Shown here piece after piece: positions 1 through 64,000 of a stretch of 64,000 nt of DNA. The position numbers were made by a program, and so were the translations under genes. The DNA is taken from the NCBI RefSeq assembly GCF_048287415.1, contig NZ_JBLWEN010000001.1, positions 88,790 through 152,789 of the forward strand, in the 5' to 3' direction. This DNA is from Candidatus Electronema sp. JM. Lineage in GTDB: Bacteria; Desulfobacterota; Desulfobulbia; Desulfobulbales; Desulfobulbaceae. How positions within the stretch are numbered: position 1 is the stretch's first letter; each line of letters opens with the position of its first letter. Under the pieces are notes generated by a model that saw only the letters and a list, made by a program, of their open reading frames with translations, searched no databases and was not told the origin of the DNA.

Positions 1-1486
1 CAATTTGGAAAACGGGGTGATCAAGGCTCGGAATATTTTCATCAAAATCGCGGCCACCGCCCTGACCATCGGCAGCGGCAATTCAGCGGGCGTGGAAGGC
101 CCCATTGCCCAGATCGGCGGCGCACTCGGCTCGCAATTCGGCCAGCGGCTGCGGGTTTCCGGGGCGAGGATGAAGGTTTATGTCGCCGCAGGCTGCGCGG
201 GCGGCGTGGCCGGAATTTTCAACGCTCCGCTGGCCGGGGTCTTTTTCGCGGCGGAGATCATCCTGCTCGGCACCTACGAGATCGCCGCTTTTTCCGCCTT
301 GGTCATTGCCTCAGCGATGGCCACCGTGATTTCGCGGGCTTGGTACGGCGAGGTGGCTGCCTTTCCCATCCCTGCGTATCACATGGTCAATCCGCTGGTG
401 GAATTGCCGCTCTACACCCTGCTGGCTGTCATTATCGGCATCTTGGCGGTGCTGCACATCCGTTTTTTTTATTTTGTCCGCGACCGCTTCGCCGCTCTGC
501 CGCTGCACAGCCAGCTCAAGCCGATTTGCGGGGCCTTTTTTGTCGGCTGCGTCGGCATTTTTTTTCCGCAGGTGATGGGCGACGGCTACGAATACATTGC
601 CGAAGTGCTCGACGGCAAGGGCGAGCTGGGCGTGATGGCCGCCCTCATCCTGCTCAAATCCGCCGCCACTGCTGTGACGCTCGGCTCCGGCGGCGCGGGC
701 GGCGTGTTCGCGCCCTCGCTCTTCATCGGCGCGGTGATCGGCGGTGCCTTCGGCAGTGTGGCTCATGCCTTGCTGCCGGAGCAGACCGCGACCGCAGGGG
801 CTTATGCCACCGTGGGCATCGGGGCCTTTCTCGCCGCCGCAACGCACGCGCCGATGACCGCAATTTTCCTGCTTTTTGAAATGACCGGCAATTATCTGAT
901 CATCATTCCGGTGATGCTCACCGCCATACTCGGCACCGTGGTTGCGGAAAAACTCTACGGCGATTCGATTGACACCGTGGATTTCACCCGCGAAGGCATA
1001 GACATCCACGAAGGACGGGAAGTGGCGGTGCTGAAATCGATCAAAGTCGGCAAAGCGATTACTGAAGATGTGGACTTCATCAGCGAGACAGCGAATATCA
1101 ATCATCTCCTCAATCTTTTTGCTATGGCCGATGATTCATTTTATTTCCCAGTGGTCAATCATGCTGGACACATGGTCGGCGTTGTCTCCATGCAAGATGT
1201 TAAAAATATTATTCATGACGATGAGCAGCGTTGCTGTCATCTTGTCGGCGCAATTTGCAGCCGCGAGGTCATCGCCCTGACTCCTGACCATAATCTCTAT
1301 GACGCAATTCAGCTTTTTGACATCAAAGGCATTGAGGAAATTCCGGTGGTCGAGAATATGGAGGACAAATGGGTGCTGGGCATGTTGAAACGCCGGGACG
1401 TGATCTCGGTGTACAACCGCGAGGTGCTGCGGCGCGGCATCCGCGAAAAAGCGGAGGAAATCAGAATCCTCTGCGCGTCCGCCTGA
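1..1486 (+). CDS. ClC-type chloride/proton channel with C-terminal CBS-domain pair. It is 5'-partial; the ORF runs off the window start.
   Basis: The protein has multiple hydrophobic helices with ClC signature segments (GSGNSAGVEGP, GCAGGVAGIFNAPLAG, GGAGGVFAPSLFIGA). The C-terminal ~140 aa have two CBS-like repeats (ITEDVDFISETANI... / VIALTPDHNLYDAIQLF...IEEIPVV). The tool starts the ORF at a non-ATG codon at position 5. Confidence 0.85.
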   Translation, partial: NLENGVIKARNIFIKIAATALTIGSGNSAGVEGPIAQIGGALGSQFGQRLRVSGARMKVYVAAGCAGGVAGIFNAPLAGVFFAAEIILLGTYEIAAFSALVIASAMATVISRAWYGEVAAFPIPAYHMVNPLVELPLYTLLAVIIGILAVLHIRFFYFVRDRFAALPLHSQLKPICGAFFVGCVGIFFPQVMGDGYEYIAEVLDGKGELGVMAALILLKSAATAVTLGSGGAGGVFAPSLFIGAVIGGAFGSVAHALLPEQTATAGAYATVGIGAFLAAATHAPMTAIFLLFEMTGNYLIIIPVMLTAILGTVVAEKLYGDSIDTVDFTREGIDIHEGREVAVLKSIKVGKAITEDVDFISETANINHLLNLFAMADDSFYFPVVNHAGHMVGVVSMQDVKNIIHDDEQRCCHLVGAICSREVIALTPDHNLYDAIQLFDIKGIEEIPVVENMEDKWVLGMLKRRDVISVYNREVLRRGIREKAEEIRILCASA

Positions 1487-1496
1487 GGAGGCCCGC

Positions 1497-1892
1497 ATGA
1501 AGATCAGGCTTTTTTCCTTCGGCTTCAAATATGGCCGCCCGGAAGCGGACACAGTCTTCGATGTCCGCTTTCTGCCAAATCCCTACTGGGTGCCGGAGCT
1601 GAAGGAGCGCAGCGGTCTCGACGCGGAGGTGGCCGCCTACGTGCTGGAAAGCCAGGCCGGACGGGAATTCCTCTCCCGCTTGGAACCGCTGCTGCTCTTC
1701 ATGCTCGACAGCCACCGGCAGGCTGGCCGCGAGGACTTCAGCTGCGCGGTGGGCTGCACCGGCGGCAGGCACCGCTCCGTGGCTGTGACCGAGCATCTGC
1801 GGCGGTTCTTAGCCGGAACGGCGGGCGATAAATTGGAGTTTTTTCACCGCGATATCGAGCGGACAGATGCACCATCAACTAATTTTCCCTAA
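1497..1892 (+). CDS. RapZ C-terminal-domain-like protein; the N-terminal P-loop half is absent
   Basis: The 131-aa ORF starts 11 nt after the ClC stop. Its sequence (KYGRPEADTVFDVRFLPNPYWVPELKERSGLD...DFSCAVGCTGGRHRSVAVTEHL) matches the C-terminal domain of RapZ/YhbJ-family proteins. No Walker A half is present. Confidence 0.5.
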   Translation: MKIRLFSFGFKYGRPEADTVFDVRFLPNPYWVPELKERSGLDAEVAAYVLESQAGREFLSRLEPLLLFMLDSHRQAGREDFSCAVGCTGGRHRSVAVTEHLRRFLAGTAGDKLEFFHRDIERTDAPSTNFP

Positions 1893-1904
1893 AGGAGAAC
1901 GAAG

Positions 1905-2960
1905 ATGACTCATGAAGAGCTGCTTCAGGCGATTCAAAGAGCTGCGGATAGCAAAGTGGCACGTTTCAATCTCATCGGCACCCAGCTCAAGGAGCTGCCG
2001 CAGGAACTCTTCGGGTTGAGCAATTTGACCGAACTGAACCTGCGCGGCAACTGCCTGACTGAGCTGCCGCCGGAAATCGGCAGGCTGACCAAGCTGAAAT
2101 CGCTCAACCTCGGCGGCTGCGGCCTGCGCTGTCTTCCTAAAGAAATAGCCAAGCTGAACGCGCTGGAGGAGCTGTATCTGCCCAACAATCTGCTGACGGA
2201 ATTGCCGCCGGAAATCGGCCAGCTCACCCACCTTACCGAACTGAATCTCAACGACAATCAGCTCGAAATGCTGCCGCCGGAGATCGGCAAGCTGACCCGC
2301 CTGCAAGAGCTGTCGCTCAACGGCAACCGCCTGAGCGGGCTGCCTGCGGAATTTTTCCAGCTGACCGAGCTATGCGAGCTGAATCTCGACAGCAACCGTT
2401 TGGCCAGCCTGCCGCCGGAAATTGGCACCTTGGACAAGCTGACTGATTTTTCTATTCTCGACAACCGATTGACCGATCTGCCCGCGACCATTGGCAAGCT
2501 GCGCAGCCTGATCCGCCTCTATCTTGGCGGCAATAAACTGCGCCAGTTGCCGTCGGAAATCACCCAACTGACGAACCTGACCGCCCTCTGTCTCGGCAAC
2601 AACGAGCTGACCGAGCTGCCGCCAGAAGTTTTCCAGCTCACCGGGCTGACTGAGCTGAATCTGCACAGCAACCATCTCAGCGAGCTGCCGCCGGAAATCG
2701 CTAAGTTGAGCGGGCTGGAATCGCTCTGCCTCTACGGCAATAAATTCAATTCCTTCTCGCCTGTGCTTTTCCGGCTGCCGGAACTGACTGAGCTGAATCT
2801 GCACAGCAATCATCTCAGCACGCTGCCGCCGGAAATCACCCAGCTCACCAATCTGGCCGAGCTGCTCGTGGACAACAACCCGCTGATCTCGCCTCCGCCG
2901 GAGATCGCCGAGCAGGGCATTGAGGCGGTGCGGGAGTATTTTGCGGAAACAGAGGCATGA
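1905..2960 (+). CDS. Leucine-rich-repeat protein. It is an LRR-only paralog of the ROCO gene at 53.4 kb and ends exactly where the Roc GTPase would begin.
   Basis: It has about 13 tandem 23-aa LRRs (LxxLxxLxLxxNxLxxLPPEIGxL). The C-terminus NPLISPPPEIAEQGIEAVREYFAETEA* parallels NPLVSPPYEIAIKGISAIREYFAEMEGESKE... of the ROCO ORF. An RBS-like GGAGAA precedes the ATG. Confidence 0.85.
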   Translation: MTHEELLQAIQRAADSKVARFNLIGTQLKELPQELFGLSNLTELNLRGNCLTELPPEIGRLTKLKSLNLGGCGLRCLPKEIAKLNALEELYLPNNLLTELPPEIGQLTHLTELNLNDNQLEMLPPEIGKLTRLQELSLNGNRLSGLPAEFFQLTELCELNLDSNRLASLPPEIGTLDKLTDFSILDNRLTDLPATIGKLRSLIRLYLGGNKLRQLPSEITQLTNLTALCLGNNELTELPPEVFQLTGLTELNLHSNHLSELPPEIAKLSGLESLCLYGNKFNSFSPVLFRLPELTELNLHSNHLSTLPPEITQLTNLAELLVDNNPLISPPPEIAEQGIEAVREYFAETEA

Positions 2961-2973
2961 ACGGATGCTACGG

Positions 2974-5124
2974 CTACGGTTTCGCTTTGGGCAGACTGAT
3001 GGCAAAGACCACGCCGCTTCTGCCGTCATCAAGGTTCCGCACGCTGGCCTTGCCGCCGTGATGCTCCAAAATGGTGCGGACGATATACAGCCCCAAGCCC
3101 ATGTGCGGCCGGTCGTCTTTCACGGGCCGATTTGTTGTCATGGAGTTGAATATCTGCTGCTGGACAGCAGGGTCAATAGTCGGCCCCTGATTGACCACCT
3201 GCATGACAATGAATTCCCCCTGCTCCTCCAGCAGCAGCTCGACCGGCGTTTCCGGCAGATGGAATGAAACCGCATTTTCAACTAATTTGTCGAGGGCCTG
3301 ATGCAGGCGGACTGGATCGCCCTCGACTGCCGCTTCCTGCTCCGGCTGCTGATAGAGAAACTTCACCTCGCTGAAAGCCAACTGCCAGCCATGCTCCAGC
3401 CACATGGAAACGGCCCGGCCCAGATCGAACTGCTCTTTGCTGTCGAGAACCAGGGCATTTTTTAAACTGGCTGCCTCGCGGATTGAGGTGAGCAGGCCTT
3501 CCAGCCGCTGCACATCGCGTTCGGCCCAGCGGATGTACTCCATGATCTGCTTGGGCGGATTTTCCTGCTGCCGCCGCTGCTCCTGCTTGAGATTTTTCAA
3601 CGAAGCGGCGACACCGGCCAGCGGCGTGCGCATTTCATGCTCCAGATTGTCGGCCATCTTCTCCCGATGCTCAATCTGCTGCTGAAGCTGCTCCAGCATG
3701 GAATCCAGAGTCCGGCCCAGATCACCGATCTCATCGTGTGACCGCCGCGCCGGACGGCTGCTGCGGAGATGGCCGTCCGAAGTGATGGCTGTCGCGGCCT
3801 GATCCCGGAGTTTTCTGATCCGGCCTGAGAGGCGGTAGGCGAAGAAGAAAAACACGCCGCCGCCGAAGAGGAAGGCCAAAACGGAAAGGGTGATCGTTTC
3901 CTCAATCATCTGGTTGCCGAGCGCGAGGATGGAGTTGGTGGTCTGCTCAACCACCACCGCAGCAATGACCTTGCCGTTTTCGTGCAGCGGGGCAATGGCG
4001 GCCATTACTTCGGTCTGGCCGTCCTCCATCAGGTATTTGGTGAGCGTGTGCCTTCCTTCCAGCCCTTCCCGGATGCCCTGCATGTCCAGCTCAGTCGGCT
4101 GCGAGGCCTGCTCTTGAATTTTCACATCAGGAGCAATGGTGAAAAAACGGTACAGAGGCCGGAGCAGTTCACCAGCTTGGCGCATGATTTCGGTAAATCG
4201 ATCTGCCTCCTCAGACAGATTTTCAGGATTGCGGAGACTGCCGACCTGCGCCCGGACCCGCTGATTTTGATCCACCACCCGGATGCGGGCATAAGGCCGG
4301 TCCAAGGAACGGAGGATATCCTCTATCGGCTTGGAGGTGCCAAGCAGCCAGCCCGGCTCCTGATTGGCAGAAATATTGGCGGTGCCGATCATGGTGCGGA
4401 CACTCCGCTCCTGCTCATCGTCCACATCAGCTACGATAAAGGCCAGCTTGCTGCCGAGCAGATCAAGGGGAATGCGCAGTTCCAGCACATAGCCTCCGCT
4501 TTTCTGCTTCCATACCCCCTGAATGCGCGGCTCGCTGACCGGAAATTTGATTGGATTGCTCGGCATGAGAAAGGGGCTGATCCAGCCTGGTTCATACGGA
4601 GAAATCAAATACCGCCGCTGGCCTTGCTCATCTTCAATCACCAACTGAAGATGGTCGGAACGATCAAGGCGGAGCGAGCTGCGGCTGCGGTAGATGACCT
4701 GGTCATCTTGCACATCAAAAAAAGCGTAGAGATATTTGTCCTGCTTGCCGGTCAGATGACGGAAGCTGAGGGTTTGCGGCAAATATCCCTCTTGCGGACT
4801 GAGCAGATGCTCTTGACCAAAGGTTTTCGCCTGCTCCAGTTCTGGCTGCCAGTCATCCACATTGCCGTCCAGCCGGATGGTGTTGGAAAGCTGAAACAGG
4901 TAGAGATCGCGGCTTTGGTTGAGTGAGCGGAACTGCTCGCGGTCAAACAGGTCGCTGCGGTTGGTGAGGGCGGCCGCGACGGCCTGCGCCGTGAAATTGA
5001 GGGTGTCTTTCTGGCTGATCATCAGGCTGCGCTTGAGCGTGCTGTTCAGCCGCATTCCCAGCAGCGGGAAGAGCAGCAGCAACAGCGAGAGCAGCGCCAG
5101 TTTAGAGCGGAGGGAAATGCGCAC
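2974..5124 (-). CDS. Sensor histidine kinase with a large periplasmic sensor between two TM segments, then HAMP-like, HisKA and HATPase_c domains
   Basis: There is an N-terminal signal/TM (LALLSLLLLLFPLL) and a second TM (LSVLAFLFGGGVFFFFAY). The H-box is EHEMRTPLAGV. The C-terminus has N/G1/G2 boxes (NAVSFH..., GLGLYIV). The gene sits immediately upstream of an OmpR-type regulator, separated by a 4-nt gap. Confidence 0.85.
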   Translation of the reverse strand: MRISLRSKLALLSLLLLLFPLLGMRLNSTLKRSLMISQKDTLNFTAQAVAAALTNRSDLFDREQFRSLNQSRDLYLFQLSNTIRLDGNVDDWQPELEQAKTFGQEHLLSPQEGYLPQTLSFRHLTGKQDKYLYAFFDVQDDQVIYRSRSSLRLDRSDHLQLVIEDEQGQRRYLISPYEPGWISPFLMPSNPIKFPVSEPRIQGVWKQKSGGYVLELRIPLDLLGSKLAFIVADVDDEQERSVRTMIGTANISANQEPGWLLGTSKPIEDILRSLDRPYARIRVVDQNQRVRAQVGSLRNPENLSEEADRFTEIMRQAGELLRPLYRFFTIAPDVKIQEQASQPTELDMQGIREGLEGRHTLTKYLMEDGQTEVMAAIAPLHENGKVIAAVVVEQTTNSILALGNQMIEETITLSVLAFLFGGGVFFFFAYRLSGRIRKLRDQAATAITSDGHLRSSRPARRSHDEIGDLGRTLDSMLEQLQQQIEHREKMADNLEHEMRTPLAGVAASLKNLKQEQRRQQENPPKQIMEYIRWAERDVQRLEGLLTSIREAASLKNALVLDSKEQFDLGRAVSMWLEHGWQLAFSEVKFLYQQPEQEAAVEGDPVRLHQALDKLVENAVSFHLPETPVELLLEEQGEFIVMQVVNQGPTIDPAVQQQIFNSMTTNRPVKDDRPHMGLGLYIVRTILEHHGGKASVRNLDDGRSGVVFAISLPKAKP

Positions 5125-5128
5125 CGAT

Positions 5129-5821
5129 TCAGGGCTGCCAGCGGTAGCCCATGCCGTATTCCGAACGGATGGCGTTGAATTCTGGGTCAGCTTCCCGGAA
5201 CTTGTCCCGGATGCGGCGGATATGGGCGGCGATGGCGTTGTTGGTCACGATCACGCTGGCCGCCTCCATGAGCTGATCATGATTTTTGACATGGCCGGGC
5301 CGCCGCGCCAGGCAAAGCAGTATCCAAAATTCCGTCAGAGTCAAGCTGACCGGCTCGCCTTTCCAGTGCACCTCTTTGCGGTCCTCGTCAATACGCAAAT
5401 CTTGATGCTCAATGATCCGGTTGTTGGCCGGACTGCTGCGCAGGGCTTCGACCGTGCGGAACAGGGCGGAAATGCGGGCCGGCAGAAAATCCAAGGTGGT
5501 GGTGTCCTTGGTCAGATAATCCCATGCGCCGAGCCGCAGGCCGGAAACCCGGTCCACATCTGAATTGCGGGCGGTGAGGAAAATGATCGGAATCACTGGC
5601 GAAAGCGAGCGCAGATGCTGGCACAGCTCGAAGCCGCCAGCCATCTCCTCGCCGAGCATGATGTCTAAAATGGCCAGATCAGGCAGCGAACGGCTGAAAG
5701 CGGTCATTGCCTCCTGTCTGCTGCTGTAGCTGCTGACTTCATAGCCTTCCCGGTGCAGGGCTTGGGCATAATTGGCCTGAAGCCGTGGGTCATCCTCAAC
5801 CAAGGCGATGCGGTAGGTCAT
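5129..5821 (-). CDS. OmpR-family response regulator (receiver plus winged-helix)
   Basis: The receiver has a conserved Asp pocket (VEDD...LAILDIML) and a C-terminal trans_reg_C-like winged helix (LTLTEFWILLCLARRPGHVKNHDQLMEA...). It is co-directional with the kinase, separated by 4 nt. Confidence 0.85.
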   Translation of the reverse strand: MTYRIALVEDDPRLQANYAQALHREGYEVSSYSSRQEAMTAFSRSLPDLAILDIMLGEEMAGGFELCQHLRSLSPVIPIIFLTARNSDVDRVSGLRLGAWDYLTKDTTTLDFLPARISALFRTVEALRSSPANNRIIEHQDLRIDEDRKEVHWKGEPVSLTLTEFWILLCLARRPGHVKNHDQLMEAASVIVTNNAIAAHIRRIRDKFREADPEFNAIRSEYGMGYRWQP

Positions 5822-6018
5822 GGCGGAATGTTGCGGGCGAAATAAGCGGTCATGCTGTTTTTTTAAAACGTTACCACAGATTTTTCTTTTCCGCCAGTTC
5901 GGAATGCGTTGTCATGATTCGTCACCTTTCTTCTCCGACGCGTCATGATTCAGCGGCGGAATGGTCATGGTCATTGATAAAAATACTGACAGGAAGAATT
6001 CTTAGATGGAGAACAATC

Positions 6019-6216
6019 ATGACCACAAAAAAAGCAAACAAACTTGGCAGCCTTCCTGCCGTTGACCCTGGCTCTCTGATGCTGGCTGTTTATGTTTTCG
6101 CGGTGAGTGCGCTGGTGCTGCTTGGCTGGCTTGGCTCCGCCGGCGCCGACGGCAAAACGGATATCGTCTTGGCAAAAACAGAAATTCCGGCGGTGACAGT
6201 TCAAATCCAGCGGTGA
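6019..6216 (+). CDS. Small single-TM protein of 65 aa, hypothetical
   Basis: An internal ATG with RBS-like GGAGAACAATC sits upstream. The product is MTTKKANKLGSLPAV...LMLAVYVFAVSALVLLGWLGS. It ends 3 nt before the next ATG. The call relies on ORF and RBS only. Confidence 0.3.
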   Translation: MTTKKANKLGSLPAVDPGSLMLAVYVFAVSALVLLGWLGSAGADGKTDIVLAKTEIPAVTVQIQR

Positions 6217-6219
6217 ATC

Positions 6220-6747
6220 ATGCGGCACCAGAACATATCACCTGAGTTGCAGTATTGTCCGCAGTGTGGTGACGAATACCGGGCGGACATAGTCCGCTGC
6301 GCCGCCTGCGTTGTTCCTTTGCTCAGTGGTAAAGAGCTGCTGGCACAGCAGCGAGGGCAAGCTGCTGCGCCCCGCCGACCGATCAGCCCGGATGATGAGT
6401 TGGTCACCATCCAGAAAGGGCCGGTGGTGCAGATGCAGATGGTGCAGGCGATGCTGAAGCGGGCGGGCATTCCTTCCTTGGCGGCAGGCGAGTCCTCATC
6501 ATCCTGCGCCAGCGGCGGCTGCGGCGGCCCTAACTTGCTGATTCAAATCAGAAGCAGCGATTATGAGGCTGCCGCTGCGGCACTTGCCGCAGAGTATGTC
6601 CGCAGCACCGGGCTGCGCGATCATGACGTTGCCGCCGCTGGCGCAGTTTTTGACGCGGAAGCCGAAACTGCCCTCTGTCCAGCCTGCGGCTGCCACTTTT
6701 CAACCACGCACGACTCCTGCCCTGACTGCGGCCTCTCCTTTGTCTGA
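6220..6747 (+). CDS. Double zinc-ribbon protein with a central DUF2007-like putative signal-transducing fold
   Basis: The N-terminus has CPQCG...CAAC and the C-terminus has CPACG...CPDCG. The middle segment (LVTIQKGPVVQMQMVQAMLKRAGIPS...LLIQIRSSDYEAA) resembles DUF2007. Confidence 0.4.
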   Translation: MRHQNISPELQYCPQCGDEYRADIVRCAACVVPLLSGKELLAQQRGQAAAPRRPISPDDELVTIQKGPVVQMQMVQAMLKRAGIPSLAAGESSSSCASGGCGGPNLLIQIRSSDYEAAAAALAAEYVRSTGLRDHDVAAAGAVFDAEAETALCPACGCHFSTTHDSCPDCGLSFV

Positions 6748-6901
6748 CTTTTTGTTTCCACCTTGATTTTCTCGGCGGAAACGAAAAGTTCTTTTTTTTT
6801 TCAGCCAGGATGATGTACAATTTCTTTTAAAAATCCTGCCAGGCAGCGGCGCGCCGCGCATTCCGCCTGGCTGCGGCAACATTTCAAGGAGAGACAGCAA
6901 C

Positions 6902-7660
6902 ATGAAAAAACTCGCAGCATATGCGGCAGCTGGTCTGATGCTGCTGGCCGTGCATCCGGCGGCAGCAGAGGTCAAATTGGAGACAGAAAGCCAGCGGTTC
7001 AGCTACGCCCTGGGCATGGATTTCGGCACCTATCTGAAAGGGCTGGGCGAGGAGTTTGATCTCAACATCATTGAGCAGGCGATGAAGGATGCCTACACTC
7101 CCGGATCCAAACTGCTGATGACTGCGGAAGAGGCGGCCAAGGCGCAGGAAAACTTCGGCAAGCGGCAGCAGCAGAAGTTCATGGCGATGTTGCAGGCCAA
7201 CAAAGAAGCGGCGAAAAAATTTCTTGATGAGAATAAAACGAAAGAAGGCGTGAAGACTACCGCTTCGGGTCTTCAGTACAAAATCATCAAGGAAGGCAGC
7301 GGAGCTAAACCGACCTCGTCCGACCTCGTCAAAGTGCAGTACAAGGGCACCCTGCTTGACGGCAAGGAATTCGACAGCTCGTACAAACGCAAGGAACCGG
7401 CCAAATTCCGCGTGGATCAGGTCATCCCCGGCTGGACCGAAGCCCTCCAGCTCATGCCGGTCGGCAGTTCTTTTGAGCTGTACATTCCGCCCTCGCTGGC
7501 CTATGGCGACCGGGGTGCGCCGCCGGTGATTCAGCCTGGCTGCCTGCTGAAATTTGAGGTGGAGCTGCTGGAAATCCTGAAGCAGGAGGAAAAGCCGAAG
7601 GCGGAACCGGCGGCAGAGGAGAACAAAGCGGACGACAAGAAGGACGAAGGTAAAAACTGA
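6902..7660 (+). CDS. fkpA: Periplasmic FKBP-type peptidyl-prolyl cis-trans isomerase (FkpA/Mip-like)
   Basis: It has a signal peptide ([22 protein letters not shown]), an N-terminal dimerisation helix, and an FKBP core ([19 protein letters not shown]...[34 protein letters not shown]). Confidence 0.85.
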
Positions 7661-7680
7661 GTTCGTTCTGACGACGGGCA

Positions 7681-7718
7681 GAGCCTGATCCTTTCCGGGA
7701 TCAGGCTTTTTTTTCTGT
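7681..7718. terminator. Bidirectional intrinsic terminator between convergent fkpA and the DUF134 gene
   Basis: GAGCCTGATCC-TTTCCG-GGATCAGGC is followed by T8 on the + strand and A-rich on the - strand. The DUF134 stop codon lies in the T/A tract. Confidence 0.7.
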
Positions 7719-8003
7719 CAGTTCATCCTCCTCGAAAATCAAGGCCGCGCCGGAGACCAGCGCATCAGCAGTTTTCTGGCGGGCGGAAGCAAGCAGCCGC
7801 TGCACTGTTCCTCGCGAAACCCCCATCCGCTCCCCAGCCTGTTCTTGAAACAGCCCTTCCAGATCGCAGAGCTTGAGCACCTCCAGCTCGTCGCGAAACA
7901 GCATGATCTGCCTCAGGCTGCGCAGCGGGATGCCGACCGGTTTGAATGCGCTGCTGGGGCAGCCGCCTTCACAGCAGCGTTGTTTCCGGGGGCGCGGCGA
8001 CAT
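7701..8003 (-). CDS. DUF134-family small putative DNA-binding protein
   Basis: It has an N-terminal Cys cluster (RCCEGGCP) and an HTH-like C-terminal half (EQAGERMGVSRGTVQRLLASARQK). It is adjacent to and co-directional with a NifX/NifB-like gene, which is a recurrent pairing. Confidence 0.6.
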   Translation of the reverse strand: MSPRPRKQRCCEGGCPSSAFKPVGIPLRSLRQIMLFRDELEVLKLCDLEGLFQEQAGERMGVSRGTVQRLLASARQKTADALVSGAALIFEEDELTEKKA

Positions 8004-8013
8004 GCGGGGCAGC

Positions 8014-8415
8014 TCAATGGTGGTGGCAGTTGCCGTCGCCTTTGCAGGTCTGCTCAGGCCGCATCAGGGCGAAGCTGCCTGCCAGCAGCCCGGCTGCGGC
8101 ATCCTTGACATGCTTCAGGCCAAGCAATTCAGCACGATAGACCGCAATGCCCACATCCGCGCAGGCCTGCATGGGCCGCGCTCCCATGCCGCCAACCACC
8201 AGTGCGCCGACACCTTTGTTGTGCAGCAATTTCACCGGCCCGACACAGCCGCCTGCGCCATGCTCCACATTGGCGACTGTGTCCACTGAGGCTATGGCCC
8301 CATCCTGAATTTGGATCAGGGTGAACAGATCGCAGTGGCCGAAATGTTCGGAAATTTCCGCATCTAAGCCGCCAGGATTATTGGACGGCACTGCCAGCGT
8401 CATCGTCGCTTCCAT
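8014..8415 (-). CDS. NifX/NifB-family (dinitrogenase FeMo-cofactor-binding fold) small protein
   Basis: The sequence is MEATMTLAVPSNNPGGLDAEISEHFGHCDLFTLIQI...GVGALVVGGMGARPMQ...GIAVY. The tool ORF extends to 8487, but the likely start is the internal MEATM. Confidence 0.6.
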   Translation of the reverse strand: MEATMTLAVPSNNPGGLDAEISEHFGHCDLFTLIQIQDGAIASVDTVANVEHGAGGCVGPVKLLHNKGVGALVVGGMGARPMQACADVGIAVYRAELLGLKHVKDAAAGLLAGSFALMRPEQTCKGDGNCHHH

Positions 8416-8627
8416 TTTTTTCGCTCTGCTGAAATTTTTTCTTCTGCGGCAGCCGATTGCTGCCGCACGTTTTGAACATATGCACATTACGCCGCCTGCG
8501 CCAGCATGTCAAGCACGAAAAATCACCGCCTGCCGGTGGACAAGAACAGCGGAATAGTGTACCTTGCAGCAGCTTATCCGCTTCAGAGCAGCGGCGTTCA
8601 GCCTGCTGCCAATTCCCGGAACATCGT

Positions 8628-9194
8628 ATGCGCAGACGTTTTTTTCTTTTTCTTTTTCTTTGTGTTGCCTTGCCCGCTGTCCTGTTTGCGGCAGGAGCTG
8701 AAGATGACAAGCCGACAGTTGCCGGCATCACGCTCACGGCCTCTGGCGGACGGCTGCTGCTGGCCGCCGCTGTCAAAAATTCTTTCACCAAAGAGATGCT
8801 GGAAGGGGTGCAGAACGGCATCCCTGTCATCTTCCGCTTCACCATGAAGCTGGAGCGCGTCCGCAGCTATTGGTTCAACAAGGAACTTGCCGCTCTTGAT
8901 ATCAGCCACACCCTGAGCTACGATCCTATCCGGCGGGAATATCAGATCGTTTTTTCGGAGAAAAAACAGCCGCACAGCACCCGTTCTCTGAGCGAGGCGC
9001 AGCGGCTGATGGCCGAGCTGAAAGGACTTGAAATCGCTAAACTGGATCAGCTTGCCGCTGGTTCAGGCTGCGCCCTGCATATCAAGGCCACGCTGGCGGA
9101 AAATACTTTTCCGCTTGGTCTGCACATGATTATCCCCTTCACTTCGCTGTGGAATATTGAAACCGACTGGCGCACTGTCGAATTCACCTACTGA
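8628..9194 (+). CDS. DUF4390-family periplasmic protein, the usual ntrY-upstream partner
   Basis: It starts with the signal peptide MRRRFFLFLFLCVALPAVLFAAGA. The rest of the sequence (LTASGGRLLLAAAVKNSF...VIFRFTMKLERVRSYWFNKELAALDISHTLSYDPIRREYQIV) looks like DUF4390. The tool ORF at 8457 has a probable over-extended N-terminus. Confidence 0.6.
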   Translation: MRRRFFLFLFLCVALPAVLFAAGAEDDKPTVAGITLTASGGRLLLAAAVKNSFTKEMLEGVQNGIPVIFRFTMKLERVRSYWFNKELAALDISHTLSYDPIRREYQIVFSEKKQPHSTRSLSEAQRLMAELKGLEIAKLDQLAAGSGCALHIKATLAENTFPLGLHMIIPFTSLWNIETDWRTVEFTY

Positions 9195-9206
9195 GCATGT
9201 GGACCG

Positions 9207-11447
9207 ATGCTGACCCCTGAGCAGCGCAGAAAAAAGCAGCGGCTGATCCGCTGGGTCATAGCCTTCTGCCTGCTGCTGATTCCCTGTCTGATCTGGATGC
9301 AGCGGCAGCTCCTGCAAGGCCAGCTCAACCTGCCGGTATCCAGCACGGTGCTGATCTTCGCCCTGATCAACATCAACGGCCTGCTGCTGCTGCTGCTGCT
9401 TTACCTGATACTCCGCAATCTGGTTGAGCTGCTGTTTGAATGCCGGAACCGAATTATCGGGGCGAGGCTGCGGGCCAAATTGGTGCTTGCCTTTGTCTCG
9501 CTTTCGATTATCCCGACAGCGGCCTTGTTTTTAGTCGCATTAGGATCAGTGTCCACCTCAATGGACTACTGGTTCAACAGCAATGTCGAGGACTCGCTGG
9601 AATCTTCTCTCAAGCTGGCTCAAGGCATATTTCAGGAAACCGAAAACCGGGCCGCCAATATGGGCAGGCAGATCAGTCTGCTGCTGGAAAACATTGATAT
9701 TCGTCTGGAGGACAGCGACGGTCTCCAGCAGCTCTTCAGCAACACCCTTGCTCTTGCCCCTTCCGGCGCGCCAGATGCCTTGGTGCTGATTGATCATCAA
9801 CTGCGGCTGCGGGCCTCTGCCAAAGGGGAGCGGTTGGCTGCAATCGCCCTGCCGGACATCCCCAGCGAGGCACTGCGCCGGGCAGAAAGCAGCCGCAGCC
9901 CGGAGATCGTCACCCGGCAGGTCGGCATCGGCGAGCTGGTGCAGGCTGCTGCGCCGATGCAGTTCAAAGACGGCAGCCGCGCCTTTCTGATCACCAGCCT
10001 GCTCATTCCGTCAGAGCAGTTAGCCCTGATGCAGTCGGTTTCGCAAGGCATCACTGGCTATAAGCAGCTTGTTCTGTTCAAGGCGCCGATCAAGCTGAGT
10101 TTAATCCTCATGCTGCTGATCATCACCCTGCTGATTCTCTTCGGGGCGATTTGGTTCGGTTTTTACATCGCCCGCTCAATGACCAGCTCCATCAACAAGC
10201 TGGCGATCGCCACCCAGCGCATTGCCGAAGGGGATTTGAATTTCACCATCGAGAAGGACTCGGACGACGAGCTGGGCCTGCTGGTGGATTCCTTCAACTC
10301 AATGACCGCCGACCTTTTGGCCAGCAACAGCCAGCTAGCTGAAGCGCATCAGGCCTTGCAGGAGTCAAATCAGATCTCGGAGCAGCGCCGCCGCTATCTG
10401 GAGGCCATCCTCCGCAACGTGGCCGCCGGGGTTATCGCCATCAACGAGCAGCATCAGGTCACGATCATCAATCCCTTTGCCGAAAAGCTGCTGCGCATAG
10501 ACCCCGCGCTCTTCCTGCAACGCGATTTCCATGAGGTGCTGCCCCTCTCGCACGCGGCGATGCTGGAGCAGTTTTTCAGCGACCTGCGCGAGTCCGGCCA
10601 GCGGAGCATTGAGCGGCATCTCAGCCTGACGGTGCGCAAGGGCGAGACCTACTCGCTCTTAGTCAACATCACCCGCCTGCTCGATGACCGCGAGCGGCCC
10701 ATCGGCTACGTCATTGTTTTTGATAATTTGACCAAGCTGGAGAAGGCCCAACGCATCGCAGCCTGGCAGGAAGTGGCCCGCCGCATCGCCCATGAGATCA
10801 AAAACCCGCTCACGCCGATCCAGCTTTCGGCGCAGCGGCTGCGCAAGCGGTATCTGGAAAGCATCAGCAAGGACCGGGAGATATTCGATCAGTGCACAGC
10901 GACCATCATTCAGCAGGTGGACGAGATCAAGCGGCTGGTGACTGAATTCTCCGACTTCGCCCGGATGCCGCGCATCAAGAAGCAGCAGGCGGATTTAACC
11001 GCGCTGGCCGCTGACACGCTGGTGCTCTACCGCGAGGGCTGCAAGCACATTGATTTTCAATTGGAGCGCGGCCAGGTTCCGCCCTTCTCCTTTGATCCGG
11101 TGCAGATCCGCCGCGTGCTGATCAATCTTTTAGACAACGCGGTCAGCGTCCTCAGCAGCGGCGGCGCGGTCAGCCTCGCCATCAGCCTTGACCAGAATGA
11201 GGAAACGGTCAGCGTCTCAGTCAGCGACAACGGCCCCGGCATCCCGGAGGAGGTCAAGCGGCGGCTCTTTGAACCCTACTTCTCCACCCGCAAATCCGGC
11301 ACCGGTCTTGGCTTGGCCATTGCCAACACCATCGTTTCCGAACACAACGGCTCCATCCGCGTGCAGGACAATGCCCCGACCGGCACGACGGTCATCGTGG
11401 AGCTGCCCTTTCTCCGCGAGGAGCCAGCATGTCCGCAAGCATCCTGA
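9207..11447 (+). CDS. ntrY: NtrY-like sensor histidine kinase (multi-TM, HAMP, PAS, HisKA, HATPase_c)
   Basis: It has four or so N-terminal TM helices. The HAMP region is IARSMTSSINKLAIATQRIAEGDLNF, followed by a PAS-like region, the H-box HEIKNPLTPIQLSAQRL, and G-boxes DNGPGIPEE / GTGLGLAI. Its 3' end overlaps the downstream sigma-54 regulator. Confidence 0.8.
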   Translation: MLTPEQRRKKQRLIRWVIAFCLLLIPCLIWMQRQLLQGQLNLPVSSTVLIFALININGLLLLLLLYLILRNLVELLFECRNRIIGARLRAKLVLAFVSLSIIPTAALFLVALGSVSTSMDYWFNSNVEDSLESSLKLAQGIFQETENRAANMGRQISLLLENIDIRLEDSDGLQQLFSNTLALAPSGAPDALVLIDHQLRLRASAKGERLAAIALPDIPSEALRRAESSRSPEIVTRQVGIGELVQAAAPMQFKDGSRAFLITSLLIPSEQLALMQSVSQGITGYKQLVLFKAPIKLSLILMLLIITLLILFGAIWFGFYIARSMTSSINKLAIATQRIAEGDLNFTIEKDSDDELGLLVDSFNSMTADLLASNSQLAEAHQALQESNQISEQRRRYLEAILRNVAAGVIAINEQHQVTIINPFAEKLLRIDPALFLQRDFHEVLPLSHAAMLEQFFSDLRESGQRSIERHLSLTVRKGETYSLLVNITRLLDDRERPIGYVIVFDNLTKLEKAQRIAAWQEVARRIAHEIKNPLTPIQLSAQRLRKRYLESISKDREIFDQCTATIIQQVDEIKRLVTEFSDFARMPRIKKQQADLTALAADTLVLYREGCKHIDFQLERGQVPPFSFDPVQIRRVLINLLDNAVSVLSSGGAVSLAISLDQNEETVSVSVSDNGPGIPEEVKRRLFEPYFSTRKSGTGLGLAIANTIVSEHNGSIRVQDNAPTGTTVIVELPFLREEPACPQAS

Positions 11448-12796
11448 TCATTGACGACGAAAGCGCCATCCGCGAGAGCCTCTCCGGCATTCTGGAGGAC
11501 GAGGGCTTTCAGCCGCTGACCGCCGCCTCCGCCGAAGAGGGGCTGAACCTGCTGGCGCGGCAGGACGTTGATTTGATTCTTTTAGACATCTGGCTGCCGG
11601 GCATGGACGGCATCGAAGCCCTCAAGCGCATCCGGCAGAACTGGAGCGAGGCCCCGGTGATCATGATTTCCGGTCATGGCAGCGTTGAGACCGCAGTGCA
11701 GACCACCCGCATCGGCGCCTTCGATTTCATAGAAAAGCCGCTCTCTTATGACAAGGTGGTGCTGGCGGTCAACCAGGGCCTGCGGCTGGCCCGCTTGGAG
11801 CGCGAGAACCGCCTTCTGCGCGAGGCCGCGCCTGCCGGAGCGGCGATTATCGGCGAATCCCAAGCCATCCGCCAGCTGCGGCGGCAGATCGAGCGGGTCG
11901 CGCCCACAGACGCTTCCGTGCTGATTCTCGGCGGCCACGGCACCGGCAAGGAGCTGGCCGCGCAGGCTGTGCACCGCCAGTCGTCCCGCGCCGCCAGCCC
12001 GATGGTCGCGGTCAACTGCGCCGCCATCCCAGAGGAGCTGATTGAGTCCGAACTTTTCGGCTATGAGAAAGGGGCCTTCACCGGCGCGGACAAGGCCAAG
12101 CAGGGCAAATTTGACCAGGCCGACGGCTCAACGCTCTTTCTCGATGAAATCGGCGACATGAGCCTGAAGAGTCAGGCCAAGGTGCTGCGCGTCCTGCAAG
12201 AGAAGAACTTCGAGCGGGTCGGCGGCGGCAGGATGATTGAGGTGGATGTGCGCATCCTGGCAGCCACCAACAAGGATTTGGAGCAGGAAATCAAAGCTGG
12301 AAATTTCCGCGCCGACCTTTTCTACCGCCTGAACGTCATCCCGCTGCGCATCCCGGATTTGAAGGAGCGGCTGGAGGACATCCCGCTCCTTGCGGCGGAA
12401 TTCCTCCGCCAGCTCCGCAGCCGGGGCTTGGGCGAGAAGCGTTTAGACGACGGTGCGCTGGCCCTGCTCATGCGCCACAGCTGGCCCGGCAACATCCGCG
12501 AGCTGCGCAACCTGATCGAGCGGTTGGTGATCATGACTCCCGGCCAGCTTATCACCGCCGAGGATGTGAGCTTCTTTCTTCAGCCCAGCGCGGCACGGCC
12601 CATTCAGTCTGTCAGCCTGCCGGATTGGTGCCGCTTCGGCTTCAAGGAGGCGCGGCGGCAATTTGAGCACGATTATCTCTGCAAAAAGCTGGAAGAATGC
12701 GGCGGCAACATTTCCAAGACGGCGGAGACAATCGGCCTGGAGCGCAGCCATCTGCACAAGAAGCTGAAGGCATTGGGCATCAAGGCCGAGGAATAG
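11429..12796 (+). CDS. ntrX: NtrX/NtrC-family sigma-54-dependent response regulator
   Basis: It has a receiver (ILIIDDE...LILLDIWLPGMDG), an AAA+ sigma-54 activation domain with Walker A GGHGTGKE, the GAFTGA motif (EKGAFTGADK), an ESELFGYEKG box, and a C-terminal Fis-type HTH. Confidence 0.88.
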   Translation: MSASILIIDDESAIRESLSGILEDEGFQPLTAASAEEGLNLLARQDVDLILLDIWLPGMDGIEALKRIRQNWSEAPVIMISGHGSVETAVQTTRIGAFDFIEKPLSYDKVVLAVNQGLRLARLERENRLLREAAPAGAAIIGESQAIRQLRRQIERVAPTDASVLILGGHGTGKELAAQAVHRQSSRAASPMVAVNCAAIPEELIESELFGYEKGAFTGADKAKQGKFDQADGSTLFLDEIGDMSLKSQAKVLRVLQEKNFERVGGGRMIEVDVRILAATNKDLEQEIKAGNFRADLFYRLNVIPLRIPDLKERLEDIPLLAAEFLRQLRSRGLGEKRLDDGALALLMRHSWPGNIRELRNLIERLVIMTPGQLITAEDVSFFLQPSAARPIQSVSLPDWCRFGFKEARRQFEHDYLCKKLEECGGNISKTAETIGLERSHLHKKLKALGIKAEE

Positions 12797-13061
12797 GGTG
12801 AAGGGCCGACTTGCGCAGGGAATTGCTATCGGCATAGAGCAAGGCATTGCGTGGAAGACTAAACTCGAACCCGCCAGAATCATGCTGTAACGGCATGCCT
12901 GCCGAGCTGATTTGCAGATACACCGTATCGGCAAAGAGACGATTGAACGCCTTCGGGCGGAGATGTAATATGAAATCAAGGATAAATTTGCAATGGCAGA
13001 AAAATTCTGACAGAAGATCAGGAATTGCAAGCATCTCTTTCACCTGAATTAACAAACGCCA

Positions 13062-14159
13062 ATGACTGAAATCACCACAACCATCCCCCACGTCCGCCAG
13101 CGGATTGACGAGATAGACAGCAATATCCTCCGCCTGCTTCAGGAGCGCCTGAGCTGCGCTAAGGAAATCGGCAGGCTCAAGGCGCAGTCCAATCTGCTGA
13201 CTTGGGATCCGCAGCGCGAACGCGCCATTTACGCCCGCCTCTTGGAAGAAAACAGCGGCATCTTCCCGGAAGACGCTGTGCGCAGCGTCTTTCATGAAAT
13301 CATCACCGCCTGCCGCTTGGCCCAGAAACAGGACGAAGTCGCCTTTCTGGGGCCGGAGGGCACCTTCACCCACCTTGCCGGGGTGCGGCATTTCGGCACG
13401 TCCGCCCTCTACCGCCCAGCGGAGTCCATCGAGGATGTCTTCAACGAGGTGGAGAAGGGCCGGGTGCAGCACGGCGTGGTGCCGGTGGAGAACTCCACCG
13501 AAGGCTCGGTCTTCTGGACGCTGGACTCGTTCATGAAGTACAAGGTCAAGATTTGCGGCGAGCTGCAACTGCCTATCCGCCACAATCTCGTGTGCAGCTC
13601 CGGCAGGATTGAGGACATTCAGGCTGTGGCCTCGCACGCCCAGCCGCTGGCGCAATGCCGCGAGTGGCTGCGCAAGCACCTGCCCGGTATTTCCACTCTG
13701 ACCATGCCTTCCACCGCCGCTGCGGCGCAGATGGCGGCGGAGAATCCGAACATCGGCGCAATCGTCAGCGACTTGGCGGTGAAGCTCTACGCGGTGCAGG
13801 TCGCGGTGCCGGGGATTGAGGACTATCAGGGCAACACCACGCGCTTTCTCATCATCAGCAATCACTCGCACTCGCGCAGCGGCAGCGACAAGACCTCGCT
13901 TCTGCTCGGCTTGGCGGACAAGCCCGGCGCGCTGAAGGAGGCGTTGACCATCCTGTCCGACAAAGGCATCAATCTGGCCAAGATTGAATCCAGGCCAATG
14001 AAGGGCAAACGCTGGCAGTACCTCTTCTTCATGGACCTGATCGGCCACATTGAAGACGCGGTGATTCAGGACGGCTGCGAGGCCTTGAAGCAGATATGCT
14101 CCTATTATGAATGGCTCGGCTCCTATCCCAAGGCCGTTGAGCCTGAGGCAGGAATTTGA
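13062..14159 (+). CDS. pheA: Bifunctional chorismate mutase / prephenate dehydratase (P-protein)
   Basis: There is an N-terminal chorismate mutase helix (IDEIDSNILRLLQERLSCAKEIGRLK), a PDT domain (VAFLGPEGTFTHLAG...TRFLII), and a C-terminal ACT domain (SLLLGLADKPGALKEALTILSDKGINLAKIESRP). Confidence 0.9.
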   Translation: MTEITTTIPHVRQRIDEIDSNILRLLQERLSCAKEIGRLKAQSNLLTWDPQRERAIYARLLEENSGIFPEDAVRSVFHEIITACRLAQKQDEVAFLGPEGTFTHLAGVRHFGTSALYRPAESIEDVFNEVEKGRVQHGVVPVENSTEGSVFWTLDSFMKYKVKICGELQLPIRHNLVCSSGRIEDIQAVASHAQPLAQCREWLRKHLPGISTLTMPSTAAAAQMAAENPNIGAIVSDLAVKLYAVQVAVPGIEDYQGNTTRFLIISNHSHSRSGSDKTSLLLGLADKPGALKEALTILSDKGINLAKIESRPMKGKRWQYLFFMDLIGHIEDAVIQDGCEALKQICSYYEWLGSYPKAVEPEAGI

Positions 14160-14301
14160 CCGCTGGGCTTGCCGCACTCCAAATTTAGCTGACCAATGCT
14201 ATGCTGCGAAGAGCATGATGTCAACTAAGCTGCATTTTTCTCAATGAAGCAGATTTGATGCCGAAGCCGCCGACACGCCGCCTCGTGTCCTGCATCCATT
14301 C

Positions 14302-14720
14302 TTGATGCTGTCAGCTTTCATGCAGCGTATATCAAGCGGCTCCAGCAGACGGTTGAGGATCAATGACCATATTGACAGTCATCCCGGCATGAAGCAGGAC
14401 ATGGAGCTGCTGGTCAACATTCCGGCGGTCGGGCCGCAGACCGGCAGCAAGATGCCCGCAGTCATGAAAGCCCGCCATTTTCAATCTGCCGAGCAGCTCG
14501 CCGCTTATTTGGGCCGGGCACCTCTCGAAGACAGGTCCGGCCAAACTTCGGGCTGTGCCGCACATGGCCGCTGTTGTGGCCGTTCGGCGTAATCCGAACA
14601 TCAAAGCCCCCTATGCACAACTGCTTTCGCGGCAAATCCACAATGTCGGCTTTGGGGGCTGCAATGCGCAAGCTCGCTCATTCTGCTTCGGCGTGGTGCT
14701 CACTTGCTATTCTGCTCCAG
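14302..14720 (+). pseudogene. IS110-family transposase C-terminal remnant. It is frameshifted and lacks the N-terminal DEDD catalytic domain.
   Basis: IS110-like C-terminal motifs are split across three frames: LLVNIPAVGPQTGSKMPA...FQSAEQLAAYLGRAPLEDRSGQTSG, then AVVAVRRNPNIKAPYAQLLSRQ, then AAMRKLAHSA. The fragment abuts the 3' end of gyrA. Confidence 0.6.
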
Positions 14721-17247
14721 CTCTATCACTCTCCCCGCTGTCCTCCGCGCCGTCTTCCTCTGCCTCCACATCGCCGGATGAGCGCGCCAAGATGGACATG
14801 TCCACTACCTTTTCGCCCTCGCCGAGATTGATCATCCGCACGCCCTGCGTGTTGCGGCCAATCACCCGGAAGGAGTCCATGGGCAGGCGGATCACCTTGG
14901 CCGAGTTGGCGATCAGCATGACCTGATCGCTGTCCTCCACTTGCAGTGCGCCGACCACCAAGCCATTGCGCTCGCTGGTCTTGATGGTGGAGACACCCTT
15001 GCCGCCACGGCTTTGCAGGCGGTACTCAGAGATGGCTGTGCGCTTGCCGTAACCATTCTCAGTCACAGTGAGGATGGACGTGGACTCGCAGTCGCTCTTC
15101 TTCAGCACCACCGCGCCGACCACCTCGTCCTCGTCCACCAGCGTGATGCCCTTGACCCCGCTGGCGACGCGGCCCATCTCGCGCACGTCATCCTCATGGA
15201 AGTGAATGGACTGGCCGTGCCGCGTGACAAGGAAGACCTCGTCCTCGCCGGAAGTGACAGCCGCGCAGAGTATCTCGTCGTCCTCGCGGATGGTCAGGCC
15301 GATCTTGCCCTTGCGCATGGGCCGCTTGTACTCAGCGATGCTGGTCTTCTTGACGATGCCTTTCTTGGTCACCGTGAGGATGGAGAGGGCCTCGTCAGCA
15401 TGGGCAAGATCAGCTATGGGCAGGATGGCCGCCACCTTCTCGCCCTCGGCCAGCTCCAGCAGATTGACTATTGCCCGGCCTTTCGCTGTACGCCCGCCTT
15501 CAGGCAGCTCATAGACCTTGCGCCAGAAGACGCGGCCCCGGTTGGTGAAGAAGAGGAAGGTGTCGAGCGTCGAGGCGGCATACAGGCCGGAGACAAAGTC
15601 GTCCTTGACATCGGCCATGCCCGCCACGCCCTTGCCGCCGCGCCGCTGCGCCCGGTAGAGACTGAGCGCGGCGCGTTTGATGTAGCCATTGTGCGAGACG
15701 GTGACCACCATCTCCTCGTCGGCGATCATGTCTTCCGGCAGTATCTCATCCGCCGCCTCGATGATCTCCGTGCGCCGCGCGTCGCCGTACTGCTCGCGGA
15801 TCTCGCGGAACTCGTCGCGGATGATCTGCATGACCAGCGCGTCGTCCGCCAGTACCTTCTTCAGCCAGGCGATGCGCTCAAGGATCTCCGCATACTCCTG
15901 CATGATCTTGTCGCGCTCCAAGCCGGTGAGGCGTTGCAGGCGCATGTCCAAGATCACTTGCGCTTGCAGCTCGGACAGAGCGAAGCGCTCCATCAGCCCG
16001 GCCTTGGCCTCCGGCGGGCCAGCAGCGGCGCGGATCATGTCCACCGCCGCGTCGAGATTGTCGAGAGCGATCTTCAGCCCTTCTAAGAGGTGGGCGCGCT
16101 CCTCAGCTTTGCCTAAGTCAAAGGCGGTGCGGCGGTACACCACCGTGCGCCGGTGCTCCAAGAAGTGAACGAGCAGCTGCTTGAGGTTAAGTATCTCTGG
16201 CCTGCCGTTGACGATGCAGAGCATGATCACGCCGAAGCTCTTTTGCAGCGGCGTGAGGCTGTAGAGCTGGTTGATGGTCACGTCCGGGTTCTCGTCCCGC
16301 TTCAGATCCATGACGATGCGCAGGCCGTCGCGGTCAGACTCGTCGCGCACCTCGGCAATGCCCGGCAGCCGCTTCTCCTTCATCAGCAGAGCGATGCGCT
16401 GCACAAGATCGGCCTTGTTCTGCTGATAGGGCACCTCAGTAACAACGATGGCCTCGCCTTCGCCCTTTTTGCGCCGCTCCACGTGCAGCCTGCCGCGCAT
16501 GACGATCCTGCCGCGTCCCGTCTCGTAGGCCTCGCGGATGCCCGCTCTGCCGCAGATGAAGCCGCCGGTGGGGAAGTCCGGGCCGCTGATCTGCTCCAGC
16601 AGCTCCAGCACGCTGATGCCGGGCCGGTCAATCAGCGCGAGCAGGCCGTCCATCAGCTCGCTCAGATTGTGCGGCGGAATCTTGGTGGCCATGCCCACCG
16701 CGATGCCTTCCGAGCCGTTGAGAAGCAGGTTCGGGATGCGCGAGGGCAGGACGGTCGGCTCCTGCTGCGAGCCGTCATAGTTGGGAATGAAATCCACCGT
16801 GTCCTTCTCGATGTCCGCCACCAGCTCCTGATCCAGCCTGCTCATGCGGGCCTCGGTGTAGCGCATGGCCGCCGCCGAGTCGCCGTCCATGGAGCCGAAG
16901 TTGCCCTGGCCGTCCACGAGCGGATAGCGCAGCGAGAAGTCCTGGGCCATGCGCACGATGGTGTCGTACACCGCCGTGTCGCCATGCGGGTGGTATTTGC
17001 CGATCACGTCGCCGACGATGCGGGCCGACTTGACGTAGGGCCGGTTGTGGAATGTGCCCAGCTCGCGCATGGCGTAGAGGCAGCGCCGGTGCACCGGCTT
17101 GAGGCCGTCGCGCACATCAGGCAGGGCGCGGCCGACAATCACGGACATGGCGTAGTCCAGATAGGACTTGCGCAGCTCCTTCTCTATGTCAACGGTCTGA
17201 ATCGCTTCGGGCAGGACTTCGTCCTGCGCTGCTTCTACTGTGGTCAT
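14707..17247 (-). CDS. gyrA: DNA gyrase subunit A
   Basis: The N-terminus is canonical ([28 protein letters not shown]...), the active-site region is AAMRYTE, and the C-terminus has beta-pinwheel repeats. Total length is 846 aa. Confidence 0.97.
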
Positions 17248-17280
17248 GCCTTGCCTTGTGTCGTGGTTGCCGGCCGCGGA

Positions 17281-17688
17281 TCAGCGCAGGCCGTTCTCAT
17301 TGAAGAATGCGCTGTACTTCTTGTCTGTGCCCTTGATGTGGCCTTGCAGCCAGTCGCGCAGGAAGTACAGGGTGTCTATGGAGACCGTCAGGCGGCCTCC
17401 CTCAAAGTCGATCTGGAACTCAGTCACCTTCTTGACAAAGGCGGCGTGCTCCTTCACATGCGCCGTTGTGTCCGGGTATTTGAACTGGGCGAAGTACTTC
17501 TCCTCCGCCTTGAAATGGGTGTCGGTGTAGCTGATCAGGCCGCTGAGGATCCTGCCCAGCACATCCTTCCCCTTGCCGCTCTTCATTGCGTCGTGCAGCT
17601 CGTTGATCATCGCCACCAGCTTGCGGTGCTGGCTGTCGATCTCCGCCACATTGACGCTCAAGCTCTCGTCCCACGCTATCAGGCTCAT
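17281..17688 (-). CDS. Hemerythrin-like (bacteriohemerythrin) metal-binding protein
   Basis: Key motifs are MSLIAWDESLSVNVAEIDSQHRKLV and H...HF..EE..F...YPD...H..EH. The internal Met with RBS GGGAGGG is the likely start; the tool ORF extends to 17730. Confidence 0.8.
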   Translation of the reverse strand: MSLIAWDESLSVNVAEIDSQHRKLVAMINELHDAMKSGKGKDVLGRILSGLISYTDTHFKAEEKYFAQFKYPDTTAHVKEHAAFVKKVTEFQIDFEGGRLTVSIDTLYFLRDWLQGHIKGTDKKYSAFFNENGLR

Positions 17689-17713
17689 TTTGGCACCCTC
17701 CCTGTTTGCTTGG

Positions 17714-18586
17714 TTATTGTGGTGTTGCATTCTTACTGAAATATTTTTTCATGAGAATGAACCGTTCAACAGCGCAATCATTTCTAAGTTTCATGTATTT
17801 GCCATCAAATGGAGTTGGTGCATGCAGGCAGGCGAATTTTTCATCATATACAGTAAGCAGAACACCTCTCGCCCGTGTGAAGAAATCAGCATGTTCTAAT
17901 TTTTTAAGCTTGTTGTCCCAGCCGACTTTTTTTATCCTGTCTGTTCTGCAGATAAAAAAATTTGGCACTTTATCGTAAACAGGAAGGCCTGAAATTTTGC
18001 TGCCGATTGGAGCCACAGGCTGAGAATCAGTCGGATACAAACCTATCTTGCTGTAAGCATGAATTGTAAAAAAAGGAAGGTCAATCACCTTTCCTCCTAA
18101 TATATCAATTCTTGAATCAGAATCTATCAAATAAAGACTATCCTCTATCTTTGTTTTTCTGAAAAAGACAAAATCGTCATCTAAAAAAAGCGTGTACTTT
18201 GTTGCAACGCAACCTAACGCCGCATTTCGTCCTGCGGATATGCCTGAATTATATGGCATGGTTATCTTCTCAACGCTCTTGACTTCTTCTGGATGCAGAC
18301 TGTCATCAACTACAATAATTTTAATAGATGGATAATATTTCCTTATACTCCGCAGAAGACGGACAAGTGCTTTGTAACGTTCAAATGTTTTTATAACAAT
18401 CGTTAGTTCATTCAGCAGCTCGCTGTTGCTTGGAGCGGCAGGTTTTAGTGAATCAAGAAAATTTTGCAGTGCCAATTCAAGATAAATAACAAAATCGTAA
18501 AAAAATTTAGCAACAAATTGAACCCTGCTGCCCATCAGAGCATATTTTATCTTTTTCAGATAAAAAAAAGCGATATTTTTATTCAT
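17714..18586 (-). CDS. Glycosyltransferase (GT2-like), AT-rich and likely horizontally acquired
   Basis: Motifs are LTIVIKTFERYKALVRLLRSIRKYYPSIKIIVVDDS and DDDFVF (a DxD-like motif). The gene is visibly AT-rich against a GC-rich background. Confidence 0.6.
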   Translation of the reverse strand: MNKNIAFFYLKKIKYALMGSRVQFVAKFFYDFVIYLELALQNFLDSLKPAAPSNSELLNELTIVIKTFERYKALVRLLRSIRKYYPSIKIIVVDDSLHPEEVKSVEKITMPYNSGISAGRNAALGCVATKYTLFLDDDFVFFRKTKIEDSLYLIDSDSRIDILGGKVIDLPFFTIHAYSKIGLYPTDSQPVAPIGSKISGLPVYDKVPNFFICRTDRIKKVGWDNKLKKLEHADFFTRARGVLLTVYDEKFACLHAPTPFDGKYMKLRNDCAVERFILMKKYFSKNATPQ

Positions 18587-19523
18587 GCGACTTGCTTTCC
18601 TTCATTAAATTTTGTTGTTTCTGCTCCTGTAAGCTGGCCAGTTCCTCGCCGGACAGGCCAGTGCTGGCAGCAATAACCTCCAGCGCGACACCGTGCGCCA
18701 GCAGGCTGCGGGCAACAGCGAGCTTCTCCTCACGTTTTCCCTGTTCCATGCCTTGTGCCATGCCCTTCGCCAAGCCATCCTTCTCCGCCTTGGCCAGCGC
18801 TCCCTGCTGGAGCATGATGAAGTCCCGGCGTTTGAACTGCATCTCCAGCTCCTCCTCGTTCAGGGCGGCAGTGTTGGCCAAATCAAAGGCATCAAGCAGC
18901 GGCGGCTCAGTGAAGGTCTTGGGGATGAAGTCAAGGCTGCCAGCGTGCTTGATGAAGTATATCCATTTATCGGTGACGGAATCCAGCTCAGTCTCGCTTT
19001 TGCTGAATTTTGGCAGCTCGATGAAGATCAGCTCAATGTCGCCATTGTACTGAACAAGCTGCTCTTTTTCTCTGAGATCCCAATACGAAATAGCCTTGCC
19101 GAACTCAGGGAACATCGCAAAGTCGGTGATGGTCAGGGCTATGACCGGCTCCAAGCTGGCGTAGTGCTGCGAGCGTTTGAGCTGAGATGAGTAAAGTTTG
19201 GCGGCGTTGTACAACACCCGCTTCTCAAAGCCCTCGACATTCAGCACCTGCATCTCGACGATCACCCTGCGCTGATTGGACAGCACCGCCTTCACGTCCA
19301 CATAGCTGTCTTTCATGCCTTTTAATAGCGGCACCTGATACGGATCAACTATGGTCAGGTCGGTAATTTGCGCATCTTCAAAGTCAATCACGGCATTGAG
19401 GAAGTCAATCAGGATGCCTTTTGACTGCTCGCTGCCGAAGTTTGGCAATCTCTTCTTCAGATAATCCCGTGCTGGCAGCGATGACCGCCGATGCAACGCC
19501 ATGCGCCAGCAGATTGCGGGCAA
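18579..19523 (-). CDS. Rpn-family recombination-promoting nuclease / putative transposase (PD-(D/E)XK, transposase_31-like), copy 1
   Basis: The N-terminus is ILIDFLNAVIDFEDAQITDLTIVDPYQ...VDVKAV...VIVEMQV. The C-terminal helix LLAHGVALEVIAASTGLSGEELASL is typical of Rpn/YhgA-like proteins. The exact start is uncertain because it overlaps copy 2 in another frame. Confidence 0.7.
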   Translation of the reverse strand: MPAICWRMALHRRSSLPARDYLKKRLPNFGSEQSKGILIDFLNAVIDFEDAQITDLTIVDPYQVPLLKGMKDSYVDVKAVLSNQRRVIVEMQVLNVEGFEKRVLYNAAKLYSSQLKRSQHYASLEPVIALTITDFAMFPEFGKAISYWDLREKEQLVQYNGDIELIFIELPKFSKSETELDSVTDKWIYFIKHAGSLDFIPKTFTEPPLLDAFDLANTAALNEEELEMQFKRRDFIMLQQGALAKAEKDGLAKGMAQGMEQGKREEKLAVARSLLAHGVALEVIAASTGLSGEELASLQEQKQQNLMKESKSHE

Positions 19524-20286
19524 TAGCGATTTTTTCTTCGTATTTCCCTTCGGTGCGTCCCTCTTCCTTTGAAGACCAGAGCATGGACTGCTGATACGAC
19601 ATATTTAGCATATATTCATCATAGGCTTTGCGCTGCGGCTCATCTAAATTCATCATCCGCAGCCGTGCCGAGGCTTCTTGGATATGCTTGGCCCTGAAAT
19701 CAGGGCGCACTTCGCTGTGCTTGAGCATGTAAATCCATTCATCCAATCCAGACTGCACTTTATCGGGGAAATCCTCAACGCGAATAAGGTAATGCTCAGG
19801 AAATATTTTGCGCACATCGCTGATGCCGAACAGCTCCTGCTGTCTGTTGCTCAGGCTGAGTATATCTTTGCTGTGAACGCCGACAAAATTGGTGGAGCCG
19901 TAATAGAGATAATCTGTGCCGATGCCAAGACTGAAATAGGTGATGCTGACCGAGATGATTTTTTTGATTTCCCGGTACGGCTGGCCTTTTTCTAAATATT
20001 CGGTCATCAGTTTGGCGACACCGTAGGCGATGCGGTGGAAGAAATCGTATTCCGATTTCACCTGCACTTCAATCAGCAGCAACTCGCCTTTGCTGTTTTC
20101 AACCAGCAAATCAACGCGGTTGAATTTATCGAGGCTGTCTTCCTGATTGCTTTCGCTCTCCAAGAGATTGACGACGGTGACATCTTCATCAAGCACGGCA
20201 GTGAGGAAGCCTTCCAGAACGGAAAAATTGGCTTTGTCGCGCAGCAGCTTTTTGATAGCCCAGTCAAAGCGGATGAGTTTTTCCAT
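19405..20286 (-). CDS. Rpn-family recombination-promoting nuclease / putative transposase, copy 2 (tandem paralog)
   Basis: Motifs are NFSVLEGFLTAVL...LLIEVQV and the C-terminal LLAHGVASAVIAASTGLSEEEIAKL. It is a paralog of the adjacent gene. Confidence 0.7.
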   Translation of the reverse strand: MEKLIRFDWAIKKLLRDKANFSVLEGFLTAVLDEDVTVVNLLESESNQEDSLDKFNRVDLLVENSKGELLLIEVQVKSEYDFFHRIAYGVAKLMTEYLEKGQPYREIKKIISVSITYFSLGIGTDYLYYGSTNFVGVHSKDILSLSNRQQELFGISDVRKIFPEHYLIRVEDFPDKVQSGLDEWIYMLKHSEVRPDFRAKHIQEASARLRMMNLDEPQRKAYDEYMLNMSYQQSMLWSSKEEGRTEGKYEEKIAIARNLLAHGVASAVIAASTGLSEEEIAKLRQRAVKRHPD

Positions 20287-20376
20287 GTTACGGTCTATTC
20301 AAAATCAATTACAAGGAAAATTTTTATGGTTATTCCGAGCACAACGAGGAATCTTTGCTGCTTCTGAAACATCCAT

Positions 20377-21864
20377 CTATCGGCTGACACCAGCTTTGCG
20401 CTGGGCTATATCATCCAGTGCTTGCTGAAGCAACTTGGCCTTAGGGTGTTTCATTTTCTGATACAGGTGCAGGCTCCTCTTCCAAGCTGCTTCCGCCTGA
20501 TCAAAATTACCGTATGTCACATACACGCTGCCCAAATTTCCGTATGTGCTCGCCGTTGCTTCTTTTAGCCCCAAGGCTTCGCTGATCTCAAGGCTCTTTC
20601 TGTACATCTCCTCCGCCTTGCCCAATTCGCCGTGTTTGAAGTGTATACTACCCAAATTAGCATACTGTATTGCTGATGTTTCCTTCAACCCCAAGGCTTC
20701 GCTGATCTCAATGCACATCTTGGACATTTTTTTCGCCTTGCCCATCTCGCCGCGTCTTGCATACATATTGCCCAGATTGCCATAATCTTGCGCCATGCAT
20801 TCCCTGCGCCCCAAGGTTTCGTGGATCGCAAGTGCTTTCATGTACATCTCCTCTGCCTCGTCCATCTCGCCGCGCGTAAAGTGTGTATTACCCAGATTGG
20901 CGTACTGGTTCGCTGTTGCTTCCGTCAGTTCCAAGGCTTCGCTGATCTCAAGGCTCTTTTTGTACATTTCCTCTGCCTTGCCCTGCTCGCCACGTATCCT
21001 ATACACATTACCCAGATTCCCGTAATCTTTCGCCATGCCTTCCTTGCGCCCCAAGGTTTCGTGGATCGCAAGTGCTTTTATGTACATCTCCTCCGCCTTA
21101 TATAGCTCACCGCGTGTGCGATACACATTGCCCAGATTACAAATAGCGATTCCCTGTAGCTCGTTGTCCTGATTTGCCTCGCCCAAGGCCAGCACCTTGT
21201 AGTATGCCTCTTCGGCCTGCGCAAATTCCCCTGTGCGGAGGAGTAAGGTGGCAAGCATATTCCAGCCCTCCGCATTGTCCGGGTCAAGCTCCACAGCCTT
21301 CTGATATGCAGTTAGGGCTGCCTTGGTATCGCTCATAAAGGCCAATGCGCCCAAATGCCGGGCGGCGGCGGCTGCTTCCTTGTTCGCCTTCCTTCCTTCT
21401 GCCTCCTTGGTCTTCAGCACTTCAGCAAAGATGGCTTGAGCCAGTTCGGTACGCCCCTGCTCCAAAGCCTTCAAGGCTTCGTTGATGCTCTTTGGTGGCG
21501 CATCCGTCTTGGACAGAGCAGCAATTGCTTCCGTTAATGCCTTGATCTGCTCGTCTTTGGCCTCCAACTGCCCTTGCAATAGCTTTACGGCCAGCTTTCC
21601 CGCATCAACTGCCGGTGCCTTGTCCATGTATTTGTTCCAAACCGCAAGGAAAAAGCCAAGCACCGTCACACTCATCCCAAGCTGGAAGCCATAGGCGAGC
21701 ATCAACTTGATGATCATGCCTGACTCCTCTGGTGAAGGCGGTTGCAGCAGCTTAGAGTCAATGAGCTTAGTGTGGATGCCAAAGACAAGCATCAGGACAA
21801 AGCCCACTAGCACCAGCGGGACAGCCAGATACTTGGCAATCTTCTCAAAGTCTGTGAAGTTCAT
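20377..21864 (-). CDS. Membrane-anchored tetratricopeptide-repeat protein
   Basis: It has an N-terminal TM (VPLVLVGFVLMLVFGI) and about 10 TPR units with recurring G(N)LGNVY...G...KAEEMY..(K)ALAI/EISEALG. The repeat structure is also visible at the DNA level. Confidence 0.8.
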   Translation of the reverse strand: MNFTDFEKIAKYLAVPLVLVGFVLMLVFGIHTKLIDSKLLQPPSPEESGMIIKLMLAYGFQLGMSVTVLGFFLAVWNKYMDKAPAVDAGKLAVKLLQGQLEAKDEQIKALTEAIAALSKTDAPPKSINEALKALEQGRTELAQAIFAEVLKTKEAEGRKANKEAAAAARHLGALAFMSDTKAALTAYQKAVELDPDNAEGWNMLATLLLRTGEFAQAEEAYYKVLALGEANQDNELQGIAICNLGNVYRTRGELYKAEEMYIKALAIHETLGRKEGMAKDYGNLGNVYRIRGEQGKAEEMYKKSLEISEALELTEATANQYANLGNTHFTRGEMDEAEEMYMKALAIHETLGRRECMAQDYGNLGNMYARRGEMGKAKKMSKMCIEISEALGLKETSAIQYANLGSIHFKHGELGKAEEMYRKSLEISEALGLKEATASTYGNLGSVYVTYGNFDQAEAAWKRSLHLYQKMKHPKAKLLQQALDDIAQRKAGVSR

Positions 21865-22029
21865 GTGTGCTCGTGGTGTATTGCAAGAAACGATGCAGGC
21901 AGGCTGCGGGGACAGTCGCCGCAGCGCCTTTACACATTCGATTCTAAAACTTCCTCATCGCCAACCTACGCTTGGCTGCGCAACTGCTTCGGATAAGGCT
22001 GTATCAACGTTGGCAGGCCAGCTCCGATC

Positions 22030-22290
22030 TTTTCAAGGCAGCCTCCTTTTCTTCCGCGCTCAAGCCCTCTTTTAAAAAGGACAGGCCCTTTTCTTAAAAG
22101 GGCGCATCCTTTCAACGAAAGAGTATCTCCTTTTTTAAATAGGGCTTCCGCTTTTAACAAAAGTGCGCGTTCTTTTCTTAAAAAGAACGCCTCTCTTAAC
22201 GAAAGAGACCTCCCTCTTTAAAAGAGGACACGTCCTATCGAAAAATTAGGGCTTCATTTTCTTAAAAGGACAGCCTCTTTCGTCCAACGG
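22030..22290. repeat. Degenerate tandem array of about 11 units with a 21-bp period. Each unit is a GC-rich 9-mer plus a short AT-rich palindrome (ttttcttaaaag or similar).
   Basis: Direct reading gives units such as ...gacaggccc ttttcttaaaag / ggcgcatcc tttcaacgaaag / agtatctcc ttttttaaatag / ggcttccgc ttttaacaaaag / tgcgcgttc ttttcttaaaaag... The array lies between the 3' end of gyrB and the 5' side of the TPR gene. Confidence 0.8.
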
Positions 22291-22336
22291 GGCCGTGCAT
22301 TTGTTCCGCAGCCCCGGTTGTTCGCCGAAGTTCCCT

Positions 22337-25300
22337 TCACACATCCAGCTCAGAAACCTCCAGCGCGTGGTTCTGGATGAACTCGCGCCGTGGCTCGACC
22401 TTGTCGCCCATCAAGGTGACGAACAAATCATCCGCAGCCTCGGCATCCTCAATCCTGACGCGCAGCAGGGTGCGGTTGGCCGGGTTCATGGTCGTCTCCC
22501 AAAGCTGCTCCGGGTTCATCTCGCCCAAACCTTTATACCGCTGCAAATGACTGCCCCGGAAGGTCTCCTCGCGGACAACACGAATCAGCTCGCGCCAATT
22601 TTTAGCCGGAATTTCCTTCTCCTGACCAGAGGCCGCATTCTTGCAGAGGGTGAAACTGCTGCCGATGTGCTCCCTGATTTCAGGATAGAGATCAAGACCG
22701 AGCCGGTATTCGGGAATCAGCGGAATATGCGGCCCGATGACCGCACGGGTGTGGGCCAAACCTTGAAAGGCCGCCTCCGCCTCAAAGCAACTGGGCCGGG
22801 ACGCGCAAACGCGAATGCCGCTGGTGACGGCATTGATGCTGGCGAGCTTATCCAGCAGCCCGTGCAGGAACGCCTCCTCCTTGAATTGATCCGCAGAATG
22901 GACATCGTTTTCAAGCAGGAAGAGGGTGAGCTGCTCCTGAATGTTCATCCGTTCCAAGAAGGTGCTGATGCGCTCAAACAGGGTGAGCTTCTTCAGCAAA
23001 CTGACCAGTTCCTGCCCGGCCAGCACGCTGCCGTTCTCCAAGCGGACTTGCACAAACTGGGCCGCCTGATCGTAAAGGTGGTTGTTGAGCGCGTCCTCAT
23101 CCAGGAAATATTGCTCCTTCTTGCCCCGGCCCAAGCGATAAAGCGGCGGCTGGCCGATATAAACATAGCCTTGCTCGACCAGCGGCAGCATCTGGCGATA
23201 GAAGAAGGTGAGCAGCAAGGTGCGGATGTGCGCGCCGTCCACGTCCGCGTCGGTCATGATGATGATCTTGTGGTAGCGCAGCTTGCTCGCATCAAACTCC
23301 TCCCGCCCGATGCCGGTGCCCATTGCGGCGATCAATTGCTTGATCTCCTCCGAGTCGAGAATCTTGTCGAAACGTGCCTTCTCCACATTCATGATCTTGC
23401 CGCGCAACGGCAGGATGGCTTGGATGGAGCGGTCGCGGCCTTGCTTGGCACTGTTGTGAACAAACACGCCGCTGGCTAAAGCAAAATTGTGCGTGTTCGG
23501 CACTTCGATGTCGTACACATCAATACGCTCGGTCAGCTTCTCCACTGAGACAACGCGGTGGTTGTAATTGCTCACCGCTTCCAGAGCGCGTTCGGTGTTG
23601 TTATCAAAATACCGCTGGCAGAAGGTGTCAAAGCGCAGCAATGATTTGTCCTTTGTGGCAATGCGGTGCTGGCGGTAGCCTTCAAGATCAACTGCGCCGG
23701 GCCGCAGCTCGTGCCGCTTGAGCACGGCCAAAGTTTTCCGGTAATACGTCTGCTGCAACGCAGCTTGGCGGCGGGCGCGGAACTCTGCTGTCCATTGCTG
23801 CTGAGTTTTCTGACTGCGCCACGCCAGCAGCTCGGCATCGCTCCATTGCTCTTTCGCCTTTCGTGACTGCTCCGCACGGGCTTCCGGGTGCTCTTCAAAA
23901 TAGGAACGCACCCGTTCAGCTTGGGCCAAGCGGTTTTCCTCATCCTGCCAGTAGATTTTCTGCGCCTCATTCAACAAAGCGGCATTTTGCTGGCGATATT
24001 CTGCGTTGCTGCGGTAGAACTCCCGCCATTTGTCGGCCATGAAGGCTTTGTACGCCGCATCGTCCCATTGCACTTGAGCGCGTTCAGAGAGCTGCTGCCG
24101 CAACTGCATCATGCGTTGGCTCATCTTGGTGCGGAATTCAGGACTCTGCCGGACAGCCCGACTCTTTTCGATCACATCGGGCCGACGCAGGGTTCGGTCA
24201 GCGTGCTGCCGATGCAGGCGCAAATGCTCTTCCGCCGGAAGCCGCCGGATGTTGGAGGGATTGTTGTTGCGCTTATTGAAATCAAGGTGATGCCGATGTT
24301 CGCCATCTTCAGCCTGATAACCACCTGCCTTGCAGTTATATTTATCGGCAAGGACATGTGTGAATTTCCAGCGGCTGGCATTTGGTTCCCAAACCATTTC
24401 ATAGCCGTCAATGGTGATGCCCGGTTCATTCATATCCGAGAGCTTGCGATACAGCGGCATCAAAGAAGTGCCGACAGTCAGCCGTTCTGCCGGGCAATAG
24501 CTGCCATCGCGAAGCAGGAAGCGGTGATCCGGGGTGCAGACAATCTGCTCGCCATTGTCCAGCGTCACCTGCACAACTTCCTGCTGCCGCTTAGTCAGGC
24601 GCGGATGCAAAATCCGTTCGAGGCCAATCTTGCCGTCTGCTTGAATGGTGTAGCAGAAATGCTCTTTGCCCTGCTCCTGCTCGGCGATCAGCTCCAAAAA
24701 GCTGAGGGCGCGGCCATCGGCCAAAGCCACTTTGGTCTCGCCAGAAAAGCAGCCGCCCGCTGAATCGCCCTCCACGAGAAACAGCTCGCGCTCTGCCGGA
24801 TTCTTCGACTGGCATTCAGCCAGCTTGCCTGCCATCAGCAGAGAAATGCCGTCCTTCTTGCGTGACAAATCACGCGCCTTCCGCGCCGCTTCTCTGGCCC
24901 GCGCCGCCTCGACCGCCTTGCTGAGTATCTGCCGCGCCACCTGCGGGTTGCGCTCCAAGTAATCGCCAAGCTGCTCGGTGCAGATGGAAGCGACGATGCC
25001 CTTCACCTCGGAGTTGCCCAGCTTGGTCTTGGTCTGACCCTCGAACTGCGGATTCGGCACCCGCACTGAAATGATTGCAGTCAGGCCCTCGCGCACATCA
25101 TCGCCCTCCATTTTCTCCTTCATGTGCTTGGGCACAATGTCATCAGTGGCGTATTTGTTGATGCACTTGGTCAGCGCGGCGCGGAAACCCGCCACATGCG
25201 AGCCGCCTTCGCGGGTGTTGATGTTGTTGACAAAGGAAGCCAGCCGCTCAGTGTAGCTGTCCACATATTGCAGACAGACCTCGACCTGCACCTGCTCCTG

Positions 25301-26110
25301 CTCGCCTTCCAGAAAGATCGGCTGCGGATGAATCGGGGTGCGGTTGCGGTTCAGGTGCTCGACATATTCAACCACGCCGCCTTCATAATGAAACACATCC
25401 TCAGCCCCGCTTTGCTCATCCTTCAGGGTGATGTGAACGCCCCGATTGAGAAAAGCCAGCTCGCGCAGCCGGTTGAGGACGATCTCGTATTTGAACACAA
25501 CCGTCTGGGTGAATATCTCCGGGTCTGGCTTGAAAGTAATCGTGGTGCCGGTGTGCTCGCTGGTGCCAACCACCTCCAGCTCGCTGGTCTTTGCGCCGTA
25601 AGAGAAGGTCTGCCGGTAGAGCTTGCCGTTGCGCCGCACCTCAGCGGTGACATGGGTGGAGAGCGCATTGACCACCGACACGCCCACGCCGTGCAATCCG
25701 CCGGAAACTTTATAGGACGAATGATCGAACTTGCCGCCCGCGTGCAAGGTGGTCAGCACCAGCTCAAGAGCGGTCATGTTTTCCGTCGGATGCTTGTCCA
25801 CCGGAATGCCGCGTCCGTTGTCTTCGACCGAGCAGGAACCGTCCTCCAGCAGGATCACCTTAATCTGGTTGCAGTATCCGGCCAGAGCCTCGTCAATCGA
25901 GTTGTCCACCACCTCGTAAATCAGATGATGCAGCCCTTCTTCCGCCGTGTTGCCGATATACATGGACGGACGCTTGCGCACCGCCTCAAGCCCGTCAAGA
26001 ACCTTGATCTGATCCGCCCCGTAGGACGTGTTCTGCTGTTCGCTCACTTGCTTGCCTTCTCTGAAGAATTTATACGGAAAACGGCATGGTTGCGATGCGG
26101 CGCGCCGCAT
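22337..26110 (-). CDS. gyrB: DNA gyrase subunit B carrying an in-frame intein of about 433 aa. The real start is probably near 26035-26050 at [17 protein letters not shown].
   Basis: GHKL ATPase motifs are present ([38 protein letters not shown]). A TOPRIM domain with EGDSAGG is interrupted by [10 protein letters not shown]...GVFVHN. The sequence then resumes [27 protein letters not shown] and continues to the C-terminus ...[11 protein letters not shown]. Confidence 0.95.
23453..24751 (-). mobile_element. Intein inserted in GyrB TOPRIM, between EGDSAGG and SAKQGRD, with an HNH-type endonuclease module
   Basis: The first intein residue is Cys (block [14 protein letters not shown]). The intein ends VHN followed by Ser(+1). 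The internal HNH-like motif is [31 protein letters not shown]. The extein-only length is about 800 aa, normal for GyrB. Confidence 0.8.
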
Positions 26111-26352
26111 CCTGCCGGAAGCGGCTCATCATACCATAGTTCCGGCAAAAACGGGGAAAAATCTGCGGTTTGCAAGGAATTTTATCCAGATGGCCGCGCC
26201 GCCGCCAAGGAGCATTCCAGCGCGGAGCACTGCTGGCAAAATATGCAATAACGAAGAAAACAGGAACAGCCTGAATACAGTGGCATTTTTTCGCTACGAC
26301 TGGTATGATGGGCGGAGCTTGCCATTTTTATTTTTCATTGAGGAGAAGCGTT

Positions 26353-27045
26353 ATGGAATATTCCCACGAAGTCAAAGAGATGTGCTGCGTCACCAAGGGG
26401 CCGGATCACGGACCTTCGCCCATCCCGCAGGAAGGGCAGTGGAATCAGGTGCGGCAGATCAGCGAAATCAACGGCCTGAGCCATGCGGTCGGCTGGTGCG
26501 CTCCGCATCAGGGGGCCTGCAAGCTGACCTTGAACGTCAAGGGCGGCATTATTGAAGAAGCCTTGGTTGAAACCGTCGGCTGCACCGGCATGACCCATTC
26601 CGCAGCGATGGCGGCGGAAATCCTGCCCGGCAAGACCATTCTGGAAGCCCTGAACACCGACTTGGTCTGCGACGCGATCAACGTGGCCATGCGCGAGTTC
26701 TTCAAGCAGATCAGCTATGGCCGCACACAATCCGCCTTCTCGGAAGGCGGCCTGCCTATCGGCGCGGGCTTGGAGGATTTGGGCAAGGGGCTGCGCACCG
26801 TCACCGGCACCACCTACGGCACCCGCCTGAAAGGGCCGCGCTACTTGGAGCTGGCCGAGGGCTACATCATGGAGCTGGGGCTGGATGCCAACGACGAGAT
26901 CATCGGCTACAAATTCCTCAGAATCGGGCCTATGCTCGACGCGATCAAAAAGGGCGTTGATCCGGCAGAGGCGATGGCCAAGGCCACCGGCACCTACGGA
27001 CGCTTCGCCGAGGCCGTCAAAACAATTGATCCCCGGAAGGAGTAA
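26353..27045 (+). CDS. NifU/IscU-like N-terminal-domain protein, partner of the GGGtGRT protein
   Basis: Three conserved Cys lie in an IscU-like context (MCCVTKGP...VGWCAPHQGACKLTLNVKGGIIEE...VGCTGMTHSAAMAAE). The start is at MEYSHEV, preceded by GAGGAG. Confidence 0.6.
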   Translation: MEYSHEVKEMCCVTKGPDHGPSPIPQEGQWNQVRQISEINGLSHAVGWCAPHQGACKLTLNVKGGIIEEALVETVGCTGMTHSAAMAAEILPGKTILEALNTDLVCDAINVAMREFFKQISYGRTQSAFSEGGLPIGAGLEDLGKGLRTVTGTTYGTRLKGPRYLELAEGYIMELGLDANDEIIGYKFLRIGPMLDAIKKGVDPAEAMAKATGTYGRFAEAVKTIDPRKE

Positions 27046-27050
27046 CTATC

Positions 27051-28052
27051 ATGGCGCTTTTTGAAGGATACGAACGGAGAATCAGCAAGATCAACGCGGT
27101 GCTGGCCGAACACGGGATCAAGGATTTGGATGCGGCCAAGCAGCTCTGTTTAGATGCGGGCGTGGATGTCTATGCCATTGTCAAGGGCGTGCAGCCGATC
27201 TGCTTTGAGAACGCCTGCTGGGCCTACATCGCCGGTGCGGCCATTGCTTTGAAAAAAAGGCAGAAAAAGGCGGTGGAAATTGCCTCCACTTTGGGCATCG
27301 GCTTGCAGGCCTTTTGCATTCCCGGCTCAGTGGCCGAAAACCGCAAAGTGGGCATTGGTCACGGCAACTTGGCCGCCCGGCTCCTTAGCGAGGAAACAAA
27401 GTGCTTCGCCTTTCTCGCCGGGCATGAGTCCTTTGCCGCTGCGGAAGGCGCCATCGGCATTGCCAGATCCGCCAACCGGGTGCGCACTGAGCCGCTGCGG
27501 GTCATCCTCAACGGCCTCGGCAAAGACGCGGCCTATATCATCTCGCGCATCAATGGCTTCACCTATGTGAAGACACAGTACGACTACTACAGCGGCGCAC
27601 TCAACATTGTTGAGGAAAAGGCGTTTTCCAGCGGCGAGCGGGCCAAAGTGCGCTGCTACGGCGCGGATGACGTGCGCGAGGGCGTGGCCATCAACCACTT
27701 GGAGCTGGTCGATGTGTCCATCACAGGCAACTCGACCAACCCGACCCGCTTCCAGCATCCGGTGGCCGGAACGTACAAGAAGGAATGCCTTGAGCAGGGC
27801 CGGAAGTATTTCTCGGTGGCTTCCGGCGGCGGCACAGGCCGGACGTTGCACCCAGACAACATGGCCGCTGGTCCGGCTTCTTACGGCATGACCGACACCA
27901 TGGGCCGGATGCACAGCGACGCGCAGTTCGCCGGCTCGTCCTCCGTGCCTGCGCATGTCGAAATGATGGGCTTTATCGGCATGGGCAACAATCCGATGGT
28001 TGGCGCATCAGTGGCGGTGGCAGTGGCCTTGCAGCAGGCGGCGGGGCAGTAA
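27051..28052 (+). CDS. GGGtGRT-family protein
   Basis: It contains the eponymous motif (FSVASGGGTGRTLHPDNMA). It starts 6 nt after the upstream NifU-like gene. Confidence 0.75.
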   Translation: MALFEGYERRISKINAVLAEHGIKDLDAAKQLCLDAGVDVYAIVKGVQPICFENACWAYIAGAAIALKKRQKKAVEIASTLGIGLQAFCIPGSVAENRKVGIGHGNLAARLLSEETKCFAFLAGHESFAAAEGAIGIARSANRVRTEPLRVILNGLGKDAAYIISRINGFTYVKTQYDYYSGALNIVEEKAFSSGERAKVRCYGADDVREGVAINHLELVDVSITGNSTNPTRFQHPVAGTYKKECLEQGRKYFSVASGGGTGRTLHPDNMAAGPASYGMTDTMGRMHSDAQFAGSSSVPAHVEMMGFIGMGNNPMVGASVAVAVALQQAAGQ

Positions 28053-28272
28053 AACAACAGCAGGTCTGCATCACAAATTGGTGCAGACCATGCACAGTTT
28101 ACGGCTCTCGGTAATCAAACAGCAATGAGGACAGGTTCAATTCTGTCCTCAATATCTTTAGTTCATCCGTCAATTGCATCGGCTTTTTCCGAGCGCAGAC
28201 CGGCTGTGATTGGAAATCCGGGAAGATGAATCAATGTGAACGGCCTGAACTGCCACTCTGAACCCGCCTGTC

Positions 28273-31200
28273 ATGCGCATCCTCAAACTCCGCCTGCGCA
28301 ACCTCAACTCCCTTGTCGGCGGGTGGGAGATTGACTTCACCCACCCGGCCTTTGCCGACGGCATCTTCGCTATCACCGGCCCAACCGGCGCAGGCAAGAC
28401 CACTATTCTCGATGCGCTCTGCCTCGCGCTGTATGGCCGCACGCCGCGCTTGGATAAAGTGACGAAGCGCGGCAATGAGATTATGTCTCGGCAGAGCGGC
28501 GAATGCTTTGCCGAGGTGGAATTCTCGGTCGGCAAGGAGGCCCGCCGCTGCTCCTGGAGCCAAGGCCGCAGCCGGAAAAAGGCGGACGGAGAACTTCAGC
28601 AGCCGAAGCGCGAGCTGTCGCTGCTCAACGGCGAGATTCTTGCCAGCAGCGTCAGCAGCGTGGAACAGCTTGTTGAGGAATGCACCGGCATGGATTTCGA
28701 CCGCTTCACCCGCTCCATGCTGCTCGCGCAGGGCGGTTTCGCCGCCTTTCTCCAAGCCTCGCCGGATGAGCGTTCGCCGATTTTGGAGCAGATCACCGGC
28801 AGCACAATTTACAGCGAGATATCCATCCGTGCGCATGAACGCTGGAAACGCGAAAACGACCGCCAGAAGCAGCTTGAGGAACAGGCGGCGGCCTTCCAGC
28901 TTCTCAGCTTGGAAGAAGAGGACGTGCTGCGGCAGGAGCTGGACAGGCTGCGCGGCGAGGTGCGCGTTCAGGGCGACAGGCTGACGCAGCTTGATGCCGC
29001 TCTGAAATGGCTGAAGCGACTTGCTGATCTACGCCAAGACGTGGCAGCGGTCAGCAGGGAGCAGGCCGGGCTGGCTGCGGCGCAAGAGCAGTTTGCCGCC
29101 AGCGAGCAGCGGCTGCGTCTGGACGGACTGGCCCTGCTTGTAGCTGGGGAGCACGCCGCCTTGGCCGCCCGGCGTAAGCAGCAGGCGGATGATCTCAGTG
29201 CAGCGGCAATCTTACGCCGCAGCCTGCCGGAGCTGGAAGCCGCGCTCAAGGCGGCAGACGGGCGGTTGGTCAGCAGCGGCGATGCGCTTGCAGCAGCCAA
29301 AGCAGCGCAGGAGACAGGCCGCGTCCTTATCACCAAAGTGCGCGAGCTGGATTTTCGCTTGCAAGAGAAGCGGGCCGCGCTGCGCAAGCAGGACGAAGCC
29401 TGCGCCGAATTGCGCCGGAAAAATGCTGCTGATCTCGCCGCCTGCGGGAAGCTGGAGCAGGAGCTGCGGCGTGTTCAGGATAGTCAGCAGCAGAGTGCGG
29501 CTTATCTGGCGAAACATGCGGCAGACGAGCGGCTGCTGACAGACTTGACCGGTCTCGGTCAGCAATTGAAGCAGCTTGGCGAGCTGGCCTGGCGGCATGA
29601 GGATGTCAGGCTCGCAGCGGCACTTGCTGAGAAAACCGCTGCCGAGGCGGCGCAGTTCTGGCAGGGCAAAGCTGCGGCGCGGCGCAAGGCGGATGAGCTG
29701 CTTGCCGAAGTGCAAGAGGCACGGGCGGCGGCGGACAACGAATTTGCTCAGCTCCTGCAAGGCCGCCGGGCTGAGGAGCTGTGGCACGAGCAGAACGCCT
29801 TGATCACGCTGACCAAGCTGCTGGCCCAAGCAGATATGCTGGCCAAGGAGCGGGCTGATCTGCATGAGCAGCAGGTTGCGAACAGCGTGGCCAAACAGGT
29901 GCTGGCAGAGACGCTGCGCACGCTGCGGCAGCACTGCAATGCGGCACGGCAGGAGGAGGAAGTCCGGCGGATTGAAGCGGACTTTGCCAAGCGCGTGCTC
30001 AGTCTGGAGGAGCAGCGGGCGCGGCTTCAGGCCGGACAGCCGTGTCCGCTCTGCGGCTCGCCGGAGCATCCCTACGCACAGGGCGGTTTACCTTTGCTGC
30101 ATCAGGCCGAATTGGCCGCGCAGGCAGCCGCTGCGGCCTTGCGGCAGGCTGAGGAAGCTCTGAACAAGGCGGACAAAGAGCAGGCGCGGTTAGATCAGGC
30201 TGCCCAGCATCTCGATGAGCGTCTGACTGAGAAGAACACGGCCATGCAGGCACTTCAGCAGCAGACAGCCAACTGCTGCGCCGAGCTGGCTCTGGTGCCG
30301 GAGCAGCAGCTGTCGGAAATTGAGCAGCGGCTGCATGAGAATCGGCAGACCGTGCAGGCCGCTGAGGCATTGACCAAGAAAATCAGCCAGCTTGGCAAAA
30401 CGCTGGAGCAGCGGCAGGCCGCCTGCATCCAAACTGCGCAGGATGAAAGCAAGGCCGCTGCTGCGCGGGATAAGGCGCAGGAGGCGCGGCAGCGTCTGGC
30501 TGAGGAAGAGCGCAATTTAGCAGAAGATGTGGCGGTAAAGCTGCGGGCGGCGCAAACTGAGCTAGCGGTGTACGGCTGCGCTGAGTTCTCGCTGCGGGAG
30601 ATTGACCAAACCGCCATTGCGTTGACCACCCGCCGCGACACATGGCAGCGGCATCAGCAGCAGCGTATTGCGGCGGAGCAGAAGATTGCCGGGCTTGATA
30701 CAGACGTAAAGGTGCTGCGGGCGGGCATTGAGCAGCGGAACAGGCAGCTTGAGCACGAGGAGCCGCTGCTGCAAGCAGGACGGCAGGAGGCGGAACGGTT
30801 GGCCGCTGAACGGGCCGCGCTCTTTGCCGACAAGCAGCCGGAAGCGGAAGAAAAGCGGCTGGCTGAGGCGGTCAAAGCGGCGGAGCAGGCCGTTGAGCAG
30901 GCGCAGGCGGCGCAGCAGCGACAAGAGAAAACGCTGCATCAGCAACACGCCCTGATCAGCAGCCGGGAGCGTGCCGCTGCGGACAGGATGCCGGAGCTGG
31001 CGCGGCAGGAGGCAGCCTTTGCCGAACGGCTGCGGGCGGGCGGTTTTGCCGATGAAGCGGCTTGGCAGACGGCGCAGCTTGCTGAGGCGGAGCGGGCGGC
31101 CTTGCGGCGGCAGGCGGAAGAGCTGCGTGACCGCCGGACACAGCTTGACGAGCGGCGGCGCGACCGCGAAGCCCGCTTGGCCGAGGAGGAGCAATTAGCC

Positions 31201-31884
31201 CTCACCGACTTGGATCAAGCGCGGCTGGAGGAGGAGCAGGCCGGGCTGACGCTCGCCAGCCGCCGGACAGCGGAGCAGATCGGCTCGCTGACGCAGCGGC
31301 TTGCTGACAACCAGGAGCGGCGCGGCCAGCAGAGCGGCCTGCTCCGTGAGCTGGCGGCGCAGAAAACAGAATGCCTGCGCTGGAAAAGCCTGCATGACCT
31401 GATCGGCTCGGCGGACGGCAAAAAGTACCGCAACTTTGCTCAAGGACTGACCTTTGAGCAGATGGTGCTGCACTCCAACCGCGAGCTGGCCCGCATCCAC
31501 AGCCGCTATCTGCTCCTCCGCGATCCGCAGCAGCCGCTGGAGCTGAGTGTGGCTGATTTCGAGCAGGCGGGCGAAGTCCGCTCCGTCAAAAATCTTTCCG
31601 GCGGCGAGAGCTTCATGGTCAGCCTCGCTCTGGCCCTCGGTTTATCAAGCATGGTCGGCGGCAAGGTGGAATCCCTCTTTCTTGATGAGGGCTTCGGCAC
31701 CTTGGACGACGACGCGCTGGACTCCGCCTTGGCCCGGCTGGCCGAGCTGCGCGGCGAAGGGCGGCTGATCGGGGTGATCTCGCATGTGGCCGCGCTCAAG
31801 GAGCGGATTGCCTGCCAGATTGAGGCCCTGCCCGGCAGCGGCGGGCGGAGTGTGCTGAAAGGGCCGGGCGTGCGGCGGCTGTGA
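28273..31884 (+). CDS. sbcC: SbcC/Rad50-family ATPase with zinc hook. No sbcD is adjacent.
   Basis: There is an N-terminal Walker A (ITGPTGAGKTTILDALCLALYG). A 900-aa coiled coil carries a CxxC hook (GQPCPLCGSPEHPY). The C-terminus has the signature and Walker B / D-loop (LSGGESFMVSLALALGL...LFLDEGFGTLDD). Confidence 0.9.
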   Translation: MRILKLRLRNLNSLVGGWEIDFTHPAFADGIFAITGPTGAGKTTILDALCLALYGRTPRLDKVTKRGNEIMSRQSGECFAEVEFSVGKEARRCSWSQGRSRKKADGELQQPKRELSLLNGEILASSVSSVEQLVEECTGMDFDRFTRSMLLAQGGFAAFLQASPDERSPILEQITGSTIYSEISIRAHERWKRENDRQKQLEEQAAAFQLLSLEEEDVLRQELDRLRGEVRVQGDRLTQLDAALKWLKRLADLRQDVAAVSREQAGLAAAQEQFAASEQRLRLDGLALLVAGEHAALAARRKQQADDLSAAAILRRSLPELEAALKAADGRLVSSGDALAAAKAAQETGRVLITKVRELDFRLQEKRAALRKQDEACAELRRKNAADLAACGKLEQELRRVQDSQQQSAAYLAKHAADERLLTDLTGLGQQLKQLGELAWRHEDVRLAAALAEKTAAEAAQFWQGKAAARRKADELLAEVQEARAAADNEFAQLLQGRRAEELWHEQNALITLTKLLAQADMLAKERADLHEQQVANSVAKQVLAETLRTLRQHCNAARQEEEVRRIEADFAKRVLSLEEQRARLQAGQPCPLCGSPEHPYAQGGLPLLHQAELAAQAAAAALRQAEEALNKADKEQARLDQAAQHLDERLTEKNTAMQALQQQTANCCAELALVPEQQLSEIEQRLHENRQTVQAAEALTKKISQLGKTLEQRQAACIQTAQDESKAAAARDKAQEARQRLAEEERNLAEDVAVKLRAAQTELAVYGCAEFSLREIDQTAIALTTRRDTWQRHQQQRIAAEQKIAGLDTDVKVLRAGIEQRNRQLEHEEPLLQAGRQEAERLAAERAALFADKQPEAEEKRLAEAVKAAEQAVEQAQAAQQRQEKTLHQQHALISSRERAAADRMPELARQEAAFAERLRAGGFADEAAWQTAQLAEAERAALRRQAEELRDRRTQLDERRRDREARLAEEEQLALTDLDQARLEEEQAGLTLASRRTAEQIGSLTQRLADNQERRGQQSGLLRELAAQKTECLRWKSLHDLIGSADGKKYRNFAQGLTFEQMVLHSNRELARIHSRYLLLRDPQQPLELSVADFEQAGEVRSVKNLSGGESFMVSLALALGLSSMVGGKVESLFLDEGFGTLDDDALDSALARLAELRGEGRLIGVISHVAALKERIACQIEALPGSGGRSVLKGPGVRRL

Positions 31885-32000
31885 AAGCCTGCCCGGCACT
31901 TCTTTCTTGACAAATGCGGCCCGCCGAAATAAAGTCGGTGTTTATGACCTGTTGCGTAACTGCCCTGCGTTGAGGAGCCGCAAAGCATGTGCTTGATGTA

Positions 32001-32022
32001 GGGGCGAAAAATTTTTCGCCCC
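32001..32022. repeat. Copy 1 of a 22-bp perfect-palindrome hairpin element, GGGGCGAAAAATTTTTCGCCCC
   Basis: An exact palindrome is seen with flank tgta...tgctgc. The same element recurs at 60482 and, degenerate and inverted, at about 63749. Confidence 0.85.
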
Positions 32023-32120
32023 TGCTGCTTATGCAAGAGGTCTGCTGACTGAGGATAAGTTTGCAACAAAACTGGCGGGAACATCCTGCCAAACAAGAAC
32101 TGACATCGGGAGGAGCGGAA

Positions 32121-32246
32121 AATGGGAGATAAAGGCGGCAAGAAGGATAAAGAAAAGAACAAGAAGCAGCAGGCCCAGAAGCATGACCAGAAGGGCAAGG
32201 CTGCGCCCGCCGCGCAGGAAAAGCCGCCGAAGAAGGCGGAGAAGTA
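32121..32246 (+). CDS. 41-aa lysine-rich basic peptide (MGDKGGKKDKEKNKKQQAQKHDQKGKAAPAAQEKPPKKAEK)
   Basis: An ATG is preceded by GGGAGGAGCGGAAA. The composition is very biased. It is below the ORF-track length cutoff, so the call relies on RBS and ORF only. Confidence 0.35.
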
Positions 32247-32291
32247 GGAGGACAGCTCCCGCCGAGCTGCTGTCTGCGGCTTGGCGGGAGA

Positions 32292-32900
32292 TTGAATCGG
32301 GCAATGATGAAGGACTGCAATGCGATGAAACGGCCAGCAGTTTTTCTTGATCGTGACGGCACCATCAACGAGCAGATGGGCTATGTCAATCATATCAGCC
32401 GCTTTGTCCTTTTGCCCGGCGTGGCGCAGGCAATCCGCAGGCTGAACGAGCATGACATTCCGGCGGTGGTGGTGACAAATCAGTCCGGGCTGGCGCGGGG
32501 CTATTTTCCCGCCTCCCTGCTGGATGAGGTTCACGCGGAGCTGGTGCGGCTGCTGGCAGCGGAAGGGGCGCGGCTGGATGGCATTTATGTTTGTCCGCAT
32601 CACCCGGAGGCGAAAGTGGAGCAGTACCGCCAAGCCTGCCGCTGCCGCAAACCGCAGACCGGGCTGCTGGAGCAGGCCGCCGCCGAGCTTGATCTGGACC
32701 TTGCCCGCTCGTTCATGGTCGGTGACCGCTGGTCAGATTTGGAATGCGGAGTCCGGGCTGGCGCGGCGCCGGTGCTGGTGCTGACGGGCTATGGACGCGG
32801 CGAGCTGGAGTTTATCGGGCCACACAAAAAAATCCAGCCCGCGCTGGTCGCAGCTAATCTGTTGGATGCGGTGGAACAGATTATTCGGCTGAATACTTAG
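32292..32900 (+). CDS. gmhB: HAD-IIIA phosphatase, D,D-heptose 1,7-bisphosphate phosphatase-like (GmhB / histidinol-phosphatase family)
   Basis: Motif I is DRDGT (VFLDRDGTIN). The gene also has NQSG and GDRWSD motifs and a CxHx...CxC zinc site (CPHH...CRCRKP). The real start may be the internal MKRPAVF. Confidence 0.75.
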   Translation: MNRAMMKDCNAMKRPAVFLDRDGTINEQMGYVNHISRFVLLPGVAQAIRRLNEHDIPAVVVTNQSGLARGYFPASLLDEVHAELVRLLAAEGARLDGIYVCPHHPEAKVEQYRQACRCRKPQTGLLEQAAAELDLDLARSFMVGDRWSDLECGVRAGAAPVLVLTGYGRGELEFIGPHKKIQPALVAANLLDAVEQIIRLNT

Positions 32901-33006
32901 TTTCCAAAAAAAATCGGCATGTTGCACAGGACACTTCCTTTCGGAAGGACATATCCTGCTAATTCCTCTGCACACTGGTGAGGAGGATGGAACATGGATA
33001 GTGAGC

Positions 33007-35025
33007 TTACAGGCCGCGAACTGGCGGCAAGGAAAGGGCAAGCCGGAAGCCCAAGTCGTCGCTGCGGTTGTCCGGCGAGTACCAGTAGCGGAACGCCGCC
33101 CGCACGAACAAGGGTGAGTCGCCCCAGCTACCGCCGCGAAACACGCGGCTCGAGCCTTTCTCAGGGCCAATCGGATTGCCCTTAGGACTGACAGCGTAAT
33201 AACCACTGTTGTACCAATCCGCGCACCACTCCCAGACATTGCCGTGCATGTCGTGAAGGCCCCAAGCGTTGGCCTTCTTTTCACCAACTGGATGGGTTGT
33301 ATTGCCGGAATTTTTGCCGTACCAAGCATAGTCCTGAAGCTGCGCCTCATCATCACCAAAGCACCAAGCCGACTCACTGCCTGCCCGGCAGGCATATTCC
33401 CACTCCGCTTCGGTGGGGAGGCGATAGGTGTGACCTGTTTCCTGACTCAGCCATTGACAGTAGGCAACCGCATCGTCCCAGCTTACATTGATCACCGACC
33501 GCTGCCCTCTGCCCCAGCCCCTGTTTTCTTTACCTGTGGCCTCACAGAAAACATCGTACTCGGCAAAGGTGACTGGATAGCGGCCAATGGCAAAGCTGTC
33601 CAGTTCCACCTCATGCACCGGTCGTGCATCGTCACTGCCATTGCCCTGAATATCTCCCATGCGGAAACGACCGCCGCGTATAAGCATCATCTTTATTCCG
33701 AGTCCACCGCCAAAAGACTCCGGCAAAAGACAAGGTAAGGCAATCTGATCAACGTGCCTGAATATCCCATCAGCAAGATCAACAAAGCGCACGAGCTGAT
33801 CCGTGGCCCGCAGCGGTGTTTGTTCAGCCAACTGCTTCTGCACGATGCCCCAAGCTAAGAGGAACTCCTGCACCGTGTAATGGCTGAAGCGGAAGGCGCG
33901 GTCAGAGTTGCGGTTGAGCAAAGATCGTCCGCCCAGCTCGAACTGCTCCAGCCAGGCTATGTTCGCGTCCGCACGGATGAGCTGCTTCAGCTCATCCTCT
34001 GAGAGTACCCGCGTGCCCTGCCGCTGCATCCGCTCCGCAATCCGCAGGCAGGCCAGAAAGAGTTCCTTGCGCTCAGGCACCTGCTCGCCTTGATGCTGCT
34101 CCCGCAGCTTGCGCACTTCCCGGTCAAGCCATTCCTCCACCGTGTAGGTGTTCCAGTCTTGGCGGCGGCAGTCCTTGGCCAGCAGCTTGTCAATATGCTG
34201 AAGGAGCATGGGCCGCATCCGCAAATCCTGCATGTGCTTGAGCAGACAGTCCGCCTTGGCCCGCTCATCCCTGATCTTCCCAGCCTGAAAGCACAGACGA
34301 TGGTGCCAATGCAAGGGCAGCTTGCGCTCAATGAAGTCCTGCACTTGGGCATCGGTGAAGGGGGAAAGATACAGCACCGGGCAGTGATAGCCGGACAGCA
34401 CCCTGATCTCCGGGCGGCCAAAGCGGTCTGGCTCCATCTCCGGGAAGAACTGCGTCCGGCTGGAGATGAGCACCCGGCGGAAATCCTCGCTGGCGCGCAG
34501 CAGCTCCAGCAGGCGGTCGCGGATGCGCTTCCATGCCTGCGGGTCTTCGTCCAAGGCATCGAGCAGCAGGACGGTCCCGCCCTTGTTCGGCAGAGCCTGC
34601 ACGCGCTCCAAGGTGTCTTTCCCCAGCTTGAACAGGGCGCAGCCATGCCCCTTGGGCCAGAAGCTGGTCAGGTGCATGAGCTTGATCATCAGCAGCAGCG
34701 AGGTCTTGCCCATCCCAGCATCAGAGAGGATGAACATCTGGTGGCGGCCATCCTTCTCCAAAGGCAGACCGCCCTGAAAGAACTCGTTGATCCGCTCAAA
34801 GGCAGGCTGCCGGGCCGCAGAGAGCAGGTCGTCCTGCTGCACATCCGCCGGGTTGCGGTCTTGCAGGAACGGCTCAATGTAGAGGCCGCGCAGGGTTTCA
34901 GGATCAACGAACTCGTCCCGCAGACGGTCAAGCTCCTGCTTCCGCTCGCCGGTCAGTTGCGTGAGCCGCTTCCAAAGATCCTTAATCCACGCTGGCTTGA
35001 CAAAGCTCAGGACTTCCAAGGCCAT
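33007..35025 (-). CDS. STAND NTPase with an N-terminal NACHT-like P-loop domain fused to a C-terminal formylglycine-generating-enzyme (FGE-sulfatase/SUMF1) fold
   Basis: Walker A is LSDAGMGKTSLLLM and Walker B is VLLLDALDED. The C-terminal approximately 250 aa have FGE hallmarks (RGGRFRMGD...RPVHEVELDSFAIGRYPVT..EY, WDDAVAYCQWLS, RLPTEAEWEYACRAG, HGNVWEWC, RGGSW). Confidence 0.8.
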   Translation of the reverse strand: MALEVLSFVKPAWIKDLWKRLTQLTGERKQELDRLRDEFVDPETLRGLYIEPFLQDRNPADVQQDDLLSAARQPAFERINEFFQGGLPLEKDGRHQMFILSDAGMGKTSLLLMIKLMHLTSFWPKGHGCALFKLGKDTLERVQALPNKGGTVLLLDALDEDPQAWKRIRDRLLELLRASEDFRRVLISSRTQFFPEMEPDRFGRPEIRVLSGYHCPVLYLSPFTDAQVQDFIERKLPLHWHHRLCFQAGKIRDERAKADCLLKHMQDLRMRPMLLQHIDKLLAKDCRRQDWNTYTVEEWLDREVRKLREQHQGEQVPERKELFLACLRIAERMQRQGTRVLSEDELKQLIRADANIAWLEQFELGGRSLLNRNSDRAFRFSHYTVQEFLLAWGIVQKQLAEQTPLRATDQLVRFVDLADGIFRHVDQIALPCLLPESFGGGLGIKMMLIRGGRFRMGDIQGNGSDDARPVHEVELDSFAIGRYPVTFAEYDVFCEATGKENRGWGRGQRSVINVSWDDAVAYCQWLSQETGHTYRLPTEAEWEYACRAGSESAWCFGDDEAQLQDYAWYGKNSGNTTHPVGEKKANAWGLHDMHGNVWEWCADWYNSGYYAVSPKGNPIGPEKGSSRVFRGGSWGDSPLFVRAAFRYWYSPDNRSDDLGFRLALSLPPVRGL

Positions 35026-35193
35026 GCTTCCCTCCTTTTTTACTGTTCCTCACCTGCACGACTGTAAATCAGTTCCCAGCCGCAAGCAAGCCGAAAAGCC
35101 CTCTTCGCCTGCCGCAGTTGCAAATTGGCGGCAAGCTGCGTAATATGCTGCGGATGACAATTCTCTCCCGTAACCGCAGCAGACAAGGCCAGC

Positions 35194-38100
35194 ATGAATA
35201 CTACCCAGCCGCCGCCCATCGCCTCCAAGGCTCTTGAAGCCAACTTCCAGCAGACCGCCAGTGCCGTTGCAATTTCTCCCCGCTACGCCCCGCTGCGGGA
35301 GGCCGTGGCCCGCTATCAGGGCTTGTCCGCCCGGCTGGAGCACCTGCTCTACGAAATCAGCCACCCGTTCCGCAACTGGCAGCTCATCATCGCCGAGCTG
35401 CGGCCCTTTGTCCTCAAGAATCTCAATCATTACCTCAGCCATGCGCAGGGGCCGGACTGCTTCGCCCTCTTCAGCTCGATCTTCCTGGACGCGCTGAAGG
35501 ACTCGCGCAAAAACAGCAAGGTCATCGCCCTGACCATGGAGGCCATGCTCGCCTATGCGGACAAAGTCGTCGCCTCGCTCAAGCCGGACATGCTGCCGCT
35601 CTACGGCCCGCAGCTCAACGCTTTTTTCGAGCAGCTCGCCCGCTTGGACGAGATAGACAGCAGCCTGATGGCGCACATGGTGCAGGGCCATCATCCGATG
35701 AAGAAGATGGCGGCCCAGCTCATCAGCCTGAGCCGCAGCGCGGGCGCGGAAACCTTCTCCTGCGCTGCGGCGGCCAAGCTGCTGCGGAAAATCCTCGAAA
35801 TCAACTATGCCTGCTGGCTGGGCGAAGAGGATCCGCAGCCTTGGTTCGAGTCGCAGTGCGGCGGCGGCAGCTGCTGCGGTCAGGCCGGAACCGACTTGGC
35901 GGCGATCTCTCACAGCCGGATGCGCGAGCATCTGACCGCGCTGGAGCAGATCAGCATTGACGAGGATCCGCAGGAGGCCCTCAGCCGCATCTTGGAGCTG
36001 CCCGCGCATATCGACATCGTCCGCCTCTACCGGGAAATCCCCGGCAAATTAGGCGAACATGCTGCGGACACCGACCCGGCGGCGGTGGAGAACCGGAAGC
36101 TCTTCTTCCTCTTCCGCATCATGGAGACCTCCGGCCTCTCGCTCATTCATGAGGAAACCCTGCGCGAGATCAACCGTTCTTTGGTGCAGCTCATCCGCCG
36201 TCAGAGCTTTGACGAGATTGCCGAGTTTTTCACCACCGCCTTTCACTTGCTCAAGGCCAATGTGCGCAAATATCCGCACACTTCGCTGCAATGTATTCAG
36301 GTCATCGGCGGTGAAGTCTTCCAGCGCGGCAACTCGCGTTTAGTTGAAGCCTTCCTCTTCGAGACCGTGCGCTTCGGCTTCCAGCACGCCAATGTCATGG
36401 GCGTGGACGAGGACTGGCAGCCGATCAGCAACCCGGCGCATTTGGCCAACATCCGGGTCTGGCTGAACTTGATCATGCAGGAGCCGAAATGGTGCTCGAC
36501 GCTCTTCTCGGCCCTGATCATCAACCTGCGTCTCTCCGGCACCTGCGTCAAAGACACCGACCTCTTCCAGCGCGACATCACCCAGCTCCTCAATCATCCC
36601 ATCGGCCCGATCTATAACTTGGCCAAGCAGTTCAGCAAGCTGATGCCGGTCTTCTTCAATGAGATCGGCGCGGAAGGCGAGCTGCGCGATGTCTCCACCG
36701 AATTGGATGAACTGCACAAGCGGCACGACGTGCTCATTCATTTTCTCCGCAAGCAGTCGCACGTCGAGTCGTCGAACCTGATTGTCGGCTTCATCCGGGC
36801 CATCTACAGCTTCTGGCTGACCTTGGACAAGAAACCGCTGGCCGCCTATCTGCCGGAAGAAATCCTCAGTCAGGTGGCGAGCAGCGGCCCTTATGTGGAC
36901 GAGCTGCATCTGCTCGCTCAACAGGTGCGCGAGGAATTGGAATACAGCACAGTGGACGAGCTGCTGACCTGGGACGAGGCGGAGCGGAAAGACTGGCTGC
37001 TGCGCCAGAGCGACATTTCCGCTGGCGAGCGCAAACGCTTTGACCTGCTGGTGCGGATGTTCAAGCTGCTCCACCACAAATACAGCTTGGGCATGGATGA
37101 GCTGCGCGGTCAGCTCGAGCACGCGGTGCAGAACGGCTTCCCGGAAATGACCGAGCTGCTGGAGGTTTTGGAGCACGGCGACACCTGGACCTGCTTGGAC
37201 GCAGTGCTGACGCAATTAGAGCAGCTTAAAGAGACCATCCTCAGCGACAAGAAATTTGCGCCGAAGGAGGAAATTTACTACAAGCGGCACATCGCGGTGG
37301 ATATTCCTTCCGTCTATGGCCGCTATTCGGAGCGCAAATTTGACGCGCTCGGCCTGACCTTCCGCTTGGAGAGCCTGGCCAATATTTATTTGGAACGGCT
37401 GAACCGCTCGATCAATCTCGGCTTCATCACCCAAGCCACCTTCATCGGCATCGCCAAAAGCCTCAGCCTCTCTCTCCGCGCCCTGAAGATTGACGGCATC
37501 AGCAGCCGCCGCTTGGACACCTACACCAGCCTGCTCAACTCCTCGATCAGCATCAAACGCTTCACCTACACCCAGCACTTGGACATCTTCCGTGGGTTGT
37601 CAGAAGGGGTGAAGGATGTGATTTATGCCTATTACACCAATATTCATCAGAACAATCTCTCGGTCATCATTCCCCAGATCGGCGGCGAGAATCTGCTGAC
37701 CAAAAACCGGACGCTCTGGGACGAGAAGGACATGTCCTCGACCGTGCACCGCCTTTCCGAGTCCTTCTTCCGCGACCTGATCGCAGCCACCTTCGGCCTC
37801 CAGCATTTGGACAACTTCATCACCCGCATCATCCACACGCTGGAGGCGCAGCGCGACATTCTCGACGAGCAGACCCTCGACCTGCTCATGACCTACAACC
37901 CGGAAATCGCCATCTCCTCGCTCTACAACGAGAATCCGCTCACGCACAACCTGATTCATCTCGGCAACAAGGGCTTCAACCTCATGCTCTTGGCCAACGA
38001 CGGCAAGCCGGTGCCGCCCGCCTTCATCATCACCACTGAAATATTCCGCTGCTGGCAGGCGGTGCAGGGCTTCACCAAGGCGCGGGAGGAGTTTATGCAG

Positions 38101-39444
38101 CGGCTGCACACCTCCATCACCGGCTTGGAGGAGCGCACAGGCCGCCGCTTCGGCTCGCCGGAAAACCCGCTGCTGCTTTCGGTGCGTTCCGGCGCGGCGA
38201 TTTCCATGCCCGGCATGATGACTACGATCCACAACGTCGGCCTGAACGAGGATTTGCTGGAGGAGCTGTGCGTCAAGCACCCGGAGCAGGAGTATTTTCT
38301 CTGGGACACCTACCGCCGCTTCCTGCAATCTTGGGCGATGGGCGAAGGCATGGGCCGCGAGGAGTTCGGCGCGCTGATGAACGCGCACAAGAAACGCTAC
38401 GGCAAGCGGCTGAAACGCGAATTCAGCCCGGCGCAGATGCGCGAGCTGGCTCTTGAATACCGCAACGCCATGCGGCGGCACGGATGCAGCGCGCCGGAAG
38501 ATCCTTGGCTTCAGCTGGTGCGGGCGGTGGAGATGGTGCTGGATTCGTGGAGCACCCATAAAGCCCGCCAGTACCGCCACCTGATGGCCGTCTCCGACGA
38601 CTGGGGCACAGCAGTGATTGTCCAGACGATGGTCTATGGCAACCGCAATCAGCAGTCCGGCAGCGGCGTGCTCTTCACCGCCCATCCCTACCGCAAGGTG
38701 CGGCGGGTCGCGCTCTGGGGCGATTACGCCTCCGGTGATCAGGGCGAGGACATCGTCTCCGGCCTTGTCACCAGCTATCCGATCTCGGTCGAGCAGGCGG
38801 AGCTGGACGGGCGTTCGGTCGAGCAGAGCCTCGAACGCCGCTTCCCGGAGATCTACGAGCAGCTCCTCAGCATCTCCCGCGACTTGGTGTACACTAAAGA
38901 ATGGAACCCGCAGGAGATTGAGTTCACCTTTGAAAGCCCTGACCCGGACGATCTCTACGTGCTCCAGACCCGCGACATGATCACCATCAAGAAGAAGGAG
39001 CATTTCCGGGTCTTCGAGGAAAGCGAGGCGCAGCAGGCGGCGGTGCTCGGCAAGGGCATCGGCGTGAGCGGCTCCGCCATCTCCGGCCTGGCTGTCTTCA
39101 CCGACGAAAACATCCGCCAGCTCCGCCACGAGCAGCCGGACATGCCGCTCATCCTCCTCCGCCAGGACACGGTGCCGGAGGACATCCGGGAAATCTCCAT
39201 GTGCGACGGCCTGCTCACCGCGCGCGGCGGCCAGACCTCGCACGCTTCCGTGGTCGCAACGCGCTTGGAGAAAACCTGTGTGGTCGGCTGCCGCGACTTG
39301 CAGGTCTTCGAGGACAAGGAGCAGGCGGCCATCAACGGCCTTGTGATAAAATTCGGCGACCCGGTCTCCATTGACGGGCGCAGCGGCCTCTTCCTGCGCG
39401 GCATCCATCCGACGCGAGAAGAGGTGCATATTTTGCCGCTGTAG
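35194..39444 (+). CDS. Giant 1416-aa protein. An unknown approximately 900-aa N-terminal region is followed by PPDK-type ATP-grasp (PPDK_N) and PEP-utilizing phosphohistidine (swivel) domains. It lacks a PEP/pyruvate-binding TIM barrel.
   Basis: The C-terminal third reads LGNKGFNLMLLANDGKPVPPAFIITTEIF...NPLLLSVRSGAAISMPGMM...HLMAVSDDWGTAVIVQTMVYGN...RGGQTSHASVVATRLEKTCVVGC, the conserved His motif. The ORF ends 60 aa later. The N-terminal 900 aa have no motif I recognise. Confidence 0.75.
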   Translation: MNTTQPPPIASKALEANFQQTASAVAISPRYAPLREAVARYQGLSARLEHLLYEISHPFRNWQLIIAELRPFVLKNLNHYLSHAQGPDCFALFSSIFLDALKDSRKNSKVIALTMEAMLAYADKVVASLKPDMLPLYGPQLNAFFEQLARLDEIDSSLMAHMVQGHHPMKKMAAQLISLSRSAGAETFSCAAAAKLLRKILEINYACWLGEEDPQPWFESQCGGGSCCGQAGTDLAAISHSRMREHLTALEQISIDEDPQEALSRILELPAHIDIVRLYREIPGKLGEHAADTDPAAVENRKLFFLFRIMETSGLSLIHEETLREINRSLVQLIRRQSFDEIAEFFTTAFHLLKANVRKYPHTSLQCIQVIGGEVFQRGNSRLVEAFLFETVRFGFQHANVMGVDEDWQPISNPAHLANIRVWLNLIMQEPKWCSTLFSALIINLRLSGTCVKDTDLFQRDITQLLNHPIGPIYNLAKQFSKLMPVFFNEIGAEGELRDVSTELDELHKRHDVLIHFLRKQSHVESSNLIVGFIRAIYSFWLTLDKKPLAAYLPEEILSQVASSGPYVDELHLLAQQVREELEYSTVDELLTWDEAERKDWLLRQSDISAGERKRFDLLVRMFKLLHHKYSLGMDELRGQLEHAVQNGFPEMTELLEVLEHGDTWTCLDAVLTQLEQLKETILSDKKFAPKEEIYYKRHIAVDIPSVYGRYSERKFDALGLTFRLESLANIYLERLNRSINLGFITQATFIGIAKSLSLSLRALKIDGISSRRLDTYTSLLNSSISIKRFTYTQHLDIFRGLSEGVKDVIYAYYTNIHQNNLSVIIPQIGGENLLTKNRTLWDEKDMSSTVHRLSESFFRDLIAATFGLQHLDNFITRIIHTLEAQRDILDEQTLDLLMTYNPEIAISSLYNENPLTHNLIHLGNKGFNLMLLANDGKPVPPAFIITTEIFRCWQAVQGFTKAREEFMQRLHTSITGLEERTGRRFGSPENPLLLSVRSGAAISMPGMMTTIHNVGLNEDLLEELCVKHPEQEYFLWDTYRRFLQSWAMGEGMGREEFGALMNAHKKRYGKRLKREFSPAQMRELALEYRNAMRRHGCSAPEDPWLQLVRAVEMVLDSWSTHKARQYRHLMAVSDDWGTAVIVQTMVYGNRNQQSGSGVLFTAHPYRKVRRVALWGDYASGDQGEDIVSGLVTSYPISVEQAELDGRSVEQSLERRFPEIYEQLLSISRDLVYTKEWNPQEIEFTFESPDPDDLYVLQTRDMITIKKKEHFRVFEESEAQQAAVLGKGIGVSGSAISGLAVFTDENIRQLRHEQPDMPLILLRQDTVPEDIREISMCDGLLTARGGQTSHASVVATRLEKTCVVGCRDLQVFEDKEQAAINGLVIKFGDPVSIDGRSGLFLRGIHPTREEVHILPL

Positions 39445-39495
39445 CTGATGGCGAAAAAGGGGCGAAGAAAATCGCCCCAGTAGAATCAGCGCAAA

Positions 39496-40212
39496 CTATT
39501 GAGCAGTGCCTTTTCGAGGAATCTTCAGCCGTAGTCTTGGATAAATTAAGTTTGGGTTATCCATCAACTGAGGATGCTTCTCTTTATTTGCCAAAATAAT
39601 TTCTTGAACAGAAACGTGGTGTCGTTCAGCGATCTTTCCTAAACAATCGCCTTCCATTACTTGATAGCAGTCTTTGCCTAAATAGCAATCAACAGTCTCC
39701 TTTAGTTCTGTGATATTTTCTGGATTGGCATAGAATATGTAGACTGGCGCGAAAATCAAAGAAACAGCGTACCATCTTTTTTTACGAAATATCCATCTAA
39801 TGTTTATTGTTTTTTCATAAATTTTTTTTATTTTGCTTTTGCAATTTTCAATAAAAATTATGCCGCCGCTCAAGATGCCATCTATTTTATAGACAAAAAC
39901 AGGCAGATTCGACCTGTATTTCCGTATCAATCTATTTCCATATCCTTCCATGTAAAGAAGGATAAAAAACAATGTAAAAACACAGAATGCTATTATTTTA
40001 AATAAAATCATTAAAATCCAAGGAAGCACCCGGAGCGCAAGCCAAGGAATCAACAACATCAATACGAAAAGAATAACAAACGGGAGTGCAACGGATAGCC
40101 ATTCTGATCTTGATGCAGAAAATAGCTGTTCGGAAATAACTTGGAAGAAAAGAATACCTTTTATAAGGTATTCATCTTGAATTTGGTTTAACAGGCTATT
40201 CAGGCGTTCCAT
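39496..40212 (-). CDS. Membrane protein with a C-terminal LysM domain (last gene of the AT-rich operon)
   Basis: It has 2-3 TM helices (LPFVILFVLMLLIPWLALRVLPWILMILFKIIAFCVFTLFFILL). The C-terminal LysM is CYQVMEGDCLGKIAERHHVSVQEIILANK...NLIYPRLRLKIP. The gene is visibly AT-rich. Its start overlaps the upstream gene by 17 nt. Confidence 0.7.
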   Translation of the reverse strand: MERLNSLLNQIQDEYLIKGILFFQVISEQLFSASRSEWLSVALPFVILFVLMLLIPWLALRVLPWILMILFKIIAFCVFTLFFILLYMEGYGNRLIRKYRSNLPVFVYKIDGILSGGIIFIENCKSKIKKIYEKTINIRWIFRKKRWYAVSLIFAPVYIFYANPENITELKETVDCYLGKDCYQVMEGDCLGKIAERHHVSVQEIILANKEKHPQLMDNPNLIYPRLRLKIPRKGTAQ

Positions 40213-41437
40213 CTCTCCTTATTGATTCAGGGTGTATATTAATATCCGCACTTTCTTCTTGTTGATCCTGTTGTTTTTCCTCGCTGGATGACTTTTCTCC
40301 AATAAGAGCAGCTCCTTGGTCTGACAATCTTCCTACCTTCTGCACAAGTGATTTGGCAATATCCTCAAACCTCCATTCGCCGATCACACCTTTTTCAACG
40401 AAAATTTTTAATATTTCTATACAAGTTGAATTCTCTTCAACACGCATCTTCTCTTCCCTGTCTATTTGCTGTTTGACAAATGAAAGCAATTCTCTGTCGT
40501 TTGGATTTTCTGGATTGCATATTGCAATAATTCCGCGCCAATTACCAATTGACAGGAGCGGCGACAGCAGCGTTTCCCTATTTAGCCTATGATTGAATTC
40601 AATTCGCTGCATTTCAAGCTGCTTCTCAAATTCAATCTGCTTGATTCGCATCTCTGCTTCCATTTTCTTCAATTCAAAATTCATACTTTGTTCCAGCAGG
40701 ATAGTTTGCCTATAAAGCTCAATTTTCCTATCCTTAAATAGCAGCTCCTGTCTCATGGACTCTATCTCCATTTTCTGCTGCATCAGCCGTTTTTCCATTT
40801 CAGCCTTTATGGCATCTACCGAGAATTGCTCCTGAATGATTTTTTCTTGATTTTTTGCATCTATCGTCCCCAGCTTTCCATCAATCAGCCTTTTGCTGAT
40901 GGATTCATGTGGCGACAGCGTAACGAATGGAGGACGGCTTAACTTGAATCCTAAGTCATGAATTTTATTGCCATATATCAATTGACTTTTAAGCTCCTCA
41001 ACAACAGCTCGTTCTGCCTGCGATGCCTGCTCGTTCGCATAGTTTCGACAGATAGGCCGGATTATATCAAGAGCTGACTCTTTTAAAAAATCCCGAATGT
41101 CTCTCCTTCCATTCTGCACAATAAGCAATGGATTATCTATGCAATAAGTCAATGTGACTTCAGCTTGAAAAGGGAGTTCGTCAGCACAAGGAATACTTAC
41201 TGAAAAAAGAATTGAATATTCCGACAGATCAACTTCATAATACACCTTATATGTGCCGATGAGAATGTCGCCAGCTGTCGGCCCGCCATTTTTTCCTGCG
41301 TAAACAACAATTGGCGGACAATTTTCTCCAAGAAAGACATGTGCCTTTCCGAATTTCGGCGATTCAGGCCGTTTGAAGGAAAATTTTTCCAGTTTTCTCT
41401 CAATAACAAGCGGATATTCTTCAGGAGCGAAATCCAT
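40196..41437 (-). CDS. SPFH/band-7 (flotillin-like) domain protein with a long coiled coil and a C-terminal unknown domain
   Basis: The segment AEVTLTYCIDNPLLIVQNGRRDIRDFLKESALDIIRPICRNYANEQASQAERAVVEELKSQLIYGNKIHDLGFKLSRPPFVTLSP matches the SPFH-core consensus pattern. It is followed by an approximately 100-aa heptad-rich E/K/Q coiled coil. No TM segment is present. Confidence 0.5.
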   Translation of the reverse strand: MDFAPEEYPLVIERKLEKFSFKRPESPKFGKAHVFLGENCPPIVVYAGKNGGPTAGDILIGTYKVYYEVDLSEYSILFSVSIPCADELPFQAEVTLTYCIDNPLLIVQNGRRDIRDFLKESALDIIRPICRNYANEQASQAERAVVEELKSQLIYGNKIHDLGFKLSRPPFVTLSPHESISKRLIDGKLGTIDAKNQEKIIQEQFSVDAIKAEMEKRLMQQKMEIESMRQELLFKDRKIELYRQTILLEQSMNFELKKMEAEMRIKQIEFEKQLEMQRIEFNHRLNRETLLSPLLSIGNWRGIIAICNPENPNDRELLSFVKQQIDREEKMRVEENSTCIEILKIFVEKGVIGEWRFEDIAKSLVQKVGRLSDQGAALIGEKSSSEEKQQDQQEESADINIHPESIRRDGTPE

Positions 41438-42929
41438 TTTTTATCTCTGTTAAAATTTTCAAGGAAGTTTCAGATTCATCAGACCATTTTTCTAAGTACG
41501 CGCAAATGCAATTGCGATTTCTTGGAATACGAGAGACATCATATAAAATTCTTGCGAGAGTTTTCCAGAATTTTCCGTGCATGTCAATATGTTTCAGCCA
41601 CTTGAATATTTCAGTAAGAGCAAGTCGTCTGATTGGCTCCGAATCAAAAACTCTTTGCAGCAGACGGACAATGAGTTCTTCCGTCTTTGCTTTCTCTTCC
41701 GCAAGAATAAGAAGGCTCGGATGCTGGGAGCCGTCTTTAATTGACCAAGAAATACGCATCAAATCTGAAAATATAAGCAGAGACAAGCGATGAAGCGAGG
41801 ATTTTTTCTCCTGCCGTCCCCATTGGTTAAGAGATTGCAGAACGAGAACCGACGAACTTGATTGCTTGAAGAGCCATTTGACAGCATAAGCTATATCTTT
41901 AAAGAGTATTCCGTTGCCTGAATTTGCAATATTTCTTAAATCTTCGAGAGCTTGTTCAGGAAAATGCTGACCAAGACAAGAGCAATATGCGAAAATTGCA
42001 GTTTGATTCAATTTGACTGAATTTTTCAGACTACTCCAATAATGAATACTATTTAAAGAAAGTTGAGCAACATCTTCGTTTTCATCATATAAAACAACTG
42101 CAAGCGCAAATCCAACTAATTTTTGGATAGATTGACTTTCTGATTTTGCCCAAGGCAACAATATTTGGTCACGAACCGGTTGAAATTCATACCGTGCCAG
42201 CCGACCCGCTGTTGCTGCTGCTCTCAGTCTGATTTGAGAATTTTCATGTTTCCCTAACTCAAACAACCATTGCAGCATTGCTTTTGCATAAACATCACGT
42301 TCATGCCAGATGTGATGCAAAACAGTTTCTGGAGTTTCTTGGTCATCAAATGCAACTTTCTTGACAGGACTTTTGCCGCATTCGGTAACTTCGCAATCAT
42401 TTTCAAGATGCGCTGATATGTCTTTAAGCCACTGACTCCTTTTCTTTTCCTCTATCTCTTCGTCCAGATTAGAAGTATTTTCTATCTCCGCTTCCTTCCG
42501 CGACTGCAACCGAATGATATTTTGCAAATACTGGCTCGCCTCATCAACTAATCGGTAATTGCAGCCATTAAACACTGACAGTGAAATGATAAAACTGCGC
42601 CTGCTTTTGCAGCTATCAAATATAGATTCGATAGAAGAATCAAACGATTTATCTTTGTCCGCTTGCGTTTTTTGGCCAGAATAATTGCTCTGATCTCCGG
42701 CGATTATCGAGCCAGTATTATTTATATTGCTGTTTGATGCATGAAACCCTCCAGTGTAATTATAATTTTTAATTATTTGAATAATAGTTCTGCTGTTCTC
42801 TGTAAAATCATCTGTTTCGTTCGTATGTATTTTATTGTATTTTATAGATTCTTCAACAGATTTTATACCGTCATCTTCAGAAAGATGATCAATTTTTTCA
42901 AAGAAATTTTCTTCGTCGCCTTGTTCCAT
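41421..42929 (-). CDS. Hypothetical 502-aa protein with a C-terminal HEAT/ARM-like helical repeat region and an acidic N-terminus
   Basis: It is tightly coupled to its neighbours (a 14-nt gap upstream and a 17-nt overlap downstream). It carries no family motif I recognise. The C-terminal half is predicted all-alpha with periodic L/A/W patterns. Confidence 0.45.
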   Translation of the reverse strand: MEQGDEENFFEKIDHLSEDDGIKSVEESIKYNKIHTNETDDFTENSRTIIQIIKNYNYTGGFHASNSNINNTGSIIAGDQSNYSGQKTQADKDKSFDSSIESIFDSCKSRRSFIISLSVFNGCNYRLVDEASQYLQNIIRLQSRKEAEIENTSNLDEEIEEKKRSQWLKDISAHLENDCEVTECGKSPVKKVAFDDQETPETVLHHIWHERDVYAKAMLQWLFELGKHENSQIRLRAAATAGRLARYEFQPVRDQILLPWAKSESQSIQKLVGFALAVVLYDENEDVAQLSLNSIHYWSSLKNSVKLNQTAIFAYCSCLGQHFPEQALEDLRNIANSGNGILFKDIAYAVKWLFKQSSSSVLVLQSLNQWGRQEKKSSLHRLSLLIFSDLMRISWSIKDGSQHPSLLILAEEKAKTEELIVRLLQRVFDSEPIRRLALTEIFKWLKHIDMHGKFWKTLARILYDVSRIPRNRNCICAYLEKWSDESETSLKILTEIKNGFRS

Positions 42930-42942
42930 TTTTGATCTCTCT

Positions 42943-43353
42943 TCATTTTTTATTTATTTGATCCCTGCCTATAAAAGTCCCTTCATTGACAAAGGTGGAA
43001 TTTTTGATAAGCACACCTCCTGTTTGCACAATTCTTTCTACCTTTACCCCATAAAGCCGTGCGATATCTAACGCTAATTCCTGATCTTCTTGGAGCAGCT
43101 TTTTCACTTGAAAGTGCAGAGTCTTCTGCGCATCTTCTTCTGAAGGATCCCGTACCACATCTTCTGCCGCCATTTTCACACCTTCAACTCTTGCAGAAGA
43201 ACGGGAAGAAATTTTTGTCCAGACAGCCTTGGCCGTCTCCCATCCGTCAGAACCTATTTTTTCTAACGCTCCTCCCAGTATCTGTCCCCCACCGCTCAAC
43301 AGATAAGGAAGTACTGGCACTAAAGAAGAAACAACCATTTCAGCAAGTTCCAT
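42943..43353 (-). CDS. Hypothetical 136-aa protein, first gene of the AT-rich operon
   Basis: The ORF has a Gly-rich N-terminus (LLSGGGQILGGALEKIGSDGWE). It is followed within 14 nt by the next gene. No homology is recognised. Confidence 0.4.
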   Translation of the reverse strand: MELAEMVVSSLVPVLPYLLSGGGQILGGALEKIGSDGWETAKAVWTKISSRSSARVEGVKMAAEDVVRDPSEEDAQKTLHFQVKKLLQEDQELALDIARLYGVKVERIVQTGGVLIKNSTFVNEGTFIGRDQINKK

Positions 43354-43534
43354 AGTTTTTTCTCAATGTCTCAAGTTGTTCCAGCAGCCAGAGCAATTCA
43401 GGCTTGACAAGGGCAGGCTGCCGATGAATACTGCGCTGCTCAGTATGTGATCACCTGCAATAAATTTCAAGTATTTTAAAAGGGCTTTTGAGCTGCCTTG
43501 CTGCCTGTCTCGGCGGTGCAACAGCGGAGGCCGT

Positions 43535-43592
43535 CACATCGTTTACATTGAAAAAACAAGGCTACAGGTCACAGCTTGGATTGAGCATTTAC
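43535..43592. promoter_or_regulatory. Conserved ~55-bp boundary element, copy A: ATTGAAAAAACAAGGCTACAGGTCACAGCTTGGATTGAGCATTTAC
   Basis: It is near-identical to 48998..49056 (ATTGAAAAAGCAATGTTATAGATCACAACTTGGATTGAGTGTATTG). Both copies lie 3' of a GC-rich minus-strand gene and 5' of an AT-rich minus-strand cassette. Confidence 0.6.
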
Positions 43593-43653
43593 GTCGAGGA
43601 AGTTTTCAAATTATCTAAAAACTGAAATACTACAGCTTGCATGTCCGGCAGCT

Positions 43654-45081
43654 TTAATACGCCCCCTTGCCGCTGATCATGCAGCCGACCGTTTTGAGGA
43701 TGATCTTCAGATCGCCGACAAGGGAGTGATTGAGGACATACCAGTCATCCAGCTCAATTCGCTCCTGATAATTTTCCGTATCGCTGCGTTTGCTCACCTG
43801 CCACAGCCCGGTGATGCCCGGCTTCATCGAGACATAGCGGCCCGCGCTCGGCCCGCCGCTGCCCTTGTAGTATTCCTCCAGCTCTCTGCCGACGATAGGC
43901 CGTGCCCCGACCACGCTCATTTCGCCTTTCAGGACGTTGATAAACTGGGGGAATTCATCCAAGCTGCTGCGGCGGAGAAAACGGCCCATCCGCGTCACAC
44001 GGGGGTCATGCTTGAGTTTGAAGGTGCTGCGCCATTCCTCGGCCAAGGCAGAATCACGTTCCAGCAGCTCGTGCAGCTTCTTATCTGCGTCCACCACCAT
44101 CGTGCGAAACTTCAGGCATTCAAATTCCCGGCCTGTCGCGGTGATCCGCCGATGGCGGTAGATCACCGGCCCTCTGCTGTCCAATTTAATCAGCAGCATG
44201 ATCAAGAACATCAGCGGCGCGGTCAGGATGAGGATAAGTAGTGAAAAAACGATATCAAAGCTGCGCTTCCAGCTATGATCTGGGTTGAAGCTGAGAACCA
44301 GCATTTCGCCGATGGACTGTATCTCCGCGTGATGTAAACCGAAAATATAGAGATCAGGCACCAGATAGAGCTGTGCGCCGAGGTCGCGGCATTCGCGCAG
44401 GATCCAGAAGATTTTCCGCTCCGCCCGCATCGGCAAGGCGATATACACGTAGTCAATGTCGTTGACCATCAGATATTCGCGCAAATCACGGATTCTGCCG
44501 AGCAAGGGTTTGTTGACCGCAAGATGGCCTTTTTGCTCCAGCTTGTCGTCAAAAAAACCCAGCACTTCGATGCCCGCCCACGGAATGGCCTCGGTCTGCT
44601 GGGCCATCCGCACCCCCAGTTCGCCCGCGCCGATGACCACCGCATGGCGGATGTTTTTGCCCTGCGCCCGGTAATGGCGCAGAAGCTGACGCACTGCCAA
44701 ATGGGAAAGGAAAAGCAGCAGCGGCGTGGTCAATGACCAGACGATGAAGATTGCCCGCGAGTAGCCTTCCGAAACTTTGCAGATGAAGAAATAGAAAAGC
44801 AGGATGCCGACAACTGCCGCCCAGGCCTTCAGGATGACGAAAAATTCCAGATAGAGCTTCCAGCCCCGCCACGAGCGGTAAAGCTGAAAATAATGAAAGC
44901 TGATAAAACTGGCGACAAAAACGACAGCCTCAAGCCAGGTGTAGTATTGGCTCCACGGCACCTGATGCCAATCCACCAGCAAGCTGAGATAGCCGCAGAC
45001 CAGCAGGCAATCGAGAATATGCAGCAGTTTGTAGATGGACGAGGTGCGCTGACGCAGGTTCCACGACAGGGCAGGGGACAT
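43654..45081 (-). CDS. Polyprenyl-phosphate hexose-1-phosphate transferase (WbaP/EpsB-type bacterial sugar transferase)
   Basis: It has N-terminal TM helices, a Rossmann-like segment (VVIGAGELGVRMA), and the C-terminal Bac_transf domain (KRSFDIVFSLLILILTAPLMF...DSRGPVIYRHRRI...DEFPQFINVLKGEMSVVGARP). Confidence 0.85.
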   Translation of the reverse strand: MSPALSWNLRQRTSSIYKLLHILDCLLVCGYLSLLVDWHQVPWSQYYTWLEAVVFVASFISFHYFQLYRSWRGWKLYLEFFVILKAWAAVVGILLFYFFICKVSEGYSRAIFIVWSLTTPLLLFLSHLAVRQLLRHYRAQGKNIRHAVVIGAGELGVRMAQQTEAIPWAGIEVLGFFDDKLEQKGHLAVNKPLLGRIRDLREYLMVNDIDYVYIALPMRAERKIFWILRECRDLGAQLYLVPDLYIFGLHHAEIQSIGEMLVLSFNPDHSWKRSFDIVFSLLILILTAPLMFLIMLLIKLDSRGPVIYRHRRITATGREFECLKFRTMVVDADKKLHELLERDSALAEEWRSTFKLKHDPRVTRMGRFLRRSSLDEFPQFINVLKGEMSVVGARPIVGRELEEYYKGSGGPSAGRYVSMKPGITGLWQVSKRSDTENYQERIELDDWYVLNHSLVGDLKIILKTVGCMISGKGAY

Positions 45082-45084
45082 GGA

Positions 45085-46020
45085 TTAACGTGCCCAGCCT
45101 TGCCAGCCGGGATTCATGCTGAGTGTTTTCGCCCAAGACCGGGGCAGCAGGCGGTGCCGTCTGCCGAGCTGATAGGCGATGAATTTGCCTGCATTGCGGC
45201 AAAACCATTCCGGCAGGAGCTGGTATTTTTTCCGGGCCAACAGCAAGGCCAGCTCGGAACGCACATACTGCCTGCCTGCGCCGCCAGCCCCGCCGAACTG
45301 CCGCAGCAGAGCCTGCTCTTCGGCATGAAGCACGCCAATGTCGAAATACCGCCGCGCTTCCTGCATGATAGAGTAATTATGAGAATGCCAGACAAGGGCC
45401 TCGCTGACGTAGAGCACATCATAGCCGTTTTCAAGCAGTTTGGCCAAGGTCAAGGTGTCTTCGCCAAAAAGAAGCCGCTGCGGGAAATAACCAGCAGTAG
45501 CCAGCGGCTCCCGTCGCCATGCGGCAAAGGAATTGGAGATGAAAATGGTTTTGAAGCCGAATTTGGCTCGATCGTTCCAGCGGCGGCATTGCGCCTGCTC
45601 TGGATAATTGAAACGGCGCAGATGCTCGCTGAACAGCGTGGCATCTTGGGCCGGAAGCTGGCGGCCATAGGTGGCGGCCAGCCTGTCTTTATCGTGAAAA
45701 GGCCGGACTAATCGCTCCAGCGCGTCATCTGCCGCCGGAATTGCGTCTTGGCTCATGCAGATGAGAATTTCGCCGGAGGTCTGCTGGGCAGCCCAAGTGC
45801 GAGTGCCGCCGTGATCAAAATCCTGCTGAGGAATTTCCAGCAGGCGGATGGCCGGATTGGTGGTCTGATGCCGCCGGATGATGCTCAAACTGTTGTCAGT
45901 GGAGCCGGAATCCACCAGCAGAATTTCGTCGGGCAGCAAGGTCTGCCGGGCCAGCGCAGTGAGCAGCTCGTCCAGCCAGTACCCGCCGTTCCAAACAGGA
46001 ATAATGAGCGAGACGGTCAT
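45085..46020 (-). CDS. Family-2 glycosyltransferase
   Basis: Key motifs are VSLIIPVWNGGYWLDELLTALARQT...EILLVDSGSTDNS and DxD-like D..QDA...FGEDTL. Confidence 0.8.
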   Translation of the reverse strand: MTVSLIIPVWNGGYWLDELLTALARQTLLPDEILLVDSGSTDNSLSIIRRHQTTNPAIRLLEIPQQDFDHGGTRTWAAQQTSGEILICMSQDAIPAADDALERLVRPFHDKDRLAATYGRQLPAQDATLFSEHLRRFNYPEQAQCRRWNDRAKFGFKTIFISNSFAAWRREPLATAGYFPQRLLFGEDTLTLAKLLENGYDVLYVSEALVWHSHNYSIMQEARRYFDIGVLHAEEQALLRQFGGAGGAGRQYVRSELALLLARKKYQLLPEWFCRNAGKFIAYQLGRRHRLLPRSWAKTLSMNPGWQGWAR

Positions 46021-46023
46021 GCG

Positions 46024-47334
46024 TCACAGCTCGTTCTGCCACTCAGCCAGCAGTCGCAAGGCCAGCTCGGCCCGCTGGCCGCCTCGGTCTTTTTTGCGCA
46101 CTCGGCCCGACAGCGGCGGGAAGAGGCCGAAGTTGACATTCGAGGGTTGAAAATGGGCCGGATCGGTTTCAGTGAGATGACGGATAAGTGCGCCAAGAGC
46201 AGTGCCTGCGGGCGGCGCGGCCATTGTTTGCCCCTGCGCCAAGCGGGCGGCGTTGATACCTGCCAGCAGACCCATCGCCGTTGACTCCACATAGCCCTCG
46301 ACCCCGGAAAGCTGTCCGGCAAGGAAGAGGCCGGGCCGCTTTTTCATCTGTAAAAATGGATCAAGCAAGACCGGGGCGCAGATGAAGGTGTTGCGGTGAA
46401 TGGAGCCGAGACGGACGAACTCCGCCTGCTCCAAGCCGGGAATAGTGCGGAAAACCCGCTGCTGCTCGGCATAGGTGAGCTTGGTCTGGAAGCCGACGAG
46501 ATTGTACGAAGTGCCGTCGAGGTTCTCGGCCCGCAGCTGGACAACCGCGTGCGGCTCCCTGCCGGTGCGCGGATCAGCCAAGCCGACCGGCTTCATCGGC
46601 CCGAAACGCAGGGTGTCCTTGCCGCGTGCGCACATCACCTCAATCGGCAGGCAGCCCTCAAAATACTTCGGCTCCTCGAACGCCTTCAGCGGCACGGTTT
46701 GGGCATTGCCGAGCAAGTCAATGAAGGCGTTGTACTCCGCCTCATCCATCGGGCAGTTGAGGTAATCGCCCGGCGTGTCGTCATCCCAGCGCGATTTGCG
46801 GTAGATACGCTTCATGTTGAGCGAGTCTGCGGCCACAATCGGGGCGATGGCATCGTAGAAAGCGAGATGCTGTTCTCCGGTCAGAGCGATCAAGCTGGCG
46901 GTCATGGCCTCGGAGGTCAGCGGCCCGGTGGCGAGAATCACCGGCCTGTCCGTCTCCGGCAGGGCTGTGACTTCCTCGCGGATGACGGTGATGCGCGGAT
47001 GCGCGTCCATAACTCTGGTCAGATATTCAGCAAACTGCTGCCGGTCAACCGCCAGTGCTGTGCCTGCCGGAACCGCGCTGGCCTCCGCCGCCCGGATGAC
47101 CAATGAATACAGCCGCCGCATTTCCTCTTTCAGCAGGCCGACCGCCGAATCCGGCGCATTGGAGCGCAGCGAGTTCGAGCAGACTAATTCGCCGAGCAGC
47201 TCGGATTCGTGCGCCGGGCTGAAGCGCGTCGGCTTCATCTCGTATAATTCGACGGAGCAGCCGCGCTGCGCAGCCTGCCAAGCGGCCTCGCAGCCCGCTA
47301 AGCCGCCGCCGATGATTTTAATGGATGCGGTCAT
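46024..47334 (-). CDS. trmFO: Methylenetetrahydrofolate--tRNA-(uracil54-C5)-methyltransferase, FAD-dependent (TrmFO/Gid)
   Basis: The FAD dinucleotide fold is [18 protein letters not shown]. Typical TrmFO internal blocks follow ([29 protein letters not shown]). Confidence 0.88.
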
Positions 47335-47340
47335 GAAAAA

Positions 47341-48318
47341 TCAGTCCTTGCGCCTGCTGATGCTGACGCGTTGCAGCAGGCGGTTCTGGTCTTTGGCACC
47401 GTCATAGGCAATGACAAGCTGCCAGCTGTCCTGCCGCTCCTCAAGCACAGCCAAGCCCTCAGCCTTGGAGTCCTCGTCCGGCGGCGCAATTTCACCAAGC
47501 AGACACAGCCTGCCCATATCCTCCGGCCTGCGGTCTTTGCCCGGCACCGTGTCTTTGCCGTTCCAATGATAAATTTGATACGAATCTGTCCCGTCGCCCA
47601 CCGGCCCGGCCAAGATCAAAAAACCGTCAGCAACAGTGGCGAGATCGCGGATACCCCGCCCGCCGAGCCGGACATACAGCAGCTCGTATTGTTCCGGCTC
47701 CTCCCAACGCAGCCGCAGCACCGGGACGTAATTGTCCCGGAAGACCGGTCCCCGGAAACCGACATGCAGCCAGCCGTCCTTGACAGCAAGGCCTTCAATG
47801 TCAACGCCGTTCTCTTTGCTGGGAATGCCGCAGAAGGCTTTCAAGGCCGGATCATTATAAATGATGCCGCGCAGACTGATTCTGTCCTTCGCCAGCTCCT
47901 TGCCGTCTTCATTCAGCCGCAGGCGGAAGAGCCAGTCCCGGCTGACCTCGTCTTCAATTTTGTCCTGATGAAAAGTCTCCCGGTTTTCCTTCCAGTTGCG
48001 TTCTTTCTTGATCTTCTTCCGTTTGGAGGAGTGCGAGCCGATGACGTAAGCAAGATCGCCTTCAACGCAGATGCCTTCAATATCCAGCTCCTTGCCTTGC
48101 GTTACGAGGATACTGTGCGCCGCCACGCAGCTGCCGTCGCTGTTTATCGTAAGAAACTGAATGCGATTCTCGTCTCCGTCATGGCCTGATGCCTCGTCTG
48201 CGCCGATGATTAAAAAGGAGCGGAACTTTGCGACCGCGCTCACATTCTCAAGGGCCAAAATTTCGCCTGATATGCTTATAAAGCAAGCAGGTGCCATATC
48301 CTCATTTCTCCATAACAT
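47341..48318 (-). CDS. Hypothetical protein of 325 aa
   Basis: This is an ORF with no motif I can name. Its GC level is close to the background. Confidence 0.4.
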   Translation of the reverse strand: MLWRNEDMAPACFISISGEILALENVSAVAKFRSFLIIGADEASGHDGDENRIQFLTINSDGSCVAAHSILVTQGKELDIEGICVEGDLAYVIGSHSSKRKKIKKERNWKENRETFHQDKIEDEVSRDWLFRLRLNEDGKELAKDRISLRGIIYNDPALKAFCGIPSKENGVDIEGLAVKDGWLHVGFRGPVFRDNYVPVLRLRWEEPEQYELLYVRLGGRGIRDLATVADGFLILAGPVGDGTDSYQIYHWNGKDTVPGKDRRPEDMGRLCLLGEIAPPDEDSKAEGLAVLEERQDSWQLVIAYDGAKDQNRLLQRVSISRRKD

Positions 48319-48967
48319 TATATTTCTTAATATGCCTGAAAGCGGTCAACGCATCAAGGATGAAATCAAGCGATCCGGCTGGGCCATTGTAATGATAGAC
48401 ATTCTTCTTAGCCATGACCAATTCTCCGATATGCACTGGTGAAAAATCAGGATCAGCGCATGAAAGCTGGAACCATTCTCCTTCTTTTTTTTGAAACTTC
48501 CCCTGCATGGCTTCGATATCATAATTTGCCACCTGGTCATCTGTCGCCCGCCACATATTGTAGCTGCCATGCCCGACAAGCACGATGCTTTGATATTTTG
48601 GATCAGTGAGAACGTTCATGAAATCCGCTTTGGTAGCCGCAAAAAAATAGTCTATTTTTTCTCCTCTTGCATTAAAATACCACGTCCATGCCGGGTAGCT
48701 TCCCAAAAAGCCGAACGGCGGCGCCCAATAATCATAATCTGAAAAGGCATGTGCGGACAGCAGAATTGCGGCGTTCTTATCTGTTTTTGTAAGTAAATTT
48801 GAAGTGAATGCAATCGCCGCTATTGGTATATAAACTGCGATAAGAATAACAACATATTTTATCAGAGGCTTAATGCTGATAGTTCCAAATTTTTTCTTAA
48901 ATATAACGTGATATAAGCTCATGGGTGTCGTGCATGTTGAAATGATATAGCTTTTTCTTATGATCAA
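48302..48967 (-). CDS. Hypothetical membrane-anchored protein of 221 aa; an AT-rich single-gene cassette
   Basis: It has an N-terminal TM (VVILIAVYIPIAAIAF). The gene is visibly AT-rich. The conserved 55-bp element lies about 40-100 bp upstream on its strand. Confidence 0.4.
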   Translation of the reverse strand: MIIRKSYIISTCTTPMSLYHVIFKKKFGTISIKPLIKYVVILIAVYIPIAAIAFTSNLLTKTDKNAAILLSAHAFSDYDYWAPPFGFLGSYPAWTWYFNARGEKIDYFFAATKADFMNVLTDPKYQSIVLVGHGSYNMWRATDDQVANYDIEAMQGKFQKKEGEWFQLSCADPDFSPVHIGELVMAKKNVYHYNGPAGSLDFILDALTAFRHIKKYNVMEK

Positions 48968-48997
48968 AACTCTCAGCGTATATCCATGTCGTCACCT

Positions 48998-49056
48998 GAC
49001 ATGGCTTTAAATTGAAAAAGCAATGTTATAGATCACAACTTGGATTGAGTGTATTG
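48998..49056. promoter_or_regulatory. Conserved ~55-bp boundary element, copy B
   Basis: See copy A. It overlaps the last approximately 10 codons of the histidine kinase ORF (...KDNTLNPSCDL*). Confidence 0.6.
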
Positions 49057-50525
49057 TCCTTCATTTTTTTCACCGGCAGGCTGATGAAAAACGCCGCGCC
49101 CTGCCCCTGCGCACTCTCAACCGTGATTGCGCCACCGTGCTTGGTGATGATCTCGCGGGTCACAGCCAAACCAAGGCCGCTGCCCTTGCCAACTTCCTTG
49201 GTGGTGTAGAAAGGATCAAAGATTTTCTCCATATCCACTGCCGCGATGCCGGGGCCGTTGTCGCGCACTTCAATACGGAGCAGCCCTTCCTCTGCCGCGA
49301 TGCCTGCTTTGAGCAAAATCTGCCCTGCGCCGTCCAAGGCTTGCGCTGCATTGCGGAGAATATTGATCAGAGCCTGCTGGAGCTGCCGCTTGTCAGCGCA
49401 GAAGAGGCCGTCCTGCGTGATTTCAGTGCGGAACTCAAGCGTGTCCGGGATGTCGCCTTTGACCAATTTGCAGGTCTCGCGGATGAACGCGCCCAGCTCC
49501 AGCTCTTTGGGCCGCACTTCGCGGTCATGGGCGAACTCCAGCAGAGAGCGGATGATGTTCCGCGCCCGGTCTGTTTCCTCGTCTATCTGCGCGGCCATTT
49601 CAAGCAGAAAGTCGCTGTCCGGCAGGTTTGCCTCCTGCAATTCTTCCAGCAGTATCTGCGCCGAGGTGCTGGCGTTGGAAAGCGGGTTGTTCAGCTCATG
49701 CGCCACGCCCGCCACCAAAGTGCCGACCGCCGCCATCTTTTCGCTCTGGACGAGCTGCTTCTCGCGCTTGTCTAAAATCTCCATCATGTGACAAATCGCC
49801 TTGCTCACCGCCTGGATTTCCACCGGATCAGCAGCATCTTCCCAGCAGGTGAAATTGCCTGCGGCGATGCTGTGGGTGTAATCCACAATATGCTGAAGCG
49901 GCTGCACAATCAAATTGCGCATCTGCCTGCCAAGAAGCAGGGCCATGCCAGCCACAGCAGCGACAAGGAGCAGTCCGGCAACTTTCAGGCGGGCCAGCTT
50001 CCGGTCTATCGCCTCGCGGATGTTCCGGTTCATCGCCCCAGACAGATTCACCAGCTCCTTGCCTGCGCTGCGGATGGCCTCCTCATTCAGATGACGGCGA
50101 TTCGTCTGAAAGAAGGCGAATTCCGCATCCATGAGCTGGCGATAGCGGAACAGCTCGTCCTGCAAGCGCACCTTAGCCTTGCGGTCTTCCCCAACCTGCT
50201 TTTCCCGAAGCAGCATGAAGGCATTCTCAATCTGCGCTTGGTTCTCAAGGAACTCCTGCTGCTCGCGGTACAGGAGCCAGTTCTTCTCATAACGGCGGAT
50301 TTCCAGCACGGTGTCAGTCAGGGCGGCGACAGACTCCAAGGTGGAGACGCGCTGGCGGATGTCGGCAAGGCCCACAGCCACCATGAGGGTGATCGTGGCG
50401 GCCAGCAGCACCATCAGGCAGTAGCCAAGCTGGATGCGCCGGACAAGGCTGTTCGGTAGACGGCTGATAATGGATTGCATAATGCAATAGTGCTCTCTGA
50501 AATGCAACAGCCCTTGCAGGCCCAA
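49026..50525 (-). CDS. Sensor histidine kinase (two TM segments, HAMP, HisKA, HATPase_c)
   Basis: The H-box is VAHELNNPLSNASTSAQIL and the G-boxes are DNGPGIAAVDMEKIFDPFYTTK...GSGLGLAV. It is a paralog of the kinase at 58536. Confidence 0.85.
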   Translation of the reverse strand: MGLQGLLHFREHYCIMQSIISRLPNSLVRRIQLGYCLMVLLAATITLMVAVGLADIRQRVSTLESVAALTDTVLEIRRYEKNWLLYREQQEFLENQAQIENAFMLLREKQVGEDRKAKVRLQDELFRYRQLMDAEFAFFQTNRRHLNEEAIRSAGKELVNLSGAMNRNIREAIDRKLARLKVAGLLLVAAVAGMALLLGRQMRNLIVQPLQHIVDYTHSIAAGNFTCWEDAADPVEIQAVSKAICHMMEILDKREKQLVQSEKMAAVGTLVAGVAHELNNPLSNASTSAQILLEELQEANLPDSDFLLEMAAQIDEETDRARNIIRSLLEFAHDREVRPKELELGAFIRETCKLVKGDIPDTLEFRTEITQDGLFCADKRQLQQALINILRNAAQALDGAGQILLKAGIAAEEGLLRIEVRDNGPGIAAVDMEKIFDPFYTTKEVGKGSGLGLAVTREIITKHGGAITVESAQGQGAAFFISLPVKKMKDNTLNPSCDL

Positions 50526-50726
50526 GCAGTCTGACCTTTTCTATGCAATCGGGCCAGACTGTTGCCTCTTGCAGCAGCGGCAGGCTGACAGGCTGAATCC
50601 GCACCTGCGCTTGTCAGCGTATATCAAGGCATTGCTGGCGTTTTTCTCAACTGGCACAGACCTTGCATTAATTAAACCAAGTGTACTCGGAACTTCCGCT
50701 TTTCACCACATACAAGGAGAAAAATC

Positions 50727-50912
50727 ATGAAACTCGCCTGCACGCTCCGCTGTCTGCTTGAAGAAACCTTTGCCGCCGCCGCTTTTGCTGAAGAAGGCCA
50801 GCATGAAACCGCACGGGAGCTGCTCCGCAAGGAGGAGGCCGAGCGGGCCGCCCGCCGGGCTGCGTCAGTCGGCGGCGACTGCTGCCTGACAGCGGCAGCC
50901 CCTGCCGCATGA
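50727..50912 (+). CDS. Small 61-aa protein with an ETFAAAAFAEEGQHETAREL motif. A second 30-aa paralogous ORF follows at 50910..51002 (MKSAVKGIKMQLNSLLRLLAKTFAEEGGHK).
   Basis: The two adjacent small ORFs share the core LL..TFA(A)EEG.H and sit upstream of the TauE/TIGR02186 pair. RBS-like GGAGAAAAATC precedes the first. Confidence 0.3.
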   Translation: MKLACTLRCLLEETFAAAAFAEEGQHETARELLRKEEAERAARRAASVGGDCCLTAAAPAA

Positions 50913-51341
50913 AGTCAGCAGTCAAAGGAATAAAAATGCAGCTCAACAGCCTGCTCCGCCTGCTGGCAAAGACTTTTGCCGAGGAGGGCGGGCATAAATG
51001 AAGGGGAGCAAAGCACGTGCTGCAGCTGCTCCGCCAGCAAAAGAAAGCAGCCTGCCACTCTCGCCGCCGCCATCTGACACCAGCGCGGCTCAACTCGGCA
51101 CTCTTCTGTTTTTTTCTCGCAGCATCCTAAAAATACGGCTGTTTCAGCCTGCCGTGTTATTTCAGCGTTCTTCCTGCTGAAATAATGTGTCAGGCTGCTG
51201 TTTTCCTCTTTGCTTCCGCCGCAGAATTGAGTAAATAACTCCCGCTGAAGCTGCGTGCGCAGCACTGTCTGCCAGTCTGCGCCGCAACCTGCTCTGCCTG
51301 CAAACAAATTGAACCACTTCAACATAAAGGAGAGACCAACG

Positions 51342-52265
51342 ATGTACATGTACCTGCCTGTCGCCCTCACCAGCGTGAACTTCCTGCTGGTGTCGGGCAT
51401 CGGATTCACGGTCGGAATGCTGTCCGGCCTTTTCGGCGTGGGAGGTGGCTGGCTGATGACCCCCCTGCTGATGATGATCGGCATTCCGCCCACCATTGCT
51501 GCGGGCACGGACGCGAACCAGATTGTGGCCGCCTCCACCTCCGGCATGTACACCCACTGGCGGCTGGGCAATGTGGACTACAAGATGGGCATCTGTCTGC
51601 TCATCGGCAGCTTCCTCGGCGGCGCTTTCGGCGTGCAGGTCATCAAAGTGCTCACCGCCACTGGCGGCGCGGACTTCCTGATCAAGATCACCTACGTGCT
51701 CATGCTGGGCATAGTCGGCTCCTTCATGTTTGTCGAGAGCCTGACAGCGATGAAGAAGGCCAAGAGCGGCGAGGCCAAGCCTGCCGCGCCAAAGGACAAT
51801 GCCAAGAAGAGCCTGATCATGCGTCTGCCCTTGCAGACCACCTTTGAGAAGTCCGGCGTGTCCTTCTCCGCGCTGGTGCCGGTGGGCCTTGGCGCCTTTG
51901 TCGGCCTGCTGGCGGCGATCATGGGCGTGGGCGGCGGCTTCCTCATGGTGCCGGTGATGATCTACATGCTGCGCATTCCGATGCACGTGGTGGTCGGCAC
52001 CAGCCTGTTCCAGATCCTCTTCACCTGCATTGAGGTGACCTTCCTGCAAGCCTACTACAACCGGACTGTTGACTTCCTCCTCGCCCTGCTCCTCCTGATC
52101 GGCTCGGTCTTCGGCGCACAGATCGGAGCGAAGCTGGGCCGCAAGCTGCACGGCGACCAGCTCAAGATCCTCCTTTCCGTCATCGTCCTGTCCGTGACCG
52201 TGAAGCTGGTTTTCGACTTGATACTCCAGCCTGCCAACCTGCTTTCCTACGCTGGAGGACATTGA
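51342..52265 (+). CDS. TauE/SafE (DUF81, TSUP) family anion exporter
   Basis: It has two internal repeats with GxGGG motifs (LFGVGGGWLMTPLLMMIGIPP ; IMGVGGGFLMVPVMIYMLRIP). The start is at MYMYLPV, preceded by AAGGAG. Confidence 0.8.
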   Translation: MYMYLPVALTSVNFLLVSGIGFTVGMLSGLFGVGGGWLMTPLLMMIGIPPTIAAGTDANQIVAASTSGMYTHWRLGNVDYKMGICLLIGSFLGGAFGVQVIKVLTATGGADFLIKITYVLMLGIVGSFMFVESLTAMKKAKSGEAKPAAPKDNAKKSLIMRLPLQTTFEKSGVSFSALVPVGLGAFVGLLAAIMGVGGGFLMVPVMIYMLRIPMHVVVGTSLFQILFTCIEVTFLQAYYNRTVDFLLALLLLIGSVFGAQIGAKLGRKLHGDQLKILLSVIVLSVTVKLVFDLILQPANLLSYAGGH

Positions 52266-53029
52266 TCATGCGCATGATGAAAACAGCCCTGCTCGCAGCC
52301 GCCGCGCTCGCGCTCTCCGTTCATGCCGCCGCTGCGGCAAGCATTCAGGCCGCTCCGTCGGACATCAAAATATCCCTGTTCTACCACGGCGCGGCTGTGG
52401 AGGTCAAAGGACAGGCTGCGCCGGGCGAGGACGTGCTGGTCAAAGTCACGCCCTCCGAGCAGCATGAGTTCCACCTCAAATACAAGGGCAAGGCCGCAGG
52501 CATCTTCTGGATGAAGCTCGGCACCTTGGTGTTTGAGAACCTGCCCAGCACCTATCTGCTCGCCTCCTCCGGCCCGGTTGACAAGGTGCTGGACGCGGAG
52601 GCGCGGACTGCCGAGAACGCGGGCTTGGACGCTTTGCAGAAGAAGGCGGTGATCAAGGCGGAGAAAGGCGCGATGCCTGCTGGCGACTGGTTCGGCCAGT
52701 TCCTTGATTTCAAGAAGAAGGAGAAGCTCTACAATGTTGAGGAAGGCACGGTGAAGGTCGGCGCGGACGGCAGCTACAGCTACACGCTGGCCTGGCCGTT
52801 CCAGGCTCCTCCGGGCAGCTACAAGATTGAGGCTGTCACCGCCAAAAACGGCAAGGTGACAGGCCACGCCGAGACAGCGCTCACGGTTGAGCTGACCGGC
52901 ATTGTCGCCCTGCTGGCTAAGATGTCCGCTGACAACCGCACGCTGTACGGCATCATCTCCATTGTCGTGGCTGTCGCCGCCGGTTTCGGCGTGGGCATGA
53001 TCTTCAAGAAGGGCGGCGGCTCGCACTGA
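52262..53029 (+). CDS. TIGR02186-like periplasmic/TM protein, the usual DUF81 partner
   Basis: It has a signal peptide and then a soluble domain. The C-terminal TM is IISIVVAVAAGFGVGMIF. It overlaps the TauE stop by 4 nt. Confidence 0.5.
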   Translation: MIMRMMKTALLAAAALALSVHAAAAASIQAAPSDIKISLFYHGAAVEVKGQAAPGEDVLVKVTPSEQHEFHLKYKGKAAGIFWMKLGTLVFENLPSTYLLASSGPVDKVLDAEARTAENAGLDALQKKAVIKAEKGAMPAGDWFGQFLDFKKKEKLYNVEEGTVKVGADGSYSYTLAWPFQAPPGSYKIEAVTAKNGKVTGHAETALTVELTGIVALLAKMSADNRTLYGIISIVVAVAAGFGVGMIFKKGGGSH

Positions 53030-53060
53030 GCATTTCGTTCGGGACGACGCAGCATGTTCA

Positions 53061-53094
53061 GGGGCAGGCCGCTGGTCTGCCCTGTTTTTATTTG
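53061..53094 (+). terminator. Intrinsic terminator after the TIGR02186-like gene
   Basis: The hairpin GGGCAG-gccgctggt-CTGCCC is followed by TGTTTTTATTT. Confidence 0.75.
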
Positions 53095-53208
53095 CGCACC
53101 GCCGTGCTTGCAGGGTGATTGCGGAACAGGCGGAAAATTGGTTGAATGGGCAGCGTGGCCACGTAGGGGCGGCTCGCGAACCGCCTCCTACTATGCTGTG
53201 AATCATGC

Positions 53209-53293
53209 TTGCACTATAGTGGAAGCAGCCATTGCACTACAGTGGAAACCTCGGTTGCACCATAGTGCAAACATCGGTTGCACTATAGTGCAA
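53209..53293. promoter_or_regulatory. Array of four 16-bp palindromic sites (TTGCAC-NATA-GTGCAA) at exact 23-bp spacing, about 120 bp upstream of the ROCO start
   Basis: Units start at 53209, 53232, 53255 and 53278. Units 3 and 4 are perfect palindromes. Units 1 and 2 have the half-site variant GTGGAA. Confidence 0.8.
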
Positions 53294-53412
53294 CCGCAAG
53301 CCACAGCCTGCTGGCCGCTTGGCTGCGAGGAAGCTGCAAGTATCCGAGCCATGCTCGAAGGCATTGCAGGGGCACCCTTAGCACAACCACACACCCACGG
53401 AGGAACGAGGCG

Positions 53413-55434
53413 ATGAGCAAAGAAGAAGCCTTGCAGCTAATTAAAGAGGCTGCGGAGACAGGGGCAACGTGGCTTAATCTCTTTAATCAAGGATTGAGTG
53501 AAATACCACCTGAGGTGTTTGCGCTTAAGCAGCTCACCTATCTTGGTCTCACTCATAATCGTCTCGCCTTTCTACCGCCAGAACTGTTTGAGATGAAGCA
53601 GCTCACCCAGCTTGAACTCAGCGACAATTGCCTTATCTCATTACCGCCTGAGGTGTTTACACTCAAACAATTAACCTTGCTTAACCTCATTCGCAACCAC
53701 CTTGTCACCCTACCGCCAGAGATTAATCAACTACCCAAGTTAAAAGATATTTGGTCTTTCGATAACCCCCTCGTCTCTCCTCCTTACGAAATAGCTATCA
53801 AAGGCATCTCAGCCATACGCGAATACTTCGCTGAAATGGAAGGCGAGAGCAAGGAGCTGGCCGAGGTCAAGATCATCCTTGTGGGCGAAGGCGCATCGGG
53901 CAAGACCTCATTAGTCAGGCGGCTGCGCGGGGAGCAGTTCGACCCGCACGAGCCAATGACGCACGGCATCAGCATCAACAAATGGCGGCCCGCAAGCGCA
54001 GGCCAGCTGCCCTGCTGCAATGTCTGGGACTTCGGCGGCCAAGAGATCATGCACGCCACGCACCAGTTTTTCCTTTCCCGCCGCAGCCTGTACGTCCTTG
54101 TCCTCGACAACCGGCGCGACGAGCGGCCCGAATACTGGCTGCGCTACATCGAAACCTTCGGCGGCGATTCGCCGGTCTTAGTGGTGCTCAACAAGCAGGA
54201 CATCAATCCCGGCTTTGATCTCAACCGGCCTTTTCTGCACGAGAAATACCCGTTCATCAAGGGCTTTTGGCCGCTTTCCTGCCACAGCGGACAGGGCATG
54301 GCGGCATTCACGCAAGCCTTGCACGAGGAGTTAGACAAGGTGCCCTTGAGCAAGAACCGCTGACCCGCAACCTGGTTCCGGGCAAAGGAAAAGCTGGAGC
54401 AGCTGCACGAGCCGCGCATCAACTACGAACGCTTCGAGCAAATCTGCCTTGAAGCCGGGGTGAAGGGCGCGACCACGCAGCAGGTCTTGGTGGATTTCCT
54501 CAACGATCTGGGCACGGTCATTCACTTTGATCAATTTGAGCTGAACGATCATCACGTCCTTAATCCGCAATGGGTGACAGAGGCGGTGTACAAGATCATC
54601 AACGCGCCGTCGGTGGCACATGCCAAGGGCCTGCTGCACGTGGATGCGCTGGCGGACATCTTAGCAAAGAAGAAGGACAGCGAGCATCGTTATTATCCCG
54701 CTGATCACCATTACATCATCGAGCTGATGAAGAAGTTCGAGCTGTGCTATCAAGTGGGTGAGAGCGAGGTGCTGATACCGCAGCTTTTGGCCGTGCCTGA
54801 GCCTTCCTTCACCTTTTATTACAGCAATGCCCTGCGTTTTGTTCTCCATTATGAGGACTTCCTGCCGCCGTCTGTCATGCCCCGCTTTATTGTCAATCGG
54901 CATAAAGAGATTCAAGGCGAACTGCGCTGGCGCAGCGGCGTTGTCCTGAAGAATGCGCAGCTTGATGCCAGCGCGGTGGTGCGGGCGGATGACGAGGCCC
55001 GCCGCATTCATATCGCTGTGACCGGCAAGGAGCGCAAAATCTTCCTCGCCCTGATTTGGCTCACTCTGCGGGAAATCAATGCGGGCTTTGAAGGCTTGAA
55101 GGTCAGCGAGCGCGTGCCCATGCCGGATGAGCCGGAACGCAGCGTGGATTACGAGACACTTCTCAGCTATGCGGAACAGGGCTTGGAAAAGATTATCCCC
55201 GAAGGCACGAAAAAGGCATATAGTGTGAAAGAGCTGCTGGAACGGGTGCATTTCGCCAATGAAAGCGAGGGCAGGCAGATGCTGGCTTTGGCTGAGGGTG
55301 AACGGAAAGGCGGAGCAGTGAACAAAACAGGCGCCGCATTGAACACCATGTTCAAGCTGGAGCCTTCAGTTTTTGGCGTGGGAATCAACCTCAATGCGAT
55401 GTTTGACGCTCTGCTGAAATGGCAGAGGAAGTAA
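53413..55434 (+). pseudogene. ROCO-type signalling GTPase (LRR - Roc/Ras-like GTPase - COR) interrupted by a single in-frame TGA at 54361..54363
   Basis: There are LRRs at 53413 onwards. The Roc P-loop is ILVGEGASGKTSL, with DFGGQE and NKQD motifs. After the stop, the same frame continues (PATWFRAKEKLEQLHEPRINYERFEQICLEAG...) into a COR-like approximately 320 aa. The tool ORFs 53278..54363 and 54460..55434 are in the same frame. Confidence 0.8.
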
Positions 55435-55545
55435 GCCCGCAACCGCTTGGGCCTGAGAATCCTAAGTGCTTGGGATTTTGGCCGAGGCGTTGCTTTGAAT
55501 AACTCGCGCAGCTTATTGGCTGCTCTGAAGATAAAGAAATCTGCA

Positions 55546-55785
55546 ATGAGATGCGTATGCTGCGGAGGGCCGCTCAAAAGCGGCACAGTGACATTCAGCT
55601 ATGAGGATGAGGAAGCATACATCTTTGTTGAGCATGTTCCGGCTGATGTATGCAGTCATTGCGGCGAGAAAGTGTATTCCCCGGCTGTTGCGGACATGCT
55701 GCTGGATATCGCTCAAAGGAAGAGCGAGCCAGTCAAGATGCTCCATATCCCTGTTTATGATTTTGCTCAAACGAAGAGAACATGA
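55546..55785 (+). CDS. YgiT-type zinc-finger protein (MqsA N-terminal-domain-like, no HTH)
   Basis: It has two CxxC pairs (CVCCGG...CSHCGE) spaced as in the YgiT/MqsA zinc ribbon. Its stop overlaps the next start (ATGA). Confidence 0.55.
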   Translation: MRCVCCGGPLKSGTVTFSYEDEEAYIFVEHVPADVCSHCGEKVYSPAVADMLLDIAQRKSEPVKMLHIPVYDFAQTKRT

Positions 55786-57314
55786 CTCCACCTGTCGGCC
55801 TGGCCAAGCACGAGCAGCTGCAAGCGCTTGCAGCTCAATACGGCTGCCCTGTCCTGGAATACAGCGAGAAGGTCAGCGTGCCGTTCCTCATCCTCATTCA
55901 GCTCAATGCGGAGCAGCTGCGGCAGGAAGGCTGGCTGCCGCTACACGTCACGGAAGAGAAGGTGAAAATCCTCACGCACCGCGCCCCGGACGAGGTCGCC
56001 GCCGCTGTCCGCCAGACGCTGGGCGAGGTGGAGCTTGATTTTGTCCTCACTGTGCCGCATGACTTTATCCGGGTCTTTGAGCACAGCTGCGATCTCAACC
56101 CCAGATTCCCCATGCCCGCAGGCCGCACGCCGCTGGCCAGAGTGCGCACTTACTTCGCAGGCCGCCGCTCGCTTTTCGCGCACTACCGCACCTTGATGGC
56201 CAAAAGCCGCACCGATCTGGCCACCGTCCGCACCGCGCTGTCCTTCATGACCATCGCCCTGCTCGGCGTGCGGGTCTTCGGCCTGGGCACGCTGGCAGTG
56301 CTGGAGCTGCCGCTCTTTCTCCTCGGCGCATGGGTCTGCGTTGACAGCATCGTCAGCTACCTGCCTGCCCGCCGGGTGAAAAGCCGTCTGCCCGCCTGCT
56401 CCGGCACCACGCCGACCAACGGCACCACAGTCTTGGCGGCCTCGAACGCGGAGGATTTCCCGCTCTTCCGCCGCCTGCCTGAGACACCGGGCGCAGCCGC
56501 CTTGCGGGCAGGCTGGACCAAGCTCACCCCGCTGATGCGCCGCCGCTTTCTCGCCAGCGACCGCACCGACATGGCCGAGGAGCGGACAACGCTGGCCTGC
56601 CTCCGCACCAAAATGGCGAAGGCGCGCACCGGCCTGGCTTTTGTCCGCACCGGCCTGGCCTTTTTCTCCCTCGGCTTCGGCCTGATGCGGGCCTTTCCCG
56701 AAGTCATTTATTGGCACATCTTAGATGTGAGTTTGATGGCCGCCGGAATCCTCATGGCACTGGAAGGCTTCTTCTGGTATAAAAAAGGTCGGCCTGCGGG
56801 CGAGGAAGGGCAGGCTTCGGTGGAGAAAGCGAACAAGGCGGGCACGATCTGGGATTTCTTCTTCCCGCATGTCGCGGCCTGCCCCAGCCCCAATCCCCTG
56901 CAAACCCCGCCAGTGCGCCGCTCGCACGCGCCGGGCCTCTGGGCGACCACAGGTCTAGCTTTGGAGCGCACCGTCTTAGCTGACCGCCGCAATGTCATGG
57001 CGCGGCTACGGACGGTCATGGCCCGCTCGCGCACGGGCATGGCCTTCATCCGCACCGGCCTGAGCATCCTGCTGATCGGTGTCACCTTCTTGGTCTCCTT
57101 CCCGGATGCGGGCCTGCTCTGGCAGCTGCTCGACTGGTGCCTGATCCTCGGCGGCTCCGTCTTAGTTGCGGACGGCTTTTACTGGACGGTGCCTGCGGAG
57201 CGGAAACGGACGGAGTTCCCCTACTGCTTCGCGGATTTGGAAATAGCTCTGGCGGATTACGGCATTCCCTCCCGCCATTGGCGGAAGACGGTGTTTTATC
57301 GTGCAAGCAAGTAA
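55782..57314 (+). CDS. T2SS-E N-terminal (GspE_N/MshEN-like) domain fused to three DUF202 (YidH-like) membrane repeats
   Basis: The N-terminal approximately 110 aa resemble the GspE N-domain (AAQYGCPVLEYSEKVSVPFLILIQLNAEQLRQEGWLPLHVTEEKVKILTHRAPDEVAAAVRQTLG). Three blocks follow, each [RT.LA..RT.[LM]A..RT.LA..RTGL + hydrophobic helix]. Confidence 0.65.
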   Translation: MTPPVGLAKHEQLQALAAQYGCPVLEYSEKVSVPFLILIQLNAEQLRQEGWLPLHVTEEKVKILTHRAPDEVAAAVRQTLGEVELDFVLTVPHDFIRVFEHSCDLNPRFPMPAGRTPLARVRTYFAGRRSLFAHYRTLMAKSRTDLATVRTALSFMTIALLGVRVFGLGTLAVLELPLFLLGAWVCVDSIVSYLPARRVKSRLPACSGTTPTNGTTVLAASNAEDFPLFRRLPETPGAAALRAGWTKLTPLMRRRFLASDRTDMAEERTTLACLRTKMAKARTGLAFVRTGLAFFSLGFGLMRAFPEVIYWHILDVSLMAAGILMALEGFFWYKKGRPAGEEGQASVEKANKAGTIWDFFFPHVAACPSPNPLQTPPVRRSHAPGLWATTGLALERTVLADRRNVMARLRTVMARSRTGMAFIRTGLSILLIGVTFLVSFPDAGLLWQLLDWCLILGGSVLVADGFYWTVPAERKRTEFPYCFADLEIALADYGIPSRHWRKTVFYRASK

Positions 57315-58539
57315 CGAGACGCTCCTGACGGCCTTGGCCCGGAAGGGCGTTCTGCCGGCAGAGACGCTGGCGGAGATTGAGCAGGCCGCCACGCTGCGCG
57401 GGCTGGCGCCTGCGACGCTGCTGGTCTATGAGTACAATGTGCCGCGCGTCACGCTGCTGGAGGCCTTGGCTGAGATTCACGCCTGCCAGCCGGTGGAGTA
57501 TGATGAGCGGCTGCCCATCCCGCCGGACTTCCTGCCCAAGCTCTCCGGTCCGGCCTTGCTGAAGGAAGGCTGGTTCCCCATCTTCTTGGAGGAGGACGGC
57601 ACTGTGACGGTCGCCGCCTCCAACCCTGCCGCGCCGGGCCTGTGCGCTTCGGTGCGGCAGACGCTCGGATGCAGCAATGTGGTCTGCATGGTCACCCTGC
57701 CGGAGGACGTGCAGTGGTTCATTCAGGATTATCTGCACGCGCCGCCCGGCCTGCTTATCGGCACTGAGCGCACTGGCCTGGCCTATTGGCGCAACACCAT
57801 GGCCCAGTGGCGGACGCTGCTCGCCTGCTGCCGCACCGACATGGCCAAGGCGCGCACAGCACTGGCCTTTGGCCGCTTTGGCCTCTCGCTGATCACGGTC
57901 GCCATGACCTTGCTGCGCCTGACTCCGCCGCGCCTGCCCAAGCCTGCGGCCTTCCTCCTCCTGGCTTTGGGCCTGCTCTGCAACGGACTGGGCGTGGCGG
58001 TGTATCTGCGGATCCGCCGCTCGCAGCTACGCCCGCCCGGCAGCCAGACGATCATGGAAGTGACTGCGGCCACCATCTCGTTCTTGGAGCAGTACCATTT
58101 CCCGGAAGAGCTGAAGGGCAGCCTGCCGCCGCCGCAGACCGGCGCATCCATGCTCGCCCGCCTGGGAGAGCTGCTCGCCGACTACTCGACCATCCTTTTC
58201 CCGGCTCCGCCCAGCCGCGAGCGCACGCATCTGGCCCGTGAGCGCAACGTGCTGGCGGCCCAGCGCACGGTGGCTGCTTGTTACCGCACCATCTATGCCC
58301 GCGCCCGCACTGGGCTGGCCTTCACCCGCACTGGCGTGAGCTTCTTCAGCTTTGGCGTGGGCCTGATCCTCTATTTCGGCCTCGGCCTGAACACCATCTT
58401 TGATGCGCTGCTGATTGCCGCAGGCCTGCTGATGATCACCGACGGCCTGCTCTGGTATCTGCCGGTGCGCAAAGAGCAGGCCGAGCTGCCGCGCTCGCGC
58501 AGCGGTGCCCTGGCTGGCTGGGAGGATGACGACGAATGA
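57301..58539 (+). CDS. GspE_N/MshEN-like domain fused to two DUF202 membrane repeats (paralog of the upstream gene)
   Basis: The N-terminal region (LLTALARKGVLPAETLAEIEQAATLRGLAPATLLVYEYNVPRVTLLEALAEIH...WFPIFLEEDGTVTVAASNP) is followed by ERTGLAYWRNTMAQWRTLLACCRTDMAKARTALAF and RERTHLARERNVLAAQRTVAACYRTIYARARTGLAFTRTG. It has a GTG start that overlaps the upstream gene by 14 nt. Its stop overlaps the kinase ATG. Confidence 0.6.
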   Translation: MQASNETLLTALARKGVLPAETLAEIEQAATLRGLAPATLLVYEYNVPRVTLLEALAEIHACQPVEYDERLPIPPDFLPKLSGPALLKEGWFPIFLEEDGTVTVAASNPAAPGLCASVRQTLGCSNVVCMVTLPEDVQWFIQDYLHAPPGLLIGTERTGLAYWRNTMAQWRTLLACCRTDMAKARTALAFGRFGLSLITVAMTLLRLTPPRLPKPAAFLLLALGLLCNGLGVAVYLRIRRSQLRPPGSQTIMEVTAATISFLEQYHFPEELKGSLPPPQTGASMLARLGELLADYSTILFPAPPSRERTHLARERNVLAAQRTVAACYRTIYARARTGLAFTRTGVSFFSFGVGLILYFGLGLNTIFDALLIAAGLLMITDGLLWYLPVRKEQAELPRSRSGALAGWEDDDE

Positions 58540-59942
58540 AGATCCTGCACCGCATCTGCCTGTCTGACGCGATCAACATCTGCCTTTTGGTGCTGATCGG
58601 CCTCTTTGCGATCCACTCCTTTGACGAGCTGCTGGCCAAGTTCCGCTTCACCACGATTGCTGACGGCCTCAACGCGGCCTTTTTGGAAATGCGCATCGCC
58701 GAGAAGAACTATCTTCTTTACGGCGACAAGGAGGCCCTGAACTCCATTTCCACCCGCATTGCTGAGACTGTCCCGGTCTTGGAGAAAGAGCGGGAGAACA
58801 TCGAGCAGGTCACGGGCGGCAGCGACTACAAGTACCTTGTCCAGCTGCTGGCCGAGTACCGCAGCGATGTCCTTGCCCTGCGAGACGGGCATGGCGCGGA
58901 CAAGCGGGTGCGGGAGTCCGGCCACAGCCTGCGCGCCTTCTCCGAACATCTCACCGCCATGGAGCGGGACAAGGTGGCGCAGATCATCGAGCGCTCGAAA
59001 GCCGTGCTCCGTCATTCCTTCTGGGCGGTGATCTTCTTCGCCTTTGTCTTCACCCAGTGGAATGCGCGGAGCATCCGCCGTTCCCTTCGGCAGGTGGAGC
59101 AGCTGACACGCTCGATTGCCAAGGGCGAGTTCTCCCTTATCCAAGAGAAGCCAGCGGCAGATGAGCTGGGTTCCATCGTCCAGGCGATCAGCACGATGTC
59201 GGACGAACTGAACCGGCGCGAAGAGGAGATTGTCCGCTCCAAGCGCCTGGCTTCCATTGGTGTGTTGGTGGCCGGTGTGGCCCATGAGCTGAACAATCCG
59301 CTCAACAACATCTCCATGATTGCGCAGACCTTCACAGAGCTGCACGACAAGCTGAACAGCGGGCAGCAGCTGGAGTTCATGGCCCAGATTGATGAGGAGA
59401 CCGAACGCCTGCGGGTGACAATCAAGAACCTGCTTGATTTCTCCAAGCCCAAGGAGAAGGAAATGGAGCCGCGCTGCCTGAACGAGGTGGCGCAGAAATG
59501 CATTGGCTTAGTGCAGAACATGCTGACCATCGGCAACATCCGCACCAAGCTGGCCTTGGCCGAAAACCTGCCCCAGCTCTGCTTGGACGAGCACCAGATT
59601 CAGCAGGTGCTGGTGAACATGCTGATCAACGCCATTCAGGCCATGCCGCCCGGCGGCGTGCTCAGTGTCAGCACCCGCCTGCTGCCTGAGCAGCACATGG
59701 CGGAAATAGAAATCAGCGACACCGGCAAGGGCATTCCGCCGGAGCTGATCAACCACATCTTCGACCCCTTCTTCACGACTAAAGACGAGGGCGGCACCGG
59801 CCTTGGTCTCTGGGTCAGCTACGGAATCATCAAAAACCACGGCGGGGAGATTCACGTCAAGAGCACAGTGAACAAGGGCACGACCTTCACTGTCACCCTG
59901 CCGACAGACTTGGAGCGATGTCAGCTATGCACAGCATCATGA
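58536..59942 (+). CDS. Sensor histidine kinase (two TM segments, HAMP, HisKA, HATPase_c)
   Basis: The H-box is VAHELNNPLNNISMIAQTF. The G-boxes are DTGKGIPPELINHIFDPFFTTK and GGTGLGLWV. Confidence 0.85.
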   Translation: MKILHRICLSDAINICLLVLIGLFAIHSFDELLAKFRFTTIADGLNAAFLEMRIAEKNYLLYGDKEALNSISTRIAETVPVLEKERENIEQVTGGSDYKYLVQLLAEYRSDVLALRDGHGADKRVRESGHSLRAFSEHLTAMERDKVAQIIERSKAVLRHSFWAVIFFAFVFTQWNARSIRRSLRQVEQLTRSIAKGEFSLIQEKPAADELGSIVQAISTMSDELNRREEEIVRSKRLASIGVLVAGVAHELNNPLNNISMIAQTFTELHDKLNSGQQLEFMAQIDEETERLRVTIKNLLDFSKPKEKEMEPRCLNEVAQKCIGLVQNMLTIGNIRTKLALAENLPQLCLDEHQIQQVLVNMLINAIQAMPPGGVLSVSTRLLPEQHMAEIEISDTGKGIPPELINHIFDPFFTTKDEGGTGLGLWVSYGIIKNHGGEIHVKSTVNKGTTFTVTLPTDLERCQLCTAS

Positions 59943-60307
59943 TTATTGACGACGAACGGATAGTGGGCGACATGGCCAAACTGTCCCTCAGTCAGGATGG
60001 CTACGATGTGGAAACGTTTCTCGACGGCGAGAGCGCGCTGAGGCGGCTCAAGGAGAAGAGCTTCGCTGTCGTGGTCACGGATTTGAAGATGAAAGGCGTG
60101 GACGGGCTGGAAGTCTTGCGCAACGTCAAGCAGCTTTATCCGGCAACAGCGGTGATCATGATCACTGCCTTCGCCAATCTTGATGTGGCCATCGAGGCTC
60201 TGCGCGACGATGTTTTTGATTTCTTCCCCAAGCCGGTGAAGATCAAAGACCTGAAAGCGTCGGTCAAGCGGGCAGTGGAAAAGGGAAACATGCCGCAGGC
60301 AGGCTGA
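59918..60307 (+). CDS. Single-domain response-regulator receiver (CheY-like)
   Basis: Key motifs are IMIIDDE...VVVTDLKMKGVDG...ITAF...K. It overlaps the kinase 3' end. Confidence 0.8.
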   Translation: MSAMHSIMIIDDERIVGDMAKLSLSQDGYDVETFLDGESALRRLKEKSFAVVVTDLKMKGVDGLEVLRNVKQLYPATAVIMITAFANLDVAIEALRDDVFDFFPKPVKIKDLKASVKRAVEKGNMPQAG

Positions 60308-60481
60308 GTCTGTGGCTGCTGTCGGCGATGGAGTTCTTCCTGGCAGCTTATGCTCTGGCAGAGGACACCATTATGCTTGACAAGAGGACAACGTTATCCT
60401 CTTGCGGAGCATAACATTATGCTCTTTGGCTGCATAGTGCTATGCAGCGGCAGCAGCAAATATGGTCGTGGCAATGGTGTA

Positions 60482-60503
60482 GGGGCGAAAAATTTTTCGC
60501 CCC
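60482..60503. repeat. Copy 2 of the GGGGCGAAAAATTTTTCGCCCC palindrome
   Basis: It is identical to copy 1 and has similar flanks (gtgta...tgcagc). Confidence 0.85.
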
Positions 60504-60542
60504 TGCAGCATTGCGGAAAACATGCAAAGGAGGAACGAGGCG

Positions 60543-60674
60543 ATGAACAAAGAAGAAGCCTTGCGGCGGATTAAACACGTGGAGGAGACAGGAGCAACGA
60601 GGCTTGATCTGAGCTTTCAAAGATTGACTGAACTGCCGCCTGAACTCTTTCAAATAAAAAATGAACCAACTTGA
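60543..60674 (+). pseudogene. 43-codon stub of a ROCO/LRR-family N-terminus with a conserved RBS region
   Basis: MNKEEALRRIKHVEETGATRLDLSFQRLTELPPELFQ... parallels MSKEEALQLIKEAAETGATWLNLFNQGLSEIPPEVFA... at 53413. The upstream GGAGGAACGAGGCGATGA is shared with the ROCO gene. Confidence 0.6.
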
Positions 60675-63261
60675 TAGTTCTGCCGACAAAGGAGCAACTC
60701 TCCGCAGCCTGTGGACTGCCTTGCTCAAGCTGCTGCCGGGCCGCAGCGCGCCGCCAGTCAGCCCGCGTCTGGTCTTTGAACGCTTTCAGAAGGTGCTGGC
60801 CAGCAACAATCAGGCTTTGGAGATCATTGCCGATCTGGGCGAGAAGCTGGGCGGCGACTACCTCTTTGACATGCGCTATGTTGAGTCCTCGGTTGAGGAG
60901 CTGATTGCGGCGGTGCACAGCTCAGTGCTGGCGGTGAATGAGCTGTGCGGCGACCGTCACGCCAAGCTGCATCAGGTGCATGAGCGTCTGAGCGAGGACT
61001 TGCGCCTGACCCTGGCTGGCCGTGAAGACCGCGAGGGGCCGCTGATCTTCACGCTGGATGAGATCCGCCCGCGCAACTGGGCCTTGGTCGGCGGCAAGGC
61101 CGCGCACTTGGCGGTGATGCGGCATGATCCGCAGCTGCGCGTGCCGGACGGCTTTGTCATCACCGCCCGCGCCTACAACGATCTGATTGACCATAACGGC
61201 CTGCGGCAGCAGCTCACTGCTTTTGAGGAGCTGATGTCCGCCACTGAGCCGGATGCCGACCTGCTGGAGGAGCAGCGCAGCTTGATTGAACAGGCCGTGC
61301 TCGCTGCCGCGCCGCCGCCGGGCCTGTTGGACGCGCTTGCCCAAGCAGCAGGCCGTCTGCCGCAGACCAGCAAGCCGCTCTTCTTGGCGGTGCGCAGCTC
61401 GGCGCAGGAGGAAGACATGGACTTCTCCTTTGCCGGCCAGTTCACGTCGGTGCTCAACGTGCCTGCCCAGCCGGATGCGCTCTTTGCTGCTGCCCGCGAG
61501 GTGATGGCCAGTCTGTTCTGCGCCGGGGCTGTGTCGTACCGCCGCCGCGTCTTCCCGGATGAAGGCAAGATGGCTATTGCCGTGGTCTGCCAGCGGATGG
61601 TGGATTCCCGCAGCAGCGGCATCGTCTTTTCGGTGGACACCATGCAGCTCGCTCACGACACGATGGTGGTGGTGGCCGCGTGGGGCCAAGGCGAGGCGGT
61701 GGTGGAAGGCGGCACAGCCACTGACACCTTCCAGCTCCACAAGGGGCCGCCGCTGCGCATCGCTGCCCGGCAGGTGGCGGACAAAGAGCAAGGCCTCTTT
61801 GCCGGAGCCGAGAGCGGCCTGACCAGCCGGGCCATCGCCAAGGAGCTGCGCACTGCGTCCTGTCTCTCAGACGATGAGCTGCTCCAGCTTGGCAGCACAG
61901 CCCTGCACTTGGAAACGCTCTTCAAGCGGCCGCAGGACATCGAATGGGCCTTTGACAGCAGCGGCCAGCTCTACATTCTCCAAGCCCGGCCCTTGGTGCT
62001 CAACACCCCGGCGCGGGAAAAGGCCCTGCCAGTCCGTGTGGAGCAGCACGAGGTCATCTGCGCCGGACAAGGCAAAGTGGCCCAGCAAGGCATTGCCGCC
62101 GGGCCAGTGCATTTGGTCAATTTTGCTGAGGAGACCGGCGAGTTCACGGAAGGCTCAGTGCTGGTCACGCACCACGATTCCTCCCGCCTCGTCACCTACA
62201 TCCAGCGGGCCGCCGGTGTCATCACCGAGACCGGCACGCCGGTCAGCCACATGGCCACCATCTGCCGCGAGTTCCAAGTGCCCTGCTTGGTCAATGTGGG
62301 CAGCATCCTCGGCAAGGTGCGCGAAGGCGAGCTGATCACCGTGGACGCGGAAGACCGCCGCATCTATCGAGGCTTAGTTGACGAGCTGCTGGTCTATCGC
62401 GCCACCTCCTGCATCAACCTGATGTCCAGCCGCGAGTTCCGCCTGCTCCGCCGCATTCTCAAGAAGGTCTCTGAGCTGCATCTGGTGGATCCGATGATGC
62501 AGGACTTCAGCATAGACGGCTGCCGCACCTATCACGACATTCTCCGCTTCTCGCATGAGTCAGCAGTGCAGGAGATGGTCAACCTTGGCCGCGATGAGCG
62601 GCGGCTGATCAAGGGCAGCATCGTCCGGCCGATGAAGCTGCCCATTCCCACCGGCATTCTGGTGATTGACATCGGCGGCGGCCTTGCCTCTGACGCGCCT
62701 GAGCGCGATGTGCCGTTTCAGGCCATTGCTTCCGTGCCCTTCCGTGCTGTGCTGCAAGGGATGCTCTTCCCGGAGATATGGCACAACAATCCTATGCCGG
62801 TAGGCATCCGCGACCTGATGAACAGCATGTTCAGTCCGATCCGCGAAGAGGCGGCGGAGCAGTACAGCGGCCACAACATCGCCATCATCGGCGGAAATTA
62901 TGTCAATCTTTGCTTTCGTCTGGGCTATCATTATAATATTATAGACGCGCACTGCGGCGAGGCGGAGCAGAACAACCATCTTTACTACCGCTTTCTGGGC
63001 GGCGTGACGGACATGACCAAACGCTCGCGCAGGGCGGCGATGATCGCGCAGATACTCAAGGAGTTCGAGTTCAATGTCCAGACCAAAGGCGACCTGGTCA
63101 CAGCCCGGCTCTCGCGCCTGCCGCAGCGGGAGGCCGAGCGCGCGCTGGACATCCTTGGCAGACTGGTGGGCTACACCCGCCAGCTGGATGTGCGCATGGA
63201 GAGCGACAATGATCCGGGCAGATATGCCGAAGCGTTCCTGAACGGGGAATACAGGGTTTGA
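60661..63261 (+). CDS. PEP-synthase/PPDK-like protein. It has PPDK_N ATP-grasp and PEP-utilizing phosphohistidine domains. The approximately 290-aa C-terminal region does not resemble the canonical PEP-binding barrel.
   Basis: Motifs include NWALVGGKAAHLAVM, FVITARAY, LFLAVRSSAQEEDMDFSFAGQFTSVLNV, AVVCQRMVDSRSSGIVFSVD, and the His domain TGTPVSHMATICREFQVPCLVNVG...GELITVDAEDRRIY. Confidence 0.8.
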   Translation: MNQLDSSADKGATLRSLWTALLKLLPGRSAPPVSPRLVFERFQKVLASNNQALEIIADLGEKLGGDYLFDMRYVESSVEELIAAVHSSVLAVNELCGDRHAKLHQVHERLSEDLRLTLAGREDREGPLIFTLDEIRPRNWALVGGKAAHLAVMRHDPQLRVPDGFVITARAYNDLIDHNGLRQQLTAFEELMSATEPDADLLEEQRSLIEQAVLAAAPPPGLLDALAQAAGRLPQTSKPLFLAVRSSAQEEDMDFSFAGQFTSVLNVPAQPDALFAAAREVMASLFCAGAVSYRRRVFPDEGKMAIAVVCQRMVDSRSSGIVFSVDTMQLAHDTMVVVAAWGQGEAVVEGGTATDTFQLHKGPPLRIAARQVADKEQGLFAGAESGLTSRAIAKELRTASCLSDDELLQLGSTALHLETLFKRPQDIEWAFDSSGQLYILQARPLVLNTPAREKALPVRVEQHEVICAGQGKVAQQGIAAGPVHLVNFAEETGEFTEGSVLVTHHDSSRLVTYIQRAAGVITETGTPVSHMATICREFQVPCLVNVGSILGKVREGELITVDAEDRRIYRGLVDELLVYRATSCINLMSSREFRLLRRILKKVSELHLVDPMMQDFSIDGCRTYHDILRFSHESAVQEMVNLGRDERRLIKGSIVRPMKLPIPTGILVIDIGGGLASDAPERDVPFQAIASVPFRAVLQGMLFPEIWHNNPMPVGIRDLMNSMFSPIREEAAEQYSGHNIAIIGGNYVNLCFRLGYHYNIIDAHCGEAEQNNHLYYRFLGGVTDMTKRSRRAAMIAQILKEFEFNVQTKGDLVTARLSRLPQREAERALDILGRLVGYTRQLDVRMESDNDPGRYAEAFLNGEYRV

Positions 63262-63273
63262 CAAGGAGACGGA

Positions 63274-63717
63274 ATGCAGCTTACAACCACGGCCAGCGAC
63301 AGCTCTGACCTGCTCATTATTGATGACGAGCCGATCATCGGCAAGCGGCTGCAACACACCTTCAGCAAAATTGGACTGAACGCGCAGGCCTTCACCAGCC
63401 CGCAGGCGGCGATGGAGCGTATCAGCAGTGCGCCGGTCCATGTGGTGATCACCGATTTCCGCATGAAGGGCATGGACGGCCTGGAGGTCTTCCGCCAGGT
63501 CAAAAAATTGAGTCCGCGCAGCAAGGTGATCATCATCAGCGGCTACGCCAGCCCGGAGACGGTGGACATCGCTTTTCAGGAAGGGGTGTTCGATTTTCTC
63601 GTCAAGCCGTTCCGCTTGGACGAACTGAAGGAGGCGGTGCGTCGGGCGCTGGAGGAGATCAGCAGGGAGCGGAAAGCAGAAGCGTCAGCCGCGCCATCTC
63701 CAGTGTATGGCATGTAG
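63274..63717 (+). CDS. Single-domain response-regulator receiver
   Basis: Key motifs are LLIIDDE...VVITDFRMKGMDG...IISGY...K. It starts 12 nt after the PPDK-like stop. Confidence 0.8.
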   Translation: MQLTTTASDSSDLLIIDDEPIIGKRLQHTFSKIGLNAQAFTSPQAAMERISSAPVHVVITDFRMKGMDGLEVFRQVKKLSPRSKVIIISGYASPETVDIAFQEGVFDFLVKPFRLDELKEAVRRALEEISRERKAEASAAPSPVYGM

Positions 63718-63748
63718 AATTGTCCCCTGCGTTGAGTGGCTACGTGAT

Positions 63749-63776
63749 GCAGCAGGGGCGAAAAATTTTTCACACC
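63749..63776. repeat. Degenerate, inverted copy 3 of the palindromic hairpin element (GCAGCAGGGGCGAAAAATTTTTCACACC)
   Basis: Its reverse complement matches ggtgt-GAAAAATTTTTCGCCCC-tgctgc of copies 1 and 2, with 6 nt of the left arm deleted. Confidence 0.6.
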
Positions 63777-64000
63777 TTATATTAGAGCCTGTTACTGTTA
63801 ACACTAGACCTCTTGCGTAAGTCACAACTTATTGATAAAAGAAGCTATGACCTGTTAGCATTATTTGATTGCAATCACGATCAAGGCAAAAACGACAAAC
63901 CCGATGAACATGACATCCAGTTTGTCAAACCGGGTGAAGATGCGGCGGAATCCCTTCAGCCTTCTGAACAGCCGCCCGACTTCATTCCGTTTTTCATACA

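What the first reader, a model, noticed from the sequence alone, without database searches (positions are those of the whole stretch)
33007..35025. NACHT-type STAND NTPase with a C-terminal FGE-sulfatase (formylglycine-generating enzyme) domain
A P-loop NACHT/STAND module has Walker A GMGKTS and Walker B LLLDALDED. It is fused to a complete FGE/SUMF1-like domain instead of the usual repeat-type sensor (TPR, WD40 or LRR). Bacterial NACHT proteins are increasingly recognised as antiphage NLR-like sensors. An FGE fold in the sensor or effector position is unusual. FGE domains in signalling proteins are often non-catalytic ligand-binding modules. The gene is divergently arranged with the giant PPDK-like gene, 168 bp apart.
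Basis: partly seen in the sequence, partly recalled or inferred. Interest (0 to 1): 0.6.

Follow-up and report, generated by a model that had tools for sequence, protein, structure and literature searches.

The report
Hypermutated NLR-like sensor in cable bacterium
This cable-bacterium gene encodes an NLR-like ATPase switch whose C-terminal 'FGE' domain is not an enzyme but a binding domain whose tip has been rewritten by a diversity-generating retroelement; the protein class is already described in other multicellular bacteria, but not in cable bacteria.

The parts
33007..35025 (-). Whole gene: 672-aa cytoplasmic STAND NTPase with a C-terminal FGE-fold sensor domain
   Evidence: ORF and translation. 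A 100% identical protein is deposited for Ca. Electronema sp. JM. AF2 model has mean pLDDT 77.5. No membrane segment: maximum Kyte-Doolittle hydropathy 1.16.
34741..35025 (-). Conserved N-terminal segment (aa 1-95): three short helices and a strand ahead of the P-loop, with no recognisable effector domain
   Evidence: No Pfam hit. Many invariant residues across 23 relatives. It is the true N-terminus in most of the 150 best representatives. A sub-clade (L059, L071, L075, L077) has a different N-terminus. Rare members carry TIR or DUF4062 in front of it.
34321..34740 (-). Nucleotide-binding domain: Walker A 34699-34725, Walker B 34543-34572, sensor-1 ISSRTQFF 34444-34467
   Evidence: Motifs read from the sequence and invariant in alignment A1. 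Sub-threshold hits to NACHT, nSTAND3 and NPHP3_N and to NCBIfam antiphage EruA NACHT at E = 1.1e-5. In relatives, nSTAND3 hits 9 of 23 and NACHT 3 of 23.
33736..34320 (-). Helical and winged-helix domains of the STAND module, including the FRFSHYTVQEFLLA motif (33853-33894)
33037..33693 (-). FGE-sulfatase-fold (C-type-lectin-like) domain, non-catalytic
33041..33157 (-). DGR-type variable region (VR), aa 623-662, KGSSRVFRGGSWGDSPLFVRAAFRYWYSPDNRSDDLGFRL
   Evidence: Inverted codon-position bias: 45/45/23% against 8/7/22% in the NTPase part. It aligns ungapped and in register with the Electrothrix EH2 template repeat, with 19 of 29 mismatches at TR adenines. Of 30 TR-adenine columns, 29 vary among three Electronema copies, against 12 of 86 other columns, Fisher p = 1.1e-16. 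Window codons at template AAC positions are NNC.
32940..33040 (-). Conserved 3' flank of the VR (about 70 nt, running past the stop codon at 33007-33009) with a short GC inverted repeat GCCGC/GCGGC at 33013-33028; a candidate homing or target-recognition region
   Evidence: It is conserved among three copies in unrelated genomic contexts, whereas upstream similarity begins only at the RBS. The stem is predicted in the DNA fold. Its function was not tested.
32905..32960 (-). GAAA-loop hairpin followed by a T-run; probably the gene's terminator
   Evidence: DNA fold and sequence. It is not conserved in L001 or L003.

Best explanation
The gene encodes a cytoplasmic NLR-like receptor. An N-terminal NACHT-type STAND ATPase acts as the nucleotide-driven oligomerisation switch. 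It is fused to a C-terminal FGE-fold (C-type-lectin-like) domain that is a ligand-binding sensor, not an enzyme. The ligand-contacting end of that domain (nt 33041-33157) occupies the position of the FGE active-site loop and is a variable region written by a diversity-generating retroelement. In that process a reverse transcriptase copies a template repeat with adenine-specific errors, and the cDNA replaces the VR. This recodes about 15 AAC-type codons and so changes binding specificity. The cassette (HRDC accessory protein, RT, TR) is not in this 64-kb window. This copy is therefore a remote target diversified in trans, or a target whose retroelement has been lost. Shown here: the domain identities, the absence of catalytic residues, the VR and its adenine-specific diversification history, genuine cis DGR cassettes next to homologues, and a DGR cassette with a closely matching template in cable bacteria. 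Inferred: ligand binding drives ATP-dependent oligomerisation, and the output is an anti-invader or abortive response through a separate partner, since no effector is fused. The inference rests on TIR and DUF4062 fusions in rare family members and on published bNACHT and Avs work.
For: Fold and motifs. No catalytic cysteines. VR-restricted divergence among ~90%-identical Electronema copies with inverted codon-position bias. Nine metagenome family loci have TR/VR pairs with 85-100% of mismatches at template adenines, and RTs lie beside 11 loci. Six of 13 well-flanked FGE-bearing loci have a cis cassette. A search with a predicted TR peptide returned a TR ORF from Ca. Electrothrix sp. EH2 as top hit, inside an FGE-target/HRDC/RT/TR cassette. 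This TR aligns in register with the window VR. Its adenines predict 29 of 30 variable columns in Electronema, p = 1e-16. A second heterologous TR (L096) gives 21 of 35 mismatches at A, p = 4e-8. Recent VR-only change in cable bacteria: two Electrothrix loci are 99.6% identical over 18 kb, and 18 of their 19 in-gene differences lie in the 140-nt VR zone, with no RT within 10 kb. Immune-type modularity of the NTPase clade, with TIR, DUF4062, pentapeptide and WD40 fusions. Published framework: PMC7159879, PMC10907252 and 10.1101/2022.07.19.500537.
Against: No RT or TR lies in the window or within 10 kb of any of six cable-bacterium homologues. Electronema's own template was not found. The genome scan found only a known VR, and 8 fixed differences separate the Electronema VRs from the EH2 template. 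In the one closed genome where both could be compared (Electrothrix GW3-4), the TR carries an internal deletion. It does not match the STAND-FGE gene 1.16 Mb away with significant adenine bias: 6 of 22 mismatches, p = 0.19. Trans-diversification is therefore not demonstrated. There is no fused effector, no conserved neighbour, no PADLOC hit and no defence-island context, so an immune role is an inference from homology. A sister paralogue clade in Electronema has a frozen VR, which shows that family members can work with a fixed specificity.
Confidence: 0.75

Rival explanations
1. Orphaned or fossil target. The VR was diversified by a DGR in the past, but Ca. Electronema sp. JM no longer has a matching RT/TR. 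The protein now works as a fixed-specificity STAND sensor.
For: No RT or TR in the 64-kb window or near two other Electronema copies. The genome-collection scan found no template in the E. aureum GS representative. A sister paralogue clade shows a frozen VR under purifying selection. The GW3-4 template is internally deleted, so DGR decay does occur in cable bacteria.
Against: Three ~90%-identical Electronema copies have almost completely different VRs, which implies diversification after or during the divergence of these strains. Electrothrix strains 99.6% identical over 18 kb differ almost only in the VR. Remote targets diversified in trans are documented in other multicellular bacteria (PMC10907252). 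Only 64 kb of the genome was visible, and the scan pattern was strict.
Confidence: 0.3
2. Non-immune tunable sensor. The DGR-diversified STAND protein tunes a regulatory or self/non-self (kin or filament recognition) pathway rather than sensing phage or other invaders.
For: There is no fused effector and no defence-gene neighbourhood. In Electrothrix the gene sits in a conserved housekeeping neighbourhood. The window also encodes other signalling-type repeat proteins, namely LRR, LRR-Roc and TPR. No member of this exact clade has been tested experimentally, and Dore et al. state that the sensor idea is untested.
Against: Rare clade members carry TIR or DUF4062 N-terminal domains. Co-targets of the same DGRs are TIR-FGE, KAP-FGE and caspase-FGE proteins. 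Tested bacterial NACHT and Avs proteins are antiphage (own knowledge).
Confidence: 0.2
3. Catalytic FGE, EgtB or PvdO-type enzyme, as in the database name 'SUMF1/EgtB/PvdO family nonheme iron enzyme', regulated by an ATPase domain and acting in sulfatase maturation or small-molecule biosynthesis.
Against: Both catalytic cysteines of FGE are missing, and the corresponding loop is hypervariable. All NCBIfam enzyme matches are far below cut-off, for example PvdO at 129 bits against 500. There is no DinB-type iron-binding domain of EgtB, no sulfatase gene and no pyoverdine or ergothioneine gene nearby. An active site cannot tolerate the observed scrambling.
Confidence: 0.02
4. The C-terminal hypervariability comes from ordinary positive selection or gene conversion among paralogues, with no retroelement involved.
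For: Several paralogues per genome exist, including tandem pairs, and these could act as conversion donors.
Against: Variable columns coincide with template adenines in 29 of 30 cases, against 12 of 86 for other bases. Window codons at template AAC positions are NNC. The boundaries are sharp and identical to genuine TR/VR pairs in homologues.
Confidence: 0.02

Closest known systems
DGR-diversified STAND-NTPase/CLec 'putative antigen sensors' of multicellular bacteria (Dore et al. 2024, PMC10907252; Kaur et al. 2020, PMC7159879)
   Same: A central STAND NTPase is fused to a C-terminal FGE-type CLec domain carrying the VR. The hosts are multicellular bacteria. DGRs often have two targets, with alternative front ends such as TIR, KAP NTPase and peptidase. 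Remote or incomplete loci occur. Homologues of the window gene show all of this.
   Different: The published examples use NACHT (Pfam-positive) or nSTAND1 modules, often with EAD adaptors or neighbouring peptidases. This clade scores best against nSTAND3 and has no recognised adaptor or effector. Cable bacteria (Desulfobulbaceae) are not in those papers or their supplements. The window copy has no cassette within 64 kb.
Treponema denticola TvpA (PDB 2y3c), the FGE-fold DGR variable protein
   Different: TvpA is a lipoprotein-type surface protein without an NTPase. Here the domain is the sensor of a cytoplasmic STAND ATPase.
Bacterial NACHT (bNACHT) and Avs antiphage NLR-related proteins (Kibby et al., 10.1101/2022.07.19.500537; Gao et al. 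2022, own knowledge)
   Same: The NBD-HD-WHD STAND core has NACHT-type motifs and a C-terminal sensor. Kibby et al. list FGS domains as an antigen-receptor-type C-terminus. There is a weak hit to the NCBIfam NACHT antiphage protein EruA.
   Different: There is no fused N-terminal effector, no PADLOC model hit, and the Pfam NACHT match is below threshold. The tested bNACHT and Avs proteins use fixed repeat or short sensors, not DGR-diversified ones. No experimental data exist for this clade.
Formylglycine-generating enzymes (human SUMF1, S. coelicolor and T. curvata FGE)
   Same: Same fold and the conserved scaffold motif WGLxDMxGNVWEW.
   Different: The catalytic Cys pair is absent, the active-site loop is hypervariable, and there is no sulfatase partner. 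It is not an FGE in function.

Membership tests
STAND NTPases, NACHT clade | P-loop NTPase with Walker A GxxxxGK[ST] and a Walker B of the hhhhD[GA]hDE type | tested here: met
   SDAGMGKTS (aa 101-109) and VLLLDALDED (aa 152-161). G104, G106, K107, T108, D156, E160 and D161 are invariant in 23 relatives.
STAND NTPases, NACHT clade | Match to the Pfam NACHT model (PF05729) above its gathering score | tested here: not met
   E = 0.082 at 13.2 bits against 26.7. Only 3 of 23 relatives reach E < 0.01.
STAND NTPases, NACHT clade | NBD followed by a helical domain and a winged-helix domain with a conserved His motif; fold closest to NLR NACHT modules | tested here: met
nSTAND3 (Pfam PF20720) | Match to the family model above its gathering score | tested here: not met
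   The window protein scores 13.9 bits against 27.2. Still, 9 of 23 relatives hit at E < 0.01, best 1.9e-5, and several database relatives carry precomputed PF20720. It is the nearest sequence family, but the window protein itself is sub-threshold.
Catalytic formylglycine-generating enzymes | FGE-sulfatase fold | tested here: met
Catalytic formylglycine-generating enzymes | Conserved catalytic cysteine pair (Cu-binding) in the C-terminal loop | tested here: not met
   In the alignment to S. coelicolor FGE, the first Cys falls in a deletion and the second aligns with Leu. There is no Cys in the last 60 residues.
Catalytic formylglycine-generating enzymes | Genomic association with sulfatase genes | tested here: not met
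   No sulfatase domain appears among about 40 window ORFs scanned or in relatives' neighbourhoods.
DGR target (variable) proteins | CLec/FGE-fold domain with the variable region at its C-terminal end | tested here: met
   The VR at aa 623-662 lies between RGGSW and LGFR, the same position as in TvpA and in nine genuine TR/VR pairs of homologues.
DGR target (variable) proteins | VR differs from a template repeat almost only at template adenines | tested here: inconclusive
   The cognate Electronema TR was not found. Against heterologous cable-bacterium and metagenome TRs, 19 of 29 and 21 of 35 mismatches are at A. Of 30 TR-A columns, 29 are variable among Electronema VRs, p = 1e-16. This is strong indirect evidence, but it is not a same-genome TR/VR pair.
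DGR target (variable) proteins | Reverse transcriptase, accessory gene and TR present in the same genome | not testable with these tools
   They are absent from the 64-kb window. The rest of the JM genome could not be read. Cassettes exist in Ca. Electrothrix sp. EH2 and GW3-4.
DGR target (variable) proteins | Sequence variation confined to the VR among otherwise near-identical copies | tested here: met
   Codon-position bias is 45/45/23% in the VR against 8/7/22% elsewhere. In Electrothrix, 18 of 19 in-gene differences lie in the VR zone of loci that are 99.6% identical. Seven of 8 variable columns lie in the VR in a cluster at 90% identity or more.
DGR target (variable) proteins | IMH-like element and hairpin directly downstream of the VR | tested here: inconclusive
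   About 70 nt after the VR are conserved among unlinked copies and hold a 5-bp GC inverted repeat. No functional or comparative proof was obtained.
Known antiphage defence systems (PADLOC models; NCBIfam EruA) | Match to a curated defence-protein model | tested here: not met
   PADLOC gives no hit. EruA scores 23.9 bits against a cut-off of 1000.

The most novel reading that the evidence does not exclude
Cable bacteria keep a dispersed repertoire of stand-alone NACHT-FGE receptors embedded among housekeeping genes. These receptors are rewritten in trans by a single HRDC-type DGR whose cis target is a caspase-FGE fusion. That would be a genome-wide, retroelement-driven 'antigen-receptor' diversification system in centimetre-long multicellular filaments, possibly with the caspase-FGE protein or a partner as the executioner. 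The evidence that does not exclude this: VR-only differences between 99.6%-identical Electrothrix loci with no RT within 10 kb; an Electrothrix DGR template that predicts 29 of 30 variable positions of the Electronema VRs; and the caspase-FGE/HRDC/RT/TR cassette in GW3-4. The one direct same-genome test (GW3-4 TR against the remote P0022 VR) was negative.
Probability: 0.3. Interest if true: 0.7.

Novelty: new member of a known kind. Interest (0 to 1): 0.4.

Why it matters
If the reading is right, cable bacteria join cyanobacteria, purple sulfur bacteria and other multicellular prokaryotes in using retroelement-driven hypermutation to vary the ligand-binding tip of NLR-like receptors. That supports the published idea that multicellular lifestyles select for diversifiable intracellular sensors. 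There is also a practical point. The protein is annotated in databases as a 'SUMF1/EgtB/PvdO family nonheme iron enzyme', which is misleading because it has no catalytic residues. The stand-alone arrangement, with no RT or TR within tens of kb, makes this family a useful test case for trans-acting DGR homing. The contrast between a hypervariable clade and a frozen-VR sister clade in the same genomes offers a natural experiment on when diversification is kept or abandoned.

Tried and rejected
1. Local DGR. BLAST of the gene's 3' end against the whole window and a repeat search found no TR. tblastn with four DGR RTs found no RT in the window or in L001-L005.
2. Genome-collection scan with the 30 invariant VR bases returned only the E. 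aureum GS VR that I had used to build the pattern.
3. A homologue search with a DGR RT (L014) gave 8,000 hits, none named as a cable bacterium in the top 120. One 'Thermodesulfobacteriota' RT (L091) turned out to be a canonical TIR-nSTAND1-FGE/bAvd/RT DGR of a different NTPase clade.
4. Trans-targeting test in the closed Electrothrix GW3-4 genome. The TR is internally deleted, and the STAND-FGE VR 1.16 Mb away shows no significant adenine bias. It is not supported there.
5. The TR-like ORF P0317 (L096), which carries the Electronema-type 'VRAANR' signature, is not closer to the window VR than the EH2 template.
6. Functional link to the divergent PPDK-like gene is rejected, because no relative shares that neighbour.
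7. Catalytic FGE or sulfatase maturation is rejected (no sulfatase).
8. Sequence-profile search of the family against PDB found no STAND match, only FGE-fold chains. The NACHT assignment needed the structure model.
9. The paralogue P0078 from the same genome could not be located in the contig index.
10. The GAAA-loop hairpin at about 32930-32960 was considered as a DGR target hairpin. It is not conserved in the other copies and is followed by a T-run, so it is more simply a terminator.
Full report
OBSERVATION. The finding is present at the stated coordinates. An ATG-started ORF of 672 aa runs from 35025 to 33007 on the minus strand. Pfam gives a very strong FGE-sulfatase match over aa 445-663 (E = 3.9e-60, 204 bits). 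The divergent neighbour, 168 bp away at 35194-39444 (+), is a 1416-aa protein with PPDK_N and PEP-utilizers domains in its C-terminal third. The window comes from a cable bacterium: an identical protein is deposited for Candidatus Electronema sp. JM under the name 'SUMF1/EgtB/PvdO family nonheme iron enzyme'.

THE NTPase MODULE. With the N-terminal 441 aa alone, NACHT scores 13.2 bits (cut-off 26.7), nSTAND3 13.9 bits (27.2) and NPHP3_N 15.2 bits (24.8). NCBIfam gives only a faint hit to the NACHT antiphage protein EruA (23.9 bits against 1000), and PADLOC gives nothing. A family profile finds no STAND chain in the PDB by sequence. Among 23 relatives, nSTAND3 is hit by 9 and NACHT by 3.

THE KEY FEATURE: A DGR VARIABLE REGION. 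In an alignment of 23 relatives, the roughly 30 residues between RGGSW and LGFR are scrambled even among Electronema copies that are about 85-90% identical overall, while both flanks are invariant. At the DNA level, three such copies were compared: the window, E. aureum GS locus L001 and Electronema V4 locus L003. Codon positions 1/2/3 vary at 45/45/23% in aa 630-660, against 8/7/22% in the NTPase part. That is the opposite of neutral drift.

To test whether the family is a real DGR target, I fetched 80 metagenome loci and screened them for imperfect repeats whose mismatches sit on adenines of one copy. Nine loci have textbook TR/VR pairs: 81-93% identity over 89-143 nt, with 85-100% of mismatches at TR adenines and the VR exactly at the 3' end of the family gene. 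DGR-type RTs lie beside 11 loci. Of 13 FGE-bearing loci with at least 2.5 kb on both sides, 6 have a cassette. These DGRs use an HRDC-domain accessory protein and often have a second target, such as TIR-FGE, KAP-NTPase-FGE or caspase-FGE. Aligned to these templates, the window protein differs at the template Asn (AAC) codons, and its codons there are NNC.

A CABLE-BACTERIUM DGR. I predicted the template peptide for the Electronema and Electrothrix lineages by placing Asn at the variable positions, then searched with it. The top hit was a 73-aa 'hypothetical protein' of Ca. Electrothrix sp. EH2. Its contig (L092) carries an FGE-domain target, an HRDC protein, an RT and this ORF, which is the TR. 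TR against cis VR is 88.8% identical over 134 nt, with 13 of 15 mismatches at adenines. The same TR aligns ungapped and in register with window 33157-33041, with 19 of 29 mismatches at adenines although A makes up only 26% of the TR.

The strongest test is independent of how the TR was found. Of the TR's 30 adenine columns, 29 vary among the three Electronema VRs. Of its 86 non-adenine columns, 12 vary (Fisher p = 1.1e-16). Eight fixed differences indicate that Electronema has, or had, its own slightly different template. A second heterologous template (L096) gives the same signal, with 21 of 35 mismatches at A (p = 4e-8). Recombination or ordinary positive selection cannot produce this pattern.

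IS DIVERSIFICATION RECENT, AND IS IT IN TRANS? In Electrothrix the gene sits in a conserved housekeeping neighbourhood in three genomes. Two of these loci are 99.63% identical over 18 kb. There are 47 differences across 15.9 kb outside the gene and 1 in the gene outside the VR zone, but 18 within a 140-nt stretch at the VR, including an in-frame AAC indel (protein view). No RT lies within 10 kb. Likewise, the window (64 kb) and five other cable-bacterium loci lack any RT or TR. This argues for remote cassettes.

The one direct test I could make was negative. In the closed genome of Electrothrix GW3-4, the RT (same 90% cluster as EH2) sits next to a caspase-FGE target at about 1.55 Mb, and two tandem STAND-FGE genes lie 1.16 Mb away. 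That TR carries an internal deletion and shows no significant adenine bias against the remote VR (6 of 22 mismatches, p = 0.19). Trans homing in cable bacteria is therefore plausible but not shown, and the window copy may be orphaned. A sister paralogue clade in Electronema (about 46% identical, also present in strain JM) has a VR that is more conserved than the rest of the protein: 0-1 variable columns of 30, against 57-110 elsewhere. So both diversified and frozen receptors coexist.

SURROUNDINGS. Similarity among the three Electronema copies starts at the ribosome-binding site and ends about 70 nt after the VR, past the window gene's stop codon. That conserved tail holds a short GC inverted repeat (33013-33028) and may be the homing or recognition region. 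This was not tested. A GAAA-loop hairpin plus T-run further downstream looks like a terminator. The PPDK-like gene and the HAD hydrolase flanking the gene are not found next to any relative, so the divergent arrangement carries no functional signal. The window is otherwise ordinary chromosome, with gyrA, intein-containing gyrB, histidine kinases and glycosyltransferases, plus a few repeat-type signalling proteins.

MECHANISM. Shown: the domain identities, the loss of catalytic residues, the VR and its adenine-specific history, cis cassettes in homologues, and a matching DGR in cable bacteria. Inferred from established knowledge of STAND/NLR proteins and DGRs: the FGE-fold tip binds a ligand; binding releases the ADP-locked STAND module to exchange nucleotide and oligomerise; and a partner recruited by the conserved N-terminal segment executes the response. 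The DGR periodically rewrites about 15 codons to change specificity. I put 0.75 on this overall reading. Most of the uncertainty concerns the biological role (immune versus other sensing) and whether diversification is still active in this strain.

COMPARISON AND NOVELTY. NACHT proteins with FGS/FGE C-termini are explicitly described as 'antigen receptor-type'. FGE-sulfatase sensors appear in a 2026 STAND survey. DGR-diversified STAND-CLec sensors in multicellular bacteria are the subject of Kaur et al. 2020 and Dore et al. 2024. What is new here is limited. This is the cable-bacterium instance; no paper in the library links DGRs and cable bacteria, and none of the Dore supplements mentions them. 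The NTPase clade is nSTAND3-like, the arrangement is stand-alone, and the database name is misleading. Verdict: a real feature, partly correctly interpreted, and a new member of a known kind. Interest is moderate (0.4).

Noticed in passing
window 22337-26110 (-): The DNA gyrase subunit B gene is interrupted by an intein. The product is 1257 aa, with intein N- and C-terminal splicing regions at aa 454-889. gyrA lies at 14707-17247.
   Followed up: no
window 35194-39444 (+) and 60661-63261 (+): There are two proteins with PPDK_N plus PEP-utilizers (swivel) domains but no PEP/pyruvate-binding barrel. The first is 1416 aa, and its N-terminal 900 or so residues match no Pfam or NCBIfam family. A 122-nt stretch upstream of the second gene (60529-60650) is 79% identical to 53399-53520, which lies inside the LRR-Roc gene.
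   Followed up: partly
window 1905-2960 (+), 53278-54363 (+), 20377-21864 (-): Eukaryote-like signalling repeat proteins are present: a pure LRR protein (69-nt DNA repeats), an LRR-Roc GTPase (ROCO-like) and a TPR protein (120-nt repeats). These types are enriched in multicellular bacteria.
   Followed up: no
window 18000-22000, 40000-44000 and 48000-50000: Low-GC islands (0.40-0.51 against about 0.58) are present. The first holds a PD-(D/E)XK family transposase (18579-19523) and the TPR gene. The second holds a LysM protein, an SPFH/Band7 protein and a 502-aa ORF with no family match.
   Followed up: no
window 43542-43585 and 49006-49049: A 44-nt sequence is repeated at 84% identity about 5.5 kb apart. 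One copy lies upstream of the minus-strand sugar-transferase gene (43654-45081) and the other overlaps the annotated start of the minus-strand histidine-kinase ORF (49026-50525). It may be a shared regulatory element.
   Followed up: no
window 55782-58539 (+): Two adjacent ORFs, one of them DUF202, contain many copies of a 21-nt periodic repeat encoding an R-T-x-(L/M)-A-type motif.
   Followed up: no
window 28273-31884 (+) and 27051-28052 (+): There is an SbcC/Rad50-like ATPase of 1203 aa with only weak PADLOC similarity to mad3, LmuB and DndD N-termini. Next to it is a GGGtGRT-family protein (643 bits).
   Followed up: no
L093 (Ca. Electrothrix sp. GW3-4, CP147990.1, about 1.55 Mb): The cis target of the cable-bacterium DGR is a caspase (Peptidase_C14)-FGE fusion, followed by HRDC, RT and TR. 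The TR has lost the '...RNTPDNR...' segment relative to strain EH2, so the element may be decaying.
   Followed up: partly
Proteins P0078, P0103, P0076 and their 90% clusters (Electronema JM, JC, V4, VV, TJ): A sister paralogue clade of the window protein has a VR-equivalent segment (DSSAKF..SSYFRFCLSPGLRIIRAGFRVALG) that is more conserved than the rest of the protein. It looks like a 'frozen' receptor.
   Followed up: partly
L088 against L089 (Electrothrix), VR zone: Besides substitutions, the two VRs differ by in-frame indels, including one AAC codon. This is unusual for canonical DGR homing, which normally preserves length.
   Followed up: no
L086 and L095 (Electrothrix communis and GW3-4): Two STAND-FGE family genes lie in tandem in a conserved position near rnpA, yidC and mnmE, that is, close to the chromosomal origin region.
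   Followed up: no
L087, L088 and L089, 6-9 kb upstream of the family gene: A conserved cluster of two TGase_elicitor-domain proteins and a caspase-like Peptidase_C14 lies upstream of the Electrothrix STAND-FGE orthologue. It may be a partner or effector, or a coincidence.
   Followed up: no

Follow-up and report, generated by a model that had tools for sequence, protein, structure and literature searches.

BIG, the product of the gene analysed here, belongs to a widespread, uncharacterised protein family that is strongly linked in its genomic context to GAPDH. From N- to C-terminus, the protein consists of a helical region of about 900 residues, a PPDK-type ATP-grasp and a swivel His. We tentatively favour the reading that BIG is a phosphohistidine dikinase derived from PPDK, in which the new N-terminal domain would hold the acceptor, and that it would work with GAPDH, possibly on 3-phosphoglycerate/1,3-bisphosphoglycerate. 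The family and its GAPDH neighbourhood suggest a role in central sugar metabolism, as an enzyme or regulator not described before.

Domain architecture of BIG

The BIG reading frame is unbroken from ATG to TAG (1416 codons), and its GC3 of 0.84 is among the top values in the window, the whole 64-kb stretch of DNA that was analysed. A GC-rich hairpin lies 15 nt past the stop codon, between the convergent BIG and LysM genes (Table 1). Its T-run is on the minus-strand side only, giving a minus-strand terminator call for the LysM gene, and we infer that the hairpin also ends plus-strand transcription of BIG. The BIG transcription unit would close at this point and therefore be followed by no same-sense coding; the genes 3' of BIG are low in GC and lie on the minus strand.

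Table 1. Features of the BIG gene and its 3' flank, in window coordinates
Feature	Position	Strand	Basis or remark
BIG, PPDK-derived dikinase-like protein	35194..39444	+	complete ORF, 1416 aa + stop
All-alpha N-terminal region (aa 1-915) without known family or fold	35194..37938	+	Pfam and structure models
Conserved N-terminal motif E-x-x-HP[FY]xNW, invariant E54 and H57	35353..35379	+	26- and 65-sequence alignments
Conserved block 1, aa 396-530	36379..36783	+	alignments, 3.0-3.3 bits per column
Conserved block 2, aa 685-730, beta hairpin 691-712	37246..37383	+	alignments
PPDK-type ATP-grasp nucleotide-binding domain, aa 920-1265, with PPDK-specific helical subdomain	37951..38988	+	Pfam, NCBIfam, phmmer alignment
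Phosphohistidine swivel domain (PEP-utilizers), aa 1283-1409	39040..39420	+	Pfam, phmmer alignment
His1350 codon CAC, equivalent to PPDK His455	39241..39243	+	within GGQTSHASVVAT
Terminator-like hairpin	39459..39478	-	GC-rich stem, T-run on minus strand only

Pfam placed PPDK_N at residues 965-1205 (E = 2e-27) and PEP-utilizers (PF00391) at residues 1319-1398 (E = 3e-16), and a phmmer search of the PDB aligned residues 920-1409 with residues 17-513 of Clostridium symbiosum PPDK (E = 1e-73), BIG 920-1265 corresponding to PPDK 17 to about 340. In this alignment, K926, R998, E1241, E1243, Q1258 and R1260 of BIG match K22, R92, D321, E323, Q335 and R337. His1350 lies in the motif GGQTSHASVVAT (residues 1345-1356), 66 residues ahead of the stop, and is invariant in both family alignments (26 and 65 sequences). 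The equivalents of these six PPDK residues and of His455 are all present and all family-invariant; they would have the catalytic roles assigned in the PPDK mutagenesis literature. Judged by these residues the catalytic module is complete, and the full PPDK-type ATP-grasp and swivel-His domain described in the first-pass annotation is borne out by the agreement of Pfam, NCBIfam and phmmer.

Like PPDK (EC 2.7.9.1; C. symbiosum, PDB 1kbl/1dik), BIG has three ATP-grasp subdomains, a linker and a swivel domain whose catalytic His closes the T-S-H motif, within G-G-x-T-S-H. Unlike PPDK, it has 915 residues of no known fold ahead of the ATP-grasp, its His domain is C-terminal and tethered at one side only, and it is without the PEP/pyruvate TIM-barrel. 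The absence of this barrel, also claimed earlier, was confirmed: Pfam found no PEP-utilizers_C (PF02896) in BIG, and the C-terminal end is conserved. The chain stops seven residues after the equivalent of PPDK residue ~513, in what would be the second PPDK linker, and over 120 homologues, 1412-1446 aa long, span 99-100% of the BIG query with the same end point. Distant homologues (1335-1575 aa) keep the layout unchanged. A missed frameshift hiding the barrel is excluded, because hundreds of full-length homologues share this length and end. BIG was also ruled out as a PEP synthase; the corresponding NCBIfam models (TIGR01418/NF005057) gave 66-73 bits against cut-offs of 598-740, in the His domain region only.

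The N-terminal region fits no known domain family, as had been proposed: Pfam returned zero matches to residues 1-915 even at E <= 10, and this all-alpha region gave only weak solenoid-like matches. Two structure models predict the fold of BIG with confidence (pLDDT 85-87, pTM 0.76-0.85), and the helical domain of about 900 residues is unlike any solved structure. Block 1 carries the motifs DTDLFQ(K/R)D, FNEIGAEG and HFLRKQxHVES, with H416, R421, D454, D456, E494, R498, D505, R510, D512, R519, K520 and H523 invariant. In block 2 the invariant residues are K697-R698-H699 and I704-P705-S706-x-Y708-G709, and the loop at residues 698-705 is modelled as flexible (pLDDT <50 in both models). Information content per column in the N-terminal blocks is 3.0-3.3 bits, compared with 3.29 for the His motif and 3.05 for the ATP-grasp core. 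With 29 residues, mostly charged, invariant across phyla and with blocks as conserved as the His motif, the N-terminal region has the look of an active site, not of a plain scaffold. A search for repeat periodicity in the region found none.

The BIG family and its genomic link to GAPDH

The family is defined by the N-terminal motifs DTDLFQ, FNEIGAEG, HFLRKQxHVES and KRHIAxxIPSxYG together with the PPDK-like module, in proteins of ~1335-1575 aa, and all of these motifs and the layout are found in the window's BIG. It comprises 592 clusters at 50% identity, is present in at least 592 species genomes and spans several phyla. Ca. Electronema, Ca. Electrothrix and Desulfobulbaceae carry full-length homologues of 67-87% identity; conservation this high across 1416 aa inside a single order, like the high GC3, would fit a housekeeping enzyme. 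One subgroup bears an N-terminal hemerythrin domain.

Outside the Desulfobulbales, 80 metagenome loci were compared, and a divergent GAPDH paralogue of 417-429 aa lies directly downstream of the BIG homologue in 60. Downstream DNA of 1.5 kb or more is available in only 61 of the 80, so that the paralogue is present in nearly every locus long enough to show it. This long paralogue is the sole widely conserved neighbour of BIG in these lineages. It was present in all six distant loci that were individually annotated, and its usual distance from the BIG homologue is 40-600 nt, rising to as much as 1.9 kb in five loci. The two genes are convergent in 43 of 63 downstream cases, and there the long GAPDH gene is therefore not co-transcribed with the BIG homologue. 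Both catalytic GAPDH residues, Cys and His, are retained in the paralogue, as are the Thr and Arg that bind phosphate, and Gly-Arg stands in place of the NAD-ribose Asp; its sequence suggests a dedicated enzyme with an altered cofactor pocket.

Within the Desulfobulbales the partner is a canonical gap gene (TIGR01534, 438-443 bits; cut-off 367), found on the same strand as the BIG homologue and mostly directly upstream in 53 of 80 loci, with gene position -1 in 37. A glycogen-synthase-like gene (Glyco_transf_5 + GT1) lies two genes upstream of the BIG homologue in 41-42 of the 80. In about 10 loci BIG homologues are adjoined by pgk and tpiA, and since pgk is present in the same clusters, BIG is no simple substitute for phosphoglycerate kinase. 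The BIG-GAPDH pairing is kept through three distinct gene arrangements, a strong genomic link between the two families. An adjacent GAPDH or long GAPDH-like gene is the family trait that is missing at the window's BIG. This cable-bacterium copy is solitary, as are those of other cable bacteria, and a GAPDH gene is absent both from the window and from beside the cable-bacterial copies. The first-pass annotation had linked BIG to a NACHT-FGE gene nearby, a connection that did not hold up: none of 171 related loci has any of the window's BIG neighbours close by.

Candidate functions

A phosphate relay from ATP through His to another acceptor, as first proposed, is still the best reading of BIG. 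The family would have arisen from a PPDK that lost its C-terminal PEP/pyruvate barrel and gained the all-helical N-terminal domain of about 900 residues. By homology, the ATP-grasp would bind ATP, and probably Pi or PPi too, and would phosphorylate His1350, as the conserved residues suggest. The swivel domain, on its single linker, would then swing to the N-terminal domain, where a predicted site, assembled from Arg, Lys, His, Asp and Glu side chains that are invariant in blocks 396-530 and 685-730, would, more speculatively, hold the acceptor and catalyse the second transfer. Acting jointly with GAPDH, BIG could have 3-phosphoglycerate/1,3-bisphosphoglycerate as its likeliest acceptor/donor pair, an assignment that is likewise speculative, and would parallel phosphoglycerate kinase, but linked to AMP and Pi/PPi, in feeding or draining a dedicated GAPDH. 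The neighbourhood of gap, pgk, tpiA and the GAPDH paralogue puts BIG at the lower-glycolysis step of the phosphoglycerate kinase/GAPDH couple, and the hypothesised reaction would interconvert the same metabolites. BIG resembles phosphoglycerate kinase in neither sequence nor fold, however, and its chemistry would proceed via phosphohistidine and AMP, not by direct ADP/ATP transfer. Several observations sit uneasily with this dikinase reading. For binding a metabolite of three carbons, a helical domain of 900 residues is very large, and protein binding is common among helical scaffolds. Hemerythrin, fused to one subgroup of the family, is typical of sensors and regulators. The frequent convergence of the long GAPDH gene, the coexistence of pgk with BIG homologues and the solitary state of BIG in the window and other cable bacteria also count against it.

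The main rival, unlikely on balance and yet a serious contender, is that BIG is a regulatory phosphohistidine kinase. Its helical N-terminus would dock or sense, and it would control GAPDH or nearby glycolytic enzymes by phosphorylation or phosphorylation-dependent binding, with no metabolite turnover. The precedent is VadK (Rv1127c) of M. tuberculosis, a PPDK cut short behind its His domain that autophosphorylates on its swivel His422 with ATP and Mg2+ and interacts with methylcitrate-cycle enzymes (bioRxiv 10.1101/2025.10.30.685616; EMBO Rep 2026, PMC13400623). Both proteins are PPDK derivatives that kept the ATP-grasp and His and lost the PEP domain, both are tied to central-metabolic enzymes, and the NCBIfam model for truncated PPDK of the VadK type (NF004531) is the second-best match of BIG (292 bits). 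The regulatory reading also draws on the hemerythrin-fused relatives, which suggest O2, redox or iron sensing, on the weak solenoid-like matches of the all-alpha N-terminus, and on the convergent BIG/GAPDH-paralogue orientation, which is compatible with a regulator-target pair. VadK, from Actinomycetes, differs in having ~490 aa and no N-terminal domain, where BIG has an extra 915 aa, and in its partners, which are methylcitrate-cycle enzymes, where BIG is linked to GAPDH. BIG itself was rejected as a VadK-type truncated PPDK (~490-530 aa), given this extra region and a score below the cut-off of 456 bits. Scaffolds, moreover, are usually conserved diffusely over their surface, whereas conservation in the BIG N-terminus falls in short invariant charged blocks of active-site-like strength, and the region is without repeats. 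A dedicated GAPDH paralogue is also more in keeping with a pathway than with a regulatory circuit.

The remaining alternatives are less probable. It is improbable that BIG is a polymer dikinase like plant glucan, water dikinase (GWD), with an N-terminus that binds glycogen or another storage polymer. BIG resembles GWD/PWD of plants and algae in its ~1400 aa, its large N-terminal binding part and its PPDK-like phosphohistidine dikinase module, and the glycogen-synthase-like gene points the same way. That glgA link is seen in a single order, where it may be inherited synteny; the distant clades lack it and conserve the GAPDH paralogue alone. In glucan, water dikinase the His domain precedes the nucleotide-binding domain. 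BIG has the reverse order and an all-alpha N-terminus in place of the beta-sandwich CBM45/CBM20 modules of GWD, with no such module in Pfam at E <= 10, and was rejected as a glucan, water dikinase on these grounds. Very improbable, too, is that BIG phosphorylates small molecules or xenobiotics in the manner of rifampin phosphotransferase, to which its layout had initially been likened, or of PigC/RedH. The superfamily and the three-part logic of ATP-grasp, non-barrel acceptor domain and swivel His are common to all, and the NCBIfam models for these enzymes match BIG weakly, at 24-37 bits against cut-offs of 999-1350 and in ATP-grasp segments only. The 355 bits of BIG with the PPDK model TIGR01828 against 31 with NF041857 (rifampin phosphotransferase; cut-off 999) mark it as PPDK-derived instead, and the domain order differs: ATP-grasp, rifampin-binding domain, His in the one, and novel region, ATP-grasp, His in BIG. 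The ATP-grasp of those enzymes is of the PEP-synthase type, without the PPDK helical subdomain, and they are found in resistance or secondary-metabolism gene contexts, whereas the BIG family is vertically conserved, housekeeping-like and linked to gap, pgk and tpiA. PADLOC gave no match for BIG, and no family gene was seen within a biosynthetic gene cluster. The least credible reading takes BIG for an ordinary PPDK or PEP synthase, its PEP/pyruvate domain overlooked through a frameshift or carried by a separate gene. Many family members are indeed named 'pyruvate phosphate dikinase' or 'phosphoenolpyruvate synthase' in databases, but the frameshift version is already refuted by a stop position kept in hundreds of genomes. 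As to a split enzyme, no stand-alone PEP-utilizers_C gene was seen in any annotated BIG neighbourhood. The TIGR01828 score, below the equivalog cut-off of 843, and the terminator-like hairpin and convergent foreign genes 3' of BIG also speak against an ordinary enzyme.

The second PPDK-like paralog reported at 60661..63261 is real; it is of the PEP-synthase type, with 21% identity to the C-terminal module of BIG, and is surrounded by two-component signalling genes.

PPDK-derived loading module

The dikinase-like protein is encoded by 1416 uninterrupted codons whose GC3 (0.84) is among the highest values within the window. Pfam placed a PPDK_N domain at aa 965-1205 and a PEP-utilizers mobile domain at aa 1319-1398, with no other domain, and a search of PDB sequences aligned aa 920-1409 end to end with residues 17-513 of Clostridium symbiosum PPDK (E about 1e-73). 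The catalytic motif GGQTSHASVVAT occupies aa 1345-1356 and contains His1350. Residues K926, R998, E1241, E1243, Q1258 and R1260 of the ATP-grasp are the counterparts of PPDK K22, R92, D321, E323, Q335 and R337, which we take to be catalytic. The chain ends 7 residues beyond the counterpart of PPDK residue 513, a point that in PPDK lies in the linker to the PEP/pyruvate barrel. The Pfam matches and the PPDK alignment thus bear out the first-pass annotation, which had described a PPDK-type ATP-grasp and swivel His without a barrel.

A hidden frameshift that masks a downstream barrel, named in that annotation as something that would refute the architecture, was not found. The best 120 homologues, from Ca. 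Electronema, Ca. Electrothrix and other Desulfobulbaceae, are 1412-1446 aa long and 67-87% identical, with query coverage of 99-100%; on this evidence the window probably comes from a freshwater cable bacterium. Because homologues agree in length and in where they stop, and the stop is followed by a terminator-like hairpin and then by foreign, convergent low-GC genes, the reading frame is no truncation artefact and a frameshift or missed barrel can be ruled out. The low-GC island itself has a GC content of 0.40-0.43 and a GC3 of 0.33-0.38, compared with about 0.58 and 0.7-0.8 in its surroundings. Its four genes encode a LysM protein, an SPFH/Band-7 protein and two proteins without a Pfam match, and gave no PADLOC matches. 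The island was probably acquired horizontally, and it parts the dikinase-like gene from whatever was once downstream.

The top NCBIfam match was TIGR01828 (PPDK) at 355 bits, far under the cut-off of 843. Models for rifampin phosphotransferase, PigC and RedH scored only 24-37 bits, which argues against the resemblance to rifampin-phosphotransferase-type enzymes proposed earlier.

Features of the window and of related loci in other genomes
Feature	Location	Strand	Remark
gyrA	14707-17247	-
gyrB	22337-26110	-	1257 aa
GGGtGRT-family protein	27051-28052	+
SbcC/Rad50-like ATPase	28273-31884	+	1203 aa
FGE-sulfatase-domain protein	33007-35025	-	672 aa
Dikinase-like protein	35194-39444	+	1416 aa
His1350 codon	39241-39243	+	within the catalytic motif
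Terminator-like hairpin	39459-39478	-	after the ORF stop
Low-GC island	39496-43353	-	four genes
LRR-Roc GTPase	53278-54363	+
COR-A/COR-B protein	54460-55434	+
Histidine kinase	58536-59942	+
Response regulator	59918-60307	+
PEP-synthase-type swivel protein	60661-63261	+	866 aa
Second response regulator	63274-63717	+
Long GAPDH paralogue	L006:12202-13455
Long GAPDH paralogue	L091:10275-11564
Long GAPDH paralogue	L090:10074-11333
Long GAPDH paralogue	L089:10291-11571
Hemerythrin-subgroup member P0386	L008:8001-12623
Hemerythrin-subgroup member P0362
Hemerythrin-subgroup member P0163
Desulfobulbales gene order	L025:2200-6570		about 40 other loci alike

A widespread N-terminal region

No match to aa 1-915 was found in Pfam, even at E<=10, or in NCBIfam. 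A profile of the core (aa 385-920) returned nothing below E 0.46 from PDB sequences, and Foldseek found no structural relative in the PDB, only solenoid matches with TM 0.1-0.17. This region is therefore as uncharacterised as it had first appeared. An AlphaFold2 model of aa 1-920, built on a 65-sequence alignment, reached a pLDDT of 85.4 and a pTM of 0.76, and the core modelled alone reached 87.5 and 0.85. The predicted structure contains about 48 helices, a few two-residue bridges and a single beta hairpin (aa 691-712). We rejected a HEAT/TPR-like repeat protein, as comparison of parts of the region against each other with hhalign gave probabilities <1% and revealed no internal repeats.

Conservation is sharply focused, with 3.0-3.3 bits per column at aa 441-520 and 3.1 at aa 681-720; the reference values are 3.29 for the His-motif block and 3.05 for the ATP-grasp core. 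Across phyla, 29 N-terminal residues are invariant, mostly Arg, Lys, His, Asp and Glu, and the conserved motifs are DTDLFQ(K/R)D, FNEIGAEG, HFLRKQxHVES and KRHIAxxIPSxYGxY. The invariant K697-R698-H699 lies in the hairpin loop, and the pLDDT of <50 there in both models suggests that this loop may be mobile. Judged from the alignment, the pattern looks like that of a site that binds or acts on an anionic ligand, unlike that of a passive scaffold.

With aa 1-915 alone as query, a search of 1.84 billion cluster representatives returned 592 clusters, 197 of them at E<=1e-30. Every full-length match is 1335-1540 aa long, and therefore the region is found only fused to a PPDK-like module. A scan of one genome per species showed that at least 592 genomes encode a relative. 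By source name, the family extends from Desulfobulbales, Desulfobacterales (Desulfocicer), Syntrophobacteraceae and Syntrophorhabdus to Magnetococcus marinus MC-1, Marinimicrobia, Eisenbacteria, Myxococcales and Miltoncostaeaceae (Actinomycetota). A hemerythrin domain (PF01814) is added at the N-terminus in a subgroup of ~1520-1575 aa to which Myxococcales-type members belong, and this hints at control by O2, redox state or iron. Full-text literature searches found no description of the combined architecture; the nearest characterised protein is VadK (Rv1127c of Mycobacterium tuberculosis), a truncated PPDK (bioRxiv 10.1101/2025.10.30.685616; PMC13400623).

Association with GAPDH genes

The dikinase-like gene is solitary in the window, with the FGE-sulfatase-domain gene diverging upstream and the LysM gene of the low-GC island converging downstream; the neighbours in four close relatives are unrelated. 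The first-pass annotation had suggested a link to a NACHT-FGE gene. The upstream protein has an FGE-sulfatase domain at aa 445-663, and its first 440 aa contain no NACHT or other Pfam domain at E<=0.001. None of the window's neighbours, the FGE-sulfatase-domain gene included, lay near the dikinase-like gene in any of 171 related loci, and the proposed link was therefore dropped. PADLOC gave no match for the dikinase-like gene as a defence system.

A recurrent neighbour emerged from more distant members. All six that were annotated individually have a gene for a 417-429-aa GAPDH-like protein immediately downstream, and in two of the six a canonical gap, tpiA-secG or pgk-tpiA-secG is present as well. 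A metagenome set comprised 80 loci (41-77% identical to a distant core), of which only 61 reach at least 1.5 kb downstream; in 60 of the 80, the long GAPDH-like gene follows at 40-600 nt, or in five of them at up to 1.9 kb. It is the sole neighbour present in more than 10 of 86 loci, in tandem or convergent orientation. A heavy-metal P-type ATPase gene, found downstream in two of the first four loci, fell to 7 of 83 overall and was set aside as lineage synteny.

The long form is absent from the loci examined in 80 Desulfobulbales genomes; 53 of these loci instead have a canonical gap (334 aa) in the same orientation, in most cases as the next gene upstream (gene position -1 in 37). This gap is usually preceded by a glycogen-synthase-like gene, aroC and aroK. 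The resulting order is aroK, aroC, glycogen-synthase-like gene (Glyco_transf_5 plus GT1, about 560 aa), gap and dikinase-like gene, and the glycogen-synthase-like gene could be either a functional partner or mere synteny. Outside Desulfobulbales, the long paralogue almost always adjoins the dikinase-like gene. Since three different arrangements across phyla keep the GAPDH pairing, a functional link is favoured over inherited synteny alone.

The two GAPDH forms differ in their scores against TIGR01534 (cut-off 367), with 438-443 bits for Desulfobulbales gap and 289-336 bits for the long paralogue. The latter, a distinct paralogue family, retains Cys150, His177, Thr180, Arg195 and Arg232 in E. 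coli GapA numbering. It also carries four insertions, and where the A-I-N-D motif has the NAD-ribose Asp, the paralogue has Gly-Arg (N-x-G-R).

Possible functions and other genes of the window

The analysis shows an intact PPDK-type loading module without a barrel, a new conserved N-terminal domain and a GAPDH neighbourhood. By homology with PPDK, the module would phosphorylate His1350 from ATP, probably with Pi/PPi; ATP-dependent phosphorylation of the swivel His has been demonstrated for VadK (bioRxiv 10.1101/2025.10.30.685616). The anatomy suggests that the His domain, which is C-terminal and so has a tether on just one side, would hand the phosphoryl group to a site on the N-terminal domain. 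We speculate that the acceptor may be the carboxylate of 3-phosphoglycerate or, in reverse, that 1,3-bisphosphoglycerate may be the donor, which would couple the enzyme to GAPDH. The protein could then be an unrecognised central-carbon enzyme, a 3-phosphoglycerate, phosphate (or water) dikinase that couples ATP + Pi <-> AMP + PPi to 3-phosphoglycerate <-> 1,3-bisphosphoglycerate and, with the GAPDH paralogue, connects 3-phosphoglycerate and glyceraldehyde-3-phosphate by a second route linked to AMP/PPi; we regard this specific proposal as unlikely. Such a route would parallel GAPDH plus phosphoglycerate kinase, and the dedicated GAPDH paralogue would probably accept NADP. From standard hydrolysis energies, ATP + Pi + 3-phosphoglycerate -> AMP + PPi + 1,3-bisphosphoglycerate is roughly estimated to be near equilibrium, at about +4 kJ/mol.

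The strongest competing explanation is that the protein is a regulatory kinase like VadK and docks onto GAPDH. Such a regulator would fit the fusions to hemerythrin, the predominance of helices and the GAPDH genes that are often convergent, but it would account poorly for the active-site-like conservation of the N-terminal region and for the existence of a dedicated GAPDH paralogue. The protein did not qualify as a PPDK, PEP synthase, VadK-type truncated PPDK, rifampin phosphotransferase or glucan, water dikinase, and what it has in common with these enzymes is the superfamily and the general swivel mechanism. Much less likely are the remaining readings, in which the protein acts as a glucan dikinase, acts like a rifampin phosphotransferase or is part of a split PPDK. 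We classify the protein as a new, putative acceptor domain on a phosphohistidine dikinase chassis, and its gene context points strongly and testably to the GAPDH step.

Few enzymes belong to the class of phosphohistidine swivel dikinases, in which each known acceptor domain marks a distinct function, acting on pyruvate (PPDK, PEP synthase), starch, rifampin or prodigiosin precursors. The N-terminal region would be the fifth such domain, with no structural precedent, and it is present in at least ~600 bacterial species of several phyla, among them such environmentally important groups as sulfate reducers, syntrophs, magnetotactic bacteria and cable bacteria. Database labels such as "pyruvate phosphate dikinase" or "PEP synthase" are wrong for this family and lead metabolic reconstructions to include false reactions. 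Because the gene is almost invariably paired with a dedicated GAPDH paralogue, there is a concrete, bench-testable hypothesis: the family either catalyses a new reaction at the 3-phosphoglycerate/triose-phosphate node or controls that node in a new way, and both would revise textbook lower glycolysis/gluconeogenesis in the carriers. If the dikinase reaction is real, it would be the third PPi-linked step of glycolysis/gluconeogenesis, after PPi-phosphofructokinase and PPDK, and would operate in low-energy anaerobes such as sulfate reducers and cable bacteria, where AMP and PPi are turned over in sulfur metabolism.

The first-pass annotation had also pointed to a second, shorter PPDK-like paralogue. 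A PEP-synthase-type relative is indeed present, in which aa 142-460 form an ATP-grasp and aa 495-564 a swivel His domain, but close paralogy did not hold up, as it is only 21% identical to the C-terminal module of the dikinase-like protein. This protein also has no PEP barrel, and its last ~290 aa have no Pfam match. Its position in a same-strand run among a histidine kinase and response regulators suggests a separate, signalling-linked swivel kinase. Elsewhere in the window, the gyrB product owes its length to an intein (Intein_splicing, aa ~473-886) that lies ahead of the Toprim domain. The LRR-Roc and COR-A/COR-B reading frames lie head to tail and constitute a bacterial ROCO protein, either as two genes or with a frameshift or stop between them. 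Finally, the SbcC/Rad50-like ATPase encoded after the GGGtGRT-family protein gave moderate PADLOC matches to mad3 (E 4e-23) and LmuB (E 4e-18).

Follow-up and report, generated by a model that had tools for sequence, protein, structure and literature searches.

Among the closest described systems to the four-gene cassette analysed here, which lies in a 64,000-nucleotide stretch of DNA (the window) from the cable bacterium Candidatus Electronema sp. JM, are the Bell/BASS-NLR gene pairs (Dyrka et al. 2020, 10.1101/2020.01.06.895854). The cassette resembles these pairs in having adjacent, collinear genes that are tightly spaced or overlapping, and in encoding an all-helical protein of about 100 residues with a terminal G/N/V/I-rich motif of about 25 residues. 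The motif also occurs in the N-terminal region of the neighbouring putative receptor, the C-terminus of which is a repeat (sensor) domain, the motif types of the partners co-vary, and the hosts are multicellular or filamentous bacteria. Caspase-like or CHAT effectors in relatives of the cassette bear the same tag. However, the putative receptor of the cassette consists of ARM/HEAT repeats without NB-ARC or NACHT, and its relatives use nSTAND3. The motif did not match any of the BASS1-10 example sequences with which it was compared, and the helical domain has no detectable Bell homology. The cassette also adds two conserved genes, encoding an SPFH protein and a membrane protein with three transmembrane (TM) segments and a LysM domain, and its host belongs to a deltaproteobacterial-type group in which such pairs are reported to be rare.

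In the Bab/Agp system of E. coli (BASS11; Ibarlosa et al. 2024, 10.1101/2024.11.07.622273) abortive infection is driven by amyloid templating although the receptor lacks a STAND NTPase, which shows that such templating can work without a NOD module. Bab/Agp and the cassette have a similar layout. The Bab/Agp effector is small (109 aa) and helical, begins with a hydrophobic helix and has its amyloid motif at the C-terminus; the large receptor encoded beside it bears the motif at its N-terminus and carries repeat domains. A few published BASS11 positions (I-G-S-V ... D-N) line up with IGGVxI......DN of the cassette, and a relation resting on so few published residue positions is only a lead. Bab/Agp differs from the cassette in having no SPFH or LysM partners and in being located in prophage defence hotspots; its function is known from experiment, whereas that of the cassette is predicted.

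The STAND/NLR-like conflict systems of multicellular bacteria (Kaur, Burroughs, Iyer, Aravind 2020/2021; PMC7159879, PMC8195603) offer a further comparison. The wider family of the 502-aa cassette protein joins an nSTAND3 (PF20720) NTPase to HEAT/ARM repeats, and operons of this kind, with caspase, CHAT, TIR and TRADD-N neighbours, are likewise enriched in filamentous bacteria. Band7-like domains are named among the scaffolding domains of conflict systems in the 2020 paper; no description of an operon of effector, nSTAND3-ARM protein, SPFH protein and 3TM(-TPR/-LysM) protein was found in PMC7159879 or PMC8195603. In contrast to these systems, the 502-aa protein has no NTPase, and its coupling would run through a beta-type motif rather than helical Effector-Associated Domains (EADs), Death-like or TRADD-N adaptors. 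The 413-aa cassette protein, with a Band_7 domain followed by a coiled coil, resembles the SPFH scaffolds (stomatin/prohibitin/flotillin/HflK-C). In the SPFH superfamily this architecture drives the formation of ring or cage oligomers on membranes. Unlike these scaffolds, the 413-aa protein has neither an N-terminal membrane anchor or hairpin nor an NfeD or FtsH partner, is without a close solved relative, and occupies a fixed slot in an NLR-like operon.

A low-GC island and its distribution

Positions 39477-43528 form a sharp low-GC island, with a GC content of 0.39 against 0.58 in the flanks, so that the AT-rich block on a GC-rich background noticed in the original prediction is borne out. 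In 500-nt windows the GC content falls from 0.64 at 39000-39499 to 0.33-0.41 at 39500-43250 and returns to 0.54-0.57 past 43500; it is 0.388 for the cassette and 0.583 for the remainder of the window. The GC3 of the four cassette genes is 0.33-0.38, whereas the flanking PPDK-like and sugar transferase genes have values of 0.84 and 0.73, respectively. The minus strand encodes, in operon order, proteins of 136, 502, 413 and 238 aa, packed as tightly as had been described, with a 13-nt gap followed by two 17-nt overlaps. The flanking genes, the 1416-aa PPDK-like gene and the Bac_transf sugar transferase, end at 39444 and 43654 as originally given. The sugar transferase, however, lies upstream on the same strand, and its 3' end faces the promoter side of the cassette rather than the cassette 3' end. 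Sugar and glycosyl transferases are also found among the other neighbours in the window.

A 5' leader or promoter region (43354..43528, minus strand) travels with the cassette, since nucleotide homology with the Electronema-like loci L001, L097 and L098 reaches 43516-43528 and stops there. It contains a sigma-70-like consensus match (43470..43442, minus strand), and promoter-like sites in the region are no more frequent than in shuffled sequence. A terminator-like hairpin, GGGGCGA...TCGCCCC with a T run (39459..39478, minus strand), lies 18 nt past the gene 4 stop codon, between the convergent LysM and PPDK-like genes. Terminator-like sites show no significant enrichment in the region, so we treat the hairpin as a consensus match only.

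The cassette is absent beside the PPDK-like gene in all 80 other Desulfobulbales species representatives that have that gene. The nearest representatives with downstream sequence, L005 (87%) and L083 (83%), carry different genes at the site. Close copies, with 76-93% amino-acid identity, are limited to Electronema-like assemblies. All four genes, in the same order, are found in Microcoleus, Okeania and cyanobacteria-like metagenome contigs, and the GC content of the cyanobacterial carriers themselves matches that of the cassette; the hosts (cable bacteria, Microcoleus and Okeania) are filamentous. With its foreign composition and this pattern of presence and absence, the block is best read as a horizontally acquired island in Electronema, in agreement with the original prediction. 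Purifying selection acts on all four genes, with dN/dS values of 0.20-0.56 against the Electronema orthologues.

The four proteins and their relatives

Gene 1 (42943..43353, minus strand) encodes the 136-aa predicted effector, the small protein of the original prediction. It consists of a moderately hydrophobic N-terminal helix, which falls below the hydropathy threshold for a TM segment, an all-helical domain of about 100 residues and, at its C-terminus, the shared motif. It has no matches in Pfam, NCBIfam, PADLOC or the PDB, and comparison of its N-terminal domain with Bell, Bab and HeLo detected no similarity in sequence or fold. A low-confidence AF2 model (pLDDT 55) has three helices and short C-terminal strands. 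Orthologues in the cyanobacterial cassettes are 40-44% identical and one in a GC-rich STAND-type operon 29%; dN/dS for this protein is 0.31-0.56.

The 502-aa predicted receptor is encoded by gene 2 (41421..42929, minus strand). An acidic disordered N-terminus precedes the shared motif; after the motif, a helical linker leads to an ARM/HEAT-like solenoid at the C-terminus. The AlphaFold2 model gives an all-alpha solenoid for residues ~210-500 (pLDDT 75-95), and its Foldseek matches in the PDB are exclusively ARM/HEAT proteins, although weak ones (E~1e-3, TM 0.2-0.3), consistent with the HEAT-like fold first proposed. The protein has neither a Walker A motif nor a STAND NTPase domain. Searches with the ARM profile found 1150 representatives, mostly of 700-790 aa (720 below 1e-10), the typical member being an nSTAND3 NTPase-ARM protein of about 720 aa. 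Among the 60 relatives scanned, nSTAND3 (PF20720) was present in 28, HEAT_2 in nine and TIR in one, and residues 100-498 of the 502-aa protein align with residues 319-722 of a 726-aa relative. The same motif type occurs in 31 of the 109 long relatives (>=650 aa), at a median position of 66 and with the consensus YIDxRSGGxYFxGxxxhxGDVVGxxQ. The NTPase-less architecture is itself kept at 40-50% identity from cyanobacteria to cable bacteria and forms several 50%-identity clusters (P0034, P0036, P0037, P0038, P0043, P0059, P0061 and P0062).

Gene 3 (40196..41437, minus strand) encodes a 413-aa SPFH/Band-7 protein. The SPFH core and coiled coil of about 100 residues originally described are both present, the former as a Pfam Band_7 match (29.0 bits, cut-off 23.6, residues 57-193) and the latter as a stretch of about 95 aa seen in the sequence (residues ~195-290). 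The coiled coil is expanded relative to the cyanobacterial orthologues by two insertions of about 39 and 27 aa, and a conserved C-terminal helical domain ends the protein, which is 32% identical to the SPFH gene product at the same position in the cyanobacterial cassettes. Hydropathy gives no TM segment, and no sequence relative was found in the PDB.

Among the four proteins only the 238-aa product of gene 4 (39496..40212, minus strand) has TM segments by hydropathy. A TM hairpin (residues ~38-88), a basic loop (89-146, 15 K/R) and a third hydrophobic segment (~147-161) are followed by a Pfam LysM domain (28.5 bits, cut-off 20.9, residues 183-232), so that the description as a multi-TM protein ending in LysM was accurate. 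By the positive-inside rule the LysM domain is predicted to face the periplasm. The TM module of the 238-aa protein is homologous to an N-terminal module that occurs in cyanobacterial TM-TPR-LysM proteins and in the TM-TPR protein at locus L102; the LysM domain shares 47-49% identity with its cyanobacterial counterparts. The fourth gene is conserved in its three-TM module, LysM being an optional appendage.

Three further loci place the cassette in a wider context. Each begins with an effector gene, which encodes a Peptidase_C14 caspase with the C-terminus ...IDNRSGGVYFGNGSVKITGDIVGGNQSK at L099, a 135-aa homologue of the 136-aa protein ending in ...IDQRSGGNYVVGTSVQVGDMIAGD at L100 and a CHAT protease ending in ...IDSRSGGNFFEGTVNISGGEIIGRNK at L102. 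An nSTAND3-ARM gene and, 3' of it, an SPFH homologue follow at all three; a TM gene comes next at L100 and L102, whereas at L099 the contig breaks off within the SPFH gene. These alignments show homology between the cassette and nSTAND3-ARM operons whose effectors include caspases and CHAT proteases. The operon family to which it would belong appears to be widespread, mainly in filamentous or multicellular bacteria, and so far undescribed, being absent from PADLOC and found in no description in the searchable literature. As judged from its members, the family has a variable effector ending in the G/N/I/V-rich motif of about 25 residues; a putative receptor with the motif near its N-terminus, usually an nSTAND3 STAND NTPase and always an ARM/HEAT sensor domain; an SPFH protein; and a three-TM protein with optional periplasmic TPR and/or LysM.

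A shared motif and a proposed mechanism

[quoted passage not shown] The effector-side motif (about 22 aa, residues ~112-133, GGVLIKNSTFVNEGTFIGRDQI) lies at 42955..43020 and the receptor-side motif (residues ~59-82, GGFHASNSNINNTGSIIAGDQSNY) at 42684..42755, both on the minus strand, and every copy of the cassette has the motif at both places. The alignment comprises 14 motifs from seven loci. In reciprocal searches of 20,560 six-frame peptides, the HMM of each side ranked the partner family (E 5e-5 to 0.9) above any decoy (first decoys at E 1.3 and 7.5). The motif is enriched in G (3.3-fold), N (3.1-fold), I (1.8-fold) and V (1.45-fold), depleted in K (0.36-fold) and L (0.14-fold) and free of P. 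This agrees with the composition reported for BASS motifs (10.1101/2020.01.06.895854, section 9), and on that comparison the effector-side motif matches amyloid signalling motifs in composition. The motifs of the two partners also co-vary, in that pairing within loci outscored other pairings (1/120 and 2/720 permutations) and the best match of each STAND-type locus lies on the diagonal. In the NTPase-less subgroup, motif pairs are no more alike within a locus than between loci, so the co-variation signal comes mainly from the deeper splits.

Because the motif is shared and the SPFH and membrane partners are constant, the cassette looks like a reduced relative of the NLR-type immune or cell-suicide systems. 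Since nSTAND3-ARM relatives have the same motif, effectors and SPFH (plus 3TM) partners, we favour on balance, and with moderate confidence, the reading of the cassette as a variant, without the NTPase, of an NLR-like system whose parts are linked through an amyloid-type motif. The original prediction had left the gene combination unassigned, having missed the shared motif, the cyanobacterial gene order, the nSTAND3-ARM kinship and the optional nature of LysM. It was correct that no named defence system fits, as no PADLOC model matches the cassette genes, and remote homology has led to a recognisable kind of system (NLR-type, coupled by an amyloid signalling motif) but not to a characterised operon. 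Its suggestion of a defence or envelope-stress cassette was probably in the right direction. No PADLOC/PHROG match and no phage or plasmid copy was found in support of an anti-phage role.

The mechanism proposed here is drawn by analogy from the HET-S/NWD2 pair of fungi, the Bell/BASS-NLR pairs of bacteria and abortive infection by Bab/Agp in E. coli. In it, the ARM protein would be the sensor and the motif would form amyloid. A trigger, perhaps phage, damage or non-self, would cause copies of the ARM protein to cluster, and their N-terminal motifs would fold into a cross-beta nucleus, which would template the C-terminal motif, of the same type, in the 136-aa protein. The helical domain thus released would act, most plausibly on the cytoplasmic membrane, and the cell would be killed or arrested. 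The SPFH protein may serve as an oligomeric scaffold at the membrane, tethered to the inner membrane and peptidoglycan by the 3TM-LysM protein. The NTPase normally drives oligomerisation of such receptors, and in an NTPase-less variant the SPFH scaffold would be its likeliest stand-in. This idea is weakened, however, by the presence of SPFH proteins in NTPase-containing versions as well.

Alternative readings of the cassette

Instead of a switchable amyloid, the motif could be a tag for constitutive hetero-association, which would leave the operon family and the horizontal origin unchanged. Its beta-strands would zip together, as a beta-solenoid rung or by strand addition, and tether the effector permanently to the receptor, like the EADs in Aravind-type conflict systems, with activation through conformational change or proteolysis. 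Such a tag is suggested by the shortness of the motif, its single occurrence in each protein and its internal position in the receptor, after an acidic tail (~58 acidic residues). Related operons also include protease effectors (caspase, CHAT) that may act by cleavage, and in multicellular bacteria there is good documentation of adaptors that join effectors to STAND or vWA cores (PMC7159879, PMC8195603). We nevertheless consider this reading unlikely. The composition, length and position of the motif, the collinear adjacent genes and the co-variation fit the published definition of amyloid signalling motifs, and BASS motifs are on record at the C-terminus of caspase-like and CHAT effectors (10.1101/2020.01.06.895854), while the known EADs are helical domains and not G/N-rich beta motifs.

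A second alternative, which we consider quite improbable, is that the cassette serves the envelope or membrane organisation of filamentous bacteria and not death or defence. An SPFH scaffold, a peptidoglycan-binding membrane anchor and two accessory proteins would then help multicellular filaments to maintain the septum or cell wall or to respond to membrane stress. SPFH and LysM are indeed the sole recognisable domains in its own genes, no defence-system model matches, the hosts are filamentous and the neighbours include sugar and glycosyl transferases; SPFH proteins are also generally implicated in membrane microdomain organisation (e.g. PMC13086221). In homologous operons, however, the effector slot is filled by caspase, CHAT and in one relative TIR, and the receptor has a STAND NTPase, a combination characteristic of systems for regulated cell death or immunity. 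A sporadic, compositionally foreign cassette that most relatives lack fits a core envelope function poorly, related operons dispense with LysM and TPR, and the SPFH protein lacks its own membrane anchor. A decaying remnant, that is, an nSTAND3 system whose NTPase was lost during or before transfer and which is now non-functional cargo in Electronema, would account for a receptor without the NTPase that most relatives have. It would also account for the broken genes of some cyanobacteria, in which the receptor is encoded in two pieces (177 and 355 aa), and of Okeania, in which the SPFH gene is in two. We judge such decay very improbable, since the four ORFs are unbroken in at least four Electronema-like assemblies and evolve under the constraint reported above (dN/dS 0.20-0.56), the NTPase-less architecture is maintained across several distinct clusters at 40-50% identity, and the motif is conserved on both partners. 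Even the split forms retain translationally coupled junctions.

Composition, borders and relatives of the cassette

The low-GC cassette consists of four tightly packed minus-strand ORFs, which lie exactly where the original prediction had put them and are joined by one 13-nt gap, between genes 1 and 2 on the same strand, and two 17-nt overlaps. Gene 1 encodes a small protein of 136 aa (42943-43353, minus strand), gene 2 an ARM protein of 502 aa (41421-42929, minus), gene 3 an SPFH protein of 413 aa (40196-41437, minus) and gene 4 a TM-LysM protein of 238 aa (39496-40212, minus). The claim of an AT-rich block against a GC-rich background is borne out by the windowed profile: with a 500-nt sliding window, the GC content is 0.61-0.64 up to 39499, 0.33-0.41 over 39500-43250 and 0.54-0.57 from 43500. 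Together the four ORFs have a GC content of 0.388, compared with 0.583 for the remainder of the 64-kb window, and their GC3 is 0.33-0.38, whereas the PPDK-like gene reaches 0.84 and the sugar transferase gene 0.73. These two flanking genes are also as first described: the former encodes a PPDK_N/PEP-utilizers protein of 1416 aa, the latter a sugar transferase of the Bac_transf type.

Using the PPDK-like protein as a bait, we obtained the loci of 80 species representatives of the Desulfobulbales, each including at most 10 kb of flanking sequence, and none of these loci encodes any of the four cassette proteins. Unrelated genes lie 3' of the PPDK-like gene in the closest locus (L005, 87% identical) and in that of Ca. 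Electronema sp. KV (L083, 83%); a third locus (L006, 85%) has hardly any sequence downstream of it. The cassette is confined to a handful of Electronema-like assemblies, where it shows 76-93% amino-acid identity and is equally AT-rich, and in GCA_052785055.1 it adjoins the same PPDK-like gene as in the window. Nucleotide homology between the window and these copies extends from 39477 to about 43528 and then ends, so that we take these borders as the limits of the cassette unit. The dN/dS ratios against the Electronema-like orthologues are 0.20-0.56 in all four genes, indicating that they are maintained as coding genes. As for hallmarks of mobility, there is no tRNA in the window, no integrase in the block and no direct or inverted repeat flanking the island; an Rfam scan of the window gave no match, and the sites found by promoter and terminator scans are not enriched over shuffled sequence. 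The idea of a phage- or plasmid-borne module was dropped because no relative of the ARM protein occurs in phage records, plasmid records or viral contigs. Word-index homology searches with the SPFH and small proteins matched only near-identical Electronema sequences, and an exact-sequence look-up of the window SPFH protein returned no record.

Homologues of the 502-aa protein with 41-52% identity are found in Microcoleus, Okeania and metagenome contigs, and a metagenome scan added six further loci. The gene order, small protein, ARM, SPFH and membrane protein, is identical in every locus fetched. The cyanobacterial small protein has 145-152 aa and is 40-44% identical to that of the window; the ARM protein is a single fusion of about 550 aa in some loci and two proteins in others, an N-terminal part of 177-196 aa and an ARM part of 355 aa, whose genes have coupled junctions; the SPFH protein has about 336 aa and is 32% identical; and the fourth protein matches the 238-aa protein of the window in its N-terminal TM module and C-terminal LysM, with TPR repeats in between. 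Relative to the cyanobacterial SPFH protein, that of Electronema carries two insertions (about 39 and 27 aa) that lengthen its coiled coil. In cyanobacterial hosts the cassette has a GC content of 0.365-0.41, against the 0.388 of the Electronema copy, and the remainder of each locus 0.37-0.46, the cassette being equal to or a few points under its surroundings. Since cassette GC is alike in cyanobacteria and Electronema, the simplest reading is a low-GC, cyanobacterium-like donor, which, given an identity of only 40-50%, is not among the sampled species. Foreign composition, patchy presence among relatives, including absence from the 80 Desulfobulbales loci, and homologues in the distant cyanobacterial lineage support the view, already held in the original prediction, that the cassette is a horizontally acquired island.

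Several local variations were observed around these cassettes. In the sister genome GCA_052785055.1 the last ~970 nt of the PPDK-like gene occur twice (L097, 7601-8570, and L002, 1978-2947; 94.6% identical, same orientation), and these copies would bracket a PIN-domain gene and the cassette if the two contigs abut; this duplication looks like a recombination or integration scar at the PPDK-like 3' end. The window has a single copy of this 3' end and neither a PIN nor an SbcD gene. In Okeania KiyG1 (L086, 11086-12008) the SPFH gene is in two pieces of 173 and 99 aa, and the fourth protein is without the LysM end. In one cyanobacteria-like lineage (L087, 7813-8493; also L088-L090) a Trypco2 (PF19631) gene and a gene for a 96-aa coiled-coil protein lie directly upstream of the cassette. 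A link between Trypco2 and the cassette was considered and dropped; as the other copies are without it, we regard the Trypco2 gene as a neighbour, and the pair is probably a separate conflict module.

A motif shared by the small protein and the ARM protein

The C-terminus of the small protein is GGVLIKNSTFVNEGTFIGRDQ, with the motif at residues ~112-133 of 136, and the corresponding stretch of the ARM protein, GGFHASNSNINNTGSIIAGDQ, occupies residues ~59-82 of 502, behind an acidic disordered tail. Both motifs are kept in all copies, with the consensus GG[VI]HIxxSxxhxNxGxhhGxxQ; its conserved N is N123 of the small protein and N72 of the ARM protein. We tested the specificity of the motif with HMMs on a search space of 20,560 six-frame peptides (2.0 million residues), taken from the window together with all loci. 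The HMM of the small-protein side retrieved its own family and, next, ARM proteins from almost all cassette loci (E 1.5e-4 to 0.9), the first unrelated peptide appearing after these at E 7.5; the HMM of the ARM side retrieved all small proteins at E 5e-5 to 0.02, with noise from E 1.3. The motif is enriched in G (3.3-fold), N (3.1-fold), I (1.8-fold) and V (1.45-fold), depleted in K (0.36-fold) and L (0.14-fold), free of P and neutral for Q. Motifs of BASS-type pairs are about 20-25 aa long and have beta propensity. Enrichment of G, N, Q, V and I with depletion of K, P and L has been reported for bacterial amyloid signalling sequences, BASS (10.1101/2020.01.06.895854, section 9), and the bias found here is the same as that described by Dyrka et al. 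except that Q is neutral.

The similarity between effector and receptor motifs is highest within the locus: across five independent lineages no permutation out of 120 does better than the true pairing, and across six lineages only 2 of 720 reach it. Each of three STAND-type loci has its maximum motif-pair score on the diagonal. This co-variation signal comes mainly from the deep subfamily split and the three STAND-type loci, and within the closely related NTPase-less group there is no within-locus excess of motif similarity. Comparison with the example sequences of BASS1-10 (Supplementary Table 2) gave no match, and BASS11 was compared only through the few residue numbers quoted in the text of the paper. 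A superficial likeness ('VHGGVHI', 'VGGNhxhGxhxQ', 'QGINIKGG..NTFNF') lay behind the idea that the motif is BASS2, BASS4 or BASS7; this was rejected, as register and order do not fit. In the place, composition, length and co-variation of the motif, genes 1 and 2 have the layout of a BASS pair, and by these sequence features the motif is a candidate amyloid motif.

The same arrangement is known from the Bell/BASS-NLR pairs, in which a helical protein of about 100 aa with a C-terminal motif lies upstream of and collinear with a repeat-domain partner (10.1101/2020.01.06.895854). It is also the gene layout of the Bab/Agp abortive-infection pair of E. coli, which is experimentally validated (10.1101/2024.11.07.622273). 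As in the window ARM protein, the receptors of both systems carry the motif in the N-terminal region. Gene 1 is analogous to Bell and Bab, whose helical domain has ~15 conserved residues at its N-terminus, in architecture and length, and homology to Bell, Bab or HeLo was not detected in Pfam, NCBIfam or PDB. In several cyanobacteria with a split receptor (L085, 9465-11068; L086, 9408-11071; L093, 1478-3081) the motif is borne by the 177-196-aa gene and ARM by the 355-aa gene, the junction being a 2-nt gap or a 4-nt overlap.

The nSTAND3-ARM family and its partner proteins

The HEAT-like call on the 502-aa protein holds at the level of predicted structure. Its AlphaFold2 model (pLDDT 75-95) is an all-helical solenoid with about 20 helices over residues 210-500, and the top Foldseek matches in the PDB are importin-alpha, AP-1/AP-2 beta, SF3B1 and designed armadillo proteins, all weak (E about 1e-3, TM 0.2-0.3). 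The protein has no Pfam match of its own, and so neither a HEAT nor an NTPase domain is called; by the model, its C-terminal part is a predicted ARM/HEAT alpha-solenoid. When a profile built from 22 ARM proteins was run on a set of 1.84 billion representative proteins, 1150 of them matched at E <=1e-3, with 720 below 1e-10 and 169 below 1e-30. Among the best 149 relatives, 109 have at least 650 aa, with the ARM domain C-terminal, and Pfam on 60 relatives called nSTAND3 (PF20720, 'Novel STAND NTPase 3') in 28, HEAT_2 in nine and TIR in one. The N-termini of the long relatives have an acidic tail followed by 'YIDxRSGGxYFxGxxxhxGDVVGxxQ', which to judge from its sequence is clearly the same type of motif as that of the window. 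Within a small database, residues 100-498 of the window protein align at E 3e-54 to 319-722 of an nSTAND3 protein that is 726 aa long. The window protein is without a P-loop STAND NTPase domain and without a Walker A motif, and its motif lies only about 17 residues ahead of the part that in the alignment follows the NTPase of the relatives; from this spacing and the missing Walker A, the STAND module is cleanly absent. By homology, then, the window ARM protein is an NTPase-less member of the NLR-like nSTAND3-ARM family, and the short architecture recurs in several 50%-identity clusters (P0034, P0036, P0037, P0038, P0043, P0059, P0061, P0062).

The operons of the long relatives repeat the plan of the cassette. 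In L099 a Peptidase_C14 caspase ending '...IDNRSGGVYFGNGSVKITGDIVGGNQSK' precedes an nSTAND3-ARM receptor with the N-terminal stretch 'IDSRSGGAYFSDKVDIVGDVVGGDQ' and then an SPFH homologue, inside whose gene the contig ends. In L102 and L103 a TRADD-N protein and then a CHAT protease ending '...IDSRSGGNFFEGTVNISGGEIIGRNK' are followed by a STAND-ARM receptor ('IDSRSGGNYFAGNVNNEGNITGRNY'), an SPFH protein and a TM-TPR protein homologous to gene 4 without the LysM. In L100 and L101 (GC 0.66) the effector is a 135-aa small-protein homologue ending '...IDQRSGGNYVVGTSVQVGDMIAGD', the receptor a STAND-ARM protein ('VDRRSGGNYIYAHQVTVLGDMIGRD'), and a Band_7 protein and a 220-aa TM protein follow. These layouts indicate that the effector is the variable position and that TPR and LysM are optional periplasmic appendages; as receptor and SPFH are found in every locus, and the 3TM protein wherever the locus is long enough, these three form the conserved core. 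In L102 (4857-7959) the protein preceding the CHAT effector is of DUF1822/TRADD-like_N type, and a PNP_UDP-SEFIR-TIR protein encoded 5 kb upstream points to a cluster of conflict systems.

The SPFH call on the 413-aa protein and the LysM call on the 238-aa protein both stand above the Pfam cut-offs: Band_7 (PF01145, residues 57-193) reaches 29.0 bits where 23.6 are required (E 1.3e-6), and LysM (PF01476, residues 183-232) 28.5 bits where 20.9 are required. An N-terminal membrane anchor is typical of stomatin, HflK/C and flotillin; neither in the window SPFH protein nor in a cyanobacterial orthologue does a TM segment or hairpin reach the hydropathy threshold. By hydropathy, the 238-aa protein alone among the four has strong TM segments. 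It has three hydrophobic segments and a basic loop (residues 89-146) with 15 K/R, and the positive-inside rule would place this loop in the cytoplasm and the LysM domain in the periplasm. An operon of the NfeD-SPFH or HflK/C-FtsH type was dropped for want of such partner genes, and a sporulation or endolysin LysM protein because nothing beyond the LysM domain matches.

The helical domain of gene 1, as a single sequence or as a 6-sequence profile, has no match in Pfam, NCBIfam or PDB sequences, nor does the small-protein family in Pfam at E <=10. Its N-terminal helix is moderately hydrophobic and glycine-rich. The AlphaFold2 model, from a shallow 4-sequence alignment, has a pLDDT of 55, with short strands at 113-117 and 126-128 of low confidence, and Foldseek with this low-confidence model returned generic helical bundles alone (E >=0.2). 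PDB sequence searches with the small protein, its 6-sequence helical profile and the SPFH protein gave only designed helical repeats, through a common helix-capping pattern; no real PDB relative of the small or SPFH protein was found.

Proposed function and further features of the window

The original prediction held that this gene combination cannot be assigned to a named system. This is now superseded, since the motif, the conserved operon and the nSTAND3-ARM homology place the cassette: by its sequence features it is an NTPase-less form of a predicted amyloid-motif-coupled, NLR-like cell-death or immunity system, with a candidate amyloid motif, and belongs to a large operon family in which the SPFH and 3TM(-TPR/-LysM) partners are previously unremarked. 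Our searches of the literature on amyloid signalling, BASS, SPFH/Band-7, nSTAND, Trypco2 and LysM combinations turned up no description of the operon, and in Aravind-group papers (PMC7159879, PMC8195603) the sole role given to Band7-like domains is that of scaffolding modules of vWA-MoxR systems. The PADLOC comparison that had been proposed matched no system model: in PADLOC-DB v2.0.0 the four window proteins have no match at E <=1, and eight proteins of the STAND-type operons gave one P-loop-level match, PDC-S73, and nothing else. NCBIfam and PHROGs scans of the window proteins gave LysM-level matches only, and an NCBIfam scan of the eight related-operon proteins nothing useful.

In HET-S/NWD2, Bell/BASS-NLR and Bab/Agp, clustered receptor N-termini nucleate a cross-beta fold that templates the effector motif, and the templated motif unleashes the membrane-targeting helical domain of the effector. 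By analogy with these systems, the ARM solenoid would be the sensor, the shared motif the transmission element and the 136-aa helical protein the executioner, and the anchor-less SPFH protein may assemble on the peptidoglycan-tethered gene 4 protein. Motif-templated cell death is in our view a well-motivated hypothesis for the function of the cassette, and one that we place a little above even. Because the receptor is without an NTPase, an SPFH oligomer is the most obvious device for gathering receptor N-termini; SPFH also accompanies receptors that keep their NTPase, however, and may instead serve in localisation, envelope-state sensing or effector restraint.

We further speculate, and consider it rather unlikely as a whole, that a membrane- and peptidoglycan-anchored SPFH/3TM-LysM cage clusters the NTPase-less receptor, so that the effector kills the cell and spares the filament. 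The cage would be an oligomerisation platform and possibly a sensor of envelope integrity; once the envelope of one cell in the filament is damaged or a phage enters it, ARM receptors would gather on the cage and form a cross-beta nucleus, and on this template the small protein would take up a form that disrupts membranes, the cell being sacrificed to protect the others in its filament. Filamentous cyanobacteria and cable bacteria, two multicellular lineages that are unrelated, would have passed the module between them. Such an arrangement is reminiscent of the plant HIR (SPFH) proteins, which associate with NLRs. If the cage reading is true, effector, nSTAND3-ARM, SPFH and 3TM proteins would constitute a class of bacterial NLR that is new and widespread and in which a flotillin-like partner is obligatory.

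Coupling of effector and receptor by an amyloid motif has so far been known from fungi, from a single Abi system of E. coli and, through bioinformatics combined with heterologous prion assays, from Actinobacteria and Cyanobacteria; if the present assignment is true, it reaches cable bacteria too. The cassette would also be the second natural case, after Bab/Agp, of a motif-bearing receptor working without a STAND NTPase, and such a receptor would be a handle on what nucleates the motif. The family spans about 1150 representative clusters (50% identity), with an NLR-like protein and SPFH in every locus sampled and the three-TM protein in every sampled locus that extends far enough; neither the SPFH nor the three-TM component figures in PADLOC or in present models of NLR immunity in bacteria. 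Ca. Electronema sp. JM, to proteins of which the 502-aa and 136-aa products are 100% identical, is a freshwater cable bacterium, and cable bacteria form centimetre-long filaments, of which to our knowledge there is no pure culture as yet. The handling of infected or damaged cells by such a filament is a question on which a transferable module for suicide or defence bears, and with its cyanobacterium-like composition and gene order the cassette documents that genes have moved between multicellular bacteria of distant phylogenetic position.

Other features of the window were observed in passing. The gyrB gene (22337-26110, minus) encodes 1257 aa, a length explained by an intein (Pfam Intein_splicing, residues 473-886) that separates the DNA_gyraseB domain from the Toprim domain. 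A second AT-rich island at about 18000-21900 (GC 0.47-0.51 in 2-kb bins) contains, side by side on the minus strand, two genes for PDDEXK_2 'transposase-like' nucleases (18579-19523 and 19405-20286), and also encodes a TPR protein of 495 aa (20377-21864, minus), which is 64% identical to the product of a gene between SbcC and SbcD in the sister locus L097. A third AT-rich patch lies at about 48000-49250 (GC 0.41-0.47); a 221-aa ORF (48302-48967, minus), between a DUF3616 gene and a histidine kinase gene, has no Pfam match. In the PPDK-like protein (35194-39444, plus; 1416 aa) the PPDK_N and PEP-utilizers domains fall in the last ~450 residues only and the N-terminal ~960 aa have no Pfam match, the whole protein being 57-87% identical in at least 80 Desulfobulbales species. 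A 672-aa protein (33007-35025, minus) has an N-terminal 440 residues without Pfam match and a C-terminal 220 residues of FGE-sulfatase type (formylglycine-generating-enzyme-like), a domain type that conflict systems of multicellular bacteria use as their diversifying sensor (PMC10907252).
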